Source of the DNA: Nitrospirota bacterium
Lineage (GTDB): Bacteria; Nitrospirota; UBA9217
Direction: 5' to 3'
Length of the DNA stretch: 64,000 nucleotides
NCBI GenBank assembly: GCA_963754875.1
Contig: CAVWHO010000016.1
Coordinates: 70,286 to 134,285 of the forward strand
Shown here: positions 1-64,000 of the stretch, piece by piece
Layout: the number at the start of each line of letters is the position of its first letter
Position numbering within the stretch: position 1 is the stretch's first letter
Made by a program: the position numbers and the translations under genes
The notes under the pieces: model-generated
Told to the model about the DNA's origin: nothing
Databases searched by the model: none
The model's input: only the letters and a program-made list of their open reading frames with translations

Positions 1-889
1 CTATGTGCCGGCCGATGAGTTCCGCCTCAGCATAACCCAGCAACGTGCAGGCAGCGGCGTTCAGCCTCATGATCGTACCTTCGGGCGAAACCACGATCAG
101 TGTATCCAGCATGCTCGCAATGATGTTGTCGACATAATCCCGGGAAACCGTGGTCCTCTTGAGGTCCTCGGTCATCTGATTAAAGCCGTCAACCAGCATC
201 TGCAGTTCCCCCACTGTCTTGACCGTGACATGAGTGGAAAGATCGCCTTTTGCAACCCGCGCAGCGGCATGACCAAGTTCTATGATCGGATCTAATATTG
301 TCTTTTTTGAAGTAATAAACAGCACCCAACCAAGCACTATTGCTACCATAAGATTGAGCGTAACGACAAAGAGTGCTGTTTTCACGATCTGTTTACTGAT
401 ATTATGCTCCGACATGCCGATAGATACTTTGCCCAGAATGTCCGTGCCGATCATGATGGGAACAGAGATCTCTCTGACAGCAACGTGCTTTTTGATGGTT
501 TCGATAATGTCCGAAAGTTCGCTGTCTCTTGACAACATCGGGAGGATTTCTTTAAGCCCCGGCCACTTAAAGTTAACACTCTCAAATTGGGTGGTAAGAA
601 TTTTCCCGTTGTTGTCCTGGATAATCGTATAGATGATTTCTTCATCGGTAATCAATTCGCTGTAAACAGTACTCAGTTGGGTGCCGCCATTCATGATTAA
701 GGCGTTTTCGTTGCGTTTGGCTATGTTGGTCGCGAAACTGAGCCCCTTGCTCGTCAAAGCGTTTTCGAGTGTTGTTCCTACATTGAGTGCAATGACAGCG
801 CTCAGCACACAGGTGCCGACAAAAAGGATGACAGATATGTCCTTTAAGAATTTATATCGGATGCTTTTCTTAAAACCCTTTTTGAACAT
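1..889 (-). CDS. Membrane sensor protein, N-terminal part (TM helix, HAMP domain, start of a PAS domain); the 3' end runs off the window start
   Basis: Reverse-strand translation from the ATG at 889-887 gives MFKKGFKKSIRYKFLKDISVILFVGTCVLSAVIAL... (TM), then IVKTALFVVTLNLMVAIVLGWVLFI...GHAAARVAKGDLSTHVTVKTVGELQMLVDGFNQMTEDLKRTT (HAMP-like), then DYVDNIIASMLDTLIVVSPEGTIMRLNAAACTLLGYAEAELIGRH (PAS start). It is absent from the ORF track because no stop falls inside the window. An alternative in-frame start lies at 905. Confidence 0.55.
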   Translation of the reverse strand, partial: MFKKGFKKSIRYKFLKDISVILFVGTCVLSAVIALNVGTTLENALTSKGLSFATNIAKRNENALIMNGGTQLSTVYSELITDEEIIYTIIQDNNGKILTTQFESVNFKWPGLKEILPMLSRDSELSDIIETIKKHVAVREISVPIMIGTDILGKVSIGMSEHNISKQIVKTALFVVTLNLMVAIVLGWVLFITSKKTILDPIIELGHAAARVAKGDLSTHVTVKTVGELQMLVDGFNQMTEDLKRTTVSRDYVDNIIASMLDTLIVVSPEGTIMRLNAAACTLLGYAEAELIGRHI

Positions 890-938
890 GCTGCATTTCC
901 CCATGCCGACTATGGTTTTCGCAGTCGGCTCCACATTG

Positions 939-2327
939 CTATTCTATGGTCCTTGTTACTTTTTTCATAAAGTCAGCAGGAATCTGAAACTGGCCGGCGT
1001 TTGCCGACCTCATGTTGAGAATCAAGTCTAATTTTTTCTGAACTCCTATGGGAAGAGAGGATGGCTTTGCGCCGTTCAAAATCATTGCTGCCTTCCTTCC
1101 CGCCAGACGACCTACGCGATAGGAATTTGCGCATACCCCGAGGAGCGCCCCCTTCTCTGCCAGGTCATCGAGGTGGGTTATGGTGATCACTTTTGCTTTA
1201 TTCGCTATCGTTGCAATTATTGGAGCTGTCTCTCCGACAATACTGCTGCCCGTAAGATAGATTGCATCTGCGGTATGTACGACCTCCGGCAAAATCTGGC
1301 CCACTTCCTCTTTGTTGGTCAAAGGTACCGCGACGATCTTTATTTCAGCACCGGTTTGAAGCCCCTGCAGTTCTTTCAGTTGTGACTCTGAGTTTTTCTC
1401 GCCGGGAGTAAAAAGCACCGCCAGTCTCTTGAACGGCCCAAGTTCCTGCAGCCTTTGCATGAGGACCGACAAGGGGAACCGATTACTGGCACCGGTACTG
1501 TTGTTGCCTGAACTCTTCCAATTCCTGGTTATTCCTGCCTCTACAGGGTCATAAACCATGCTGAAGACTACCGGCACGTCTTTAATCTCTCTCGTGACCG
1601 CAGTGGTGGCAAGGGTGCCTAAGGTAACGATCAAATCCAATTTTGCTGCGGCCAATTTCGACACCTGTTCCGCCGCCCTTACATGACTGCCCTGCGCGTT
1701 TTCTATGATGAATGTTACTGCCGGTTTTTTATAACCGTCTCGCTCAAGCTGGTCCATAATGCCTTTCAGGGACTCGTCGTAACGGGTCTGTTCAAAAGAC
1801 ACAAGGATGCCTATTCTTTTCTCCGCCCATGGCTGGGCTTCTTTCCCGTATACGCCACAGCCTATCCAGATATTGTCGTCGATTTTTTTCACATAGGTCA
1901 TTTTTGCTTCGATCTTCTTTGTTACCGGGTTTGTCCATTTATAGACAGGGGACCAGCCGCTCCCTTTTTTAGATGCAATATCGATATGCCCCCTTATGTT
2001 ATATCTGCCGTCCGCATCCTGCCAGTCAAAGAGATTTTTCCCTACCAGCTTGGGGTTGTCCCCTTGCGCCAGACAAACGCCATGAAAATCGTAGGCGAAT
2101 ATATAAAGGTCCCTGTCTTTAAACGCGCCTTTCTTTTCAATTCCGGCGCGCGTGATCTCCGCCAGGGTCCTCTCTTTACCGTACTTTTTGAACCAATACG
2201 CAGCCTTTTCGACCAAGGCTTGTGCCTCTTCTTTTGTGCCCTGCTCGCTTTTTTGTTTGGCAAAGACAAAATTCACAGACCCTATCAAGAAAAGACTCGC
2301 CACAAGGGCTGCCAGTATCTTTTTCAT
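939..2327 (-). CDS. Periplasmic protein: signal peptide, Cache-like domain, then an ABC-type substrate-binding domain (COG2984 or ABC_sub_bind-like)
   Basis: 462-aa ORF. N-terminal MKKILAALVASLFLIGSVNFVFA signal. The segment YDFHGVCLAQGDNPKLVGKNLFDWQDADGRYNIRGHIDIASKKGSGWSPVYKWTNPVTKK...WIGCGVY resembles a single-Cache fold. The C-terminal half (VAVLFTPGEKNSESQLKELQ...ITHLDDLAEKGALLGVCANSYRVGRLAGRKAAMIL) resembles periplasmic ABC binding proteins. It lies directly downstream of a kinase and response regulator on the same strand. Confidence 0.6.
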   Translation of the reverse strand: MKKILAALVASLFLIGSVNFVFAKQKSEQGTKEEAQALVEKAAYWFKKYGKERTLAEITRAGIEKKGAFKDRDLYIFAYDFHGVCLAQGDNPKLVGKNLFDWQDADGRYNIRGHIDIASKKGSGWSPVYKWTNPVTKKIEAKMTYVKKIDDNIWIGCGVYGKEAQPWAEKRIGILVSFEQTRYDESLKGIMDQLERDGYKKPAVTFIIENAQGSHVRAAEQVSKLAAAKLDLIVTLGTLATTAVTREIKDVPVVFSMVYDPVEAGITRNWKSSGNNSTGASNRFPLSVLMQRLQELGPFKRLAVLFTPGEKNSESQLKELQGLQTGAEIKIVAVPLTNKEEVGQILPEVVHTADAIYLTGSSIVGETAPIIATIANKAKVITITHLDDLAEKGALLGVCANSYRVGRLAGRKAAMILNGAKPSSLPIGVQKKLDLILNMRSANAGQFQIPADFMKKVTRTIE

Positions 2328-2447
2328 CTTCTTGCCACCTTTTTATAAGACATTTTCAAGCACCGCGTCCTGTCTGCTGATCCTTGTTCCTTATCCATAA
2401 ATCACGCTGAATCTGCACTGTTCTTTTTCTTCTTCAGGGAGCGTCGA

Positions 2448-4694
2448 TCACCCTGTCTTCTCCTGCAGCGGCCCGTAAGAATGATGGTCCCGGGGGATGA
2501 CGAAGCTGAAGGTGCTGCCCACCCCCTCCTCGGAATCGCACCAGATCCGGCCCCCGTGCAGGCGGACGAGGGCCCGCACGAAGGCAAGACCCACCCCTTC
2601 GCCCGGCACGTCCAGTTGCCCCAGACGGCGGAAAATGTTGAAGAGTTTCGGCAGATCGTCCCGGCTGATACCGCGGCCGTTGTCCCGGACACGGTAGATC
2701 ACCCCGGTCGGAGTCCGTTCACCGCTGATTTCTATTCTTCCGGGCCGACCGCTGTCCAGGTATTTTACCGCATTGTCCAAAAGATTTCCCATTATCTGGT
2801 TCAGTGCCGTTCTGTCCGCCGTCACGTCCGGAAGGGAATTGACGATCACTGCAGCGTTCTTCTCCCGGGTTTGACAAGCAAGGCCGCGTATCGAGGACGC
2901 CACCAGGTCTTTCATGGAGATCGTCTCCGGTCTCAGTTCACGGTAGCCGATCTGTGACAGTTTTAGTAAAGCGTCGATGATACTCGCCATGCGTTCTACC
3001 GACGACCCGACAAAACCTGCTGCCGCCTGGATGTCATCCTCAAAAAGGGCGGCAAGACGTTTCCGGGCATAACCGGGAAGGTATTCAGCATTTCGATCGA
3101 CGATAGCCTGGATATCCTGGAGTGAGCGGACAATCTCGTCGGTAAAGCCCTTGATGTTCACCAGCGGCTGGCGGAGGTCATGGGCCGCGCTGTAGATGAA
3201 GGACTTAAGCTCAGCGTTGCTGTCCTGCAGTTCCTCTGAATAGTTCTTAAGCTGCTCCTCAGCCTGCTTGCGCTCTGAGACACTTCGAAAACTCCACACC
3301 CTGCCTACGCTCTTGCCTTCCAAACGGTGTGGGATGGAGTAGCGTTCGAAAATCCGTCCGTCCTTGAATTGGACCTCATCGAAGTCTTCGGCATACGGAT
3401 GATCATACAGCTCTCTGACCTTATTAACAAAAGACTCCGGATTCTTTAGCTGGCTGAGGACGTGCTGAAGAAGCCGATCATCATCCTTTTGCTCCATGAG
3501 ATCTGGAGGAATACCCCAAAGCTCCGTGAACTTGTTGTTAAAGTCGACAACTTTTCCCTGGCTGTTGACGACAAGTATTCCGTCCGCAGTGGATTCCAGC
3601 GTGGCCCGCTTTAGGGAGAGAGATTCCCTAAGTCGCTCCTCAGCCTGCTTGCGTTCGGTGATATCATGGGCTATATAGACAGTTCCCACAAACGAGCGGT
3701 CCCGGTCATCCATTGCCGGTGATGCGGATACGCTGACGTCAAACCGCCTTCCGTTCCTACCGTACCAAGTCATCTCGTGGGAAACTGCGCGCTCTCCGGC
3801 ATCGACGGTGGCTTTGAATTCGGCAAGAACGGGAAGAATCAAAACAAGATCGCTGTCGATAAGCTCCGTTTTTTGATAACCGAGCATCTCCTGGGCAGTA
3901 CGGTTGATAACCCGGATCCTGCCTTCAAGGTCTACGACGATCACGGCACCTTGCATGGTTTCAAGGACCTGTTTGGTTACCAACTCCGGCGTAATGTCTA
4001 CCAGCCGGTAGCGGAGGATGATGTATGCCATGCTCACGACGAAGATAGAAACAGGGATATAACCGAAAGCATAGAGGGGAATACCCAGCGCCGGGAGAAT
4101 GTCGATCGCACCCAGGTATCCGCTGCCGAAGGTCAGGATCATGGCTCTGAGTCTTTTCTTATGCAATTCCGTCGTACTTCGCCGGTATTCCTTCCAGAAG
4201 AGTCGAAGGCTGAACACCATCATGCAGACGAGATACGCCATGGCGAAAACGGCAAAGGGGCCGTACCGGGGATAGTATCCCCAGGAATAATGGTACAATC
4301 CCGATATATACTCATCGCCCGTATAGACGCCGCAGGCGAACAGGAAAGAGAGCAGCAGGCCGGCCCGAAGCACGATGCGAAACTGTTGTCTCCTCTGGAT
4401 GATCGCAAGCGTCAAGGCGATGATGCCGGCGGGGATGAAGACGACGCCCGCTTGCGCGGCCCTGATCCACCACAAGGCCTGGGTTTGATCGATACTCGCG
4501 TAGTCCGCACCATAGGCAAGAAGCCAGGTGCTGATGCACAGCGCAAGAAACAAAAACGTGAGGCCTAGATACGATCCGTGCTCCCGGATCATGACAAAAA
4601 GTCCAAGAGCCGCAATCGAGCCCCCCACCAGCAAAAGGGGGACGGCATAGATCGTGAGCGTGTAGTTGTCCGGATTCAGGACCTGCAGTATCAT
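2448..4694 (-). CDS. Sensor histidine kinase (N-terminal 7TM region, two PAS domains, HisKA, HATPase_c)
   Basis: 748 aa. The N-terminus is very hydrophobic with several helices, typical of 7TMR-DISM-type receptors. PAS-like segments follow (e.g. ETMQGAVIVVDLEGRIRVINRTAQEMLGY). The phospho-acceptor box is SFIYSAAHDLRQPLVNIKGF. The ATPase motifs LLDNAVKY...DNGRGI...GEGVGLAFV close the protein. Confidence 0.85.
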   Translation of the reverse strand: MILQVLNPDNYTLTIYAVPLLLVGGSIAALGLFVMIREHGSYLGLTFLFLALCISTWLLAYGADYASIDQTQALWWIRAAQAGVVFIPAGIIALTLAIIQRRQQFRIVLRAGLLLSFLFACGVYTGDEYISGLYHYSWGYYPRYGPFAVFAMAYLVCMMVFSLRLFWKEYRRSTTELHKKRLRAMILTFGSGYLGAIDILPALGIPLYAFGYIPVSIFVVSMAYIILRYRLVDITPELVTKQVLETMQGAVIVVDLEGRIRVINRTAQEMLGYQKTELIDSDLVLILPVLAEFKATVDAGERAVSHEMTWYGRNGRRFDVSVSASPAMDDRDRSFVGTVYIAHDITERKQAEERLRESLSLKRATLESTADGILVVNSQGKVVDFNNKFTELWGIPPDLMEQKDDDRLLQHVLSQLKNPESFVNKVRELYDHPYAEDFDEVQFKDGRIFERYSIPHRLEGKSVGRVWSFRSVSERKQAEEQLKNYSEELQDSNAELKSFIYSAAHDLRQPLVNIKGFTDEIVRSLQDIQAIVDRNAEYLPGYARKRLAALFEDDIQAAAGFVGSSVERMASIIDALLKLSQIGYRELRPETISMKDLVASSIRGLACQTREKNAAVIVNSLPDVTADRTALNQIMGNLLDNAVKYLDSGRPGRIEISGERTPTGVIYRVRDNGRGISRDDLPKLFNIFRRLGQLDVPGEGVGLAFVRALVRLHGGRIWCDSEEGVGSTFSFVIPRDHHSYGPLQEKTG

Positions 4695-4739
4695 GCCTTC
4701 CCCATCGCCTTCTTGCCCGGAAGAATTCTCATCAAGATA

Positions 4740-5183
4740 TCAGCACTTCTCCGGAACCTTGACGACCGCAAGAAACAGGCCGAGCCTCCGGATTGCCTCG
4801 CTAAACTTGTCGTACTCCACCGGTTTCGTAACATATGCATTACACCCCAGTTCGTAGCATCGCGAGACCTCGTGCGGCGTATCGGTGGTTGTGAGCATCA
4901 CGACCGGGATCTGTTTGGTACGATCGTCGTTCTTAATAATCGTGAGCACCTGAAAACCGTCCAGGACCGGGAGGTTCAAATCGAGCAGGATGAGGTGCGG
5001 TGCTGTGTGCTCGTCCCCGCTGTAGCTGCCCTGCTTGAAAAGAAAATCAACGGCCTTCCGCCCGTCGTCAAGCGTAATGATGTCATTAACGATCCCTGCT
5101 CTTCGAAGGTTCCTTTCGATGAGGAGAGCATGGCCTTTATCGTCCTCGACCAGAAGGAATGTTACGGGTTGATGTTTTTCCAT
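4740..5183 (-). CDS. Single-domain response regulator (CheY-like receiver)
   Basis: 147 aa. VTFLLVEDDKGHALLIERNLRRAG...HLILLDLNLPVLDGFQVL...TKP has the receiver signature: DD pair, phospho-acceptor Asp in LLDLNLP, and a conserved K. It sits 46 bp upstream of the kinase on the same strand. Confidence 0.8.
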   Translation of the reverse strand: MEKHQPVTFLLVEDDKGHALLIERNLRRAGIVNDIITLDDGRKAVDFLFKQGSYSGDEHTAPHLILLDLNLPVLDGFQVLTIIKNDDRTKQIPVVMLTTTDTPHEVSRCYELGCNAYVTKPVEYDKFSEAIRRLGLFLAVVKVPEKC

Positions 5184-5682
5184 GTTTAGTTTTTTTCCTC
5201 TCCGTCCGAGTTACGCTTTGCGCGAGACGCGGTCCGGCACCGTCGATGTGAACGTCGTTCCATCCCCGGCAGTGGATGGATACTGGAGGAGACTTTCGCG
5301 CAAGGGGACGCATCAGGACCAACCGCAGCCTTCTCGGGCAGTGAGGCGGCTACTTCGGCACCGGGTCGAAAAGCCGGTGCGCCCCAGGACGAAAGCATGC
5401 AAACCAGGGAGCCCCTCCGGCAGGAGCCGGGGGATTGCACGTCGTGGGATTCAAAACCGCTGTTGTTTCAATGTCTCGGCCAGACAGTCCTTGATGGGTG
5501 AATAAGCACGCTGACGGAAATCATGGAGACCACGCTGTACGGACGACAAGCGACGTCAACTGCATTTACGCGCACGGCCCATCATTACCGTTACGCTCAA
5601 AAACCCGGCAATGTACATTTTTTATCGGCATTTCATGCAAAATCTTTATGGATTTTTTTGTAGTTCAGCGCAGGTAACGGTC

Positions 5683-7008
5683 TCACGGCGACCAGGCCGG
5701 CGACGTATAGTTTGCATCATTTGGCGTTATTCGCTCGACGTCGGTGCCGTCCGCATTCATGATATAGAGGTTGAATTTTCCTTCGCGGTTCGAGCTGAAA
5801 ATAATCTGCCTGCCCGAGGGCGACCAGGAGGGGTTTTCATCGCTGCCCGGGCCGTTCGTAAGGATGCGGAAATCCGAACCGTCGGGGTTCACCGTCGCGA
5901 TCTTGAACAGGCCATGGACCTGTGAGGCGAACACGATCCGGTCTCCCCGCGATGACCAGTTTGGAGATGCATTGTAGCTTCCTTCAAACGTGACCCTGCG
6001 GACATCGGTCCCATCGGTGCCCATGATATACACCTGAGGCGTGCCTGCCTTGCCGGACGTAAAGGCGATCTCCCTGCCGTTTGGCGCCCACGTAGGAGAC
6101 ACATTGTCCGACGCCCCGTAAGTGAGACGCTCCAGGTCGTTTCCGTTCCGGCTCATGGTGTAGATTTCCGTGCCGCTGTCCTTGGTCAAGGCCAGCGCAA
6201 GACGCTTCCCATCCGGCGACCACGCCGGGGATATGTTCAAGCCTTCGGTACCGGACATTTTCCACCGTTTGCCGGTTTCCATGTCAAGTCCATAGAGATC
6301 GGGGTTCTTGTCGCGGTAGGATACGTAGGCGAGCACCTTGCCGTCCGGACTCCAGGCCGGTGACAGACAGATGGAGCGGTCCGCCGTGATTCGCAACGGG
6401 CTCTGGCCGTCGTAGTCCATGACGTATAGTTCTTTGAATCGAGTCTTGTCCGACACATAGGCGATATGGGTCCGTGCAATGCCACGCTCGCCCGTGTACC
6501 GGGACACAATCTCGTCGGCGAAGCTATGGACCATGCGCCGAAAGGTTTCTTCATTGCCAAAATACTCCTTGTTCGTGATGCGCATTCCCGATGCGGCATC
6601 AAAGAGCTTTCCCTGCAGCACGAGGTCCTTGTTTTTTCTCTTGAGATTGACCCAGACCACGCCGCTCAAGCCGAAGGTGCCGCCGCGCTTGATCACGTCC
6701 ACTGGCGGCTCGGTCTTGCCCGCGTAAACTACGTCCAACTTTTTCGGGTCCATGACGTCGAATATCTGGGAGCGCCTCAGATCGGCCTGCAGGACGTCGA
6801 GGGCCAGGGCGCGGAGCGCGGGCGAGCCTGCTTCATCGTTCACATCGAGCACTGCGATCGGGATCTTCTTGCTCTCTCCCTGAACGACTCCGAGGTAATA
6901 CTGAGCAGACACGGGTGCGCCCGTGAGAACGCAGAGCAGTATGAGCACTATGAGACGTTTTATCATGAGTAATGAGTAGAGGTCATGGACCAATGGCGTA
7001 CGCATCAA
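5683..7008 (-). CDS. tolB: TolB periplasmic beta-propeller protein
   Basis: 441 aa with a signal peptide and the TolB N-domain. Repeated WD40-like PD40 units follow (SPAWSPDGKVLAYVS..., ISPAWSPDGKRLA..., VSPTWAPNGREIAFTS..., ASPNWSSRGDRIVFAS..., ENPSWSPSGRQIIFSS...). It lies downstream of tolQ, tolR and tolA. Confidence 0.9.
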   Translation of the reverse strand: MMRTPLVHDLYSLLMIKRLIVLILLCVLTGAPVSAQYYLGVVQGESKKIPIAVLDVNDEAGSPALRALALDVLQADLRRSQIFDVMDPKKLDVVYAGKTEPPVDVIKRGGTFGLSGVVWVNLKRKNKDLVLQGKLFDAASGMRITNKEYFGNEETFRRMVHSFADEIVSRYTGERGIARTHIAYVSDKTRFKELYVMDYDGQSPLRITADRSICLSPAWSPDGKVLAYVSYRDKNPDLYGLDMETGKRWKMSGTEGLNISPAWSPDGKRLALALTKDSGTEIYTMSRNGNDLERLTYGASDNVSPTWAPNGREIAFTSGKAGTPQVYIMGTDGTDVRRVTFEGSYNASPNWSSRGDRIVFASQVHGLFKIATVNPDGSDFRILTNGPGSDENPSWSPSGRQIIFSSNREGKFNLYIMNADGTDVERITPNDANYTSPAWSP

Positions 7009-7053
7009 AAAAACATGCCCGATATACGCTTGACCGTGTACCTTGATTGATCG

Positions 7054-7797
7054 TTATTCCGCCATCAGATCGACGCTGAACTCCAGTGACTGCTTTCCAA
7101 ACTCTTCCGGCAACGGTGGAAAGGGGTTCGACGACTGTATTGCCCGTATCGCCGCCTGCATAAACATTGTAGCTCCGCTTGAGTGATCCCCGTCGATGTT
7201 CACATTCAATACCCAACCTGATCGGTTAATTGCAAATATGACCCTGGCCTTGGCATCCTTAGCGTCCGGCGGAGGTCTCCAATTCTGTCCTATCTTATCG
7301 CGGACTTGAGTGAGATACCAGGAATATTTAAATTCCTCCTGCGGTGTTGTTACTGCGACGTTTTCAGTCTTGGCCGTTGACTTCTGCAGCTGCCCCTCGG
7401 CCGCTTCTGAAGGTTTTATTTCTTCAGGTTTCTGTTTCTGTTTCTGTTTCTGTTTCTGTTTCTGTTGGGAGAACTCCGGCATAGCGGCTTTTTTTGCGGT
7501 TGTTCTGGCCGCCTTGGGCGCTGCCTTTTTTGCCTTTTTGGGTTCCGCCTTCCTTTCTTCCTTCGGCGGAGGAGGAAGCGGAGCAGTCTGCTGGACCGGC
7601 GTCGGCGGCGTGGTCTCCGCCGGCAATCCCACAAGCTTTACGTTATAGAGCGGAGGGACATACACTTTTGGGGACACTGCCATATAGAGGAAGAGCGCGG
7701 CGGCAATGATGGCGGCATGGATGAAAAAAGAAAAGAAGACCGCAAGCGCCAGTTCGTAGCCTGACTGCCCGATCCTCTTCCCGGAAAGCAGTTTCAT
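7054..7797 (-). CDS. tolA: TolA (TonB-family) protein with Pro-rich and Lys/Gln-rich linker and a TonB_C-like C-terminal domain
   Basis: 247 aa. It has an N-terminal TM anchor, a PPTPVQQTAPLPPPPKEERKAEPKKAKKAAPK linker with a (QK)7 run, and a C-terminal YLTQVRDKIGQNWRPP...RVIFAINRSGWVLNVNI...MFMQAAIRAIQSSNPFPPLP TonB_C/TolA-III-like fold. Its position between tolR and tolB supports the TolA call. Confidence 0.7.
   Translation of the reverse strand: MKLLSGKRIGQSGYELALAVFFSFFIHAAIIAAALFLYMAVSPKVYVPPLYNVKLVGLPAETTPPTPVQQTAPLPPPPKEERKAEPKKAKKAAPKAARTTAKKAAMPEFSQQKQKQKQKQKQKPEEIKPSEAAEGQLQKSTAKTENVAVTTPQEEFKYSWYLTQVRDKIGQNWRPPPDAKDAKARVIFAINRSGWVLNVNIDGDHSSGATMFMQAAIRAIQSSNPFPPLPEEFGKQSLEFSVDLMAE
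7428..7467. repeat. Hexanucleotide tandem repeat (TTTCTG, about 6.5 copies; CAGAAA on the coding strand), encoding (QK)n inside tolA
   Basis: Direct reading: gtttctgtttctgtttctgtttctgtttctgtttctgtt. Confidence 0.9.
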
Positions 7798-8213
7798 TTA
7801 CCGGTCTCGCCCCCGGACGAGGCTTCGGTCACCATCCCGAGTCGGTCGATGCCCGCCCGTTTCACTACGTCCATCACCTGCACTACGGCGCCGTAGGGCG
7901 CGTCTTTGTCCGCCCGGAGATACACATTGATGAGCGGCTTGGTTTTACGAATAGCGTCAAGCACGTCTTTCAGTTTTGCAACGCTCACCCGTTCTTTTTC
8001 AACGAAGACCTCCTGGTCACGGGTGACCGTCAGCACGATGCGGTCCTCGGGCTTGACGGTGTTGGCCTCGGACTTGGGAAGGTTCACATCCAGCCCCCTG
8101 CTCATCATGGGGGAGACGATCATATAGAAGAAAAGGATCGTCAGCAGCACGTCGATGAGCGGCACGAGGTTCAACTCGCGGATAATATGCCGTTCCCGCC
8201 GTTCGAAGCTCAT
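7794..8213 (-). CDS. tolR: TolR/ExbD biopolymer transport protein
   Basis: 139 aa. NLVPLIDVLLTILFFYMIV...VNLP is the ExbD/TolR signature. It overlaps tolQ by 4 bp. Confidence 0.85.
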   Translation of the reverse strand: MSFERRERHIIRELNLVPLIDVLLTILFFYMIVSPMMSRGLDVNLPKSEANTVKPEDRIVLTVTRDQEVFVEKERVSVAKLKDVLDAIRKTKPLINVYLRADKDAPYGAVVQVMDVVKRAGIDRLGMVTEASSGGETGK

Positions 8214-8926
8214 GACTTCCTCCGGAGGAGGTTCCGCTCGAGATAGCTCAGAAACTCCATGGAAAATGAATCACACCGGATCGCAATATCGCGGATTTTA
8301 TCGGCGAAATAATTGTAGGCGATGATCGCGGGAATCGCCACGAACAGTCCCGAGACAGTGTTGATCAGCGCCGCCGCAAGACCCGGGGCCAGTGCCCCGA
8401 TATCGCCTGCACCCTTGAGACCGATACCGTAAAAAGCGTCCATGATTCCCCAGACAGTTCCGAACAGTCCCAGGAGCGGCCCCACGGTCCCTGTAGTGCC
8501 CAGAAACGCAAGATAGCGCTCCATGTACACGATCTCGTCCTGCGTCGTGATCTTGAGCGAGCGCTCGATTTCCTGGGAGATGAGCGGCCGTTCGTCATCG
8601 GTCACCAAGCCATCGGGGAGGGTCTTGATGATGGACTCGGCTTCGCGGTACCCCTCGACAAAGAGCGTCGCCAGGGGGCTGAACTTCTTCGTTTCCGCGT
8701 ACTTCAAAAGATCATGAATATTTTTGGTCTTCCGGTAAGTCTGAAGGAAGGAATGGGATTCCTTCTCTGCTCTTCGCAGGAATTGATACTTGAGCAGGAT
8801 CATGGCCCAGGACACAACGGAAAAGCCCATCAGGATGAACACGATCCCCTTGCCGACCCATCCGGTCTCGCCGAAGAGACCGAGCACTCCCGTGCCCAAA
8901 CCGGGCATTGCTGCTATTGCGAGCAT
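8210..8926 (-). CDS. tolQ: TolQ/ExbB (MotA/TolQ/ExbB proton-channel family)
   Basis: 238 aa with three TM helices. The motif LATIASTAPFLGLFGTVWGIM is present as LGTTGTVGPLLGLFGTVWGIMDAF. Confidence 0.85.
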   Translation of the reverse strand: MLAIAAMPGLGTGVLGLFGETGWVGKGIVFILMGFSVVSWAMILLKYQFLRRAEKESHSFLQTYRKTKNIHDLLKYAETKKFSPLATLFVEGYREAESIIKTLPDGLVTDDERPLISQEIERSLKITTQDEIVYMERYLAFLGTTGTVGPLLGLFGTVWGIMDAFYGIGLKGAGDIGALAPGLAAALINTVSGLFVAIPAIIAYNYFADKIRDIAIRCDSFSMEFLSYLERNLLRRKS

Positions 8927-8956
8927 GTATAATACCTCCGTCAGTCAATTGTAAAT

Positions 8957-9021
8957 TGAAGATTAGAAATTTTAAATTTCGAGGCCTTACAACTACGATC
9001 TAAAATTTCTAATCTTCAATT
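8957..9021. promoter_or_regulatory. Perfect 21-bp inverted repeat (aattgaagattagaaatttta, 23-bp spacer, taaaatttctaatcttcaatt) in the AT-rich gap just upstream of tolQ
   Basis: Read directly from the sequence. It sits between the 3' end of the moeA-PBP gene and the tolQ start. It could be an operator, a terminator hairpin, or both. Confidence 0.5.
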
Positions 9022-9033
9022 TCCAATACCCCG

Positions 9034-11012
9034 TCAATAGACGCCGATCACTTTTCCCATCTCCGAAATATCATAGCCCCCCATGGCCACGATCTGGTCC
9101 CGGAATGCTTTGTCCTCACGAATGATGGCCAAGAGCGCCTGCATCATGGGCATGTCATAGAACTCCTGTCGTGATTGCCAGATCATACCGCTCCTGCGCC
9201 ACAGGGATGAAATCCAGCTGGAGCGCCTGGGCTGCAGAGAGTACGGCAAGCCCCGTATCCGCTGCCCCGGAGAGCACGGCGGCAGCCACGGCCATGTGCG
9301 TAAATTCCTCGTGATCATACCCTTTTACATTCTTTGGGTCAATCTTTAATCGTTTCAAGTACAGGTCCGTCAGAAGCCGCGTGCCTGCGCCGGCCTGGCG
9401 GTTCACAAAGACCACGTCCTCGCGCACAAGGTCTTCGAATCCTTTGATGCCCTTCGGATTGCCTTGGGGAACAATGAAGCCCTGGGTCCGGTACACGAGG
9501 TTAATGAGCACGGTTTTTTGGTCCAGGAAGCATTTTTTTGATATAGCTTACGTTATATTCCCCCGTCTCCTCGTCAAGAAGATGGGTCCCGGCGAGATGG
9601 GCCTCCCGGCGCTTCAGCGCCAACAGCCCGCCCATGCTGCCCACATGGGCCGAGGAGAACGAAAACTCGGGATGTTTTTTCTTGAGGAAGTTCGCAAGCA
9701 CGTCGAGCACATTGTCGTGAGAGCCGATACAGACGATCGTGTTCTCGATATCGTGGGAAGAACGAAGCAGTTCGACCGTTACCTCGTGGTTCGATGCAAT
9801 ACCCTCGCTCGAGGCCGGTACGCGGATGATGCCGTCAGCGCGTACGAGCGACATGAGTGCCCCGGCCCCCCGGGTCACTGGCGTGGCGATCAGGTTCCCT
9901 GCGACGCTGCCGAGCTTGACGCGGATGAATTCCTCCTGCCCCAGCGATGACGCCACCTGGCGGCTCAGCTTTGCCGTAATCGTTCCCGGGTTAGGAGGCA
10001 TAGTGCCGAGGAGGGCGTAGATGAGCGGCTTGACGAAGAGATTGAACGTGAGCGCTGCCGAGACCGGATATCCGGGGATGCCGACGACCGGTTTCCCATT
10101 CACGATGCCCAGAATGACCGGCTTCCCGGGTTTGATCGCGACACCGTGCACAACGACCTTGCCAAGGTCGGCGATCACATCGGAGGTAAAATCCTCTCTC
10201 CCGGCTGACGAGCCGGCGTTGATCACCACGATATCCGAGTCAGCGAGTGCAGCAAGAATCGTCTTGCGCAGGAGAGCGGCATCGTCCTTGACGATGTTCT
10301 TGCGAATCGCATGGGCGCCACACTCGCTCGCCATCGCGGACAGCATGGTTGAATTGAAATCGATGATATCGCCCTTTTTGGGTAGGCTCCCCGGATCGAC
10401 CAGCTCCGTTCCCGTAGGGATGATCGAGACAACGGGCCGCGGTCGCAACATGACTGAGGTATGCCCGCTCGCGATCATGGCGGCCATGTCCACAGGACGG
10501 ACCACGTGGTTCTCGGAGATGATGAGCTCCGTTGCAACGATGTCCTCGCCCACGAGCCGCACATGCTGCCACGGAGTGGACGGCTTCAAAATTTCGATCT
10601 CGGAGTCGGAAACTTTTTCCACGTCCTCGATCATGATCACGGCGTTAAACTCATCGGGCAGGGGATCGCCGGTGTCGATGGCAACGGCCTGGGTCGGTAC
10701 TGTGAGGCGTTTGGGTCTTGTTTCTGCGGCGCCGAAGGTGTCGATGAACCGGACGGCGTAACCGTCCATAGCAGCGGAATGGTAAAAGGGCGACGAGATT
10801 TTCGCGATCACGGCCTCGGACGTGACCCGGCCGAGCGCATCGCCTACTTGTATGCGTTCTCCTCCAAGCGATCCGCCAAGAACGGCGGTTTTGAGCGCTT
10901 CTTGATATTTCCGGATTGCATCGGCAAGCGGCTCGTTATCGAGATATTTTTTTTGCTTGAATGCCATATTGAGTGACCTGTCTGTTTCGCGGGGGTTATC
11001 CCGCCATCCCAC
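9034..11012 (-). pseudogene. moeA: MoeA molybdopterin molybdotransferase fused to a C-terminal periplasmic-binding-protein-like (PBP_like) domain, interrupted by two frameshifts (or base-call errors)
   Basis: The 503-aa ORF 9501-11012 is MoeA (MDGYAV..., GGVSMG-type fold, ...GIPGYPVSAALTF...) continuing into the first half of a PBP-like domain (CIGSHDNVLDVLANFLKK...YIKKMLPGPKN). The rest of that domain continues in a second frame (LINLVYRTQGFIVPQGNPKGIKGFEDL...FIPVAQERYDL, ORF 9155-9511) and a third frame (AIIREDKAFRDQIVAMGGYDISEMGKVIGVY, ORF 9034-9318). Removing one base in the run ccaaaaaacc near 9510-9520 restores ...PKNVLINLV... Confidence 0.65.
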
Positions 11013-11096
11013 GGTGCGTGATCAGCACAACCTCCGACTGGCGAGGCGAGGTTTTTTTGTTTCGACCTGTCACGGTGCCTCTGTGGCGAACATCCT

Positions 11097-12377
11097 TTAA
11101 AACAATCTCACTTCCACTTCTTCACCTGCTTCGATCCCGATTTTTTTTATTGGCACAACTACCGTGCCCACCGCCTTGACCAGCGTGCTGATAAGCCCTG
11201 AAGCGCCGAAGATGGGCCGGGCCCAGAGCCCGTCGTCCCGTTTTTCGAGCGCTACGCGAACATGGTCCTCGCGGCCGGGGCTGGAGGCGATACTTCGCGC
11301 GAGACGCGCCCTGACCGTGCGATAGGGCGTTACATTTTCGAGTGCAGGATCAAGGATCTCGCCGGCCAGACGGGTGAGTACCGGCTTAACAAAAAGCTCG
11401 AAGCAGATGCTGACTGCTGCCGGGTGGCCGGGCAATCCGAAGATCGGGACAAGGCCGTGGGACGACCCGACGAGGCCGACGACAAGGGGCTTGCCCGGTT
11501 TGATCGAAACACCGTGCACAAGTACGCCGGGCTGACCTGCACCGTTGATCACTTTTGCAGTGAGATCAGCCGTGCCGACCGAACTTCCGCCGGTCATCAG
11601 GACAAGAGCGCTGTCCTTGACCGCTCCATCGAGCGTTTGCCGCAGGCTTTCGTACTCGTCACGGATGATGCCCTTCTTCACCGGTTCGCCGTAACATTGC
11701 CTTATCAGACCTTCTAAATTATAAGAATTGCTGTCTCGTATCTGGCCCGGTCCTAGGGCCGCGTCTGCAGGTACGATCTCATTCCCCGTCGAGATAATGG
11801 CCACTTTCGGTTTTTTGAAAACACTGATGCTCATGATGCCCACGCTTGCGAGCGCCGACATGTCCTGAGGGCGCATGCGGTGGCCGCGGCCGAGGATGGT
11901 CTCGTCTTGTTTGATGTCGTCTCCGGCCTGGACGATATTTTCCAGCGGTGCAACGGACTTCACGACTTCGATATTACCGGCATCGACGGACTGGGTCTGC
12001 TCGAACATGACGACTGCATCGCCGCCCTTCGGCAGTGCGCCGCCGGTGGCGATCTTCATGGCTTCGCCTTTGGCAAGGGTACGATCCGGCATAGTCCCCA
12101 TAAGGATATCGCCCACGACATGAAGAAAAGCCGGCCGCGATTCTGCGGCTCCGAACGTGTCTGCGCTGCTAACCGCATATCCGTCCATGGTAGACCGGTC
12201 AAACTCGGGAAGGTTCGAAGGGGAGATAATGTCATTCGCGAGGACACGTCCCAAAGCGGAGCTGATCGAAATCTCTTCCGTGGAAAGGCCAGGGAGGACA
12301 AAGTGCTCGTTCAGGATCTTGAGTGCATCCTCACGGGTAATAACACCGCTCCTGCCAAGCATGTCTTTAACGGTCAT
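11097..12377 (-). CDS. moeA: MoeA molybdopterin molybdotransferase (second paralog, no C-terminal extension)
   Basis: 426 aa. STMDGYAV, GDD, IISTGNEIV, LMTGGSSVGTADL and GLPGHPAAVSICFELFV motifs are typical of MoeA/gephyrin E-domain proteins. Confidence 0.85.
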   Translation of the reverse strand: MTVKDMLGRSGVITREDALKILNEHFVLPGLSTEEISISSALGRVLANDIISPSNLPEFDRSTMDGYAVSSADTFGAAESRPAFLHVVGDILMGTMPDRTLAKGEAMKIATGGALPKGGDAVVMFEQTQSVDAGNIEVVKSVAPLENIVQAGDDIKQDETILGRGHRMRPQDMSALASVGIMSISVFKKPKVAIISTGNEIVPADAALGPGQIRDSNSYNLEGLIRQCYGEPVKKGIIRDEYESLRQTLDGAVKDSALVLMTGGSSVGTADLTAKVINGAGQPGVLVHGVSIKPGKPLVVGLVGSSHGLVPIFGLPGHPAAVSICFELFVKPVLTRLAGEILDPALENVTPYRTVRARLARSIASSPGREDHVRVALEKRDDGLWARPIFGASGLISTLVKAVGTVVVPIKKIGIEAGEEVEVRLF

Positions 12378-12481
12378 GAATTACCCCAAGATGAAACAAA
12401 TGAACCGTGAAGGTGTACGGTACCTGATGTTTTTTTATGATCGGAGCGTCCTTGCGGTTCGGTATTTATTTTATTGAGGAC

Positions 12482-13414
12482 TTACTTTCCTGCCGCCTTC
12501 GTCTTCAACTTGCGTACATAGGATGCAGCGCGCATGCCGGCAACGGACCCTTCACCGGCCGCTGCCACGATCTGCATGCCGCCGCAGGTGCAGTCCCCCG
12601 CCGCAAACACGCCGTCGAGGTTCATCCGCTGGTGTTTATCGACAATCAGGCAGCCGCGGTCATCGGTCAGACCTCCTGCCTTCAGGATAAGCTGCGAAAT
12701 GGGTGTGGAGCCCATGGCGATGAACACGCCTTCGAGGTCCAACACGGTCTCCGCGCTGTCGCGGCTGATCCGAAGTCCGGTGACCAGTTCATCGCCGACG
12801 ACCGCGTGGATCTTTGAGACCGGCAGAATTTCGACGTTCGATTTGGACTTGAGCCTGTTCATGACCGCAGTCACAACATTGAGTTCCCTGTGCGGGACCA
12901 TGATCACTTTCTCCGCGAGGTCGGCCAGGTGAAGCGCTTCTTCTGCCGCTTCATCATCGGCGCCAACGACCGCCACGGTTCGTCCTTTAAAGAAGTTGCC
13001 GTCGCAGGTTGCACAATAGGACACACCCTTGCCGAGGAACTCCTTGGCGCCGGGCACTTCAAGCTTCTTCCTGGCCACGCCGATTGCGATGATCACAACG
13101 TGGGCTTCGTACACCTCATCACGCGTGCGTACCCGCTTTACCTCGGACTGCAGTTCCATGTCCACGACTTCCACGGGAAAGGTTATCGTCGCGCCGAATT
13201 TTTCAGCTTGTTTTGCCATGATCTGGGTCAAATCCATGCCGTTGATGGTTTCATACCCTGGATAATTTTCGATGTGCGCGATCTTGGCCGTATAACCACC
13301 GACGAAATCTTTTTCCAGCACGATACATTTCTGGCCTGCTCTGCCGAGATAGAGTGCCGCAGTCAGCCCTGCCGGGCCGGAACCGATGATGATTACGTCA
13401 TAAAACTGTGCCAT
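12482..13414 (-). CDS. trxB: Thioredoxin reductase-like FAD/NAD(P)-dependent disulfide oxidoreductase
   Basis: 310 aa. The N-terminal FAD fold is YDVIIIGSGPAGLTAALY. The redox-active CATC in VSYCATCDG is present. A second Rossmann GRTVAVVGADDEAAEEA and the C-terminal GVFAAGDC are also present. Confidence 0.8.
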   Translation of the reverse strand: MAQFYDVIIIGSGPAGLTAALYLGRAGQKCIVLEKDFVGGYTAKIAHIENYPGYETINGMDLTQIMAKQAEKFGATITFPVEVVDMELQSEVKRVRTRDEVYEAHVVIIAIGVARKKLEVPGAKEFLGKGVSYCATCDGNFFKGRTVAVVGADDEAAEEALHLADLAEKVIMVPHRELNVVTAVMNRLKSKSNVEILPVSKIHAVVGDELVTGLRISRDSAETVLDLEGVFIAMGSTPISQLILKAGGLTDDRGCLIVDKHQRMNLDGVFAAGDCTCGGMQIVAAAGEGSVAGMRAASYVRKLKTKAAGK

Positions 13415-13610
13415 GCAAATCCCTCCTTGATGCCGATGAATACTCCATTTTATCCGAGAGCTGGGGACAAGTCAACTGCGTAAACGTTTTTGAAGTTTGA
13501 GAGAGCGGGTCCTGTCCCGGGAGTAACCAGAAAAGTGATGCTTGTTCTCTTCTTGTCTTGCGGAGAACGTCGCGATTCGGGTACTATGGTGCGATGCCAG
13601 AGGAGGGTTC

Positions 13611-13784
13611 ATGACAAAGGAAAAATTAATTGACGCGATTCGGTCCGGAACGGTTGACAACCGGCTCAGCTGCGAAAAGGCGCATGAGCTGTCTGCTGCG
13701 CTGCGCATCCCGTTACGGGAGATCGGCGTGCTTTGCAACGAATTGAAAATAAAAATATCCACCTGCCAGCTCGGCTGTTTTTAA
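13611..13784 (+). CDS. Small (57-aa) Cys-containing hypothetical protein
   Basis: The ATG at 13611 is preceded by GGAGGG. MTKEKLIDAIRSGTVDNRLSCEKAHELSAALRIPLREIGVLCNELKIKISTCQLGCF has four Cys spaced C-x20-C-x9-C-x3-C. The function is not recognised. Confidence 0.35.
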   Translation: MTKEKLIDAIRSGTVDNRLSCEKAHELSAALRIPLREIGVLCNELKIKISTCQLGCF

Positions 13785-13904
13785 CTTTGGCCACGAACGC
13801 GTTCGCTGGTGCACGGACACGGGCATCTGTCTTAGCCCGTAATGATAAGCGGTGAATGCTCTCGCTGGTTCAAGGTTCACGGGGAAATAGGCCAGGTTGG
13901 GGAA

Positions 13905-15063
13905 TCAGGAGATAGAGGTAGGGCCTGGGGAACTCTGGTCGCCCCTTATGCCGGGCATGGTCAACTTGTCGCAGTAACAGGTGACTCTGTTCTTGCCCAA
14001 TGATTTCGACCGGTAGAGAGCTATATCGGCTTCGTGGATCAGCTCGGAGACCGGCTTCATCGAGTCCACTTCCATGGTAGCGACGCCGAGACTGACGGTC
14101 ACTCTTTCATTCGGGTGGGCGACTTTTACGGTAAAGGGATACTCATCAACGGATTTTCGTACGCGTTCGGCAACTGCCATGGCTTCTTCGATGTCGGTCT
14201 CCGTGAGCAGGACGGAAAATTCCTCGCCGCCGTACCGGAAGCAGGTGTCAGTGCTGCCGGTCCGGCATGCCGCTTTCAGCAACGGGCCCATCTGCGCGAT
14301 CAGCCTGCTTCCTTCGAGGTGCCCGTAGCGGTCATTGATCCGTTTGAAATCGTCAATATCGATCATGATGAACGAAAACTCGCGGCCGGTTCGAAGCTTC
14401 CTGCGCACCTCGTCGTCAAGTTTTTCGAGCAGCACACGGTAGTTTAACATCCCCGTCAATTCATCTACCCGCGAAAGTTCAAGAGTCTTTCGAAAGAGTT
14501 CCGCCTTCTCCAACCCGGCCGAGATGAGGTGGGACAGGGTCCGGAGAAGGTCGAAATCCTCGACCCGAAATGCCGACGTTTTACTATGGCTGAATCCCAT
14601 GACGCCGACAATGCGGTTTTCATTCTTGAGCGGAATGCCGATATAACTGCCGTAGTCTTTCTGCTCATCGGGGTGGTGCAGAAAACTATCGAATAGGGCG
14701 GTGTCATCCAGAAAGAGCGGCTCGCCGCTGGCGGCAATAGTGCCCGGCGCCCCGTTATCGAAGTAGATGACGTCCTTCATTTTTGACTGCGAGGAGGGGA
14801 TTATACAGGAGGATCGGTTCCAGTCCCGTCAGGTCTTTTTTTACGATGTACACGGAAGCATCTTCAAAAATGATGGTCTTGCCTATGATGGCGACTATTT
14901 TTTGGATCAGTTCGGTCGGTTCGAGTTCCGACGCGATGATTTTCCCGACCTCATAAAAAAGATGAGTCTCCGTCAGTTTTCGGTAGAAGAGGGTCTTGAA
15001 ATCCCGTTCTCCGGCAGACGGCGTACCGAGTTTTTCCGCGGTTTTTTTCACTTTTGGCATCAC
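13905..15063 (-). pseudogene. GAF-GGDEF diguanylate cyclase, split by a +1 frameshift at an A5/T5 run near 14776-14786
   Basis: ORF 14755-15063 encodes the first half of a GAF domain (IIFEDASVYIVKKDLTGLEPILLYNPLLAVK). ORF 13905-14780 continues it (DVIYFDNGAPGTIAASGEPLFLDD...) into a GGDEF domain (RYGGEEFSVLL with the RxGGEEF-type active site). Deleting one A in gtcaaaaatgaagg fuses the two pieces into one uninterrupted ORF. Confidence 0.65.
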
Positions 15064-15354
15064 CCACCTGCTCGATCCATAAAATGGGTACTTCTACAAA
15101 AGGAGTATACCACATTTTTATTTTTTAAACCACAATTAATTTTCATTTTTTCTGCTTAAAACTTTTTGTTCATTAAAATGCTACTTTCTGTCTGTTCCAG
15201 CGGGCAATAGCCGTAGTTATGGCGGTACTTGACAAGTTTCGCGGGCGCTCGACGGAATCATGGACAGGCCGCATCAGACAGGCCGAATGCCGCTTGGGAA
15301 ATATGCTCTCTCTAAAGGACGAGGTCGGCAGTTCCCGTTTCGGCTACTCAAACA

Positions 15355-17955
15355 TCATAACGCTCCAACCGTCTGAACGCCCGTTCTGAAAACGAGATGT
15401 CTGTTCTCGCGGTCGATAACCACCCGCGTTCCTTCCTTCACTTCCCCGGAAAGGATCTTCGAGGCAAGCGTATTCAAAATTTCCCGCTGGATCACCCGCT
15501 TGAGCGGCCGTGCGCCGTACATGAGGTCGAAGCCATCTTCGGCCATCAGCTCTTTCGCACCGTCGGTAAGTTCGATCTCTATTTTCTTGTCCGCCAGCCG
15601 CTTCTGGACCTGACCGACCTGGATCGCAACGATCTTTTTCAACACCTCCGCATCGAGTGGATGGAAGATGATCGTGTCATCGACGCGGTTCAGGAATTCA
15701 GGCCGGAAGTGCTGTCGCATCGCCTCCGTCACGCGTCTCCGCATCTCGTCCTCGTCGTTCTGGAGGTCCTGAATATATTGACTCCCGATGTTCGACGTCA
15801 TGATGACCACCGTGTTCTTAAAATCCACTGTCCGTCCCTGGCCGTCGGTAAGCCTGCCGTCGTCAAGGAGCTGGAGCAAAACGTTAAACACTTCGGGATG
15901 CGCTTTCTCGATCTCGTCGAAGAGAATCACGGCATAGGGCCTGCGACGGACCGCTTCGGTAAGCTGTCCCCCTTCTTCATACCCGACGTATCCGGGAGGA
16001 GCTCCGATCAGGCGGGAAACCGTATGTCGCTCCTGGTATTCGGACATGTCGATGCGTATCATGGCCTGCTCGTCGTCGAAAAGAAACTCGGCAAGCGCAC
16101 GCGCGAGTTCGGTTTTGCCCACACCCGTGGGCCCCATGAAGATGAAGCTCCCGATCGGCCGGTTCGGGTCCTGGATCCCTGCGCGGGCACGGCGCACTGC
16201 ATCGGACACGGCAATGATCGCGTCGTCCTGGCCGATGACACGCATGCGCAGGCGGTCCTCCATATGAAGGAGCTTCTGCATCTCGCCCTCGAGCATCTTG
16301 CTCACCGGAATACCGGTCCACTTGGACACGATCTCCGCCACGTCCTCCTCGTCAACTTCCTCTTTCAGGATCTTTGTCTCGGCCTGCACGGCACTCAGTT
16401 TGACCGATTCCGCGTCGAGCTGCTTCTGCAAATCGAGCAGCTTGCCGTAGCGCAGTTCCGCCGCACGGCCGAGATTGCCTTCCCGTTCGGCCTTCTCAGC
16501 TTCGATCTTGGCCTTTTCGATCTGTTCCTTGGTGCCCCGTATTTTCTGGATGCCCTCTTTTTCCGATTGCCACTGCGCCCTGAGGCCGCTTTTCTTTTCA
16601 CCGAGCTCGGCGATTTCCTTCTCTATCTTCGCGAGCCGCTCGCGCGAGGCCGGATCATGCTCTTTTTTTACGGCTTCGCGTTCGATCTCGAGCTGCCGCG
16701 TCCTGCGTTCGACCTCATCAAGTTCGGTCGGCATGCTGTCGATCTCCATACGGAGGCGCGAGGCTGCTTCATCTATCAGATCAATGGCCTTGTCGGGAAG
16801 GAACCGGTCGGCAATATAGCGGTGCGAAAGGATCGCCGCGCTCACCAGCGCCGCATCCTTGATCTTGACGCCATGGTGGATCTCATAGCGCTCCTTGAGA
16901 CCGCGCAGAATGGATATTGAGTCCTCGACTGATGGTTCGCGCACAAGTACCGGCTGGAACCGCCGTGCGAGCGCCGGATCTTTCTCAATGTGCTTGCGGT
17001 ATTCGTTCAAGGTCGTTGCGCCCACGCACCGGAGTTCGCCGCGGGCAAGGGCCGGTTTCAGCATGTTCGATGCGTCCATGGCGCCTTCGGCTGCCCCTGC
17101 TCCCACGACGGTATGGAGCTCGTCAATGAATAAAATCACCTCGCCGCTCGCTTCGGTCACTTCCTTGAGAACCGCCTTGAGCCGGTCCTCAAATTCGCCG
17201 CGGTATTTTGCGCCGGCAATGAGGGCACCCATGTCGAGCGCAATGACGCGTTTGTCCTTGAGCCCCTCAGGCACGTCACCGGAGACGATACGCTGCGCGA
17301 GCCCCTCGGCGATCGCGGTCTTGCCCACGCCCGGCTCGCCGATAAGCACCGGGTTGTTCTTGGTCCTGCGGGAAAGCACCTGGACCACGCGCCGGATCTC
17401 TTCATCCCTGCCGATCACGGGATCGAGCTTGCCACGCCTGGCCAGATCGGTCAGATCCCGCCCATAACGGGCCAGGGCCTGGTACTTGTCTTCGGGATTC
17501 TGGTCCGTAACACGCTGGCTGCCGCGGATATCGACGAGGACCGTAAAGATCGCGTCTTTGGTAACCCCGTGCCTCGCAAGAATGTCCCGGGCCGCGCCGT
17601 CGCCGTCTGCAGCCGCGATCAGGAGATGTTCGGTGCTCACATATTCGTCCTTCAGCCGCTCAGCTTCCTGTTCGGCACGCTCGAACAACTTGCCGAGACG
17701 CGGAGAGAGATAGGTCTGCACCAGCCCTTCGACTTTCGGAAGTCTGTTTAAAACATCCTCAATATCCCCCTTGATCCTCCCCGGGTCTGCACCCAGTTTT
17801 TTGAGCAGGGGAGGAACAACCCCATCCGTCTGCTCAAGCAGCGCGAGCAGGAGATGTTCCGTTTCAATGTGCTGATGATGCCGCTTCGCCGCGCCGTCTT
17901 GCGCTGTTTGCAGTGCCTCTGACGCTTTCAACGTTAATTTATCGAACCGTGCCAT
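15355..17955 (-). CDS. clpB: ClpB AAA+ disaggregase chaperone
   Basis: Two AAA+ modules ([15 protein letters not shown] and [15 protein letters not shown]), a long middle coiled-coil and the Clp N-domain. The start is set at the ATG of MARFDKLT (17955), which is preceded by GGAGG. The ORF track extends it 7 codons further upstream. Confidence 0.93.
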
Positions 17956-18063
17956 GCTAACCTCCGTATGAATCAACGAGAGACGACAAATCCTGATGGA
18001 TATCGTTCGCTGCGCTCACTCGGATGATGGACGAAAACCTTTGCGCCCTTCATCCTTCGTCCC

Positions 18064-18444
18064 TCATCCCTCGTTTCTAATAATCCGGATCCTTCTCACC
18101 GGCACGAGGGCGTTCCGCAGCTCTTCCCTGCGCCTCATCTCGCGGGCAAGTTCCTCGCGGAGCTGCAGAATAGTATCCTCCATTTCCTTCTGCATCTGCT
18201 CCATTTTCTCGCGCATCGAGAGAATAACTTCCACACCGGCGAGGTTCACGCCGAGTTCCCTCGTGAGCCGCAGGATCATCTCGAGCTTTTCTACGTCTTC
18301 CTCGGAATAAAGCCGCGTGTTCCCATCGCTCCGCTTGGGCTTGATGAATCCCTCACGCTCGTAAAGCCTGAGTGTCTGGGGATGGATCCCCAGCATCTCC
18401 GACACGACGCTGATCATGAATAGCCGGTGCTCACGCGATGCCAT
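18064..18444 (-). CDS. hspR: HspR-like MerR-family heat-shock repressor
   Basis: MASREHRLFMISVVSEMLGIHPQTLRLYEREGFIKPKRSDGNTRLYSEEDVEKLEMILRLTRELGVNLAGVEVIL is a MerR HTH highly similar to HspR, with a C-terminal charged coiled-coil. It sits between dnaJ and clpB. The start is the ATG at 18444, preceded by AAAGGA. Confidence 0.75.
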   Translation of the reverse strand: MASREHRLFMISVVSEMLGIHPQTLRLYEREGFIKPKRSDGNTRLYSEEDVEKLEMILRLTRELGVNLAGVEVILSMREKMEQMQKEMEDTILQLREELAREMRRREELRNALVPVRRIRIIRNEG

Positions 18445-18519
18445 AATTTGTTCCTTTTGTACCAAGACAACCATGTTGCCGTTTTTTTATTTACGCCGAC
18501 GCGGTCGGCTCGCTCCACA

Positions 18520-19650
18520 TTACCTTTTCCTGAACCCCCTGAAGGTAATAGCGCTCCTCGGGTTGGAAGGGTGTAATCGGTCAAGCTCCCGAAGGAGTTC
18601 CTTGCCTCGATCAGAAAGTCCTATCGGCGTAACGACTTTAATCGTCACGTAGTGGTCACCTACGCCTACGCCGCCGAAATGGGGCACGCCTTTGCCTTTC
18701 AGTTTCATCTGTTGGCCCGTCTGCACCCCCTCCGGAAGGGTCAGAGATACGATTCCGTCAACCGTCGGGATCTCGATTTTCTCTCCCAGCGCAGCTTCCT
18801 TGACGGTAACGCTTGATTCCGAATACAGATTATCGCCTTTCCGTTCGAAATAGGGGTGCGACCTCACCTTGGTTACAATATATACATCACCCGGAGGTCC
18901 GCCTTTTTCGCCGGGACCGCCTAAGCCTGCCATACGTACTTTGGAACCGTTGTCAACACCCGGAGGGATCTTCACACTGATCCGGTCCGCCTTGGACGTA
19001 ACTCCCCGGCCCGCGCAGTTCTTGCAAGGATTCTGATTGATTGTTCCTTCGCCGCGGCAGGTGGGACAGGGCTGCGCGATTTGCATGAATCCTCTGCCCT
19101 GCGAGATGCTCCCTGTGCCCATACACGTCGGGCAGGTACGGGGCGTGGTCCCCGGCTGCGCACCTGAGCCGTTGCAGACCGTACACGTTACTTCACGCTG
19201 AAGGTCAACCTGCATGGTTTTACCGAGGATTGCATCCTCCAGGTCGACCTCGACGGCATAGGTAATGTCCTCACCTTTTACCGGTCCCCGCTGTCTTGCG
19301 CGCTCACTGAATATATTGCCGAATATGTCCTCAAAGCCGCGAACGCCGGAAAAACCAGCGTTGCGCCCAAACCCTTCAAACCCCTGCCCAGGACCGGCAC
19401 CTTGTCCAAAACTCTGATCAAATGCAGCATGGCCGAACTGATCGTACTGCTTTTTCTTTTTTGCGTCCGAGAGTACCTCATAAGCTTCATTGATTTCCTT
19501 AAACTTCCCCTCGGAAACTTTATCTCCAGGGTTGACATCTGGATGGTATTTTCTCGCGAGTTTTCTGAATGCCTTCTTTATTTCAGATTCAGTAGCGCCT
19601 TTTTTTATGCCGAGGAGCTCGTAATAATCTTTTTTTGTCGTTGGTCCCAT
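18520..19650 (-). CDS. dnaJ: DnaJ (Hsp40) co-chaperone
   Basis: J-domain ([33 protein letters not shown]), G/F-rich region, and four CxxCxGxG zinc-finger repeats ([32 protein letters not shown]). Confidence 0.92.
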
Positions 19651-19687
19651 AATGTATGCATACCTCTAATAATGTTATTATGTTAGT

Positions 19688-19716
19688 ATTATAAAATATG
19701 AGTGCATCATTGTCAA
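19688..19716 (-). promoter_or_regulatory. Consensus sigma-70 promoter for dnaJ-hspR-clpB: TTGACA, 17-nt spacer, TATAAT
   Basis: The minus strand reads gctatacTTGACAatgatgcactcatatttTATAATactaac... about 30 nt upstream of the dnaJ ATG. Confidence 0.6.
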
Positions 19717-19844
19717 GTATAGCAAAAAAAATTATGGTAGCGTATAACCACCATAAAGCAATACTTTCAAAAAAATGAGTACTATTACCCACTTTTATAT
19801 ACTTTTTAGCATTTTTTACATCAAACTAACTATTTCTTGACTGT

Positions 19845-20531
19845 TTATAGGTTATTTTTCAAATTGTCATAAGCTTTTTTTGCAACTTCCCTTACTTCCA
19901 AATCCTCAAATCCATCATTTCTATATACCCAAACCACGGCTCCATCCTGCTTCAGATTCTCAACCTGGCAGATTATTTTTTTAAAATCCTGAGGGCTAAA
20001 CCGTTCTTTTAACAGAGGTACAATTTCAAGAGCATAAATTCTGGCAAGCGGATCTTCCTCAGCAAGTCCGCGCAAAACCACGCTCTTGAACGGCACGATC
20101 GACTCGGGACGGGCCTCGGAGATCTTTTTCAGTGCATAGAGAACTCCGGGTCTGAAGACGCGTTCGTCAATTGCGAATATTTCGGCAATTAAGGGGATAA
20201 CATCCGACATTTTTACCGGATCAGCGCTGACAATTTCTCCCAGAATCTCAGGAGCTGACCATCCAATACCGCCGGATTCATCTGACAGGGACCATAACAG
20301 CTTCCGGATGGCATCTCGGAGGAAATCATAGTTGTTCTTTACGAACAGCGACGAAACGTGACCGATTGCCTTGATTGCCCGCCAGCCGACGAGCGTGGTC
20401 TTGTCATAGGAAAGCCGGACCAGAACGCTAAACACCTTCCTGCTCTGCAAGGCCAACGTTGTGACGGTTTCGTAATCATTTGCTTCCAGAGCATGCACAA
20501 GCGTCTGCTTCATTTCCAGCTGGGTTAACAT
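19845..20531 (-). CDS. HEAT/PBS-lyase-like repeat protein
   Basis: 228 aa with repeated helical units (e.g. VRLSYDKTTLVGWRAIKAIG, PVKMSDVIPLIAEIFAID, VRGLAEEDPLARIYALEIVPLL). The function is unknown. Confidence 0.5.
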   Translation of the reverse strand: MLTQLEMKQTLVHALEANDYETVTTLALQSRKVFSVLVRLSYDKTTLVGWRAIKAIGHVSSLFVKNNYDFLRDAIRKLLWSLSDESGGIGWSAPEILGEIVSADPVKMSDVIPLIAEIFAIDERVFRPGVLYALKKISEARPESIVPFKSVVLRGLAEEDPLARIYALEIVPLLKERFSPQDFKKIICQVENLKQDGAVVWVYRNDGFEDLEVREVAKKAYDNLKNNL

Positions 20532-20545
20532 CGTTCACCTGCAAT

Positions 20546-21052
20546 CTACACACGGACCTCTTTGAAGGTAATCAACTCCGACAGTGTCATGGCCAGCCAT
20601 GCCATGACCTGGACCGCGATGGGCAGGACCAGGCTGGAGAAAACTGCCATGGCGGCCCGGTTCTTCGAGGTCTTCTGTTCCTGCAGAACAGGCCCCTTGG
20701 CCGTTGTCAAGGCATAATTCAGCAGGATGGCGAGGGGCAGATAGGCAAGGACCCGAAAATAGAATTTCGTCTGGAGAATGACTAAAATCGCAACGAGGAG
20801 GACCACCTCAATGAAGGTGATAAGAGCTGTTCTTTTCATTGAAAGCTGCCATATTTTTTTAGAAAGGAAATATTTAACAACCAGCGTCAGGCCTACGCCG
20901 ATCACAAACATTGTCGAGACGAATACGAATGTGCAGAAACATCCCACTTCCACGGCGCTTGCGGACGACGGATATGCCAAGAGTCCCGCAATAAGGACTG
21001 CAGTGCAAAAAAAGGAATTTAACCCCGCCTTGAGCCTCCCCTGAACATCCAT
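20546..21052 (-). CDS. Hypothetical integral membrane protein (about 4 TM helices)
   Basis: 168 aa, strongly hydrophobic segments, no recognisable motif. Confidence 0.45.
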   Translation of the reverse strand: MDVQGRLKAGLNSFFCTAVLIAGLLAYPSSASAVEVGCFCTFVFVSTMFVIGVGLTLVVKYFLSKKIWQLSMKRTALITFIEVVLLVAILVILQTKFYFRVLAYLPLAILLNYALTTAKGPVLQEQKTSKNRAAMAVFSSLVLPIAVQVMAWLAMTLSELITFKEVRV

Positions 21053-21423
21053 ACGGACCTCCCTTGAAAAAAGGCCGCTCCTCCCCTTTTGATGAGCGTA
21101 CCCGCGGAACTAGGCTTGCCCTTTCCGGCAACAGACACCTTGCCCAGAATATTAATGAATGCGGTTCTTCTTGTCAAAGGAATTCGCAATAAAATGCAGC
21201 AGGACATGCCGATCACGTGAATTTTTGTTACAACTTTATGAGCTGCCCTCAAGAGGAAGGCGTGAAATACTCTATGACCAGTGCTTTTGCTTTAAGCGAA
21301 TAAATATAATCGAGGGGAAAATCAGGCTCCCTCAACTTTTTCATTTTTCGACTTGCGTCGCGACGGCTACGAACCGCCCCAACTTCGGCCCATTATTATC
21401 TTCATGCCGCACGCCCTTTCCTA

Positions 21424-21651
21424 TCACGGCCCTTTTTTATGACAGATGAGGCATTGCTCTTTGGGCGGATGAGTCGCCTTGAGCGGGGCCAGTTTGCCCG
21501 GAGCATGGCAATCTATGCAGGAAGCGTCGGTGGCCGCGTTTTTATGGCGTTCGTCCTGCGGAACAGGAGGAACTTTATGGTTCGAAGACAGGTAAAAGAG
21601 AAAGATCAGAATAAAAGCAGCTACGACAATAAGTATGCGGCTACTTTTCAC
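21424..21651 (-). CDS. Small membrane-anchored dihaem c-type cytochrome
   Basis: Two CxxCH motifs (SCIDCH and CLICH) follow an N-terminal TM helix (ILIVVAAFILIFLFYLSS). The start is set at the GTG (VKSSRIL...) at 21651, which is preceded by AGGAGG with a 5-nt spacer. The ORF track's upstream ATG lacks an RBS. Confidence 0.6.
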   Translation of the reverse strand: MKSSRILIVVAAFILIFLFYLSSNHKVPPVPQDERHKNAATDASCIDCHAPGKLAPLKATHPPKEQCLICHKKGP

Positions 21652-21727
21652 GGAGACCTCCTGTTTGCAGTAACGGGAAACGACGCCTGCCCGCACGAAA
21701 TCACGATCCTCGGGCGATTTTCTGCTC

Positions 21728-21757
21728 CCCTGATTTTCAGGGTACCGGCATTACGAG
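21728..21757. promoter_or_regulatory. Near-perfect palindrome gtaccggcat-tacgag-tatgccggtaa between the divergent cytochrome c and giant ETF genes
   Basis: 9-bp arms taccggcat and atgccggta. It lies in the shared intergenic region and is a candidate operator. Confidence 0.4.
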
Positions 21758-21933
21758 TATGCCGGTAACGAGAGCTTCTGTCAAGTCTTCATGAAGCTCA
21801 CTTCGCCAATTGCACGATCTAAACATGGTCAGAGGAGAAGGTTTCTGGTATACTTTTTCTTAGTAACTCTTTTCCTCCACAAACTTCAGACTTCACGCCT
21901 CTTCACATCGATTTTCTTGTATAAGGAGCGTCC

Positions 21934-24900
21934 ATGAACCATTATCGATTCGATGTCGCTATTATCGGGGCCGGACCTGCCGGAGTAGCTGCTGCAGGAT
22001 CGCTCGCCGGCTCCGGTATAACCGTGGCTCTGGTTGAAGCTGGTGTGTACGCCGGGGCCGAAAACTGGTCCGGCTGCGTTTACTTCACGGAAAACCTCGC
22101 TGAAAAGGATTGTTTCGGCGCCGAAGCAATAGAGGCGGCCCCTTTTGAACGGCGTATTGCGCGCCGGGGCACTCTTATGCACAACGGGATCGACGTCATC
22201 GGCATCGAACTTACGAGTCTGGAGGCATTCAAGAACTGCTATACCGTTCTCCGCCCTGTCTTCGATCCCTATTTTGCTCATCTTGCCCGGGAGAAGGGCG
22301 CGGTCCACATCACCGGCACGACGGTGACCTCACTCATCAGGAAAGAAGGAAGGGTCGTCGGCGTCATGACGGATCGCGGTCCGCTTTATGCCGGCGTCGT
22401 TTTCCTGGCAGAGGGCGATGCTTCTCACCTTGTCCGGTCGGAGCAACTCGAGAACACCGCGCAGCCGCACTTTCTTCAGGGAGTGAAAGCCGTACTTTCG
22501 CTCGCGTCGGAGGAGATCGAAAAACGGTTCAAACTCGATCCGGGCAAAGGCGCGGCCTACGAACTGCTCCTTCGGAACCCTTCCCTCTCCGGCAGGACCG
22601 CAAAACTGAACGTCGGCGGTTTCCTGTACACAAACCGGGACAGCCTTTCGATGGGCTACGTTGTCCCCCTCGACAATCTGCGGGACTATTACCGTGGCAG
22701 CCACGACATGCTCTTTGAATGGATGCGAGGCCTTCCGTATCTCCGGGAACTGACCGAGGGCGCGGCGCTATCGGCTTACGGCACGAAGATCATCAGAAGC
22801 GGTGGATGGCGCGAACGGCCCGTGCTCGTTCAAAACGGCCTTGCAGTCGGTGGAGCATCAACGGGCCTCGGCGTGGACATTCCCTTCCCGAACTTCACCG
22901 GCCCTGCATCCGCAACAGGACTCTATTTCGCGCGGGCAGTCAAAAATATTTTCAAACGAGGGGGCGCCTTTGATGCCAAAACACTGAGCCGGGAATATCT
23001 TGAGCCGCTCCTCGAAAGCGTACATGGGGAAAACTCCCGCTATCTTTCCGCGTGGCCGGGCTATTTCGGGAAATCGAACGTCCTCTTCAGCAGGACCGTG
23101 GACATGGCCTGCGGCAGCGTTCACTTCTTGTCAAAGAAAGATATTGTCGAAACAGGGCGGTTTCTCAGAAACCATGTCCTTTCCGTTCGGGGGATCAAGG
23201 AATCAATCGTTGACACGATGCATGCAATCAGCGCGCTCAGGCTCTGGAGGCCCCTGGCAAAAACAGTGATCAATCCCCTGACGATCGGTCGCTGGTTCGC
23301 CAATCTTTTTAAAAGAGCGCCCGCCCCGGACCGGAAACTCGGCTTCATCATACAGATTGCCGGAAAAGAAAGGAACGCTGCGTCGCTGCCCTGGCCTACG
23401 GGCTCGCTTGTCAGACGGCTCTCTCCTGCACTTGTCCTTGCGCTCGAACAGATCTATGCAAATGACAACCGGCCTGCAGAGAAAAAGTTTTCTCACGCTG
23501 TCCGGAGTCTTCTGCAGGGACTCAAGCTGACTGATTTCATAATCCTTCCCGCCTTTGGCTTCGTTCTCGTTTTCTTTGCGCTCGGAACTGCGCTCTGGGA
23601 TGCCTTTCGTTTCTATTTGCTCAAGACGCCTGTGGACAAGCTCCTTGCGGAACCGGTCATGGCGTACAATGAATCCCTAAGGAAAGCGCGTGATCTCGAC
23701 GCAGTGAAACCCCGGCAGAGCCTGGAGGCGAAACTGGCGACGAACACCTACCATGTCGGGGACGCGTCGCACATCAGGACGCTCTGGCCCGAGGCTATCC
23801 CCGCCCATCCGGACATGTCTCAGGCAGCGCTCTGGTGGCTATGCCCTGCGCGGGTCTACGTGTACGACGCTCCACTCGCAGGCCGCGGCAAGGTCACGGT
23901 AAACTTCGAGAACTGTATCAAGTGCGAATCCTGCTGGAGGGCGGAACCTCAACGCGTGCTCTGGGGGCGCCACACAGATCACAAGCTTATTTACCGGCCC
24001 GACAGCGCAGCGATACCGGTTCTCCTGCATGCTCTTCGGGAAAATCTCCCTTCAAGAAAAGGGACGCATCCGGCGATTGCCCCCCTGGACGAAAAGCTCT
24101 GGTACCTGAACGAAGACGTGCTGCAGCTTGGACAGGAGGCGTTCAATGCATCATCGGCTTTCATTGATGCCGTTGCAAAGCTGCCCGCTTCGTCCGACCG
24201 AGGCAGAAATGCCTGGCCGCTTTCGCTCGGGAAAAGACTGTCCGAAAAACTCTTGAAGCTCGAAGCCGCTTTCACGAACGACGGCAGATACGCGCAGGCT
24301 GAAATTATTCAGGTCGAAAGGAAAGACATCGAGCTCAAGCTTACGGAAGGAAGACTTCTCCATGCGCTCTATTGCTGCCGCAGGTTTGAGCAGGGCATTC
24401 TGTCGTGGGTGCGTGAGGATGATGGTTATACGATTCCCGCATCAACAGTGAAAAAATATGACCGCACCCTCTCTTACGAAGAAGTCTCCCGCATCTTCCC
24501 TGACCGGATCGTAAAACAGTGGGAGGAAGAATTCATGCCCGATGCATGGGCAGAAACACTGCGGCAATTCATCCTCGAGCAGCGCGATAAACCGCTTGAG
24601 GCAATACGGGCGCTCTCCTCAGTGAACCCGGCCCTCGGACTGATTGCAGCGCACCAGCTTCTTGCCAATGAACTGCTCACGAAATCGAGTATCGAGCCTG
24701 GCCCGGGCATCTGCGCCGCAGCCGCCGACCATCTCGATATCGAAGAGGAGGGCAGCGGCAGCGTCCGCATAAAAGGCCCCCTGTCACTCGTCCCTATTGC
24801 GGCGAGCCGCACCCTGCTGCTCACGTCCGGTGGGAAAGGATACATTATCCCCCTTGCCGACGCGGGTGTTACGATCTCACACACGCCGACGATCGGGTTC

Positions 24901-27900
24901 AGGGCTGCGGGATTTGCCGATGTTTCGCTTGACGTGACCGTAACAACGTACGCTGTGCTATCGGCCGAAAGAACAGACATCCCTGAAGCTGCTTCCTACC
25001 TCGCCATCGCACTTGGAGCCGGCGACTACCTCTGCAAGAGGATAAAAGAACACGCTGCAGGAAGAGTTCAATTCCCGGGCCAGATGCTCGACACCGAGGG
25101 CAGGGATGGTATTGCGAAGCTCGGCGCAGTCAAGGCCATGATCGCCAGAACTGAAGCGTGGCGGCTCCTGCTTGAGAACCTTTACGACGTTTATGCCAAA
25201 CCGGAAAGCCGAAATCCGCAAACCGAAATGAATTTCTCCCTCATCTGCACTTCGCTCGCTGCCATGTCTTTCAGCCCGGAGCCGGGCGCCATGGGATACG
25301 ATGCGGGCCAGGTCTTCGGCGGATTCGCGTACTCCGAAGACGACCTGCTCTCGCGGTTCTACCGGGACAGCGCTCTCTTCCGGTTCCTGGCGCCGGGATA
25401 CGGCGCATCGACTAAGCTGCATGCCGCTCTCGTCTCCCTCAGTGATGACATCGTGTTTTCCGGCTTTGGCGACCTCGGAAAAATTCAAAATGCACCGCTC
25501 AGGGACTTCGTGCACGGCCTTTCGGACGTTGAGAACAAATGCCGTACCCTGCCCGAAAAAGCAGATCCGGGTCTCACGGGTGAAGCGCAAGCCGTCATCA
25601 TCGGCATTCGCAGGCTTCTCATCAGCATTGAAAACGGACTGAACCAGGGCAGGAGCACGGAACGAGAAGCTGCTGCCGCAGAAGTGCTCCTTGGTCTGGC
25701 GGAAGACGCGCTTCAGAAGGCCCGTCTCTCAACAGGACGCGGCCGCGTATCGCCCTTTGCTCTGTTCCCGGTGGAGCCCGGAGGTACGCCCGCCACGCTC
25801 GACAGGGACTATGAATCCTTCTGCAGAGCGCCCGGCGCTCCGCATATATCGGGTAGCTTCCTCCTGTCTGCATTCGACCGGGCATTGCGTTTTGTCCCTG
25901 AAGTGCAGCTCCATGACGCCCGCCTCCGAAACCGCTGGACCGAACTCACTGATTGGTTCAAACAGAACTGCCGCGACAAGAAATTCGAGGGACTTTTTAT
26001 CGAACGGTATATCGAGAAAATCCACGGCCTTCCTGACGAGGTCATCGATGCCGTCAAGAACAATAAGTGGCTCGCCACGTACGTTCCGAAATCCGAGGAC
26101 GGGCTCGGATGGCGCAAGGCTGAATATTACATCCTGAATTCCGCGGCAGGGAGCTTCGGTGACGCAGGCATCGATCTCCTCATCATGGCAAGCACGAGCA
26201 TCGGCACAACACCCATTCTCCTGGGACTCGAGGACGAGCTGCCGCGCGTGCGCCAGGAACTGGCGCCCCTGGCACAGGATGCAGGCATTCTGGGCGAGAT
26301 CAACACAAAGCTTTCCAGGATCATCGGGATGTTCTCGAACCCCAACCCGTCCCTGATCAGGAAAGAATACGAAGCGCTGATAAAACTCGTGGACGTCCGG
26401 GTCCGCCGCACCCGAGTGGTCAAGTATCTGGCCGCAAATTTCCTGCGCGCTTTTTACAGCGCAGGCATTGCAGGCAGGCGCGGCGATTTCAGCGGGTTCA
26501 CTGCAAACCTCAAACACGCAGGCGGCCTTTTCGAAAACATCATGCCCGATGTCCGTGCCGCCCTGGAAGAACTTCCTCGGCGCGAGCGATGCCATAAACT
26601 TTTCCTCCGTTATCTTGGCCACGGCGGCGTGAGCGCCTTTGCTCTTACTGAACCGACCGCGGGCTCGGACTCCGGCGGTGTCAAGACCACGGCGAAGTTA
26701 GAGACGATAAAACTCCTTCCCCGTGATGACGGAAGGTATGCTTTCCAGCTTGACGGGCAGAACGACAAAAGCGAGCGCTATTTGATCGACGCAGACAAGA
26801 TTGCCTTTACCGATCGGGGTATCTCATATCAGACGCCGGACGGGCAGTCTGCGTTAATTCAATATGACCGCTATGATTATGCAACTGACCAGGGGACGAG
26901 ATACTACCTGTACCAGGGGAACGTCTGCGAGTTCCATGACATCGGCCAGGTGCGAAAGACCAATGCCGGGCTTACGTATGAGTATTACAGCCTGACCGGT
27001 GCGAAGATGTGGATCACGAACGGAAGCATCGCGACCCAATTTTCCCTTTTTGCCCAGACAAACGAAGGCGTCACAGGTTTCATGGTGGACCGGCACAGCG
27101 AAGGACTCAAGGTCGGGGCGGACGAAGAAAAAATGGGGCAGCGAGGCTCGCCTACGAACGAAATCTCGATCGACGCTGTGCGCGTTCCGCGCGAGGCCGT
27201 GATCGGCTACGAAGGCCACGGCCAGGTGAATGCCCTCGAAACGCTGAACGTCGGGCGCTGCGGTCTTTCCGTCGTGTCCGGCGCGCTCAGTCGCAAGCTG
27301 TTGGAAGAAGCACGCCGAAATATTCCCTCAACGCCGGAGCGGGACCGATTGCTCGGCGAAGCTGCAGCGATCATGTTCGGCAGCGAGTCCCTTGCCTACT
27401 ACCTCGTAGGCCTATTCGACCGGCCTCACGAGTCGGTCCGCATGGAGTCAGCAATTGCAAAATATGTCTGCTCCGACGATATCCATGAACTCATCTCGCT
27501 CGTCGAGTATGCCTACGGCCCCTCCGGCCAGACGGAAAAGTTCCTGCTCGAAAAAGCGCGGCGCGATGCGCGCATCCTGACCATCTACGAAGGAACGAAT
27601 GAAGTGCAGCGATTTTTGATCCTGAAGGACCTGATCGCCATGGCCCCAGCCTGGTCCGAGATACCCGTGCCGCAGGATGATCCCGCATCACGAACGCTTG
27701 CAGAATGGAAGAACAAGCTGAGAAACCAGGTGAAGGAAGCGGCCCGCTTGCTCGGCGATGCGTCGTGGTCCGACGCGATGCTCCAGCCCGCACTTTTCCC
27801 AATTGCCGATACGGCGGGTGAGGTCCTGCGGCTTGACTGCATATACTACCGCATGGAGTGGCTCGAACAGCAAAGAGCGGTCCTCGAACAGGGAGATCGG

Positions 27901-29853
27901 GACTACGTGCTCGATCTCCTTGATGCCGGCAATCGCGCTGCAGAAAGGTCCCTCGCGCGGCTTGCTTATCTCGACAAAAAGTACTCCTCTGCCCTGGCGC
28001 TCCTCCGGGAAAACAACACTATGCCCGAGGTACGCGCTGCGGATGCCGCCCTTGATGCTTTTGCGGAACACGAAAGGGTGGCTGGCCCTTCTCCCGGCAG
28101 CGTGCGGGCCCAACTGAACTGCCTCGTCATTGTCCGGCCCGTTGCCGAACTTTCTCCGCGCCCGAGGATCGCGGACAACGCGCTTCAGGAGATCCTGTGG
28201 CAACTTGATCCATGCGATCTTTCCGGTCTGGTCCAAATGCGGGAACTCAAACAAGCAAGCGATTCCAGCCTGACCATCGACGTGCTCATGCCCGGCGGCC
28301 CCGAGTTTGATCATCTTTTGAGAACAGCGGCAGGCGCCCGCGCAGACAACCTCCTTCGCCTTGCTGTCGATCCTGCGGCAGGTCCGGGATCTTACGTGAA
28401 GGCCGTGAAAGACCTCGAAGTGCTGAGACCATACGATCTCATCGTGATTGGTGCAGACTGCCTCGATGGCGACCGGAGTCTCGGCGCCTATTTGGCAGGA
28501 TGTTTCAAGAAGAACCTTTACCGCAGAGACCGAATCGAAGCCAAACCGGACGGGACCGGCTTGACCCGTGTCGTACTGCCGGCAGTGATCAGCATGACCT
28601 CGCCAGTGAAGGACAAGGGCTGCGACATGAAATCGGCCGTAGCCGCCGCCTTTTCGATTATACGGGTAATCGGGCCTTCGATGAATGAGCCATCGACCGA
28701 GCCCGGTCGTTACGAACGAGTATCCGGGAAAGAAACCATTGCGCAGACTGTGACGGACACGGCTTCGGCAGCGGTCTATCTCAAGGAGTTTGCAGCTTCA
28801 GCGAGTGCTGCAGCTGCCGGAGAGTATGCCGGTCCGGTAAAGAAGGGAACGTTTGCGCAGGACAGTGCGGTCTGGGCTTTGCTCGGACCTCATGAGCAGA
28901 AATCCAACATCGCGGTGCTCCGTGCTGCACGGCTTGCTGCCGACCTTACTGGCAGGAAGGCGCGTGCCGTCATCCCCGCACCGAGAGGAATGTGGCCAGC
29001 TCTCCTCGGGCTTGCAAAAGCCCAGGGGTGTGAGCAGGCATTCTGTGTGGACACGCAGGACAATAGGTTGTCGAGTGAGGGAAAGCGAAAAATCGTCCGC
29101 GTTGTCCAAAAGACAGCGGACGAGACATTTCTCTGTGCAGGGCCGGAATGGACAGGCGCATTCGCCTACGCCGGCGGCGAGTCCGACAACCCCAAGTCGC
29201 CTGTCCTTCTCTGCTCCGGAGTTACGGGAATTGAAAAAGGAGGGACCGGCTCTCTCGCCTTTGCGCTTCAGTCCTATGAAGGTAAACTCGTCCGGCGTTT
29301 AGTGCAGAAACGCGGTTCTTCTTTCATCACCACTGTCCCTGAAGCAGATTTCCCTGTTGCTCCGGAAGCGTTGACGTTCGACGCCGCAGTCCTCGACTTT
29401 GCAATTGACCCCGAATTACTCATGCCTTTGCCGCCCGTAGCAGCCCCAACGCTCTCGCAGGCGGACGTTATCATCGATCTCGGTTACGGTATCAAGGATA
29501 AGGCGGGGCGTGAACTGGCGGAAAAACTCAGGACAAAACTCGAGGCACTGGGACTCGCACCGATGTTCGGCGCAACGCGCAAGGTGACGCAGGACTTGAA
29601 GCTCCTGCCGCTGGACGCCCAGATCGGCCAGACGGGCATCCGCGTCAACCCGAAGCTCATCATTGCGCTCGGCATCTCGGGCGCGCCGCAGCATATCGAC
29701 TACGTCGGCACACGCGCGGAGATTCTCTGCTTCAATAAAGACCCCGAGGCTCCGCTCATGAAGCTGAACCAGACGAGGCCTTCACCGCGCGTTCATCCCA
29801 TCGTGGGTGATCTTTTCGTGACGGTGCGGGAGATCATCGCCAGGCTTTCGTAA
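21934..29853 (+). CDS. Giant 2,639-aa multidomain flavoprotein. Order: FixC-like ETF:quinone oxidoreductase (aa 1-480), hydrophobic helix (533-560), FixX-like ferredoxin (630-700), degenerate ACAD-like domain (720-1165), acyl-CoA dehydrogenase with an insertion (1440-1905), EtfB (2060-2310), EtfA (2320-2639)
   Basis: A single uninterrupted ORF with AAGGAG 5 nt before the ATG. The N-terminus DVAIIGAGPAGVAAAGSLAGSGITVALVEAG...AGAENWSGCVYF parallels FixC. CPARVYVYD...NFENCIKCESCWRA parallels FixX (CPAGLY...GCLECGTCR). LTEPTAGSD (26644) and ARRDARILTIYEGTNEVQRF (27589) are ACAD signatures. PKLIIALGISGAPQHIDYVGTRAEILCFNKDPEAPL...IVGDLF is the EtfA FAD-binding signature. DLIVIGADCLDGDRSLGAYLAGCF is EtfB-like. 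Confidence 0.85.
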   Translation: MNHYRFDVAIIGAGPAGVAAAGSLAGSGITVALVEAGVYAGAENWSGCVYFTENLAEKDCFGAEAIEAAPFERRIARRGTLMHNGIDVIGIELTSLEAFKNCYTVLRPVFDPYFAHLAREKGAVHITGTTVTSLIRKEGRVVGVMTDRGPLYAGVVFLAEGDASHLVRSEQLENTAQPHFLQGVKAVLSLASEEIEKRFKLDPGKGAAYELLLRNPSLSGRTAKLNVGGFLYTNRDSLSMGYVVPLDNLRDYYRGSHDMLFEWMRGLPYLRELTEGAALSAYGTKIIRSGGWRERPVLVQNGLAVGGASTGLGVDIPFPNFTGPASATGLYFARAVKNIFKRGGAFDAKTLSREYLEPLLESVHGENSRYLSAWPGYFGKSNVLFSRTVDMACGSVHFLSKKDIVETGRFLRNHVLSVRGIKESIVDTMHAISALRLWRPLAKTVINPLTIGRWFANLFKRAPAPDRKLGFIIQIAGKERNAASLPWPTGSLVRRLSPALVLALEQIYANDNRPAEKKFSHAVRSLLQGLKLTDFIILPAFGFVLVFFALGTALWDAFRFYLLKTPVDKLLAEPVMAYNESLRKARDLDAVKPRQSLEAKLATNTYHVGDASHIRTLWPEAIPAHPDMSQAALWWLCPARVYVYDAPLAGRGKVTVNFENCIKCESCWRAEPQRVLWGRHTDHKLIYRPDSAAIPVLLHALRENLPSRKGTHPAIAPLDEKLWYLNEDVLQLGQEAFNASSAFIDAVAKLPASSDRGRNAWPLSLGKRLSEKLLKLEAAFTNDGRYAQAEIIQVERKDIELKLTEGRLLHALYCCRRFEQGILSWVREDDGYTIPASTVKKYDRTLSYEEVSRIFPDRIVKQWEEEFMPDAWAETLRQFILEQRDKPLEAIRALSSVNPALGLIAAHQLLANELLTKSSIEPGPGICAAAADHLDIEEEGSGSVRIKGPLSLVPIAASRTLLLTSGGKGYIIPLADAGVTISHTPTIGFRAAGFADVSLDVTVTTYAVLSAERTDIPEAASYLAIALGAGDYLCKRIKEHAAGRVQFPGQMLDTEGRDGIAKLGAVKAMIARTEAWRLLLENLYDVYAKPESRNPQTEMNFSLICTSLAAMSFSPEPGAMGYDAGQVFGGFAYSEDDLLSRFYRDSALFRFLAPGYGASTKLHAALVSLSDDIVFSGFGDLGKIQNAPLRDFVHGLSDVENKCRTLPEKADPGLTGEAQAVIIGIRRLLISIENGLNQGRSTEREAAAAEVLLGLAEDALQKARLSTGRGRVSPFALFPVEPGGTPATLDRDYESFCRAPGAPHISGSFLLSAFDRALRFVPEVQLHDARLRNRWTELTDWFKQNCRDKKFEGLFIERYIEKIHGLPDEVIDAVKNNKWLATYVPKSEDGLGWRKAEYYILNSAAGSFGDAGIDLLIMASTSIGTTPILLGLEDELPRVRQELAPLAQDAGILGEINTKLSRIIGMFSNPNPSLIRKEYEALIKLVDVRVRRTRVVKYLAANFLRAFYSAGIAGRRGDFSGFTANLKHAGGLFENIMPDVRAALEELPRRERCHKLFLRYLGHGGVSAFALTEPTAGSDSGGVKTTAKLETIKLLPRDDGRYAFQLDGQNDKSERYLIDADKIAFTDRGISYQTPDGQSALIQYDRYDYATDQGTRYYLYQGNVCEFHDIGQVRKTNAGLTYEYYSLTGAKMWITNGSIATQFSLFAQTNEGVTGFMVDRHSEGLKVGADEEKMGQRGSPTNEISIDAVRVPREAVIGYEGHGQVNALETLNVGRCGLSVVSGALSRKLLEEARRNIPSTPERDRLLGEAAAIMFGSESLAYYLVGLFDRPHESVRMESAIAKYVCSDDIHELISLVEYAYGPSGQTEKFLLEKARRDARILTIYEGTNEVQRFLILKDLIAMAPAWSEIPVPQDDPASRTLAEWKNKLRNQVKEAARLLGDASWSDAMLQPALFPIADTAGEVLRLDCIYYRMEWLEQQRAVLEQGDRDYVLDLLDAGNRAAERSLARLAYLDKKYSSALALLRENNTMPEVRAADAALDAFAEHERVAGPSPGSVRAQLNCLVIVRPVAELSPRPRIADNALQEILWQLDPCDLSGLVQMRELKQASDSSLTIDVLMPGGPEFDHLLRTAAGARADNLLRLAVDPAAGPGSYVKAVKDLEVLRPYDLIVIGADCLDGDRSLGAYLAGCFKKNLYRRDRIEAKPDGTGLTRVVLPAVISMTSPVKDKGCDMKSAVAAAFSIIRVIGPSMNEPSTEPGRYERVSGKETIAQTVTDTASAAVYLKEFAASASAAAAGEYAGPVKKGTFAQDSAVWALLGPHEQKSNIAVLRAARLAADLTGRKARAVIPAPRGMWPALLGLAKAQGCEQAFCVDTQDNRLSSEGKRKIVRVVQKTADETFLCAGPEWTGAFAYAGGESDNPKSPVLLCSGVTGIEKGGTGSLAFALQSYEGKLVRRLVQKRGSSFITTVPEADFPVAPEALTFDAAVLDFAIDPELLMPLPPVAAPTLSQADVIIDLGYGIKDKAGRELAEKLRTKLEALGLAPMFGATRKVTQDLKLLPLDAQIGQTGIRVNPKLIIALGISGAPQHIDYVGTRAEILCFNKDPEAPLMKLNQTRPSPRVHPIVGDLFVTVREIIARLS

Positions 29854-30225
29854 CTGCAAGGGGATGTTGAAGAAACGGGGCTTTCATAAACCATAATGCC
29901 GACTCGATGCAGAATGAGGGACATGCGGTTTTGCGCACGATGTTTGGAGGGTGCGTCCCTTCGGGGGGAGCAGGCATCAACAGTTCTTTGTTACATGCAT
30001 TTTCCCGATATGTAGAAATGTATAAGTCAAAAACAGCGAGACGCTCCCCAGACGAGGTATCTCGTAGGCTATCAGCGGCAGCTCTGGGAGGATTTCACGC
30101 CGGACTCCCGTAGGAATTGGGGATCATTAGGTTATTGCCCGACCGGTCTTCTCTCGAATCGCAGTACCCCGCTTCGACCATTCCAGTATACCGACAGGTG
30201 TTAATAACCTTCACTCACTCGATAT

Positions 30226-30876
30226 CTACTGCCCCCCGCGCACAGGCCATACATAGAAATATCTGGTCTTATTGAGGTATTTCATGTTGCCCCAGACCAT
30301 GTCGACGGCCCATGCCATGGCTGCATCGTTGGTATACGAGGTAGACGACCAATAGAAGTCGCTGGCCCGTACATTGGTGAATCCCTGGCTATTCAGCCAT
30401 TCGGCGGTATTGGTCTGAGCGTTGTTAACAAGGCTTCCTATCTCCTTGAAGTTCGGCAAGCGCCAGTCATTATGTCCCAGGTATTTTTCAGCATTCAGTT
30501 TTGCCACATAATCAAGGGCATGCTGCCATGTAACCGCTCCGACGAATGTCTGGCTTTCTTTCCAATTAGGATCTCTTGTCTGCATAAGATTGCCGTTGGG
30601 CGCCCAGACAAGCCCCGTTAGATTGTCGGTAACCGTGGTATCAGCGTTTGCGGTAAACCGCTGAGTCGGCCAGGCAGCGCCTTTTTGCAGTTCTCCATCC
30701 TGCCCTGTATTCGTACAGGATATGACGTTGCCTGAGCTGTCATAACAAGTCGTCTGGCCGGTCTTGGGAAGTCTGATTGCGGTATCCTTACTTCCACCAT
30801 TGCCTACACTGACAATACCCGTCACTATAATAACCGGCAATAATGCCGCAAACCAAAAGCCCTGTCGTACTTTCAT
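30226..30876 (-). CDS. Secreted DUF1566 (Lcl C-terminal domain) protein
   Basis: 216 aa with a signal or TM start. HNDWRLPNFKEIGSLV and YWSSTSY...AWAVDM match the DUF1566/Lcl C-terminal domain signature. Confidence 0.65.
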   Translation of the reverse strand: MKVRQGFWFAALLPVIIVTGIVSVGNGGSKDTAIRLPKTGQTTCYDSSGNVISCTNTGQDGELQKGAAWPTQRFTANADTTVTDNLTGLVWAPNGNLMQTRDPNWKESQTFVGAVTWQHALDYVAKLNAEKYLGHNDWRLPNFKEIGSLVNNAQTNTAEWLNSQGFTNVRASDFYWSSTSYTNDAAMAWAVDMVWGNMKYLNKTRYFYVWPVRGGQ

Positions 30877-31077
30877 GTCATAACCTCCCTATATTGAAAT
30901 TAATCGATACGCTGTTAATGTCTACGACCATTTCATCGTATTTCCGTCTTGAAAAGCCAGCCCTGCGTCAACGTTATCAAAGCGGGCAGATACAGTATCG
31001 TCATTAAAGCGCTTAACAGCATCATGCTGACGATGAAAGCGCCCACCGTAATATAGGTGTAGACCTGGCACAGTTCG

Positions 31078-31461
31078 TCATGGACGCACATGATCGACAC
31101 ATTTTTTACTATTTTGGTCATAGTGTTTCTCCTTATACATGCCAAGTTCTTTTCTCCCTGTAACCGGAGCATCACCAAAAAGCTGTTCCAGGCCATCCTG
31201 CATCAGGCTGCATGCCTGACAAATTTTCTTGTTGGCGATTCCATAATAAACATTCGTGCCTTCTCTTCTTGTCGTGACGATGCGCTCCATGCGCATGAGG
31301 GCCAGGTGCTGCAACGAATTCGCCTTTGAAACTCCGAGTTTTTCGGTGATCTCGCCGGCAGTCAGTTCGCCTTCTCTAAGCAGGCAGAGTATCTCAAGCC
31401 TCGTGGGATTGGGAAATATCTTGCAAAAATCAGCGTGCAGCTTCAATATCTCTTTCTTCAT
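31078..31461 (-). CDS. ArsR/SmtB-family transcriptional regulator
   Basis: The C-terminal 127 aa of the 313-aa ORF (MKKEILKLHADFCKIFPNPTRLEILCLLREGELTAGEITEKLGVSKANSLQHLALMRMERIVTTRREGTNVYYGI...) is a complete ArsR HTH. There are Cys in DFC, EILCLL, CQAC and KKC. The start is set at the internal ATG at 31461. Confidence 0.7.
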   Translation of the reverse strand: MKKEILKLHADFCKIFPNPTRLEILCLLREGELTAGEITEKLGVSKANSLQHLALMRMERIVTTRREGTNVYYGIANKKICQACSLMQDGLEQLFGDAPVTGRKELGMYKEKHYDQNSKKCVDHVRP

Positions 31462-32019
31462 GGCAGATTGCTGAACCCCCTCTTCATCTTCCAGAGGAAG
31501 TATTTCTCGAACCGGACCTTCATCCACTTCGCCCAGATGGTCTTCTTCGAATAGGAACTCTGGCGCGGCGGAAGCACGGGATAGGCCTTCATGTATGCGG
31601 CTGTGTTTCCCATGTCCATGAGACAAACCACGCCGATTTCCGACGGAGGAGGCGGGGTCTTCCCGGTGATGCCGGCAGCGATAGTTGCCGCGGCAATCTT
31701 CGCCATCTTCACCGTCATAAATCCGGTCTTGGGAACGCCCCGTCGGCACCGGCGTCGCCTCCGGCGGTGCGATGGCCATGGTAACGCCGATGGCAAAAAT
31801 ATTTTTAAATTTCGTGTGACGATAGTTCTTGTCAACCGGGATGAACCCGCGGGGATTTCCCAACGGCATGACGGCAGGCACGCCTTTGAACGGCGGCGCG
31901 ATCATGGCGAGTTTGAAGGGTAGCTTTGTGCCGTCCTTGAGTTTGATTTCTCCGGGCGTCTTACGCCCGATTGCAGGGCCGGCGGGAGATCTTTTCCCAC
32001 GTATCCCCGTCCACCTCAT
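31462..32019 (-). pseudogene. Truncated remnant of a sulfide:quinone oxidoreductase-like flavoprotein (C-terminal about 80 aa only), read through in-frame into arsR
   Basis: EIKLKDGTKLPFKLAMIAPPFKGVPAVMPLGNPRGFIPVDKNYRHTKFKNIFAIGVTMAIAPPEATPVPTG matches the C-terminal FAD-domain end of SQR/NDH-2-type enzymes. The about 300 upstream residues are missing, with aspS immediately upstream. The stretch between this fragment and arsR is low-complexity. Confidence 0.4.
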
Positions 32020-32247
32020 TAATATACTCTTTGATCGAAAAAACTTTGCCGCACGACGTGCAGCGGAAGGTGATTGTTTTTCAGCCGATGCGGAGTTCGA
32101 CTTCTTTGCCGCAGATCTTACACTTCATAAAAACCTCGACAAAGAACAGGTGTCAGCAGCCAGAATCCAGTAGTCAGGAGAACACGCCGACAATAATCGC
32201 AACCAAGCTTCTGGATTCCAACTTCTGGCTCCTGCATACTGCGGCTC

Positions 32248-34020
32248 TTATTCCACCACATCCAGCTTGATCGACAGTTCTTTGAGCTGGGCCTGAGTCA
32301 CGCGTGACGGCGCCTCGGTCATGACGCAGACGGCCTTTTGTGTTTTGGGGAAGGCAATCACGTCTCGGATCGACTGCGCGCCCGTAAGGATCGCCGTGAT
32401 CCGATCGAGACCGAAGGCCAAGCCGCCGTGGGGCGGTGCGCCGTATTCGAGCGCTTCGAGCAGGAACCCGAACTTTTTCCTTGCATCTTCTTCTGCAATG
32501 TTCAGCAGGCCGAACATCTGTGACTGGACCTCCGACCGGTGGATACGGATGCTGCCGCCGCCGATCTCCGAGCCGTTCAACACGATATCATAGGCCTTGG
32601 CCCGTACCTTGAGCGGATCGGTTTTCATGAATTCGAAGTCTTCGTCCTTCGGCGCGGTAAAAGGATGGTGCATGGCGTCGTACCGCTTTTCATCGGCGTT
32701 CCATTCCACGAGCGGGAAGTCGGTGACCCAGAGGAAGTCCAGTTTGCTTTCGTCAATGAGGCCCAAGCGCTTAGCCACGAGCAGCCGCAGATAGCCCAGC
32801 GTCTCGGCAACAATCTTGGGGCTGTCGGCGATGAACATCATGAGGTCGCCGGGCTTTGCAGCAAGCCGCTCGGCCATGGATTTGACCTGGCCGTCTTTGA
32901 AAAATTTGGCGATCGGCGACTCAAACCCCGATGCGGTCACTTTGATCCAGGCAAGTCCTTTTGCTCCGAATACCTTTGCCTCATTCGTGAGGTCGTCCAC
33001 TTCCTTGCGCGAAAGACCGGCCATGCCGGGAGCGGCAAACCCCTTTACCTTGCCGCCGAGTTCCACGGCCTGAAGAAAGACCTTGAAGGCGGAAGCCTTG
33101 GCAATGTCGGAGATGTCCTTGAGTTCCAGCCCGAAACGCGTGTCCGGCTTGTCTGAGCCGTAGCGGTCCATGGCCACGTGATAGGGAAGACGTGGGAACG
33201 GCACGGCGATCTCGATGCCTTTCACCTGCCGGACAACTTCAGCAACGAGCTTTTCCATGAGCGCAATGACATCGTCTTCGTCGATGAACGACATCTCAAG
33301 ATCGATCTGCGTAAACTCGGGCTGCCGGTCCGCGCGAAGGTCCTCATCGCGGAAGCACTTGACGATCTGGTAATAACGTTCGAAGCCGGCCACCATCAGG
33401 ATCTGCTTGAAGAGCTGGGGCGACTGCGGAAGCGCGAAGAACATGCCGGGATTCACCCTGCTCGGAACAAGATAGTCCCGGGCGCCTTCGGGCGTGCTCT
33501 TCGTGAGGAAGGGTGTTTCGATGTCTACGAAGCCGTTGCTGTCGAGGAAGCGCCTCACGGTCTGGGTGATCTGATGGCGCGTGATCAGGACCTTTTGCAG
33601 GCTCGGCCGCCGCAAGTCAAGATAGCGGTACTTGAGCCTCAGCATCTCTGCGACATCTGTTTCGTCTTCGATCATGAAAGGAGGTGTCTTTGCCTGATTC
33701 AGGACCGTCAAATCGGTCACGAGCACTTCGATCTCGCCGGTCGGGAGCTTGGAGTTCACGGTATTGCCCGGCCGGGGCGCAACAGCGCCCGTGACAGCGA
33801 TCACGTATTCGCTCCTGATATCATGGGCCAAAGCATGGGCATTCGATGCCGTTTCGGGGTTGAAGACCACTTGCGTGATGCCGCCCCGGTCCCTAAGGTC
33901 CACGAAGATGAGTCCGCCGTGGTCTCGTCTCGTGTGCACCCATCCCATGAGCGTCACGACAGCAGCCACGTCTTTTTTTGTCAGTTCACCGCAGGTATGC
34001 GTTTTTTTTTGTGCTTTCAC
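32248..34020 (-). CDS. aspS: Aspartyl-tRNA synthetase
   Basis: Class II aaRS motifs and an anticodon-binding OB fold ([12 protein letters not shown]...[27 protein letters not shown]). The C-terminal GGGSIRIH...[22 protein letters not shown] is typical of AspRS. The start is set at the GTG (VKAQKK) at 34020, which is preceded by GAGGGG. The ORF continues upstream without a stop to 34236. Confidence 0.88.
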
Positions 34021-34299
34021 GGGCCTGATTCCCCTCTTTCGTCGTTTCAAAAACAGGCTGGATAATAGCATCTCATACAGCACAAAGTCAAGCGCCCAAT
34101 GCAGGGGAACAGCGCCACGCGCCCCTGAAATCGCTGTCTGTCTTGAACGGGTTATGCTATAGTAAAAGACATGTCCGCCCGGATTGTCGCACTCGTGCTT
34201 GCATTCTTGCTCCACGGTTCTGCGGGGCAGTCCCATTCCCAGCCAAAGTCCCTTATACTGAAGCTCGACTATATAGCGGAAAAGACGGACTTAAAATAG

Positions 34300-35047
34300 C
34301 GGTCCCTCCCACGGTCGGGGAAATGCCGAAACTCGGTCTCGCGCTGGCTGGCGGCGGAGCAAAGGCCGCTGCATCGACCGAGGGACTGAAGGTCCTGGAC
34401 AAAGAAGGTATCCCCGTGTCCTTCATTGCGGGGACAAGCATGAGTGCGGGCCCGTCGACACTTGAGACACGCGTGTCTGACCCCACTCCGGTATTCTTGT
34501 CAAGGGGTCCTACGAGATGGCGCAGCCCGGCTGTGGGAGCACCAATGCCTTTACGAAAGCATCAGTGTATGCTCAAGGGAACCTGCCGCTGGGAGATCGG
34601 CATACGATCATCATGGAAGGCTCCGGCAGGGTCGGCAGCGGCGAACTGCCGTACCAGGAAAAGTTCGGGATCGGCGGGGCAGACTATCTATTGGGATTTC
34701 CTCTCATGGGATACCAGCGCAGGGAATTCGTAGGTGCCGATGAGCTGAGGTTCTCGCTGTCCTACCGGTGGAAGATCAAGGACTACCAGCTCAAGGCCGT
34801 GAAGGCCCTCTGCCTGAACGTTGCCTGACAAGAGGCAAGTGTCTGGAACAGCAGGAGCTCGATGTCGTCCGGTAATTTGTGGAACGGGGTCGGCATCGGC
34901 CTGCACGCAGATACCATTATCGGGCCCGTTAAGCTCGATTACGCAGTCGGGGGACACGACCGTTACGCGGTCTATTTTTCAGCGGGATTCGATTTTTTGA
35001 AAGGGGGCTGCGAGCACACCTGCTCCCGGCACTCTGTACCGCTGTAA
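34300..35047 (+). pseudogene. Remnant of a PlpD-like patatin-Omp85 (type Vd) gene: a patatin N-terminal fragment plus an Omp85/BamA C-terminal barrel end, internally deleted, frameshifted, and carrying an in-frame TGA
   Basis: Frame 0: KLGLALAGGGAKAAASTEGLKVLDKEGIPVSFIAGTSMSAG is the patatin GGGxK...GTSxG start. Frame 2: SGELPYQEKFGIGGADYLLGFPLMGYQRREFVGADELRFSLSYRW...TGA(34826)...WNGVGIGLHADTIIGPVKLDYAVGG is the terminal part of an Omp85 beta-barrel. The whole locus is only about 750 bp, whereas an intact PlpD is about 2.2 kb. Confidence 0.45.
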
Positions 35048-35112
35048 TCATGCCTACCTGAACCGGTTCTGCTGAAGAGACGTCGAGGCACCGGTAACTC
35101 TGTGGCATTATC

Positions 35113-35466
35113 TTATGTTAGATAGCGCAGGTATTTTTTCAGCCTGTCCATTTCATGCCTTGCAAAGCATTCTTCCGCTCCCGCATCGATCAGACTTGCC
35201 CGGTCCTCGGTTGCAGCATGATTCGTGAATATGATAATCCGCGCTGCGGGGTTGTTCCTTTTCATACGTTTGAGCCGATTGAAGTAATCCAGACAGAACA
35301 TCCGCATATCGAGGAGAACGGCGATGTCCGTCGCGTTTCCAGGGAAAACGGTCTCGTTGAACGCCCCTTGATCTGCGACATCAACCGAGTGTCCTTCGTC
35401 TTCAAGCTCGTATTTGAGAACACTCGCGAGATTTTTTTCGATGTCTGCAATAAGTATCCGTGCCAT
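35113..35466 (-). CDS. Single-domain CheY-like response regulator
   Basis: 117 aa. ARILIADIE...DIAVLLDMRM...IIIFTNH has the receiver-fold pattern with the phospho-acceptor Asp in LLD. Confidence 0.65.
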   Translation of the reverse strand: MARILIADIEKNLASVLKYELEDEGHSVDVADQGAFNETVFPGNATDIAVLLDMRMFCLDYFNRLKRMKRNNPAARIIIFTNHAATEDRASLIDAGAEECFARHEMDRLKKYLRYLT

Positions 35467-35634
35467 AGTTCCTGTTCATTCTTGACGATGCGAGGGAGTA
35501 TTTTTCAATCTGGCATCGCTGCTCTTTTTGTCCAGACTGTTCCGTTCCTCTTTTACAAAGCTTTCCAGTTCCCAATAGAGATGCTTCAGTTTACCGAGTG
35601 CTGCAGACAGAGCGCATCAAGGTGATGCCGCTCG

Positions 35635-35952
35635 TCAGCCGCCCTTCAATCTATGGAAAAGACAGGCGTACAGCTGGAAGTTCGATCCCTCTTCTTCTCG
35701 TACCTTTAAATAAAAATCACATTGCTCGCAATGCTCGAACTTCATACCGCACATTCCCTGGACCTTGCCGCTGCACAAGGTGCCCGCGATCATCCAGCAG
35801 GCTCTTCCACTGTTTTTCCCGCCGTGCACGCCATTCAGACGGGTATCCGTCGTTGCCGGGCAAACGCCCGACACGGCGGCGCGTTCACCACCGGGTTCCC
35901 TTCCACAACCCTTCAATTCCCAGCAATTCAATTTTGTTATGACATCGTCCAC
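35635..35952 (-). CDS. Uncharacterised Cys-rich small protein, paralog A
   Basis: 105 aa. NCWELKGCGREPGG...GVCP...LNGVHGGKNSGRACWMIAGTLCSGK...HCEQCDF is about 50% identical over the core to the adjacent ORF and shares an ordered set of eight Cys. Confidence 0.5.
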   Translation of the reverse strand: MDDVITKLNCWELKGCGREPGGERAAVSGVCPATTDTRLNGVHGGKNSGRACWMIAGTLCSGKVQGMCGMKFEHCEQCDFYLKVREEEGSNFQLYACLFHRLKGG

Positions 35953-35993
35953 GATTTCACCGCGTCCGGAAAAAAGGTCTCCTCTGAGGCTTT

Positions 35994-36356
35994 CTATTTC
36001 TTGGGCTTCTCCTGGGGAGTGGCCGGAGCTATTGATGGAAATTTTTGTTTTTCAAGGCACCGCTCTATCCCGAGACGCGTGACCGAAAAACCCAAGGCTG
36101 AGGGTTCTTCTTCCTGTTTCACTCGTGTCATGAATTCACAGCGCCAGCAATTATGTAATTTCTGCGCATAGGTGCCTTCAATTTTTCCGCCGCACAGGGA
36201 TCCCGCCACGACCCAGCATGCCCTTCCTGCGTTCTGGCCGCCGTGGGCGCCGCCCAAGTCCTGAGATGTGGACACCGGGCAGATGCCGAGTTCTTGCGCT
36301 TTATGGCCGCCAGGCTGACGTCCGCAATTCTTGAATTCCCAGCAATTCTTTTTCAT
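35994..36356 (-). CDS. Uncharacterised Cys-rich small protein, paralog B
   Basis: 120 aa. MKKNCWEFKNCGRQPGG...GICP...LGGAHGGQNAGRACWVVAGSLCGGK...NCWRCEF. A sigma-54-type promoter lies upstream (see the next feature). Confidence 0.5.
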   Translation of the reverse strand: MKKNCWEFKNCGRQPGGHKAQELGICPVSTSQDLGGAHGGQNAGRACWVVAGSLCGGKIEGTYAQKLHNCWRCEFMTRVKQEEEPSALGFSVTRLGIERCLEKQKFPSIAPATPQEKPKK

Positions 36357-36509
36357 ACCGTCCCTCCTGTATACCGTTCTCGATAATGCTCATCCCGTAT
36401 CGCGATGAGGTGGCTGGTCCCATATTCTGTAAGACATTGCAGCAACCACGGAAAAACGTTTTTCCGTTTCCGACAGATTGACACCGAGGAATGCGCTGCA
36501 TGAATGTCT

Positions 36510-36525
36510 AGCAAAAATATTGCCA
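36510..36525 (-). promoter_or_regulatory. Sigma-54 (-24/-12) promoter TGGCAA-N5-TTGCT, reading toward Cys-rich protein B
   Basis: The minus strand reads gagaTGGCAAtatttTTGCTagac. GG and GC are separated by 10 nt as in the consensus TGGCAC-N5-TTGCW. It lies about 150 nt upstream of the ATG. The palindrome GGAAAAACGTTTTTCC (36449-36466) lies in the predicted 5' UTR. Confidence 0.55.
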
Positions 36526-36824
36526 TCTCTAACCAATTGTTTTTTAAATTTTTAAGCAGTGAGAGAGCTGAAATGCCGGGCAATTTATCTTGGCATGACG
36601 GCAGAATGCCTGATTGAGAAGATGCGAAGGACAAAAAAATATTCAGGGTTTTACAATCACGGGTCCTGATGTTGACCGCCTCAACCCAGCATCCGTTTTA
36701 TTCGCTCTTTCTGCTTCTATTTACACCACGCCTTATCGGGCATTCTGTCTTCCAGATAGGGAGAGATTCCCGACTGTGCAGCGTGCTCGCATCACTATAC
36801 TATAAAAAATCAGTGCGTTAGCAA

Positions 36825-36840
36825 TGGCAGCATTTATGCT
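36825..36840 (+). promoter_or_regulatory. Sigma-54-type promoter TGGCAG-N5-ATGCT upstream of cytochrome c7
   Basis: aaTGGCAGcatttATGCTagg with correct GG-N10-GC spacing. It ends 27 nt before the ATG at 36868. Confidence 0.45.
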
Positions 36841-36867
36841 AGGAGAAGACGGCGGGAGGGAGTGGGC

Positions 36868-37185
36868 ATGAAAAAATATATTTTTATGATCGAGCTTATT
36901 TCACTTTTTCTCACACCAACGGCATGGTCAAAGATCGGAGGCGGAGATATAACGTTCCTGGTGAAAGATGCGGGGAATGTTGTATACAACCATGATTCCC
37001 ATGTCGATAAATTGGGGCTGGGGTGTTCAGCGTGTCACTACGGTATTTTTGCCCGGGCCGCACATAACATCAGGGATAAAGCGACCATGACAGAGATGCA
37101 GAATGGGAAGTCTTGCGGCAGTTGCCATAACGGACGAAGAGCATTCGGGGTAGATAAAAACTGCTCACGCTGCCATCATAAATGA
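36868..37185 (+). CDS. Periplasmic triheme cytochrome c7 (PpcA family)
   Basis: Signal peptide, then GDITFLVKDAGNVVYNHDSHVDKLGLGCSACHYG...MQNGKSCGSCHNGRRAFGVDKNCSRCHHK. It has three CxxCH motifs in a mature protein of about 80 aa, with the same spacing pattern as Geobacter PpcA. The start is set at the ATG at 36868, preceded by GGGAGGG. The ORF track uses a GTG two codons earlier. Confidence 0.8.
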   Translation: MKKYIFMIELISLFLTPTAWSKIGGGDITFLVKDAGNVVYNHDSHVDKLGLGCSACHYGIFARAAHNIRDKATMTEMQNGKSCGSCHNGRRAFGVDKNCSRCHHK

Positions 37186-37408
37186 CAACGTGTCAGCAGG
37201 AAAGTAACATCCGTAATTCCCTGTAGACGGAGCGGCGGAGCTGCATTTCTCACCGAGGGGACACATGACCCTGTGAAGTGAGCGTTGCGACGTGAGGCGG
37301 TATTCGGGAAAATAAATTTTTGCTAGAATGTCGGCAGGTGCGTCAAGCATAAAAAAGCCAGTTCTGCACTTTGCAAATCTTACCTCTTAAGTTGAAAGAT
37401 CATGATAC

Positions 37409-40084
37409 ATGGAAAAAATTAAAAGAATAACCATCTCGGGCAAGCGGTATGATTTTTATCTGTTGTCGGCATGGACCGCGGTAATTGCTTTTGCTTTTAT
37501 TTTTTCTGCTTATTATTATCATCAAAACATGCTCGGCCAGGCCGCAATCGAAGCGCGAACACACTTGGATCTGGATATGGAATACAGGTCTTTTATAACA
37601 ACATTAGGAGGTGTGTATGTTCCCGCTTCGGTTGTTCGCCCGAATCCATTCCTCGTTGCCCGGAATAAAAATATCACGACAACCGAGGGAAATAAACTGA
37701 CGCTTGTTAACTCGGCATATATGACGAGATTGTTATTCGACACAGACAATACAAGTACGGGACAGCCCGCTATCAGCAAAATTACCAGTTTAAAGCCCAT
37801 TAATCCGGGCAACAAGCCGGACGCCTGGGAAAGGGACGCCTTGCTCTCCTTCGAGAAAGGTCGACAGGAGGCCCGTGAAGTCAAAACAATAAATGGAGAA
37901 CCCTTTTTGAGACTCATGCGACCGCTCGTCACCGAAAGAAGATGCCTCATGTGTCATGCATACCAGGGGTATAAGGACGGAGATATCCGCGGCGGCATCA
38001 GCGTGGCCGTTCCGTTAAAACAGTATCTGAAAACAGAATCAAGAACAAGAAGCAAATTATTTATTATCGATATTTTCGTTTGGCTTATCGGATGCGCAGG
38101 GATCGTCGGCTTTTCCAGGGTCAGGCAAGAACAGGAAAAAGATCTTGTGGAAAGCGAATGGAAGTTCAGGACTGTATCAGAATCAACTCATGACTGGGAG
38201 TATTGGGCTGCTGAAGATGGGTCAATAGCATATATGTCCCCTTCCAGCACGATCATCACCGGTTACAGCCCCGAGGAGTTCTTAACGAAGCCCGACCTTC
38301 TCATGGAAATCATGCATGATGAAGACAGAGCTACCTTTAGTTGTCACTTGAGTGATGTGAGGGCCAAGCAACACCGGGAAATAGAAATCAGAATTATCAC
38401 AAAGGACGGCCATCTGAAATGGATTGCTCATTCATGTTCTCCTCTCTATAAGAAGGAAAGATTCCTCGGAAGGCGTGTAAACAACAGGGACATTACCGAA
38501 CGCAAACAGGCCGAGGAGGCCCTGATCGAACAGGAGGGGTTTTCAGCAAATCTTATCGGGCACTCGGCAACGGCAACTTTCGTTTTGGATAAAAACCACA
38601 AGATCATGCTCTGGAATAGGGCATGCGAAGAACTTACCGGGCTTCGTGAATCCCAGATGATAGATACCGATGACCAGTGGAAACCCTTCTACAGCTACAA
38701 GAGGCCCACCATCGCAGATTTCATTATTGACAACGATTTCGAAGAGCTTTTTAAATATTATGACAATTATACAAAATCACCACTCCTCCCCCAGGGAATC
38801 AAGGCCGAAGGCTGGTATCGAGATCTCGGTGGCAAGGACAGATACATCATCTTTGAGGCGTCTCCGATACATAGCAGCAAAGGAAAGCTGATAGCCGCGA
38901 TTGAGACACTGCAGGATATAACGGAAAACAAAAAACTTGAGGAACAACTTCTTCAGTCCCAGAAGCTAGACGCCATCGGTAAACTCGCTGGCGGCGTGGC
39001 CCACGACTTTAATAATATACTGACCGCTATCATGGGGTTTTCTCATCTCACGCTTTCGAAACTGCCTGAAGACGATCCGTTGAGAGGCAACATGGATCAA
39101 ATTCTCCTCGCGTCGAACCGGGCAGTCGAGCTTACCCAGGGTCTTCTTTCTTTCAGCAGGAAACGTATTATGAACCCTGCGCCGCACAGCCTGACTGACA
39201 TTGTCGTGAAACTGAAAAAATTTTTGCTGCGGTTGATCAGGGAGGACATACAGCTGCTTATTACGCTGTCGGAGGAGGAACTGACTGTTTTCGTTGACAG
39301 CGGCCAGATTGAGCAGGTGCTGATGAACCTCGTTACAAATGCAAGAGATGCCCTGCCGACGGGTGGGCAAATAGCTATCCGAACTGAGTCTGCATACTTG
39401 GATGAGTCCTTTGCCGAGACGCATGGGTATGGGGAGGCGGGCAGATATGCCGTTCTCATTGTTTCTGATACAGGCAAGGGAATGGATGCAAAAACGAGAG
39501 ATAGGATATTCGAGCCTTTTTTTACAACAAAAGAACAGGGGAAAGGGACAGGTCTCGGCCTCGCAGTAGTATACGGCATCATCAAGCAGCATAATGGATT
39601 TATCAACGTCTATAGCGAGCCGGGGAAAGGTACGTCGTTTAAAATCTATCTGCCTCAATTGAGAGGGAGCCACAAGGTAGAGCAAAGAGAGGTGCAATCC
39701 AGCACAATACAAGGCGGCTCAGAGACGGTACTCATAGCCGAGGACGACGCAGTGTTGAGGGAACTATCGTCCACAATACTGCGCAATCACGGATACCACG
39801 TGATCGAGGCGGTTGACGGCGAAGACGTAGTGGTCAAATTCAACGAAAACAAGGGTCGCGTGAAATTGATTATCTTCGACGTCATTATGCCGAAGAAGAA
39901 CGGTTTAGAAGCGTATCAGGATATTCGGAGGATAGACCAAGCGGTGAAAGCAATTTTCGTCAGTGGTTATGCGGAAGACTTAATGAATAAAGAAGGTCTG
40001 CTTGAGCCCGGCATCAATTTCATTTCTAAACCCATTATCCCATCAACGTTGTTGCAGAATGTGAGAAAAGTGTTGACTTCGTAA
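37409..40084 (+). CDS. Hybrid sensor histidine kinase with a periplasmic c-type-haem (CxxCH) Tll0287/DUF3365-like sensor domain, PAS domains, HisKA, HATPase_c and a C-terminal receiver
   Basis: 891 aa. TM, then ...PGNKPDAWERDALLSFEKGRQEAREVKTINGEPFLRLMRPLVTERRCLMCHAYQGYKDGDIRGGISVAVPL matches the DUF3365 haem-binding sensor pattern. HDFNNIL is the H-box. The ATPase G-boxes are GKGMD...GTGLGLAVV. The C-terminal VLIAEDDAVLREL...LIIFDVIMP...KP is a receiver. Confidence 0.8.
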   Translation: MEKIKRITISGKRYDFYLLSAWTAVIAFAFIFSAYYYHQNMLGQAAIEARTHLDLDMEYRSFITTLGGVYVPASVVRPNPFLVARNKNITTTEGNKLTLVNSAYMTRLLFDTDNTSTGQPAISKITSLKPINPGNKPDAWERDALLSFEKGRQEAREVKTINGEPFLRLMRPLVTERRCLMCHAYQGYKDGDIRGGISVAVPLKQYLKTESRTRSKLFIIDIFVWLIGCAGIVGFSRVRQEQEKDLVESEWKFRTVSESTHDWEYWAAEDGSIAYMSPSSTIITGYSPEEFLTKPDLLMEIMHDEDRATFSCHLSDVRAKQHREIEIRIITKDGHLKWIAHSCSPLYKKERFLGRRVNNRDITERKQAEEALIEQEGFSANLIGHSATATFVLDKNHKIMLWNRACEELTGLRESQMIDTDDQWKPFYSYKRPTIADFIIDNDFEELFKYYDNYTKSPLLPQGIKAEGWYRDLGGKDRYIIFEASPIHSSKGKLIAAIETLQDITENKKLEEQLLQSQKLDAIGKLAGGVAHDFNNILTAIMGFSHLTLSKLPEDDPLRGNMDQILLASNRAVELTQGLLSFSRKRIMNPAPHSLTDIVVKLKKFLLRLIREDIQLLITLSEEELTVFVDSGQIEQVLMNLVTNARDALPTGGQIAIRTESAYLDESFAETHGYGEAGRYAVLIVSDTGKGMDAKTRDRIFEPFFTTKEQGKGTGLGLAVVYGIIKQHNGFINVYSEPGKGTSFKIYLPQLRGSHKVEQREVQSSTIQGGSETVLIAEDDAVLRELSSTILRNHGYHVIEAVDGEDVVVKFNENKGRVKLIIFDVIMPKKNGLEAYQDIRRIDQAVKAIFVSGYAEDLMNKEGLLEPGINFISKPIIPSTLLQNVRKVLTS

Positions 40085-40123
40085 GCCGGCAGGCGCCCTT
40101 AATAGAGTTACCGTTGAATAATT

Positions 40124-40138
40124 CGGCAGAGGGATTGC
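40124..40138 (+). promoter_or_regulatory. Sigma-54-type promoter CGGCAG-N5-TTGCG upstream of the haem-sensor chemoreceptor gene
   Basis: attCGGCAGagggaTTGCGatt with GG-N10-GC spacing, about 55 nt upstream of the start. Confidence 0.45.
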
Positions 40139-40195
40139 GATTCCACGCTTCTCAAACCGAACACTTACTACAGCTGAAAAGCGAGGAGTTGAACC

Positions 40196-41803
40196 GTGAT
40201 AATGAAAAAAACTATTAACGGCAATATGTCATTGTCTTCGAAAATTGGTGCCCCCATTGTTGTCGCTGTATTTATTGGTATTGCCATTTCCGTACTTGTT
40301 ACTGGCTATACAATGAAATTAATTGTTATTCAGGAGGTGGAGAAATCGACGCTGGAAACAACGCGAGATACGGTTCTGAATTCCCTTACAACAATGATGG
40401 TGAGTAATGATATTCAAAATTCAAAGAAATTATTCATCGACCAGATGAAGAATATTGTCGATCTGAAAGTAATCAGGTCAGATAAATTAAACGAACAATT
40501 TGGCACGGTTGAAAAAAGTTATACAAAAGATGATATTCAAGCGGAAGTACTCAGCAAAGGAGTAGAGAAAATAGTCCTTGAAGGTGAGTCTATAAGAGGG
40601 GTTTATCCCTATATTGCCAAGCGGAATATTATGGGGAGAAACTGCCTGAGCTGTCACAATGTGCCCGAAGGGACTGTCCTGGCGGCTGTGGACATAACAG
40701 TACCCCTCGGCGCCTCCTATGCGAGAATTAAAAAATTACAGTGGCTATTTGTCCTTTTGGGTCTTGCAGGAATTTTGACGCTCTTGTTTATTGTCCGTTA
40801 CATAATGAAAGTCATGCTGCGGCCCCTCCACGAAGTTATAAGCAAAATAAAGGAAGTTTCAACGGGCGATCTTACCGTACATTTCCCTTATCATAATAAT
40901 GACGAAATAGGGGTTCTCTCACGAAACATGGAAACAATGACGCAGTCGATTTCCTTATTAATCACGCGTATTCTGACAACATCCTCAAAAGTTGTTGATT
41001 CTGTCGATGCTCTTCAGCAAAGCGGAGACCGTCTGTTTACTAGCGCTAAAAACCAAGCCGTGCAGGCTCAACATATTGCGTCAGCGTCGGAAGAGATGAG
41101 CCTGACGATCGGAGACATAGCAAAAAATTCTTCCGTAGCGGCATCAATTACTTCAAACGCCATGAACATGGCGAACGGAGGAAAATCTGTCGCCGAAGGG
41201 GCCGTGCAAATAATCACTAATGTGGATGCCTGCAGTGCTGAGTTGCAGCACCTCATTAATGATTTGAATGAAAGCGCTATGGATATAGGCAACATTGTAA
41301 CTATTATCAATGGAATTGCCGATCAGACCAATTTGCTTGCGTTAAATGCATCGGTCGAAGCAGCGCATGCCGGCGATAAGGGCCGTGGTTTTGCTGTTGT
41401 TGCTGATGAAGTCCGCAAATTGGCCGAAAAAACGATTAATGCTACAATAGAAATATCCAGCAAAACAAAAGCAGTACAGCAAAAAACAAACCAAGCTACT
41501 ATATCGATGGAAAGTTCCTCGAAGGAAGTAAGTAAAGCCACTACACATATGAAGAGCGTGGGAGAACAATTACACCACATCGTGGATGCTGTTCAAAAAG
41601 CCAAGGACGAAATAATATCCATTGCTACAGCTGTTGAGGAACAGTCCTCGGTTGCCGAGAATGTCACGAAAAACATAGCAATAACATCTAATACCGCTCA
41701 AAGCATGGAAGATCTGGCAAACAATATTTCACATCAGGTTAATGCTTTAACCAAAGTAGTTACCGAGATGAGAGAATATTCCTCTGAGTTCAAAACTGCC
41801 TAA
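40196..41803 (+). CDS. Methyl-accepting chemotaxis protein whose periplasmic domain carries a CxxCH haem-binding motif
   Basis: 535 aa with two TM helices. Its periplasmic domain carries [23 protein letters not shown], and it has a HAMP domain. The MCP signalling domain carries the highly conserved [34 protein letters not shown]. Haem-containing chemoreceptors of this kind are known in Geobacter. Confidence 0.8.
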
Positions 41804-41849
41804 GGCGAACTGATAATGTTGGACCGCTGAAACAGATCACCGTTAGAGG

Positions 41850-44679
41850 TCACTGTCGCGGCAGCGTGATGGAAAAGGTCGTTCCCCTCCCCAATTCGGT
41901 CGTAACGCGGATATCGCCATGATGGTCAACAAGTATTTTTTTTGTAATCGCAAGTCCGAGGCCGGTCCCCCCGTTGGCAGCTTTCGTCGTATAGAAGGGG
42001 TCAAAGATCCTATTGATCTGCTCCGGCAATATGCCGCCTCCCGTATCGCTGATCCTGATGTTGACCGCCTCCTCCTCAGCAACCGTCTCGATGGCCAAGG
42101 CGCCTTTGTCGTCCATGGCGTCGAGGCCGTTTGTAATCACCGTGAGAAAGACCTGCCTCAGTTCCCCTTCGTTCCCATAGACGGTAAGGTTCCCTTGTGT
42201 ATAGCCTCTCACCACCTCGACTTCTTTTAATCTGCCTTGAAGGCTGATGACCTCCAGTGTCCTGTCGATCATCTCATGGACATCGATCGTCTTTTTGTCC
42301 GGCGAGCCTTTCCGTACGAACGAAAGCATGCCTGTGGTTATATTTTTGCACCGCGCAATCTCTTCTTCGATGATCTCCAGATATTTCTTGAACAGCGCCG
42401 GCTCAAAGTGTCCCTGGTTAACCCGGTTCAAGAGACCTTCCGCACATCCCCTGATCGCGGCCAACGGGTTGTTGATCTCATGGGCGATGCTCGCCGCCAT
42501 CTGTCCGAGAGATGCCAACCGCTCGTTCATGATGAACCGCATCTCTCGTTCCCGTTCCTGCGTCACGTCTCTTACGATATTGATGGTCCCGCCGGGGGCC
42601 CCATCGGGGTTCAGGTAAGGAAAGTGCGTGGTCACCAACGTTCTTTTATTTATCGGGTCCACCTGTTGGACATCAGCCGCGATGCCTGTTTCCTGTATCC
42701 TATGGTGCGGACAATCAGTATAGGGATCACGTGATTCGTGGACCAGTTCGTAGCATTTCTGATTGAGAATTGACGAAAAGCTCTTCCCAACATACGCAGC
42801 AAAGGCCTTGTTCGCCTTGATAATCCTGTATTCCCTGTCGGTGATGCAGATGGGGTCCTGGATATTATCGAAAGTATCACTCCATTCTTTCTCGGAACGG
42901 CTGACCTGAGCGACCAGATACTGAAGCTCCATGACGAACTTCTCCCGTTCCATCTCCATCCGCTTTCGCTGTGAAATATCGACCACCGCGATCCGGATCT
43001 GACCTGCCTTATCGTCGACATTATCGGCGATCGTACTCTGGAGTTGGGCGTAAAATGCCGGGGCATTTCTCGGTACTATCCTCAACTCGCAGGTCTGTAA
43101 TGCTTGGCTCCTGAATGTTTCCTTACGATGGCCTTCGTAAACTGCAAGATCGCCCTTTTCGATAAAAGGGGTAAAAGATTCCCCTATCAACAGATGCCTG
43201 GTTACGCCCACCATATTGGCCCCGGTAAGATTCGCTTCCCGGATCCGACCGCTTGCATCAATCAAGAAATACCCGAACCGGAGAGAAATCAAAGAGGTCC
43301 CTATATCTGGCGCGGGAGGATTCAAGCTCCACCCGCGCGCGGTGCAACGTTTTTTCCGCCTGTTTGCGCTCAGAGATATCGCGTACGATCGCCACCATGT
43401 ATCGCTTCCCCCCCTCGGCAACAGGCATGACGTTGATTTCAACGGGGAAGACACTGCCGTCTTTTCGCCGATGCAAACTCTCGATCATAAACGATCGACG
43501 CTTGAGGACGTCTTCGCACCTTTGTTTCCATGAGTGATCGTCCGGAATATTTAGGTCGAAGTCCCTTACCGACAAAGACAGCACTTCCGGGCGGGTGTAA
43601 CCATACCTCTCGCAGACTTTCTCGTTGCAGTCCGAAAAACGGCCGGTTTCGTGATCAGTTACGAATATGCAATCGTTTGACCGGTCGATAAGCGCGCGAA
43701 ACAGCCTCAGGTCCTTCTCAGCCTGCTTCCGGCTGGTAATGTCCCTCGCTACTTCAACAGCCGCGACGACCTCCCCCGACACATCGCGCACCGGAGATGC
43801 AATAAGTTCGTACGTTACTTCGCCCCGTTGTTCGATCAGGCCAGTTCGCTCCACGATATGGCGCTTCCCATCCTGGAAGGACAGCACAAGGGGGCAATCT
43901 TCACAGACAGCGTCCTTCTTCCGGTACGCCTTGTAGCAATACTCGCCGACATGGTCTCCGCCGACAAGTTCCCTGTGGAGCCGATTCTGATAAATGACCC
44001 TGAAATCCCTGCCCTGCATGCTGACGCCATCGGCTATAGCCACTATGATAGCCTCGGACTTGTTTTTTTCTTCTACGGTTTTTGCCAGCGCCCGACGCAA
44101 CGTTTCTTCCGCCTGTTTGCGCTCGGAGATGTCCACAACGGCAATTCGGATCAGACCGTTCGCCTTGCCATCCTGTTCGACAGCCAAGCAGTGCAACTGA
44201 GCAAAAAACGGGGAACCGCTCTTTCTTTTGAGTTTAACTTCGCAAGGTTGCTGGTACTTCTTCTCGATGACTTCGGCAAAATGAGAGAGGAACACCCGCT
44301 GTTCTTTCCTGTCCGCGAGAAAAACGGAGAAGGGTCCGTTGATCACTTGCAGCCGGTTGACGCCGAGCAGGGTCGCACAGGCGAGGTTAATTTCCTTGAT
44401 CGCGCCGCGGGCATCGAGCGCAAGATAGCCGACAGGCGCAAAATCGTACAAATCGGCCAACTTGTCGCGGGACGATTCCAGTGCCTCCCTCGTACGTCTG
44501 AGCTCTTCGTTCTGCATTTCGAGCTCGATCTGGTGAGTTCCGAGCTCATTGACGAGCTGTTTTAAATCATAGGTCGTGAGCTTGCTCAAGCCTTTCGTCT
44601 GTTCACCGAGCTTTTTCTTCGCCTTCCGTCGAAGGGCGGCGAGGGTTTCCGATTTTGAACTGGATTTTTTCGTAGGCAT
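41850..44679 (-). pseudogene. Large multi-PAS sensor histidine kinase split into two ORFs by a 1-nt insertion near 43274-43280
   Basis: ORF 43258-44679 encodes a coiled-coil plus about 4 PAS domains ending ...RARYRDLFDFSPV. ORF 41850-43454 continues in the +1 frame (GYFLIDASGRIREANLTG...) through more PAS, HisKA (HEINNPLAAIRG) and HATPase_c (DTGGGI...GTGLGLAI). Deleting the c in ccggttcgggtat joins them. The 5' end is set at the internal ATG at 44679, which overlaps the upstream regulator gene by 18 bp. Confidence 0.65.
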
Positions 44680-44695
44680 TCTTCTCACCGAATCC

Positions 44696-46012
44696 TCATT
44701 CTTCCACCCCGTAGCTTGCCAGCTTCCGGTACAAGGTCTTCGGGTCAATGCCGAGCAGTTCCGCCGCCTTGCCCCGCTGTCCTGCCGATGCGTCGAGGAC
44801 GCGCAGGATGTGCTCCCTCTCGACGTCTTCGAGCCGCGTGGAGGCTGCCTTCGGGCCCGTGACAAGATCGAGAGGGAGGTCGTAGGGTTCAATCACATCG
44901 CTGCGCGACAGGAGGAGCGTCCGGTGCACGACGTTCTGCAGTTCCCGCACGTTTCCGGGCCACGGGTATGCTGTGAGGACGCGGAGCGCCGACTCGCTGA
45001 ACCGCTTTTGCTTGAAAGCGGCGTCACGCTTCGTAAAGTAATCGATCAACGCCCGGATGTCCTCCTTGCGCTCCCGCAAGGGCGCAATCGGCACGGTGAG
45101 CGCCGTGACCCGGTAATACAGGTCTTGCCTGAAGGCCCCTTTCCGGATTTCTTCCTTAAGGTCCTTGTTCGAAGCAGCAAGTATCCTGATGTCCACCTTC
45201 TGCTCACGGGTGCCGCCGAGCCTGAAGAAACTCCCAGTTTCAATGACCCGGAGCAGCTTTATCTGGAGCGCAAGGGGCATGTCACCGATCTCATCGAGGA
45301 AGAGCGTCCCGCTGTTCGCGACTTCCAGGAGTCCGGGTTTTCGTGCTGAAGCGCCGGTAAATGCACCTTTTTCAAAACCGAACAATTCGCTCTCGATCAT
45401 GTTCTCGGGAATCGCCCCGCAGTTGATCGGGACAAAGGGACCGCCGGCGCGCTTCGACTCCCGGTGGATGCTCGCTGCAATCAGTTCTTTGCCCACGCCG
45501 CTCTCGCCGGTAATGAGCACGGGGAAATCGGATTGAGCGACCTTTTTCGCGGTCTCCTGCAATTCCTGCATTACGCGACTCGCGGCAATAAGGTGTTTCC
45601 GTTCCGTCTGCCGCTGAATTTGCGTTTTTAAAAGAATATTCTCGCTGCGGAGCTTCTTTTTTTCGTAGGCTTTATCGATGATCGGTCCAAGTTCTTCCAG
45701 GCGGAATGGCTTCGACAGGTAATCATAGGCCCCGAGTTTCATGGCCTCGACGGCAGTCGATATGGTTGCGTTCGCTGTCAGCACGATCACTTCGGTGGGA
45801 ATATCGAGAGACTTTATTTTTTTTAGGACATCGATGCCCACGAGTCCGGGCATGTTCAGATCGAGAAGGAGAACATCATATTCGTCCTGATCGAGCAGTT
45901 CCAGAGCCCGCCGTCCGTTTTCCACCTCATCTACATGAGTGTGATCGTTCGAAAGCTCCGTACGCAACACCTGCCTGATGTTCTTTTCATCGTCGGCAAC
46001 GAGCAGTTTCAT
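44696..46012 (-). CDS. Sigma-54-dependent response regulator (NtrC family: receiver, AAA+ sigma-54 activator, Fis-type HTH)
   Basis: 438 aa. KLLVADDEKNIRQVL...DVLLLDLNMPG is the receiver. GESGVGKELIAASIH...GAFTGA...GTLFLDEIGDMP, GSFFRLGG and the ESELFG motif mark the AAA+ sigma-54 activator. The C-terminal EREHILRVLDASAGQRGKAAELLGIDPKTLYRKL is the HTH. Confidence 0.9.
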   Translation of the reverse strand: MKLLVADDEKNIRQVLRTELSNDHTHVDEVENGRRALELLDQDEYDVLLLDLNMPGLVGIDVLKKIKSLDIPTEVIVLTANATISTAVEAMKLGAYDYLSKPFRLEELGPIIDKAYEKKKLRSENILLKTQIQRQTERKHLIAASRVMQELQETAKKVAQSDFPVLITGESGVGKELIAASIHRESKRAGGPFVPINCGAIPENMIESELFGFEKGAFTGASARKPGLLEVANSGTLFLDEIGDMPLALQIKLLRVIETGSFFRLGGTREQKVDIRILAASNKDLKEEIRKGAFRQDLYYRVTALTVPIAPLRERKEDIRALIDYFTKRDAAFKQKRFSESALRVLTAYPWPGNVRELQNVVHRTLLLSRSDVIEPYDLPLDLVTGPKAASTRLEDVEREHILRVLDASAGQRGKAAELLGIDPKTLYRKLASYGVEE

Positions 46013-46243
46013 GACAGCTTGCCCCCGAAAACCATATCAACCGTGCTGGATAATCACGACAAGCCATTACGGCTCAATTAAAATAGTATACAACAGGACC
46101 GGTCTCTATGCAAGAGCGACCAGATTGTGCGACCAGATTGTGGAATCTGCCGTTGAGGGAATAGGTAATTTAAAAAAAGGGGGGGGAAGATGGGGGAGGT
46201 CAAAAAAAGACCGTCCAATTGAACACGCTTGCGAGGGAATGTT

Positions 46244-46489
46244 TTATGACTTTTTGGCGGCCTTCAAAAGTTTTTCGAGTTTATCTGATCCGACGCACTC
46301 TTTGGCGTAGGCGCACCACTCGATACAGGACGTGCCGATGGGCCGTGCATTCAAGTGACCGCACTTCTTGCACTCGGTCTCGGGCTCGTCGCTCCAGATC
46401 TCAATCTTCTCGCCGCACTTCTGGCACCGGATGTCTTCCGGTTTCGGCGACCGTATTTCCGCGCTTCCTGGACAGCCTTCTTTAAACAT
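46244..46489 (-). CDS. Small zinc-ribbon-like Cys-rich hypothetical protein
   Basis: 81 aa. CQKCGEKI...ECKKCGH forms a CxxC-x16-CxxC ribbon. An extra CIEWCAYAKEC is present. No family is recognised. Confidence 0.35.
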   Translation of the reverse strand: MFKEGCPGSAEIRSPKPEDIRCQKCGEKIEIWSDEPETECKKCGHLNARPIGTSCIEWCAYAKECVGSDKLEKLLKAAKKS

Positions 46490-46550
46490 GGTCTTACTCT
46501 ACACGACTTGCATCACTACGGCTATGATCTACATCATACCTTCCGTGAGC

Positions 46551-47357
46551 TTAATTCTTGACCGTCTCTTTTACGGCATCGATGATCTCGATTTTAAAAT
46601 TATAGGGAATGATTGCCCGGTCTACTTCAACCGGAATAAAAAGATTGAACGACTTTCCCTTCAGACCCGCTGCAACATCACTGTCGAGCGGGAACAGCGG
46701 GTGAATGTCGTATCCCCTTCTTTGCTGGGAAAGAAACACATTGGTCACCGGGATCACGGCTTCCTGTATCGAGCTCTTTGCCAGGACGATCTGATCAGGG
46801 AACGGGTTATTCCTGTCCGGGAAACGGACCGTTGAAGGCATGATCCGGTGCGTCTGGTTGTTCACATCACTGTACTCGGAACGTTCCCACAAGATCCTGA
46901 CATCGCGATCGCTTCGGTTGTCGAAGCGCATGTTGAACGACTGCTCCCCGACTGTGAAAGCGATCGCAATGACCCTGTCCCGGAACCGCAGTTCATTCGA
47001 TGCCACGGGGTCCGTCATCCGGAATTTCAAGCCATACTTCGCGAGATTCTGGATAATCTTCTCGAGCCTGATATTGAGCGTCTCTCCCGTTTTGACGTCC
47101 TGGAGAGGGACGACCCTCGGTTTATAATTTTCTTTCTGTACTTCGAGAATCGCTTTCGACGCAAGCGCGGGGTCGGTCGGCACGTCGGCCGTTACCGTTG
47201 CCGGTGAGCGATACGTCTGTTCCTTCAAGTCCTTACCGGAGACGACCCTGATGACCGCATCCGGCGGATCGGCAAACACTTTGAAGTTCTTCGTGACCGT
47301 GCTTGAGCAACCAGCTGCAAGGACCGCTGCAAGGGCCACCACAACATATCGTCTCAT
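46551..47357 (-). CDS. Hypothetical lipoprotein
   Basis: 268 aa with a signal peptide and lipobox (ALAAVLAAGCSS). No recognisable domain. Confidence 0.5.
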   Translation of the reverse strand: MRRYVVVALAAVLAAGCSSTVTKNFKVFADPPDAVIRVVSGKDLKEQTYRSPATVTADVPTDPALASKAILEVQKENYKPRVVPLQDVKTGETLNIRLEKIIQNLAKYGLKFRMTDPVASNELRFRDRVIAIAFTVGEQSFNMRFDNRSDRDVRILWERSEYSDVNNQTHRIMPSTVRFPDRNNPFPDQIVLAKSSIQEAVIPVTNVFLSQQRRGYDIHPLFPLDSDVAAGLKGKSFNLFIPVEVDRAIIPYNFKIEIIDAVKETVKN

Positions 47358-47426
47358 TTATCCCTCCTCATAACACCTATGAACCATATAATAGTACCAT
47401 ATCCGGTCCGGGCTGTCACAAAAATC

Positions 47427-48644
47427 TCATTGCAGCACCACGTTGAACTCCAATTCCTTGTTTCCCAGCAGAAAAGGCTTCCGCATCACCTTCACCTTGA
47501 TGGTTTCACCATGGTGTTTATAAAAAAGCACGATCTTGAGATCGTCAATCGTTCTGACCGGCGAGCCGTCAACGTCCAGGAGGACATCACCGGACCTGAG
47601 ACCCGCCTTTCGGGAAACGCTGTCCGCGGGAAAATCCGTAATCAGGACCTTGACGCCCTCCTCCTTGAGCATGACCATCAGTTTGGGTGCAGTCACGCCC
47701 TCCTCCTCCTCGGAGAATATCAGGTAGTCGGCGATGCCCCGGTCCACATCAGCATCGTTCAGGATGGTCACATACTCATAGCCATTGCGCCGGAAAGCCC
47801 GTTTAGGAATTCCCGAGCCGTAGGCAAGGTGTCCCGATCCCGCAACCACGATCATTTGGCGCAAGGGGTTCTTCCGCAGATACTCATCAAGGGACATTGC
47901 CATGGTCTCGTCCCAGAGCACCTGTGCTTCATAAAAAAAATCGAAATTCATTTCTTCGCGGTTTTTATGCTCCGCGAAGGCTTGTTTCAACCGGTCGCGG
48001 TAGTCGTTATCGGAGAGGTCCAACTGCGAGGGGATATCCTTTTTTTCTTCGACGGAGAGGGAAGCGACGCCGCCCTTCGCCACTTTATCGATGATTTCCC
48101 TCTTCGCGTTCAAGGCAACGACCGGGATCTTCTCGGCCCGGGCGAAGTCGAGGATCGGCTTGTACAAATTGAAGTCAAAAACCCATCGCGAAAAATATTC
48201 CGTCTTCTTGAGGAACTCCCGCTCCCCGATTGCCCCGCCGATATAGTCATCCAGCACCTGTTGGAAAGGTCGCTGAAACATCTCCATGCCGATGGCGATC
48301 CTTGGGTTCTTTTTGAACAGTCCCTTGATGACCTGCAGCTCGACGGTATGGTTGCTGAAGCGGTCGTGATATTCCCCCACGTAAACGATCTTTTTACTTG
48401 CAACCTGTTCAATGACGCGGGAAAGCGTCTTGAGGTCCGCCATGTCGATGGCCACGGGCTCCGTTCCCTGTTCCATAGTCTTTTTCTTCTCCGATCCGGG
48501 TTTTTTTTGTGAGATCGCTTCCTGCGAGCCAGCTGGCGAAGAGCCGGCTTCACTGGAAGACGCGATGCAATCCCTTGTCCTTGAGGACAGAAGGAGGAGA
48601 GTGGCAAAAATAACAATCCCGATACTAACATATTGTTTTTTCAT
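47427..48644 (-). CDS. ChaN-like (haem-binding/uptake, Tiki/TraB superfamily) secreted protein with a C-terminal PDZ domain
   Basis: 405 aa with a signal peptide. IVYVGEYHDRFSNHTVELQVIKGL...IGMEMF...VVAGSGHLAYGSGIP matches the ChaN/Cofac_haem_bdg pattern. The C-terminal RSGDVLLDVDGSPVRTIDDLKIVL is PDZ-like. Confidence 0.55.
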   Translation of the reverse strand: MKKQYVSIGIVIFATLLLLSSRTRDCIASSSEAGSSPAGSQEAISQKKPGSEKKKTMEQGTEPVAIDMADLKTLSRVIEQVASKKIVYVGEYHDRFSNHTVELQVIKGLFKKNPRIAIGMEMFQRPFQQVLDDYIGGAIGEREFLKKTEYFSRWVFDFNLYKPILDFARAEKIPVVALNAKREIIDKVAKGGVASLSVEEKKDIPSQLDLSDNDYRDRLKQAFAEHKNREEMNFDFFYEAQVLWDETMAMSLDEYLRKNPLRQMIVVAGSGHLAYGSGIPKRAFRRNGYEYVTILNDADVDRGIADYLIFSEEEEGVTAPKLMVMLKEEGVKVLITDFPADSVSRKAGLRSGDVLLDVDGSPVRTIDDLKIVLFYKHHGETIKVKVMRKPFLLGNKELEFNVVLQ

Positions 48645-48934
48645 GTGTTCCCCGTATCCGAGATATAAAATAATGATCTCATATTACCAGAAAATGCGCA
48701 GGATGGCTATGTTTCCATCATAGGTTAATTGATATACGTGCTTTACCGTGTTACCTGAGCGAACTTAATGAAGTCAAAAAAGCCTAAGTTACCACGGAGT
48801 CAGCCAAGTAAACCACTCCGGGACCAGTTTCGGCCTTGCAGGAAACTCAGAAAAAACAGAATTTTATTATCTCTGTGCCGTCGTGTATTTGGTGCCTTTT
48901 TATGAGATTATGAATTTTAAAATGACAAATTGAC

Positions 48935-48963
48935 TTGAATTTGCTTAAATAGATATCTATAAT
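48935..48963 (+). promoter_or_regulatory. Sigma-70-type promoter TTGAAT-17-TATAAT upstream of the dksA-like gene
   Basis: cTTGAATttgcttaaatagatatcTATAATgg, about 45 nt before the ATG at 49010. Confidence 0.5.
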
Positions 48964-49009
48964 GGTTTCTTAGTACCGACTCTGGACATCAAGAGGGGGA
49001 ATTTCGAAT

Positions 49010-49594
49010 ATGGCTGCAAAAAAGAGCGCCAAGAAGAAAGCTGCCAAACAGGTCAAAAAGAAGGTGGCAAAAAAATCTACCAGAAAAGCAACAGTAAAAG
49101 CCGCAAAGAAAGCGGTCAAGAAAGTCGTTAAAAAAACTGCTCGCAAGGCGGTCTCTGCCAAAAAGGCCGCTGAACCGAAACCCATTCGAGTTTCTCCGGC
49201 CGTGCAAAAACGCCACGAACTCCTGAAGAAAATCCTTCTGAAAAAGCGAAATGAAGTGGTAGACGGCCTGGAAACGCAGATGGGCCGCAGGCTGACGAGG
49301 GACATGGGCCAGAAGATCGACTCGGCAATGGACAGCGCCGATCAGTCCGCGCTGGACGTTGATCAGGGCATCGACTATTCCCTGCTGGAAATGAAGTACG
49401 AACAGTACAAGGACATCGCCGACGCCTTCCGCAAGCTCCAGAACAAAACCTTCGGCCTCTGCGAGGAATGCGGCGAAGAGATCGACATCAAGCGGCTCGA
49501 GGTGAACCCTCTCGCCAGGTACTGTATCTCCTGCAAAACGAAAAAAGAAGAAATCGAGAGGATACAGAAGGAAGAAACGAGATTCAAGGAGTAG
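49010..49594 (+). CDS. DksA/TraR-family C4 zinc-finger protein with a histone-H1-like Lys/Ala-rich N-terminal tail
   Basis: The N-terminal 60 aa is AKK/KKV repeats. The C-terminus (FGLCEECGEEIDIKRLEVNPLARYCISCKTKKE) is the DksA/TraR CxxC-x17-CxxC finger with a preceding coiled-coil. Confidence 0.75.
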   Translation: MAAKKSAKKKAAKQVKKKVAKKSTRKATVKAAKKAVKKVVKKTARKAVSAKKAAEPKPIRVSPAVQKRHELLKKILLKKRNEVVDGLETQMGRRLTRDMGQKIDSAMDSADQSALDVDQGIDYSLLEMKYEQYKDIADAFRKLQNKTFGLCEECGEEIDIKRLEVNPLARYCISCKTKKEEIERIQKEETRFKE

Positions 49595-49778
49595 GTTTTC
49601 AAACACAGCCTCACGGAGTCTTAATCCGGGTTCAAACCGTGTGCAGCCTCTGCCCCGCGTCTCTTACGAGAGACACAGAGCGGGGGAGCCGCCTGTGTTA
49701 CGTAAGTTCGTGGTCAGTTACGGTTTTTCTTGACAAAAAGGCAGTAATCCAGTATCTTATGCCTCTAATTTTTCTTGG

Positions 49779-49854
49779 GGCGGTGTAGCTCAGCTGGTAG
49801 AGCAGGGGAATCATAATCCCTGTGTCCGGGGTTCGAGTCCCTGCACCGCCACCA
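49779..49854 (+). tRNA. tRNA with anticodon CAT (elongator Met or lysidine-modified Ile2), with CCA encoded
   Basis: The cloverleaf reads by hand: acceptor ggcggtg/caccgcc, D-arm gctc-agctggta-gagc, anticodon stem gggga/tccct with loop atCATaa, T-arm ccggg-gttcgagt-cccgg, then discriminator A and CCA. G1-C72 and A31-U39 argue against an initiator. Confidence 0.9.
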
Positions 49855-49889
49855 TTTTTCCCTTCACTGAACTCATTTTCCCCTTTTCC

Positions 49890-51278
49890 ATGCTGCTCAA
49901 TAAAATCAAAGACACTATCTCGCGTTTTGTCATGCTGGAACCTGGAAACCGGGTGCTTGTAGCCGTCTCGGGTGGACCGGATTCGGTATGCCTCCTTTCT
50001 GCCCTCCACGCTCTTTCCGCGGAATTAAAAATTTCCCTGCATATCGCCCATCTCGATCATATGTTCCGGGGTAAGGAGTCGGCAGAGGAAGCGAACTTCG
50101 TCGACGACCTGGGCAGGAAGCTGGGTATCCCGTCCACCATCGAACACATCGATGTCCCCTCCTATTGCCGTGAACACGGCCTCTCCCCCCAAGTCGGGGC
50201 GCGGGAAGTGCGGTACTCGTTCTTATCGCGGGTCGCGCTGTCGGCAGGAGCCGCTCGGGTCGCAACAGGACACACGGCCACGGACCAGGCGGAAACGTTC
50301 CTGATGCGTCTCCTTCGCGGCGCCGGGGCCGCTGGGCTTTCGGCCATTCCGCCCGTACGCAGAAACATCATCAGACCGCTTATCGAATCAACGAGAGATG
50401 ATGTCCTGGAATATCTCGGGACTACCGGCCTGTCGTACGTGACCGATCCCTCGAATGCCAAGCCGCTCTACACGCGAAACAGGATCAGGCTGGAGCTTCT
50501 GCCGGTTTTGAAGCGGTTTAATCCCCGCATCGAAGAAAGACTCGCTTCAGAGGCCGGCCTGCTTCGTGACGAAGACTCGGCGATCGATGCGCACCTTGAA
50601 ACTATTATGGAAAGCATTATCACAAAAGATCACGATTTCCTCACAATGAGACGGGATGAATTCAATGCCCTGCCCCATGCCTTCCGGCGCAGGATTTTCA
50701 GAACAATCACAGCCCTGGTCGGCCGGGAACCATCGGAACTGTCCCTGGTCCAGATCGATGAGACGCTTGCTTTCATGGCCACGTCTCAGACGGGCAGGTC
50801 CATGAACCTGCCGCGCGGTCTCGCGGTTGGGCGTGAGTACGATCGGTTCATCATCGGCACGTCAAGTGCTGTACAGGACTTTTCCTATGCGCTTGCCCTT
50901 CCCGGAACCACACTGATTCCCGAGCTCGGCCTGGCCGTGGAAACGCGGCTCACGGGAGACGGGGAAGAACATCCGGAGGGAGAAAATAATCTCTGGCAGG
51001 CCGTGTTCGATTATGATAAAATAAGCCCGCTTTTGACTGCCAGAAACAGACGTCCGGGCGATACGTTCTGCCCTTCGGGCATGGGAGGCAAGAGCAAAAA
51101 GCTTCAGGACTATCTGGTCGACAAAAAGGTCCCGCAACGGCAGCGGGGCAGGGTTCCTCTCCTCTATGCAGGAGCAGACCTCATTTGGGTCGTGGGATAC
51201 AGGACGGATTTCCGGTTCCTGCCCGGACCCGACACGACGCGGACGTTGGTCGTCAGCGTAAAACGACGACAGGTATAA
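49890..51278 (+). CDS. tilS: tRNA(Ile)-lysidine synthetase
   Basis: The PP-loop SGGPDS in VLVAVSGGPDSVCLL, HLDHMFRG and the TilS C-terminal domain are present. It starts 36 nt after the tRNA-CAT gene. Confidence 0.85.
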   Translation: MLLNKIKDTISRFVMLEPGNRVLVAVSGGPDSVCLLSALHALSAELKISLHIAHLDHMFRGKESAEEANFVDDLGRKLGIPSTIEHIDVPSYCREHGLSPQVGAREVRYSFLSRVALSAGAARVATGHTATDQAETFLMRLLRGAGAAGLSAIPPVRRNIIRPLIESTRDDVLEYLGTTGLSYVTDPSNAKPLYTRNRIRLELLPVLKRFNPRIEERLASEAGLLRDEDSAIDAHLETIMESIITKDHDFLTMRRDEFNALPHAFRRRIFRTITALVGREPSELSLVQIDETLAFMATSQTGRSMNLPRGLAVGREYDRFIIGTSSAVQDFSYALALPGTTLIPELGLAVETRLTGDGEEHPEGENNLWQAVFDYDKISPLLTARNRRPGDTFCPSGMGGKSKKLQDYLVDKKVPQRQRGRVPLLYAGADLIWVVGYRTDFRFLPGPDTTRTLVVSVKRRQV

Positions 51279-51366
51279 TGCAAGGTTCACAATGCACGAG
51301 AGAAGGGCGTCGTGCATCCGGCATCAGGCTGCGCGCCGTACATTGTCATTTTTCGAGGAGGAATTC

Positions 51367-51897
51367 ATGGTAGGTATCGATTTCGGCAAACCGCTTTTTA
51401 CGAGCGAAGAAATTCAACGGAAGATCCACGAACTCGGATCAAGACTCTCTGCAGATTATGCCGAGAAGGACCTGCTGGTTGTGGGCGTGCTCAAGGGCGC
51501 CATATTTTTCATGTCCGATCTGCTTCGTTCGCTGAAAATCTCCGTCCGGATGGATTTCATTCACTGCACCAGTTCCAAAGGCAGCCATCCTGTCCAGATC
51601 ATCGCCGACATGAAGGAGGACATCAAGGGAAAAGACGTCCTTCTTGTAGAGGACATCATGGACTCGGGCGTCACCGTCGATTTCGTGAAGAAAATGCTGC
51701 TGGAACGCGGTCCTGCATCGCTCAAGGTCTGCGTGCTCCTGGACAAGCCCGGACGAAGGAAAGTGCAGATCGAGGCTGACTACCTCGGCTTTCGCATCCC
51801 GAACAAATATGTCGTCGGCTACGGTCTGGATTACAAGGACCGGTACCGAAATTTGCCGTACATCGCCGTACTCCCGTACGAGGAACGGCAAGCGTAA
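51367..51897 (+). CDS. hpt: Hypoxanthine-guanine phosphoribosyltransferase
   Basis: VLLVEDIMDSGVTVDFV is the PRPP-binding motif. The length and position match the conserved tilS-hpt-ftsH order. The start is set at the internal ATG (MVGIDFG). The ORF track extends it 25 codons upstream. Confidence 0.85.
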   Translation: MVGIDFGKPLFTSEEIQRKIHELGSRLSADYAEKDLLVVGVLKGAIFFMSDLLRSLKISVRMDFIHCTSSKGSHPVQIIADMKEDIKGKDVLLVEDIMDSGVTVDFVKKMLLERGPASLKVCVLLDKPGRRKVQIEADYLGFRIPNKYVVGYGLDYKDRYRNLPYIAVLPYEERQA

Positions 51898-51962
51898 CCC
51901 CCCCGAACGAGCCTCAAACAGGATAAATTTGTTGTCACGCTGTCTTCAATATGTTAATATAA

Positions 51963-53810
51963 ATGAATTCCGATAGGATTGGACACCTGTCGGCTTTTCA
52001 GGAGGTTCCCTTCGTGAGTGCATTCTATAAAAATCTGGCACTGATACTGCTGTTCGTCGTGGTATCGGTGCTCATCTTTAATCTGTTCAACCCCGTGAGC
52101 CAGACGGCGATGCAGATCCCCTTCAGCGACGTCATGGACAAGATCTCGAACGGTGAAGTGAACGACGTTACGATCAAGGGCGCAGAAATGTCCGGCACGT
52201 TCAAGACCGGCAAGTCCTTTAAGACGAATCTTCCCGACTATCCTGACCTGGTCAAGGATCTGCGGACCAAGGGTGTCAAGATCAACGTGGAACCGATCAA
52301 GGAATCAGGATGGTACAACTTCCTCGTGGTATGGGCACCGCTCATCCTCATGGCGCTCTGGTTCTTGTTCATCATGCGCAACATGCAGATGGGCGGAAAC
52401 AAGGCCATGTCCTTCGGCAAAAGCAAGGCCAAACTCCTGAACGAAAGCTCCAAGAAGGTGACCTTCAATGAGGTTGCCGGCATGGATGAAGCGAAGGTGG
52501 AAGTCCAGGAGATCATCGAGATCCTGAAGGACCCGCAGAAGTTCCAGAAACTAGGCGGCAAGATCCCCAAGGGAGTGCTGCTGGTCGGCCCTCCGGGCAC
52601 GGGAAAGACGCTCCTTGCGCGCGCTATTGCGGGCGAGGCGGGCGTGCCGTTCCTTTCGATCAGCGGTTCGGATTTCGTCGAGATGTTCGTGGGTGTGGGC
52701 GCATCCCGTGTCCGCGACCTCTTCGAGCAGGGCAAGAAGAATGCTCCCTGCATCATCTTTATCGACGAAATCGACGCCGTGGGCAGGCACCGCGGTGCAG
52801 GCCTCGGCGGCGGCCACGATGAACGCGAGCAGACGTTAAACCAGCTTTTGGTCGAGATGGATGGTTTTGAAAGCAACGAAGGAGTCATCCTCGTGGCCGC
52901 AACGAACCGGCCCGACGTGCTCGATCCGGCATTGCTCCGTCCCGGCAGGTTCGACCGCCAAGTCGTGATCCCCCGGCCCGATTTGAACGGAAGGGTCGGC
53001 GTTTTGAAGGTCCATACGCAGAAGATAAAGCTTGCCCCGCACGTTGATCTTGAAGCGATTGCCCGCGGCACCCCCGGGCTCTCCGGAGCAGAACTCGCGA
53101 ACCTCGTGAATGAAGCAGCGCTCCTCGCCGGCAGAATGGGCAAGACACAGGTTGAAAACGACGACTTCGACCGCGCGAAGGACAAAGTCCTCATGGGCCT
53201 TGAACGGAGGTCCATGATTATCAGCGACGAAGAAAAGAAGAACACGGCGTACCATGAGGCGGGTCATACTATGGTCGCAAGGCTCATTCCCGGCACCGAC
53301 CCCGTGCACAAGGTCTCGATCATCCCGCGCGGCATGGCCTTGGGTATCACGCTCCAATTACCGACTGCTGACCGCTACTCCTATGACCGGGAACATCTCT
53401 TGAACAACATAGCAATCCTGCTCGGCGGCAGGGCTGCGGAGGAAATCGCACTCAAGCACATGACCACCGGCGCAGGCAATGATATCGAACGCGCGACGGC
53501 GCTCGCCCGAAAAATGGTGACCGAATGGGGCATGAGCGACAAGATGGGCCCCCTCGCCTACGGCAAGAAGGAAGAGCAGATATTCCTCGGCCGCGAGATT
53601 GCACAGCACCGCGACTACAGCGAGCATACGGCCATTGAGATCGACGAAGAAGTCAAACGCATCGTATCGGACAACTACGAACGGGCCAAAAAATTGATCA
53701 GCGACCGCCGGGAAACGCTCGACCAGCTTACCAAGGCACTCCTTGAGAAGGAAACACTCGACGCTTCCGAAATCGATGCCATTGTCAACGGCCAGCCCGC
53801 GGTGGCGTAG
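51963..53810 (+). CDS. ftsH: FtsH ATP-dependent zinc metalloprotease
   Basis: Two N-terminal TM helices, then Walker A GPPGTGKT, the second region of homology, and the zinc-binding HEAGH. Confidence 0.95.
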
Positions 53811-53819
53811 GAGGCAGGC

Positions 53820-54980
53820 ATGGGGCCTGTTCTTCGGATTTCCGGCCATGAAGTGTTCTCTATAACCGTGGATGGGCTCACGTCCGGACAGGAAGCGGCC
53901 ATCCGCGACGCCATTACCGCATCAGACAACGGGGCAGGTCTTGGACTTGCCCCGTTTTTTTCTTCCTCGCAGCCTTTTTCGGAACTGGTTCTGAGCGGGA
54001 CCGGGGACCGGATCAAGCGCGCCTCCCGAATGATTTCTGCCTCCGGCGGTTTTACCGCTGAACTTTCAAAAAAAATTGACTCTCTTCTTGACAACTATGC
54101 ACGCTCAGATTATAAGATTGAGTGCAAGGGGAAAGTTCTCGATGTCGGCAGCCGCACCCATATCATGGGCATCCTGAACGTGACTCCTGATTCGTTCTCC
54201 GACGGAGGCCTGTTCGCTGATGTGGAAAAAGCTATTTCCCATGCATGGGAAATGGCAACAGCAGGAGCGGACATCATCGACATCGGAGGAGAATCAACCA
54301 GGCCGGGGTCGGAACCCCTTGCCGAAGAAGAAGAACTGCGAAGGATCATCCCGCTCATTGAGCGGTTGTCAAAAGAACTGACCGTCCCCATTTCCGTCGA
54401 CACTTACAAAGCATCAGTGGCAAAAAAGGCGCTCGAAGCAGGCGCCTCCATCGTAAACGACATCAGCGGCCTCCGGTTCTCGCCGGACATGGCAAGAGTG
54501 GTTGCCGAGCACGGAGCGGCCGTCATCATCATGCACATCAAAGGCACGCCGCGCAACATGCAGCAGGACCCGGTGTATGATGATGTGATCGGAGAAATCA
54601 TAGCCTACCTCGACGAAGGGATCGCGATTGCCGAGCGGGCCGGTGTTGACCGGGAAAAAACGCTTATCGACCCCGGCATAGGATTCGGGAAAACACCCGA
54701 GCACAACCTCACGATCCTGGACCGGCTCGATGAGTTCCGGGCCCTCGGCAGACCGATCGTACTCGGGACATCGAGGAAGAAGTTTATCGGCACGGTCTTG
54801 GATATTCCGGCACCCGAGCAGCGCGTCGAGGGAACAGCCGCAACCGTGGCTATCGGGATCGACCGGGGCGCGAACGTCGTACGGGTCCACGACGTGGCGC
54901 GCGTGGCGCAGGTCGTCCGGATGACCGATGCGATCGTTCGAGCAGGCATCAAACACCAAATCACCTATGAACACGAGTGA
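53820..54980 (+). CDS. folP: Dihydropteroate synthase with an about 110-aa N-terminal extension of unknown function
   Basis: The pterin-binding core from HIMGILNVTPDSFSDGG through DIGGESTRPG, NDISG and GIGFGKT is DHPS. The preceding 110 aa (MGPVLRISGHEVFSITVDGLTSGQEAAIRDA...) has no recognisable match. Confidence 0.8.
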   Translation: MGPVLRISGHEVFSITVDGLTSGQEAAIRDAITASDNGAGLGLAPFFSSSQPFSELVLSGTGDRIKRASRMISASGGFTAELSKKIDSLLDNYARSDYKIECKGKVLDVGSRTHIMGILNVTPDSFSDGGLFADVEKAISHAWEMATAGADIIDIGGESTRPGSEPLAEEEELRRIIPLIERLSKELTVPISVDTYKASVAKKALEAGASIVNDISGLRFSPDMARVVAEHGAAVIIMHIKGTPRNMQQDPVYDDVIGEIIAYLDEGIAIAERAGVDREKTLIDPGIGFGKTPEHNLTILDRLDEFRALGRPIVLGTSRKKFIGTVLDIPAPEQRVEGTAATVAIGIDRGANVVRVHDVARVAQVVRMTDAIVRAGIKHQITYEHE

Positions 54981-55216
54981 AAGTACCCCGCAGCAGAGCT
55001 GCGGGGCATCTGGCCTTGGAACCTAAAGATACATCGAAACAAGAGGCTAATCCTGACTACGTCAGGATGTCCTTTTCATCCCAGCAGCAGAGCTGCTGGG
55101 TATTTCAGGACGCTTTTATAAACACAGGCAAAAACCGCACAGCTTGGAATTTAGAGATTGCCGCTTGGGATTCATTCGGGATGTGAGATTCGCAATTTGG
55201 GACTTTTCTTTGCTCA

Positions 55217-56011
55217 ATGCTCAATAATTTCACTGACATACGCGGTGCCCTTGCACACTTCCGCTGGTTCAACGATACAGTAGACATCGCGCTGGTATAT
55301 TATCTTTTTTACCGGCTGCTCCTTCTCATCAAGGGCACGCGCGCATTCCAGATGCTCATCGGCATTGGTCTGATCGTACTGGTACTCGTTGCCTCCCAGA
55401 CGTTCGAATTCTTCACCCTCGACTGGCTCATTCATAGTTTCTGGTCCCAGATCGTGCTCGCTGTCGTGATCCTGTTCCAGCCCGAGATCAGAAGGACCCT
55501 CGCCCGGGTCGGCGAACGCCCTCTGTTCCGGTCACTCTCAACGGTTGAAGGCTCCAAGTTCATCGAGGAAACGGTCAAGGCGGCCGTATCCATGGCGAAC
55601 AAGCGGATTGGGGCGCTCATCGTGCTCGAACGGGACACCGATCTCACGACGATCGTAGAGATGGGCACCGATCTCGATGCCAAAGTCACCAAGGAGATCC
55701 TGGTGAGCATCTTCCTCCCCTACTCCCCGATCCACGATGGCGCCGCCATAATCAGGAACGGGAGGATCGTTGCCGCCGGCTGTTTCCTGCCGCTCACGCT
55801 TTCATCGAACCTTTCAAAGGCGCTCGGTACACGCCACCGAGCCGCGGTCGGTCTCACGGAAGAAGCGGACGCCGTGGTGGTGGTCGTATCGGAGGAAACC
55901 GGCGAAATTTCCGTGGTCAGGAACGGCGCGATCGAGCACAATACAGACGCGTCTGCGCTCAGGACGACGCTATCCAATATTTTCATCCAGAGGAAAAATA
56001 GGAAGGCATAG
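55217..56011 (+). CDS. cdaA: Diadenylate cyclase (c-di-AMP synthase) CdaA/DacA
   Basis: Three N-terminal TM helices, then a DisA_N/DAC domain with the DGA motif (IHDGAAII) and RHRAA (GTRHRAAVGL). Confidence 0.85.
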   Translation: MLNNFTDIRGALAHFRWFNDTVDIALVYYLFYRLLLLIKGTRAFQMLIGIGLIVLVLVASQTFEFFTLDWLIHSFWSQIVLAVVILFQPEIRRTLARVGERPLFRSLSTVEGSKFIEETVKAAVSMANKRIGALIVLERDTDLTTIVEMGTDLDAKVTKEILVSIFLPYSPIHDGAAIIRNGRIVAAGCFLPLTLSSNLSKALGTRHRAAVGLTEEADAVVVVVSEETGEISVVRNGAIEHNTDASALRTTLSNIFIQRKNRKA

Positions 56012-56012
56012 C

Positions 56013-56669
56013 ATGGATGTCCGGAAACTTCTCTTCGAAAATTGGGGCATCAAACTCCTCTCGCTGGTTTTATCGGTCTCTCTTTGGTTCTATGTCACTT
56101 CAAAAGGCAAGACCGAGATGACGCTCACCGTGCCGCTCGAGCTGCGAAACATCCCGCAAAACATGGCCGTGGTCGGTAACGTGGCCGGTTCCCTCGACGT
56201 GCGTGTGCAAGGACAGGAGCGGGCGCTCCGTGACATTACGATCGGGAAAAAGGTGTATGGTTCCCTCGACCTGTCCCTGACCAAAATCGGCGAGAATGTC
56301 GTGCCAATTTCGCCCGACGATATTCGCCGGCCTTCAGGGGTGACCGTCATGCATATTTCCCAGTCAGAAGTCAAAGTGAAGCTGGAACCGCTAGTACGAA
56401 AAACCTTCCGCCTCAAGCCCATCCTCTATGGCCTTCCCGCCGCAGGCTATCGTGTCAGAAGGATTGCAGTCACTCCTCACCACATAACGGCGGAAGGCCC
56501 GGAAAGTGTTATCAAGACACTGGAAAGCCTCCAAACCATGCCGATCGACGTTCAGGGGGCAACCACGGGCTTGACCGTCGAACCCAAGATCGACTATCAG
56601 GGGAAATCAATCAAGATCATTGATACCAATATATCTGTCCGGATAACAATCGAAAGGGCAAACAGATGA
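56013..56669 (+). CDS. cdaR: CdaR/YbbR-like regulator of CdaA
   Basis: N-terminal TM, then YbbR-like repeats. It starts 1 nt after the cdaA stop. The start is set at the ATG (MDVRKLLF). The ORF track's upstream extension overlaps cdaA out of frame. Confidence 0.65.
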
Positions 56670-58018
56670 AAAAACTATTTGGAACCGATGGGGTCCGGGG
56701 AGTGGCGAACAAGGATCCCATGACTTCGGAGATGGCGCTCCGCATCGGCAGGGCCGCGGCCCATGTGTTCCGCGATTCTGCACGCAGGCACCGCATCGTT
56801 ATCGGCAAAGACACGAGATTGTCGGGCTATATGATCGAAAGCGCACTGACATCGGGCCTCTGCTCCATGGGTATGGACGTGCTGCTCATCGGGCCGGTGC
56901 CCACGCCGGGGATTGCATTCCTGACCAGGAGTCTGCGGGCCGACGCAGGTGTCGTTATTTCTGCGTCGCATAACCCCTACGAAGACAACGGGATCAAATT
57001 CTTCGGCAGGGACGGATTCAAGCTTCCTGATGAGACGGAAGAAAAGATGGAGGAACTGATCTATTCCGGCGAGATCGACGCCATCCGGCCCACGGCCGCA
57101 GAAATCGGCAAGGCGAACCGCATCGACGATGCAATCGGCAGATACAATGAGTTTGTGAAATCATCGATTCCCCGCGGCATGGACCTCTCGGGACTGCGCA
57201 TTGTCGTCGATTCGGCAAACGGCGCGGCATACAAGATAGGCCCGCGCATCCTCATGGAACTGGGAGCAGACGTTATTTCCCTGTACGACCAGCCAACCGG
57301 CATGAACATCAACCAGGGTTGCGGCTCGCTCTATCCCGAAGTCATCTCACGGGCCGTCGTGGCCAACCAGGCACAGGTCGGGATCGCTTTTGACGGGGAC
57401 GCGGACCGGATCATTTTCTGCGACGAACGCGGCACGGTGGTGGACGGCGACACAGTCATGGCGATCTGCGCACTCAGGATGATGAAGGAAGGCAGGCTCA
57501 AGCAGAACACGCTTGTTGCCACGGTCATGAGCAATCTCGGTCTTGAACTCGCAATGCAGCACGCGGGCGGCAAGCTGGTTGCGAGCTGCAGTCGGCGACC
57601 GGTATGTCATGGAGAAAATGCTGTCGGGCGGCTTCAATCTCGGAGGCGAGCAGTCGGGCCACATCATCTTCCTGGACCACAATACTACGGGCGATGGCCT
57701 CATTTCCGCGCTCCAGGTCCTTACGATCATGAAGCAGTCGAACAAACCCTTGTCCGAGCTGGCGACGTGCATGAAGACCTATCCCCAGATCCTTGTGAAC
57801 GTGAAAGGTAAAACAACGGCAGCGACCTCTTATCGATTCCCGAAATTTCGAAGCACATGGCCGAGATCGAGAAGAAGCTTGACGACACCGGACGTCTGCT
57901 CGTGCGGTACTCCGGTACGGAACCCAAGGTCCGCGTCATGATCGAAGGAGAAAATCAGCAGGAGATCAAGGTGCTTGCCGAGGACCTGGCCGGGCTTATC
58001 AAGGAAAAGCTCGGCTGA
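56666..58018 (+). pseudogene. glmM: Phosphoglucosamine mutase GlmM, carrying two compensating frameshifts: a +1 near 57580, and a -1 in an A-run near 57806-57813
   Basis: Frame 2 from 56666 gives [15 protein letters not shown]...[16 protein letters not shown]...[20 protein letters not shown]. Frame 0 from about 57581 continues [47 protein letters not shown]...QILVNVKGK. Frame 2 from about 57808 finishes [67 protein letters not shown], with the stop at 58016-58018. Confidence 0.7.
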
Positions 58019-58087
58019 GAATCGGATCCAGGCTTAAAATGTAGATACCGTTTCGCGCGTCTCGTTGATAATGCGGATAGGGAATAG

Positions 58088-60664
58088 ATGGGATACGTGT
58101 CATTCAGTACTCGCAGGTTTCTACTCTCTCTATGCACAAACCCGTCATCACTATCGCGCTCGCTTACCTCGCAGGCCTTCTGCTCGGGCACGGGTTTCTG
58201 TACTTCCCTCTTTCCCATCAGCATCATTTTTGTTCTCAGCCTGCTGGCATTAGGCATTGCCACCTGGTCTCGTAAATGCACTCTCCGCCAGTATCTGATC
58301 CTCACCATCCCGGGTGTCATCGGCATGGCAGCATATATCTATGCCGCAGCCTGGCTTCCTTCGGACCACTATACCCGGGTTTTCCAGCCTGACAGGAATG
58401 TCGCGGCTCATTACGGGCATGGTCGCTTCGCCGCTCGATCGTAACCCGGGCCGAACTGCATTCGATTTGAGCCTGCTCGATATTGACGGAACCCGCGTCA
58501 GCGGCAGGGTCCGCGTGAACGTACGCGAGGAACTGACGGCCTTGGGCTACGGCGACCGCATCCGCGTCTCCGGCATGCTGTCCGAACCGAGAGGGTCCAA
58601 TAACCTGGGCGGCTTTGATTACCCTGCATACCTGGCCCAGAACGGCATCTATTTCACGGTGAATGTAAAGAACGCCGAGAAAATCGACATCCTCAGCCGC
58701 GGCACGGGCATTTTCAGGACGATCCAGGACTGGCGCGAGCGAATCCGCCAGGCGTTCCTCGCGTCAACGACCGGTCAAGGCTCTGCCATCATCCAGGCCA
58801 TGGTGCTGGGAGAAGAGGGCGGGCTGACGGACGAAGTGCGCGACCGGTTCATGGCAGCGGGGGTCACGCACATCATCTCCATCTCCGGGTCTCACCTCGG
58901 CATGGTGGCGGTCCTTTGCTTCGGCCTGATCAGGGGCCTGCTGTTCCTGATGCCGGAACGGCTTCTACCACCGTTTGACCCTCTTCACCGACCCGAAAAA
59001 AATTGCCGCATGGCTTACCTTGCCGCTCGTGATTTTTTACACGCTCCTCGCAGGCGGACAGGTCGCCACGGTCCGCTCGCTCGTCATGATAGCGGCCGGG
59101 CTGGCCGCGCTCATCCTGGACCGCGAACATGCGCTCATGCAGTCCCTCGCGCTTGCGGCCCTCCTCATCCTGGGAACAAACCCGCAGGCCATCTTCGACA
59201 TCTCCTTCCAGCTTTCCTTTCTCTCGGTTTTCGTCATCGGCGCCGCTGTTGACCTCTGGAATGAACTGCAGATCGAGGCGAAGACTACGCCTGCAAAAAA
59301 TCAGGAATACACTGGTTCTTCTCATCATCATTTCTCTGTCCACCAGCCTTGCGACAGGGCCGCTCGTGGCTCATTATTTCAACCAGATCTCGTTCGCCGG
59401 TCTCCTATCGAATATCGTCGTGGTGCCGTTTGCCGGCATGGTCGTCGTGCCGCTGGGACTTTTCTCGGGCATTCTTTCCCTCTTTACCCATCATCTGCCC
59501 CTCGCCGGTCTTAACCAAACCGTGGCCGACGTCTTTATCGCCGTCGTTGCCTTTTTCGCGGATTTCCCGTTCGCTGAATTTCATCCTCCTTCGCCCAACA
59601 TTCTGTGGTTGATGTTTGCAGCAATCTTTCTTTTCTCTTTGTTTGGAGTAGTCAGAGCGTGGCTGCTTTTCCGGTTCAACCCTTTTGAAAACACGTCCCG
59701 GATATCAAGAGGTTCCCTGCTTGGGATGGCAATCGCAGGCGGTACCCTTCTCTTCCTCTCAGTACATGCCGCCCTGCCGAGCGGAAGAACGGAGGTCGCC
59801 TTTCCTGACGTCGGCCAGGGAGACTGCGCGCTCGTAGAACTGGCGACAGGCAAGAGGGTCCTGATAGATTCCGGCGGCACGCGCGACAACAGATTTGATA
59901 TGGGGAGACACGTGGTGGCCCCGTATCTCTGGAATAGGGGTGTGTATAAGCTTGATCTTGTCGTGTTGTCTCATCCCCATCCGGACCATATGAACGGGCT
60001 CTTGTTTATTCTGAAGAAGTTCAGGGTGGGAGAGGTCTGGACCACAGGCCGTGATACAGAATTGCCCGGTTACGCCGAATTGTTACGCATTGCCGTAGAA
60101 AAAGGGATCGCCACACACATTGTATCGGCTGACGACCCTCCGGTCATGCTCGGCGGAGCGGAACTACGTGTCCTCCATCCGGCCGCAACATTTAAGCCCC
60201 GGACGAAAAAAGCGTACGATGCCGAGAACAACGATTCCCTGGTCCTGCGCATCGCTGATGATCAGAAAGTATTTTTATTTCCCGGGGACATCGGGGCGCC
60301 GGCGGAGAGCTACCTGGTACAGCATGCGTCCGGGCTTGCATGCGACCTGCTCAAGGTCCCGCACCATGGAAGCAAAAGTTCGAGCACCGAAGGCTTTGTT
60401 GCACTCAGCCGGCCGAAGATCGTTGTGGTGACCGTGGGCAGAGGCAACCTCTATCATCATCCCGCGGATGATGTCCTCGCGCGGTACGAGAGCATAGGGA
60501 GCCGGATCTTCCGGACGGACAATGACGGCGAAGTCATGATAAGAAATCTCTCAGGCAAGCTCGAGGTAGAATCGTGGAACACGCTGGTTCTGAGAAAAAT
60601 AGACTTGAGGCGATCGGGCGTCCTGGAGAGAGCGGGAACGAGGAGAACTGGAGGAGGCTGGTGA
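58088..60664 (+). pseudogene. comEC: ComEC/Rec2 DNA-uptake channel (DUF4131, Competence domain, metallo-beta-lactamase), fragmented into four ORFs by three +1 shifts
   Basis: The pieces are 58088-58444 (frame 2, N-terminal TM), 58314-59252 (frame 0: GGFDYPAYLAQNGIYF...AAGVTHIISISGSHLGMVAVL), 58975-59514 (frame 1, TM region) and 59129-60664 (frame 2: TM region plus MBL fold VLSHPHPDHMNGL...VPHHGS). The shift sites are near 58314-58444, 58957-58977 and 59265-59280. Confidence 0.65.
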
Positions 60665-61574
60665 TCAGGACAGCGGGGACTTGATGGGATAGACCTTCAG
60701 AAAATTCAGAAACTCCTTGGCAGTATGGGTGCAGTAATTGCGCTTCGGCGAAATGATGCTGAAATTTCTATGGAACTTGACGTCCTTAAAGGTCAGTGCC
60801 TTGAGGGTGCCGTGCTTGAGCGCCGGGCGCGCCGCCCAGGCTGACACGATCGAGACGCCCATCCCCTCTTCCACGGCGCTTTTGATCGCTTCGATGCTGC
60901 CGAGTACAAGGGCTATCTTGAGGTGGTCCAGCTTGATGCCGTGGTCTTCGAGGTGTTTCAGGATGATCTGGCGCGTGCCGGACCCCTCTTCCCGGAGAAT
61001 GAGCGGTTCCTTGATCAGGTCCATGCCCGGGAATGTTGCGGCGATCGGCCCAGGGGTGGGCAGGCGACACGATCACCACCAGTTCATCGGACAATAGTGT
61101 GTCGACGGTAAAGCGCTGTTTGCTCACGTCGCCTTCCACCAGGGCCATGTCGATCTCGCCTGCATTCAGTTTCTCGGTTATGATCTTCGTATTGTTTATG
61201 ACCAGCGAAATATTGACCTGGGGGACCTTTTTCTTGAAGGCGGCAATGATCGACGGGAGAAGATAGTTGCCGATCGTCATGCTGGCGCCGACGGAGAGCG
61301 AGCCTTTGATGGCGCCGGTGATCTCACTGATGTTTTTCTGAGCCTCGGCGTAAAGTGCGAGGATTTCTTTCGCCCGCTTATAGAGGATCTCGCCGGCCGG
61401 CGTCAGGTTGATGGTATTCCCCGACCGGTCGAACAGCCGCGTCTCATACAGTTCTTCCATGGCTTGCACCTGCAAGCTCACAGCCGGCTGGGTCAGATGA
61501 ATCAGCTCCGAAGCCTTGGAAAAGCTTTTGGTGTCTGCGACAGCGCAGAATACTCTCAGTTTATGGTCTTCCAT
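60665..61574 (-). pseudogene. LysR-family transcriptional regulator split by a 1-nt insertion near 61040-61065
   Basis: ORF 60786-61574 encodes the HTH (FSKASELIHLTQPAVSLQVQAMEE) and the first half of the substrate-binding domain, up to VIVSPAHPWA. The rest (DLIKEPLILREEGSGTRQ...) is in the +1 frame (ORF 60665-61024). Confidence 0.65.
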
Positions 61575-61816
61575 AATTTAACAAGATTGTTCGAACTAGT
61601 TATGTACTCCGATGATGAGTTGCTATGAGAACAGCCCGGATGTGGCACTTCGTTTATTATTTATAAATCAAACCCCTAGCGAAGTCAAGGAGTTTATAGA
61701 CGCGAGGCCGTGCGAGCCAGCGTGTAAAAAAGTGCAACGCTAAATTTAGCTTGACATTTTCCCCTGGATGGTTAAAATGCACAGGTTTTCCTGATATTAA
61801 TGGAGGTGAAGTTACC

Positions 61817-61990
61817 ATGGCAGAAATGAGCAAAACCGCAAAAGCAGCCACCAAGAAGGCTGTTGTCAATCTCAACGTGCCACAGTGCTGCGGCAAACCC
61901 ATGCAGGCGGCGAAGATGATGACGACGACCGGAAAGGTCCGCGGTATGATGTGGTTGTGTGACAAGTGTTGGAAAGAAAAGGCGATTTAG
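61817..61990 (+). CDS. Small (57-aa) Cys-containing protein, possible zinc ribbon
   Basis: GGAGGTG 7 nt upstream of the ATG. MAEMSKTAKAATKKAVVNLNVPQCCGKPMQAAKMMTTTGKVRGMMWLCDKCWKEKAI. A strong terminator follows. Confidence 0.45.
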   Translation: MAEMSKTAKAATKKAVVNLNVPQCCGKPMQAAKMMTTTGKVRGMMWLCDKCWKEKAI

Positions 61991-62019
61991 ACTAATCGTC
62001 GAATTTGAGGTTTAATCAA

Positions 62020-62047
62020 GGCGGTGAGCATCTCACCGCCTTTTTTT
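62020..62047 (+). terminator. Rho-independent terminator (9-bp GC-rich stem ggcggtgag/ctcaccgcc, 3-nt loop, T7 tail)
   Basis: ggcggtgagcatctcaccgccttttttt read directly from the sequence. Confidence 0.7.
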
Positions 62048-62440
62048 GCGCTAACTGGTTTCTTCCTGTTTTGAGCTTTGAACCGGCAATACTGCAAGCA
62101 GCGCCAGGTCGTGCTTCAGCACATCTCATGCTTCCATATCTTGATCTTGGCAAAGTCGTGCAACGCTCACTGGTGTGGTGATTCCTCGCCCGTACTTCGG
62201 ACAATTCATTTCATTCTCCCTATTTCACGCTTCCGTCTTCGTCCCGGCCTGACCAGTTCAACAGATAAAGTTCTTCAGTCATATCATAAAGATCCGCCTC
62301 TTGTGAAGGCAGGAGTTCCCTGTTGCAAATACGTGCCGTTTGTGATATTTTAGGGTCGTTTCAAAAATGGCGACGAGCACCAGTATCCCGATTCGTGCAT
62401 CATCAATTCATCCTGCCCCGAAGGAGCGTTACCGAAACCC

Positions 62441-63067
62441 ATGGCCCTTTTCCCGAAAAAAATAGACTTTTTTGAAATGTTCGACCGCGCCCTTGAAAAT
62501 CTGACGCGGGCAGCAGACGTGCTCGTCGACATGTTCAGTAACTTCGAAAGTTTTGAAAAATTCGAAAAAAGGGCAAAATCGATCTACGAATTCGAGCAGG
62601 AAGGCGACATGCTCACGCATGACATCATGAAGGAACTGAACAAAACGTTTCTCACGCCCATCGACCGCGAGGACATTCACGCATTAGCGTCCCGGATCGA
62701 CGATGTGCTCGACCTGATCTGGGCCGCTGTGGACAGGATGGTCGTGTACCGGATCGACAAGCCTACAGCCGAGGTCATTTCCATAGCCGAAGATCTGCAG
62801 ATGACGGCAGACGTTCTGAAGAAGTCACTCCGCGAACTCCGTACGAAACAGTACTCCCATGTGCAGGAACACTGCATCGAAGTCAACCGGCTCGAGAACA
62901 GGATCGACCGCAAGTATCGCGACGCTCTCGGCAAACTACTGAACGACCACAGCGATCCCATCTATATCATCAAATGGAAGGACATCTACCAGCTCTTCGA
63001 AGACGCCTCGGACCGGGCGGAAGACATCGCCAACATCCTCGAAACCATAGTCCTCAAACATGCATGA
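62441..63067 (+). CDS. PhoU-like (DUF47/TIGR00153) phosphate-transport regulator, partner of Pit
   Basis: 208 aa helical protein with the paired three-helix PhoU-like repeats typical of Pit-associated PhoU_div proteins. It overlaps the downstream pit start by 8 nt. Confidence 0.75.
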   Translation: MALFPKKIDFFEMFDRALENLTRAADVLVDMFSNFESFEKFEKRAKSIYEFEQEGDMLTHDIMKELNKTFLTPIDREDIHALASRIDDVLDLIWAAVDRMVVYRIDKPTAEVISIAEDLQMTADVLKKSLRELRTKQYSHVQEHCIEVNRLENRIDRKYRDALGKLLNDHSDPIYIIKWKDIYQLFEDASDRAEDIANILETIVLKHA

Positions 63068-64000
63068 AATCCTGGTTCTGATCATAGTTCTCGCGGTATT
63101 TTTCGATATCGCGAATGGATGGCATGACAGTGCAAACGCCATCGCCACCGTCGTATCGACCAAGGTGCTCTCGCCAATGACGGCCGTAGTCATGGCCGCC
63201 GGCATGAACATCCTGGGCGCCTTCCTCTCGACTGCCGTGGCGAAAACCATCGGCTCGGGCATCGTCGACCCCCTGGCGGTCACGGACCTGGTAATCATCT
63301 CCGCGCTGCTTTCTGCCATACTGTGGAACCTCATAACGATCCTCATGGGCCTTCCCGTCAGTTCCTCACACGCACTCTTTGGTGGGCTCGCAGGAGCCGC
63401 CATGGCGCACGGCGGTGCCGGCATCCTGAACGGCGGCGGGATCATCAAGATCCTCACCTCGCTCCTCATCTCTCCAATCTTCGGGCTCGTGTTCGGCTAT
63501 CTCTTCATGAAGCTGATTCTGTATTTGTTCGGGCAGCTCTCTCCCGGCGTGATCAGCAAGTACTTCGGCAGACTCCAGATAGTATCCTCGGCATTCATGG
63601 CCTTCGGCCACGGCTCCAATGACGCACAGAAAGCCATGGGCATCATTACCATGGCCCTTATGAGTGGCGGCGTAATCACGACCCTCGACGTGCCGAAGTG
63701 GGTCATCCTGATCTGTGCCCTGGCCATGGGCTTCGGTACGCTCTTTGGTGGGTGGAAGATCATCAAGACCCTCGGCGTGAAAATGTTGAAACTCGAACCC
63801 ATTCACGGGTTCGCTGCGGAAACGTCCTCGACGGCGATAATCATTGCAGCAAGCCATATCGGTATGCCGGTAAGCACCACCCATGTTGTTTCCGCGGCCA
63901 TCCTCGGCGTCGGCGCAACAAAACGTCTCTCAGCCGTCCGCTGGGGCATCGCCGGTAAAATCGTCATGGCCTGGGTGCTTACGCTGCCGGCCTGCATCGC
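63060..64000 (+). CDS. pit: Inorganic phosphate transporter, PiT/PHO4 family (N-terminal part; the 3' end is beyond the window)
   Basis: Translation from the ATG at 63060 gives MHEILVLIIVLAVFFDIANGWHDSANAIATVVSTKVLSPMTAVVMAAGMNILGAFL... The GxHDxANxIAT motif is the PHO4 signature. The frame stays open to the window end, so it is absent from the ORF track. Confidence 0.8.
   Translation, partial: MHEILVLIIVLAVFFDIANGWHDSANAIATVVSTKVLSPMTAVVMAAGMNILGAFLSTAVAKTIGSGIVDPLAVTDLVIISALLSAILWNLITILMGLPVSSSHALFGGLAGAAMAHGGAGILNGGGIIKILTSLLISPIFGLVFGYLFMKLILYLFGQLSPGVISKYFGRLQIVSSAFMAFGHGSNDAQKAMGIITMALMSGGVITTLDVPKWVILICALAMGFGTLFGGWKIIKTLGVKMLKLEPIHGFAAETSSTAIIIAASHIGMPVSTTHVVSAAILGVGATKRLSAVRWGIAGKIVMAWVLTLPACI

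Follow-up and report, generated by a model that had tools for sequence, protein, structure and literature searches.

Paralogous two-CW domain proteins encoded with a degenerate receiver in Nitrospirota: candidate sensor or adaptor proteins of a putatively sigma-54-controlled signalling module

Two adjacent genes in a 64-kb stretch of Nitrospirota DNA, which we refer to throughout as the window, encode small Cys-rich paralogues, A and B, that belong by profile match to the two-CW domain family (NCBIfam NF045718), and that are followed by the gene of a degenerate receiver in an order kept at related loci. On the evidence of domain architecture and gene context we consider it probable that A and B act in the cytoplasm as metal or Fe-S sensor or adaptor proteins, controlled by sigma-54, which feed a phosphorelay. 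The two-CW domain is abundant across many anaerobic bacterial phyla and archaea, where it occurs joined to almost all classes of prokaryotic signalling output; we nevertheless found for it no Pfam entry, structure or known ligand, and a search of the literature for the two-CW domain or NF045718 returned no relevant paper. Should the domain prove to sense redox through a metal or Fe-S centre, this would close a gap in what is understood of cytoplasmic redox sensing by anaerobes, a group that takes in methanogens and Asgard archaea as well as sulfate-reducing Nitrospirota. For its study the window provides a small system that is conserved and open to experiment, consisting of two paralogues, a pseudo-receiver, what appears to be a dedicated sigma-54 activator, and putatively co-regulated heme proteins.

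Genes A and B and the two-CW family

Gene A (35994-36356, reverse strand) encodes 120 residues from an ATG start, with the two-CW domain at residues 3-82 followed by a C-terminal tail of about 35 residues. Its paralogue B (35635-35952, reverse strand) encodes 105 residues if translation begins at GTG, or about 98 if it begins at the TTG at 35931. The start of B is uncertain: a close relative (locus L090) reads ATG at the position of this TTG, and the majority of B orthologues begin 4-5 residues 3' of the GTG of the window. The original prediction, made from the letters of the DNA alone, had described two reading frames of 105 and 120 residues, 41 bp apart and about 50% identical; both the coordinates and the 41-bp gap are as described, and BLASTP aligns A and B with 42 identities over 82 positions (51%, E = 5e-34). 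It had also allowed that the frames might be spurious. Orthologues of A in Nitrospirota MAGs are 64-90% identical, while B has a separate set of orthologues at 55-72% identity, and the homologue counts are >600 and >300 (55-90% identity). Relative to the closest relative, dN/dS is 0.17 for A, 0.24 for B and 0.22 for the receiver; given the values of 0.17-0.24 A and B are not spurious reading frames, and they are real, conserved genes under purifying selection.

Against NF045718 ("two-CW domain", curated cutoff 35 bits) A and B score 101 and 106 bits respectively, each over positions 1-80 of the 80 in the profile, sharing with the model both CW dipeptides and the seven-Cys pattern over its full length. 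By this measure they are members of a catalogued but uncharacterised family, not of a new one; the label "unknown family" given to them originally is correct insofar as no characterised family takes them in, but NF045718 does name one, without a described function. NF045718 is a sequence model only, with no paper or function found for it, and the sigma-54-controlled A-B-pseudo-receiver module is outside the family definition. It was the only match in the family search that had been proposed for these proteins, which places the family in both Bacteria and Archaea, with at least 7,272 clusters at 90% identity (1,281 clusters at 50% identity). The two-CW name is already in use at NCBI for relatives from, among others, Thorarchaeota and Latescibacterota. 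The carriers are mostly anaerobes, among them Thermodesulfovibrionia, Desulfobacteraceae, Methanoregula, Thorarchaeota, Omnitrophota, Dehalococcoidia and Ammonifex.

The two-CW domain is a cytoplasmic module of about 80 residues held together by seven conserved Cys, which in the numbering of A are C5, C11, C26, C47, C55, C70 and C73 (spacing C-x5-C-x14-C-x20-C-x7-C-x14-C-x2-C), with the CW dipeptides at C5W6 and C47W48. Over 157 domains (149 clusters at 50% identity) this core is at least 90% conserved; it is present in both halves of tandem two-CW fusions, and the spacing and the non-Cys residues W, G, R and N are strictly conserved across the domains. The eight-Cys signature announced for A and B thus reduces to the seven Cys that are shared and conserved: C100 of A, and C68 and C97 of B, vary among orthologues, which rules out an eighth conserved Cys. 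His38, considered as an eighth ligand, is present in 65/66 sequences of the Nitrospirota A/B clade, but the family consensus has Asn at this position, and it was rejected as a family-wide ligand. The two halves of the domain, each of the form CW-x4/6-C-x14-C, align in register, weakly (hhalign local P = 0.014), which we take as a hint only of an internal repeat.

We infer that the domain binds a metal centre, which would most likely consist of one or more Fe-S clusters. The seven-Cys pattern matches no canonical Fe-S or Zn motif. No Pfam profile matched A or B at E <= 1, the Fer4, rubredoxin, CCG and zinc-ribbon profiles included, and there is likewise no match to the eukaryotic CW-type zinc finger (PF07496), the likeness being in name only. 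A search of the PDB by sequence profile returned a chance match only (E = 1.2), and Foldseek comparisons of single-domain and tandem two-CW models with the PDB gave nothing below E = 5. In the AF2 model of A the pLDDT is 81-96 per 10-residue block over residues 1-80 (>90 for residues 1-50), and drops to 63-78 in the C-terminal tail; a fused two-CW-two-CW protein was modelled as a single unit with pTM 0.72 and mean pLDDT 84.7. Loops and short helices dominate the predicted fold, as is usual for small domains stabilised by metal.

RiPP precursor arrays and metal buffers typically consist of small Cys-rich paralogues in tandem, and A and B might accordingly be seen as RiPP precursors, as metallothionein-like metal buffers, or else as ZAS-type anti-sigma factors. 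We regard all of these as very improbable, as the two-CW domain is folded (high pLDDT) and forms part of large signalling enzymes. The window and the conserved loci lack the maturase (radical SAM, cyclodehydratase, protease) or exporter genes that would accompany RiPP precursors, and the strict conservation of spacing and of W, G, R and N is unlike that of metallothioneins. The anti-sigma role suggested at the outset fares no better: A and B have no zf-HC2 or ZAS match and no H-x3-C-x2-C motif, and no sigma factor gene adjoins them.

Domain fusions and genomic contexts

Among 30 multidomain two-CW relatives that were scanned, 26 carry a recognised Pfam partner domain and 4 have no recognisable partner. 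In 25 of those 26 the partners are signalling domains (PAS, GAF, HisKA/HATPase, Pkinase, PP2C, cNMP-binding, GGDEF, cyclase, HAMP-STAS, Usp, MCP and REC), the exception being a rubrerythrin-like fusion. The two-CW domain is found at either end of the fusion proteins: 16 of those scanned or listed are cytoplasmic kinases, cyclases or GGDEF proteins that begin with it, and in MCPs it lies at the C-terminus. Fusions of two two-CW domains are common. This distribution points to a sensory or adaptor function of the domain in signal transduction. HK/REC/EBP/MCP reading frames are concentrated around two-CW genes, their density within 2.5 kb being 2.6 times that in the distal flanks of the same loci (p = 5e-5, over 80 loci that are phylogenetically non-independent), and a signalling gene lies within 2.5 kb at only 26 of the 80 loci. 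The proposal that A and B have a regulatory or sensing role tied to two-component signalling therefore gains support both from the HK, STK, GGDEF, MCP and REC fusions and from the density of signalling neighbours.

Not all architectures speak for a sensor. Two REC-two-CW proteins, P0131 and P0161, have intact receivers with the two-CW domain in the output position and no other effector domain, an arrangement equally compatible with a sensor and with an output domain for interaction or nucleic-acid binding. Cys-rich small metal domains often bind nucleic acids, the two-CW domain has conserved Arg and Lys residues (R13, R45, K66), and in Thorarchaeota, where tandem two-CW genes adjoin HK-MarR and Roadblock/GTPase genes, a two-CW gene overlaps a MarR gene. 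The domain could, on these grounds, be an output or interaction module (e.g. a small metal-stabilised one that binds DNA, RNA or RNA polymerase), with A and B acting as stand-alone transcriptional or adaptor regulators instead of sensors. We judge this unlikely, because the N-terminal site in the 16 kinases, cyclases and GGDEF proteins and the C-terminal site in MCPs are typical input or regulatory positions, as occupied by PAS, GAF and CZB domains, and because searches of Pfam and the PDB yielded no DNA-binding family that resembles it.

Outside the close clade many stand-alone two-CW copies occur in unrelated contexts, beside ftsZ, dsrAB, a DEAD helicase gene and others, and at one locus (L088) three tandem copies lie directly upstream of dsrAB. 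In the rubrerythrin-like (diiron) fusion, represented by one cluster with a weak Pfam score (32 bits), the two-CW domain occupies the place where rubrerythrins normally have rubredoxin, so that the fusion mimics the rubrerythrin-rubredoxin layout. Taken with the small size and Cys-rich composition of these proteins of anaerobes, and with the apparent co-regulation of A and B with a cytochrome c7 described below, these contexts would suit low-potential electron carriers (ferredoxin-like Fe-S proteins) that serve a respiratory chain with c7 or DsrAB and have no part in signalling. To us such a role seems improbable, and more so than that of an output domain: the fusion partners are overwhelmingly signalling domains and not oxidoreductases, A and B show no Fer4 or rubredoxin motif, and their conserved partners at the module are the pseudo-receiver and kinases. 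Moreover, the ORF translations reveal a signal peptide on c7 and none on A or B, which puts them in different compartments.

The A-B-receiver module and its neighbours

The third gene of the module (35113-35466, reverse strand) encodes a single-domain receiver (PF00072, 44 bits against a cutoff of 30.2). The order A-B-pseudo-receiver is kept in the window and at loci L090, L091, L001, L004, L005 and L095, often with a hybrid kinase gene after the module and activator and kinase genes before it. It had been asked originally whether A and B are always next to a CheY-like receiver; at the loci just listed they are, and elsewhere two-CW genes occupy the other contexts given above. The description of the downstream gene as a CheY-like regulator also needs qualification, as the receiver fold is there but the active site is degenerate across orthologues. 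Listing the window, L001, L004, L005, L090 and L091 in this order, the phospho-Asp position reads D/D/D/G/N/N, the Lys position R/K/K/R/K/R and the Thr/Ser position T/A/S/S/T/M; in the window copy D-I-E stands in place of the acidic DD pair, and the orthologue in L001 reaches only 27.6 bits against PF00072. Since these positions are degenerate across the six orthologues, pseudo-receiver is the best name for the protein. The subfamily is seen only beside A-B pairs. A Rosetta-stone link between the window pseudo-receiver and the receivers fused to two-CW domains was considered and ruled out, the resemblance being generic receiver similarity only.

Divergent from A lies the gene of a triheme cytochrome c7 (36862-37185, forward strand; TIGR04257 85 bits, PF14522 63 bits) with an N-terminal signal-like segment, whose true start is probably the ATG at 36868. 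This gene had been recognised in the original prediction, and its association with A and B is conserved: it is divergent from A in L090 as well, and in L091 it is the first gene of a c7-A-B-receiver operon. It is followed in the window by a hybrid histidine kinase gene (37409-40084, forward strand), for which Pfam gives the order TM, Tll0287-like domain with a CLMCH (CxxCH) motif, TM, two PAS domains, HisKA, HATPase and receiver. This kinase is 41% identical to the hybrid kinase encoded after A-B-receiver in L001, and the only strong matches to its PAS-like segment 366-520 come from the kinases encoded after the module in L001 and L004 (186-202 bits). Next comes a methyl-accepting chemotaxis protein (40196-41803, forward strand; HAMP and MCPsignal); L001 also has an MCP gene after the receiver, with similarity confined to the HAMP and signalling regions (36%).

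Further along, on the reverse strand, are the genes of an NtrC-type sigma-54 activator (44696-46012; receiver, AAA+ and HTH_8, PF00158 234 bits), which is a candidate regulator of both promoters described in the next section, and, downstream of it, of a PAS-rich histidine kinase (41850-44892) in two overlapping reading frames, 43258-44892 with PAS and 41850-43454 with PAS-HisKA-HATPase. The activator shares 71% identity with its orthologue at the head of the c7-A-B-receiver cluster in L091, where the gene order activator-PAS-HATPase is also found.

Promoters and regulatory elements

A sigma-54 type -24/-12 promoter, TGGCAATATTTTTGCT (36510-36525, reverse strand), precedes the A-B-receiver operon and agrees with the consensus at 10/11 positions, the pattern having the TGGCAC-N5-TTGCW spacing with GG at -24 and GC at -12 and 11 scored positions; the two strands of the window together have only two such sites. 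A second sigma-54-like promoter, TGGCAGCATTTATGCT (36825-36840, forward strand; 9/11 positions), precedes c7. The promoter of A, which had been predicted at this position, is identical in L090, and the one on the c7 side is kept there as TGGCAGCATTTATGCA; in the window the two lie in a 38-nt inverted repeat whose arms are 76% complementary. Sites with 10/11 positions occur about 50 nt 5' of the A orthologues in L001, L004, L005 and L022, and a site is found 5' of c7 in L091. Overall, a sigma-54 site is present at 17 of 85 loci, the expectation being 0.035 per locus.

An inverted repeat resembling a UAS, CAGGCA-N24-TGCCCG (36577-36612, reverse strand), is a candidate activator site and precedes the -24 element of the A promoter by about 70 nt; a second copy, CGGGAA-N24-TGCCCG (36737-36772, reverse strand), precedes the c7 promoter by about 70 nt. 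The element CGGGCA-N24-TGCCCG, its N24 spacing unchanged, is found upstream of the sigma-54 promoter in L090 and L091. L001, L004, L005 and L095, where the activators show only about 40% identity, lack it. The pattern, which was defined post hoc, has two matches in the window, both in the A-c7 intergenic region, where 0.06 were expected.

The 5' leader of A contains a perfect palindrome, ACGGAAAAAC/GTTTTTCCGT (36448-36467, about +33 to +52). It had been noted before as a 16-bp palindrome; it is real and perfect, extends in fact over 20 bp, and is not conserved in the closest relative. Its 16-bp core, GGAAAAACGTTTTTCC, has a single match in the window when up to 2 mismatches are allowed (0.01 expected). 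The A-c7 intergenic region is 81% identical to that of L090 overall, and the palindrome is not conserved there, which rules it out as a conserved operator and leaves its function doubtful. The RNA structure of the leader is not unusual (fold z = -0.53), and Rfam models gave no hit above threshold in the leader or intergenic region, FMN on the other strand reaching 20.6 bits against a threshold of 66.2.

Proposed mechanism and comparison with known systems

In the mechanism that we favour, A, B and the degenerate receiver would be co-transcribed from the sigma-54 promoter, which the NtrC-type activator, probably controlled in turn by the adjacent PAS kinase, would switch on by binding to the CGGGCA-N24-TGCCCG element. 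The second promoter and element copy would drive the divergent genes for c7, the heme-type hybrid kinase and the MCP, and for this reason we treat both operons as one regulon. A and B may pair with each other, as natural two-CW-two-CW fusions do, and together with the pseudo-receiver (compare the natural receiver-two-CW fusions) may inform the hybrid kinase or a chemotaxis-like pathway, by protein-protein contact, of the cytoplasmic redox state or of the presence of a redox-active small molecule. A link to redox is hinted at by the distribution in anaerobes, the diiron fusion, the dsrAB neighbourhood, and co-regulation with c7 and the kinase bearing the CxxCH Tll0287-like domain. More tentatively, and with less conviction than we attach to the sensor or adaptor role itself, we suggest that the two-CW domain represents a class of redox or gas sensors, so far uncharacterised, that use a metallocluster (probably Fe-S), with a fold absent from the PDB and a range that spans Bacteria and Archaea, including the Asgard Thorarchaeota; an A-B heterodimer with its pseudo-receiver could then be a new cytoplasmic redox input to sigma-54/hybrid-kinase networks, coupled to a periplasmic heme branch (c7 and the CxxCH-sensor kinase).

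Several known systems bear comparison. The CZB domain (PF13682) is a small Cys/His metal module that senses redox or oxidants and occurs stand-alone, at the C-terminus of MCPs or in GGDEF proteins, the same architectural positions as the two-CW domain. CZB folds as a four-helix bundle whose Zn is held by 3His/1Cys, whereas the two-CW domain has seven Cys, a loop-rich predicted fold and no sequence match to CZB, and is not a member of that family. By analogy, the mechanism proposed here for the two-CW domain could resemble that of the Cys-ligated Fe-S sensors of O2, NO or redox, WhiB-like proteins (Wbl, [4Fe-4S]) and FNR/NreB, which act via protein contact or kinases. These differ in having four Cys and other motifs (C-xn-C-x2-C-x5-C and similar), no homology to the two-CW domain was detected, and Wbl proteins are, to our knowledge, restricted to Actinobacteria.

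With NtrC-type sigma-54 regulons that have divergent promoters the window shares GG-N10-GC at -24/-12, an inverted repeat about 70 nt from the -24 element, and a receiver-AAA+-HTH_8 activator with a PAS kinase nearby, the binding of the activator being predicted. It differs in the length of the leader of A, which at about 140 nt is unusually long compared with about 25 nt in more distant orthologous loci. As to the third gene, pseudo-receivers typically act as interaction adaptors, and the window protein has in common with them the receiver fold (Pfam) and, among its orthologues, a variable acidic pocket, phospho-Asp, Thr/Ser and Lys. The window copy differs from them in that it keeps Asp53, so that its phosphorylation is possible.

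Identity and conservation of the tandem genes

Proteins A (35994-36356, minus strand, 120 aa, ATG start) and B (35635-35952, minus strand, 105 aa, GTG start) are encoded 41 bp apart, exactly where the original prediction had placed an ORF pair; the paralogy that it put at about 50% identity corresponds to 51% identity across 82 residues (E = 5e-34). Translation of B may instead start at the TTG at 35931, since the nearest relative, locus L090, has ATG at that position. More than 600 homologues were found for A and more than 300 for B, the best of them (55-90% identity) in Nitrospirota, Nitrospiraceae and Thermodesulfovibrionales MAGs, and the orthologues of A and of B fall into two distinct identity classes. 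A is 90% identical to its L090 orthologue, and comparison with that locus gives dN/dS values of 0.17 (A), 0.24 (B) and 0.22 (the receiver gene downstream). With homologues in such numbers and these dN/dS values, the alternative that the ORFs are spurious fails: A and B are real genes. Because both lack a signal peptide, their products are predicted to be cytoplasmic.

Both proteins match all 80 positions of the NCBIfam model NF045718, "two-CW domain", with 101 and 106 bits (curated cutoff, 35 bits), and almost certainly belong to this family. The original view that they lie outside any characterised family holds, as this sole match is catalogued yet uncharacterised; A and B are therefore new members of a known but uncharacterised kind. 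A Pfam scan of the pair returned no family at E <= 1, a profile search with A/B matched no PDB chain, and the full-text literature on the two-CW domain or NF045718 yielded nothing relevant. Two-CW clusters number 1,281 at E <= 1e-3 in a scan of all 1.84 billion cluster representatives and at least 7,272 in a profile search (clustered at 90% identity); a genome scan gave at least 598 stretches carrying the domain. Among the matches listed the carriers are mostly anaerobes, chiefly Nitrospirota, and include Desulfobacteraceae, other Deltaproteobacteria, Omnitrophota, Latescibacterota, Ignavibacteria, Planctomycetota, Dehalococcoidia, Bacteroidetes, Ammonifex, Methanoregula and Thorarchaeota. What makes the finding interesting is the whole family, which is very widespread, signalling-associated, found mainly in anaerobes and devoid of a structural relative in the PDB, where Foldseek searches with AF2 models of single-domain and tandem two-CW proteins gave no fold match.

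Domain anatomy and probable metal binding

In a sample of 157 two-CW domains from 149 diverse clusters, seven cysteines are at least 90% conserved (C5, C11, C26, C47, C55, C70 and C73 in the numbering of A), together with N4, W6, G12-R13, G16-G17, G24, P27, G40, G44-R45, W48, G52 and F75. The shared signature is thus one of seven cysteines and not of eight, as first thought; orthologues do not conserve the extra Cys residues of A or B. His38 is kept in the Nitrospirota A/B clade, but the family consensus has Asn there. The two halves of the domain can be matched in register on the pattern CW-x(4/6)-C-x14-C, but so weakly (hhalign local P = 0.014) that this gives only a hint of a possible internal duplication. 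The AF2 model of A consists of loops and short helices, with pLDDT above 90 at residues 1-50 and between 81 and 96 per 10-residue block at residues 1-80. Small domains of this kind usually need a metal centre. We infer the Cys geometry of the domain, and with it the binding of some metal, which we regard as probable; that the centre is specifically Fe-S has a chance slightly short of even. It is extremely improbable that A and B are RiPP precursors, metallothioneins or ZAS anti-sigma factors, as the domain is a folded one that occurs within enzymes, no motif matches, and no maturase or sigma factor genes are present; the anti-sigma role first suggested for the pair accordingly found no supporting evidence.

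Domain fusions and genomic contexts

Among 30 multidomain two-CW relatives scanned, 26 carry a Pfam-recognised partner domain, the other four having none recognisable, and in all but one of the 26 the partner is a signalling domain. Two-CW is N-terminal to PAS and/or GAF-HisKA-HATPase kinases, PAS-GGDEF, adenylate/guanylate cyclases, Ser/Thr kinases (with cNMP-binding and PP2C domains), HAMP-STAS and DUF4118-Usp; it is C-terminal to MCP signalling domains (NIT-MCP included), GGDEF, histidine kinases and bona fide receivers. The remaining one of the 26 is a rubrerythrin-like diiron protein, in which two-CW occupies the place that rubredoxin normally has in rubrerythrins. At 80 genome loci, which are not independent of one another, the density of ORFs for kinases, receivers, sigma-54 activators and MCPs up to 2.5 kb from the two-CW gene is 2.6 times that in the distal flanks (42 versus 27, p = 5e-5); only 26 of the 80 have such an ORF that close. 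A signalling role is likely. Were two-CW an output or nucleic-acid-binding domain instead, the receiver-two-CW proteins would be accounted for, but the many N-terminal kinase fusions would not fit, and we consider this unlikely.

Stand-alone copies also occur in unrelated contexts, beside ftsZ and dsrAB. In two genomes (L085 and L087, 6001-6411 in each) an A-like gene adjoins the ftsZ end of the dcw cluster, its opposite flank being a gene pair for a SpoU methylase and a 148-aa unknown protein. In a Nitrospiraceae MAG (L088) three tandem 101-aa two-CW genes (5574-6950) lie immediately upstream of dsrA-dsrB-like genes (NIR_SIR with a ferredoxin domain), a small ORF and a CbiA-family, DsrN-like gene (7098-11162); this arrangement may tie the family to dissimilatory sulfite reduction, either to its control or to its electron supply. 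In Thorarchaeota (Asgard archaea; L093, 38-595 and 5001-5564), fused tandem two-CW proteins are encoded beside a Roadblock/LC7 and small GTPase pair, and one of the genes overlaps the stop codon of a MarR gene, itself preceded by a PAS-HATPase kinase.

A conserved module with a diverged receiver

The gene downstream of B (35113-35466, 117 aa) encodes a receiver-domain protein, and the neighbourhood comparison called for originally finds the same diverged receiver after A-B in the window and in L090, L091, L001, L004, L005 and L095. In the window, L001, L004, L005, L090 and L091, respectively, the phospho-acceptor Asp position holds D (Asp53), D, D, G, N and N; the conserved Lys position R, K, K, R, K and R; and the Thr/Ser position T, A, S, S, T and M. 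Because these positions vary among orthologues and the DD pair is lost as well, the protein is best treated as a putative pseudo-receiver adaptor; the predicted receiver gene is there, but the label CheY-like does not suit so degenerate an active site. A hybrid kinase gene lies 3' of the module in L001, L004, L005 and L095, and a sigma-54 activator adjoins it in L004, L091 and L095, with a sensor kinase too in the last two. The window's own hybrid kinase (37409-40084, plus strand) shares 41% identity with the kinase of the L001 operon, and a distinctive PAS-like segment within it strongly matches only the kinases after the module in L001 and L004. The family now has a compact conserved operon fit for experiments.

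We propose that A and B would act as Cys7 metallo-modules, most likely Fe-S-binding, and would pair with each other. The pairing, which we advance tentatively, is suggested by the two-CW-two-CW fusions common in nature, one of which AF2 folds into one compact unit (pTM 0.72). Since natural receiver-two-CW fusions exist, A/B may also contact the pseudo-receiver, and through it inform the hybrid kinase or an MCP pathway about redox conditions or small molecules in the cytoplasm, while the local PAS kinase/NtrC-type activator pair would set expression of the module through sigma-54.

Probable sigma-54 control and a proposed operon split

The sigma-54-like element upstream of A, TGGCAATATTTTTGCT (36525-36510, minus strand), is one of just two sites with at least 10/11 positions on both strands of the whole window. 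The promoter proposed originally stands: it is identical in L090, within an intergenic region that is 81% identical, and 10/11 sites lie about 50 nt upstream of the A orthologues of L001, L004, L005 and L022. Equally good sites precede more distant two-CW genes (L016, L037, L041, L076), and overall 17 of 85 loci have a sigma-54-type site against 0.035 expected per locus. Sigma-54 control of A-B-receiver is very probable.

The triheme cytochrome c7 gene (36862-37185) lies divergently upstream of A, as had been noted. In L091 the genes for activator, PAS, HATPase, c7, A, B and receiver follow one another co-directionally, with a promoter TGGCAATATTCTTGCA before c7 and a CGGGCA-N24-TGCCCG inverted repeat, a candidate activator site, about 75 nt further upstream; the L091 activator and the window's own (44696-46012) share 71% identity. 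Two copies of this N24 element occur in the window, at 36577-36612 and at 36737-36772, and a sigma-54-type promoter follows each of them at a distance of about 70 nt; that of the second copy, TGGCAGCATTTATGCT (36825-36840, plus strand), faces c7. The A and c7 promoters form a 38-nt imperfect inverted repeat (36508-36545 and 36805-36842, 76% complementary). From this repeat, the paired N24 elements and the intact operon of L091 we infer that an ancestral c7-A-B-receiver operon was split by an inversion that duplicated the control region; both halves would remain one regulon. Loci with activators of only about 40% identity lack the N24 element. Downstream of the activator, a PAS-rich kinase (minus strand) is divided into ORFs 41850-43454 and 43258-44892, overlapping by about 200 nt; it may be naturally split or decaying, and its L091 counterpart likewise comes in two parts, a PAS protein of 461 aa and a HATPase protein of 151 aa.

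In the hybrid kinase two predicted membrane segments flank a Tll0287-like domain with CLMCH, a CxxCH heme-c motif, and this domain is likely a periplasmic heme sensor; the periplasmic c7, co-transcribed with the kinase, may be its redox partner. Co-regulation of c7 and the presence of this domain suggest a parallel periplasmic redox input. That A and B are themselves ferredoxin-like electron carriers would account for the c7, dsrAB and rubrerythrin links; the signalling fusions, and the location of A/B and c7 in different compartments, make this very unlikely.

Leader palindrome and other neighbouring features

The palindrome first reported as 16 bp is present and longer, a perfect 20-mer (36448-36467) in the approximately 140-nt leader of A; its 16-bp core occurs once in the window with up to two mismatches (0.01 expected). 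It is not conserved in L090, and the leader has no unusual fold and no Rfam match, so it deserves little weight. The original observation was accurate and its reading largely on target, save for the eight cysteines, the CheY-like label, this palindrome and the anti-sigma role. An Rfam FMN riboswitch match overlapping the c7 control region (36743-36854, plus strand) is most likely due to chance; its 20.6 bits (E = 0.055) fall below the gathering score of 66.2.

At 34171-35047 (plus strand) there are short ORFs in several frames; between them they encode a signal peptide, the first part of a patatin motif (GGGAKAAA...GTSMSAG) and C-terminal Omp85 barrel strands. Since L001 has an intact 892-aa patatin-POTRA-Omp85 gene there, convergent to the two-CW module, the window's copy looks like a heavily deleted, frameshifted pseudogene. 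A single 2,639-aa ORF occupies 21934-29853 (plus strand), about 6 kb from the A/B locus.
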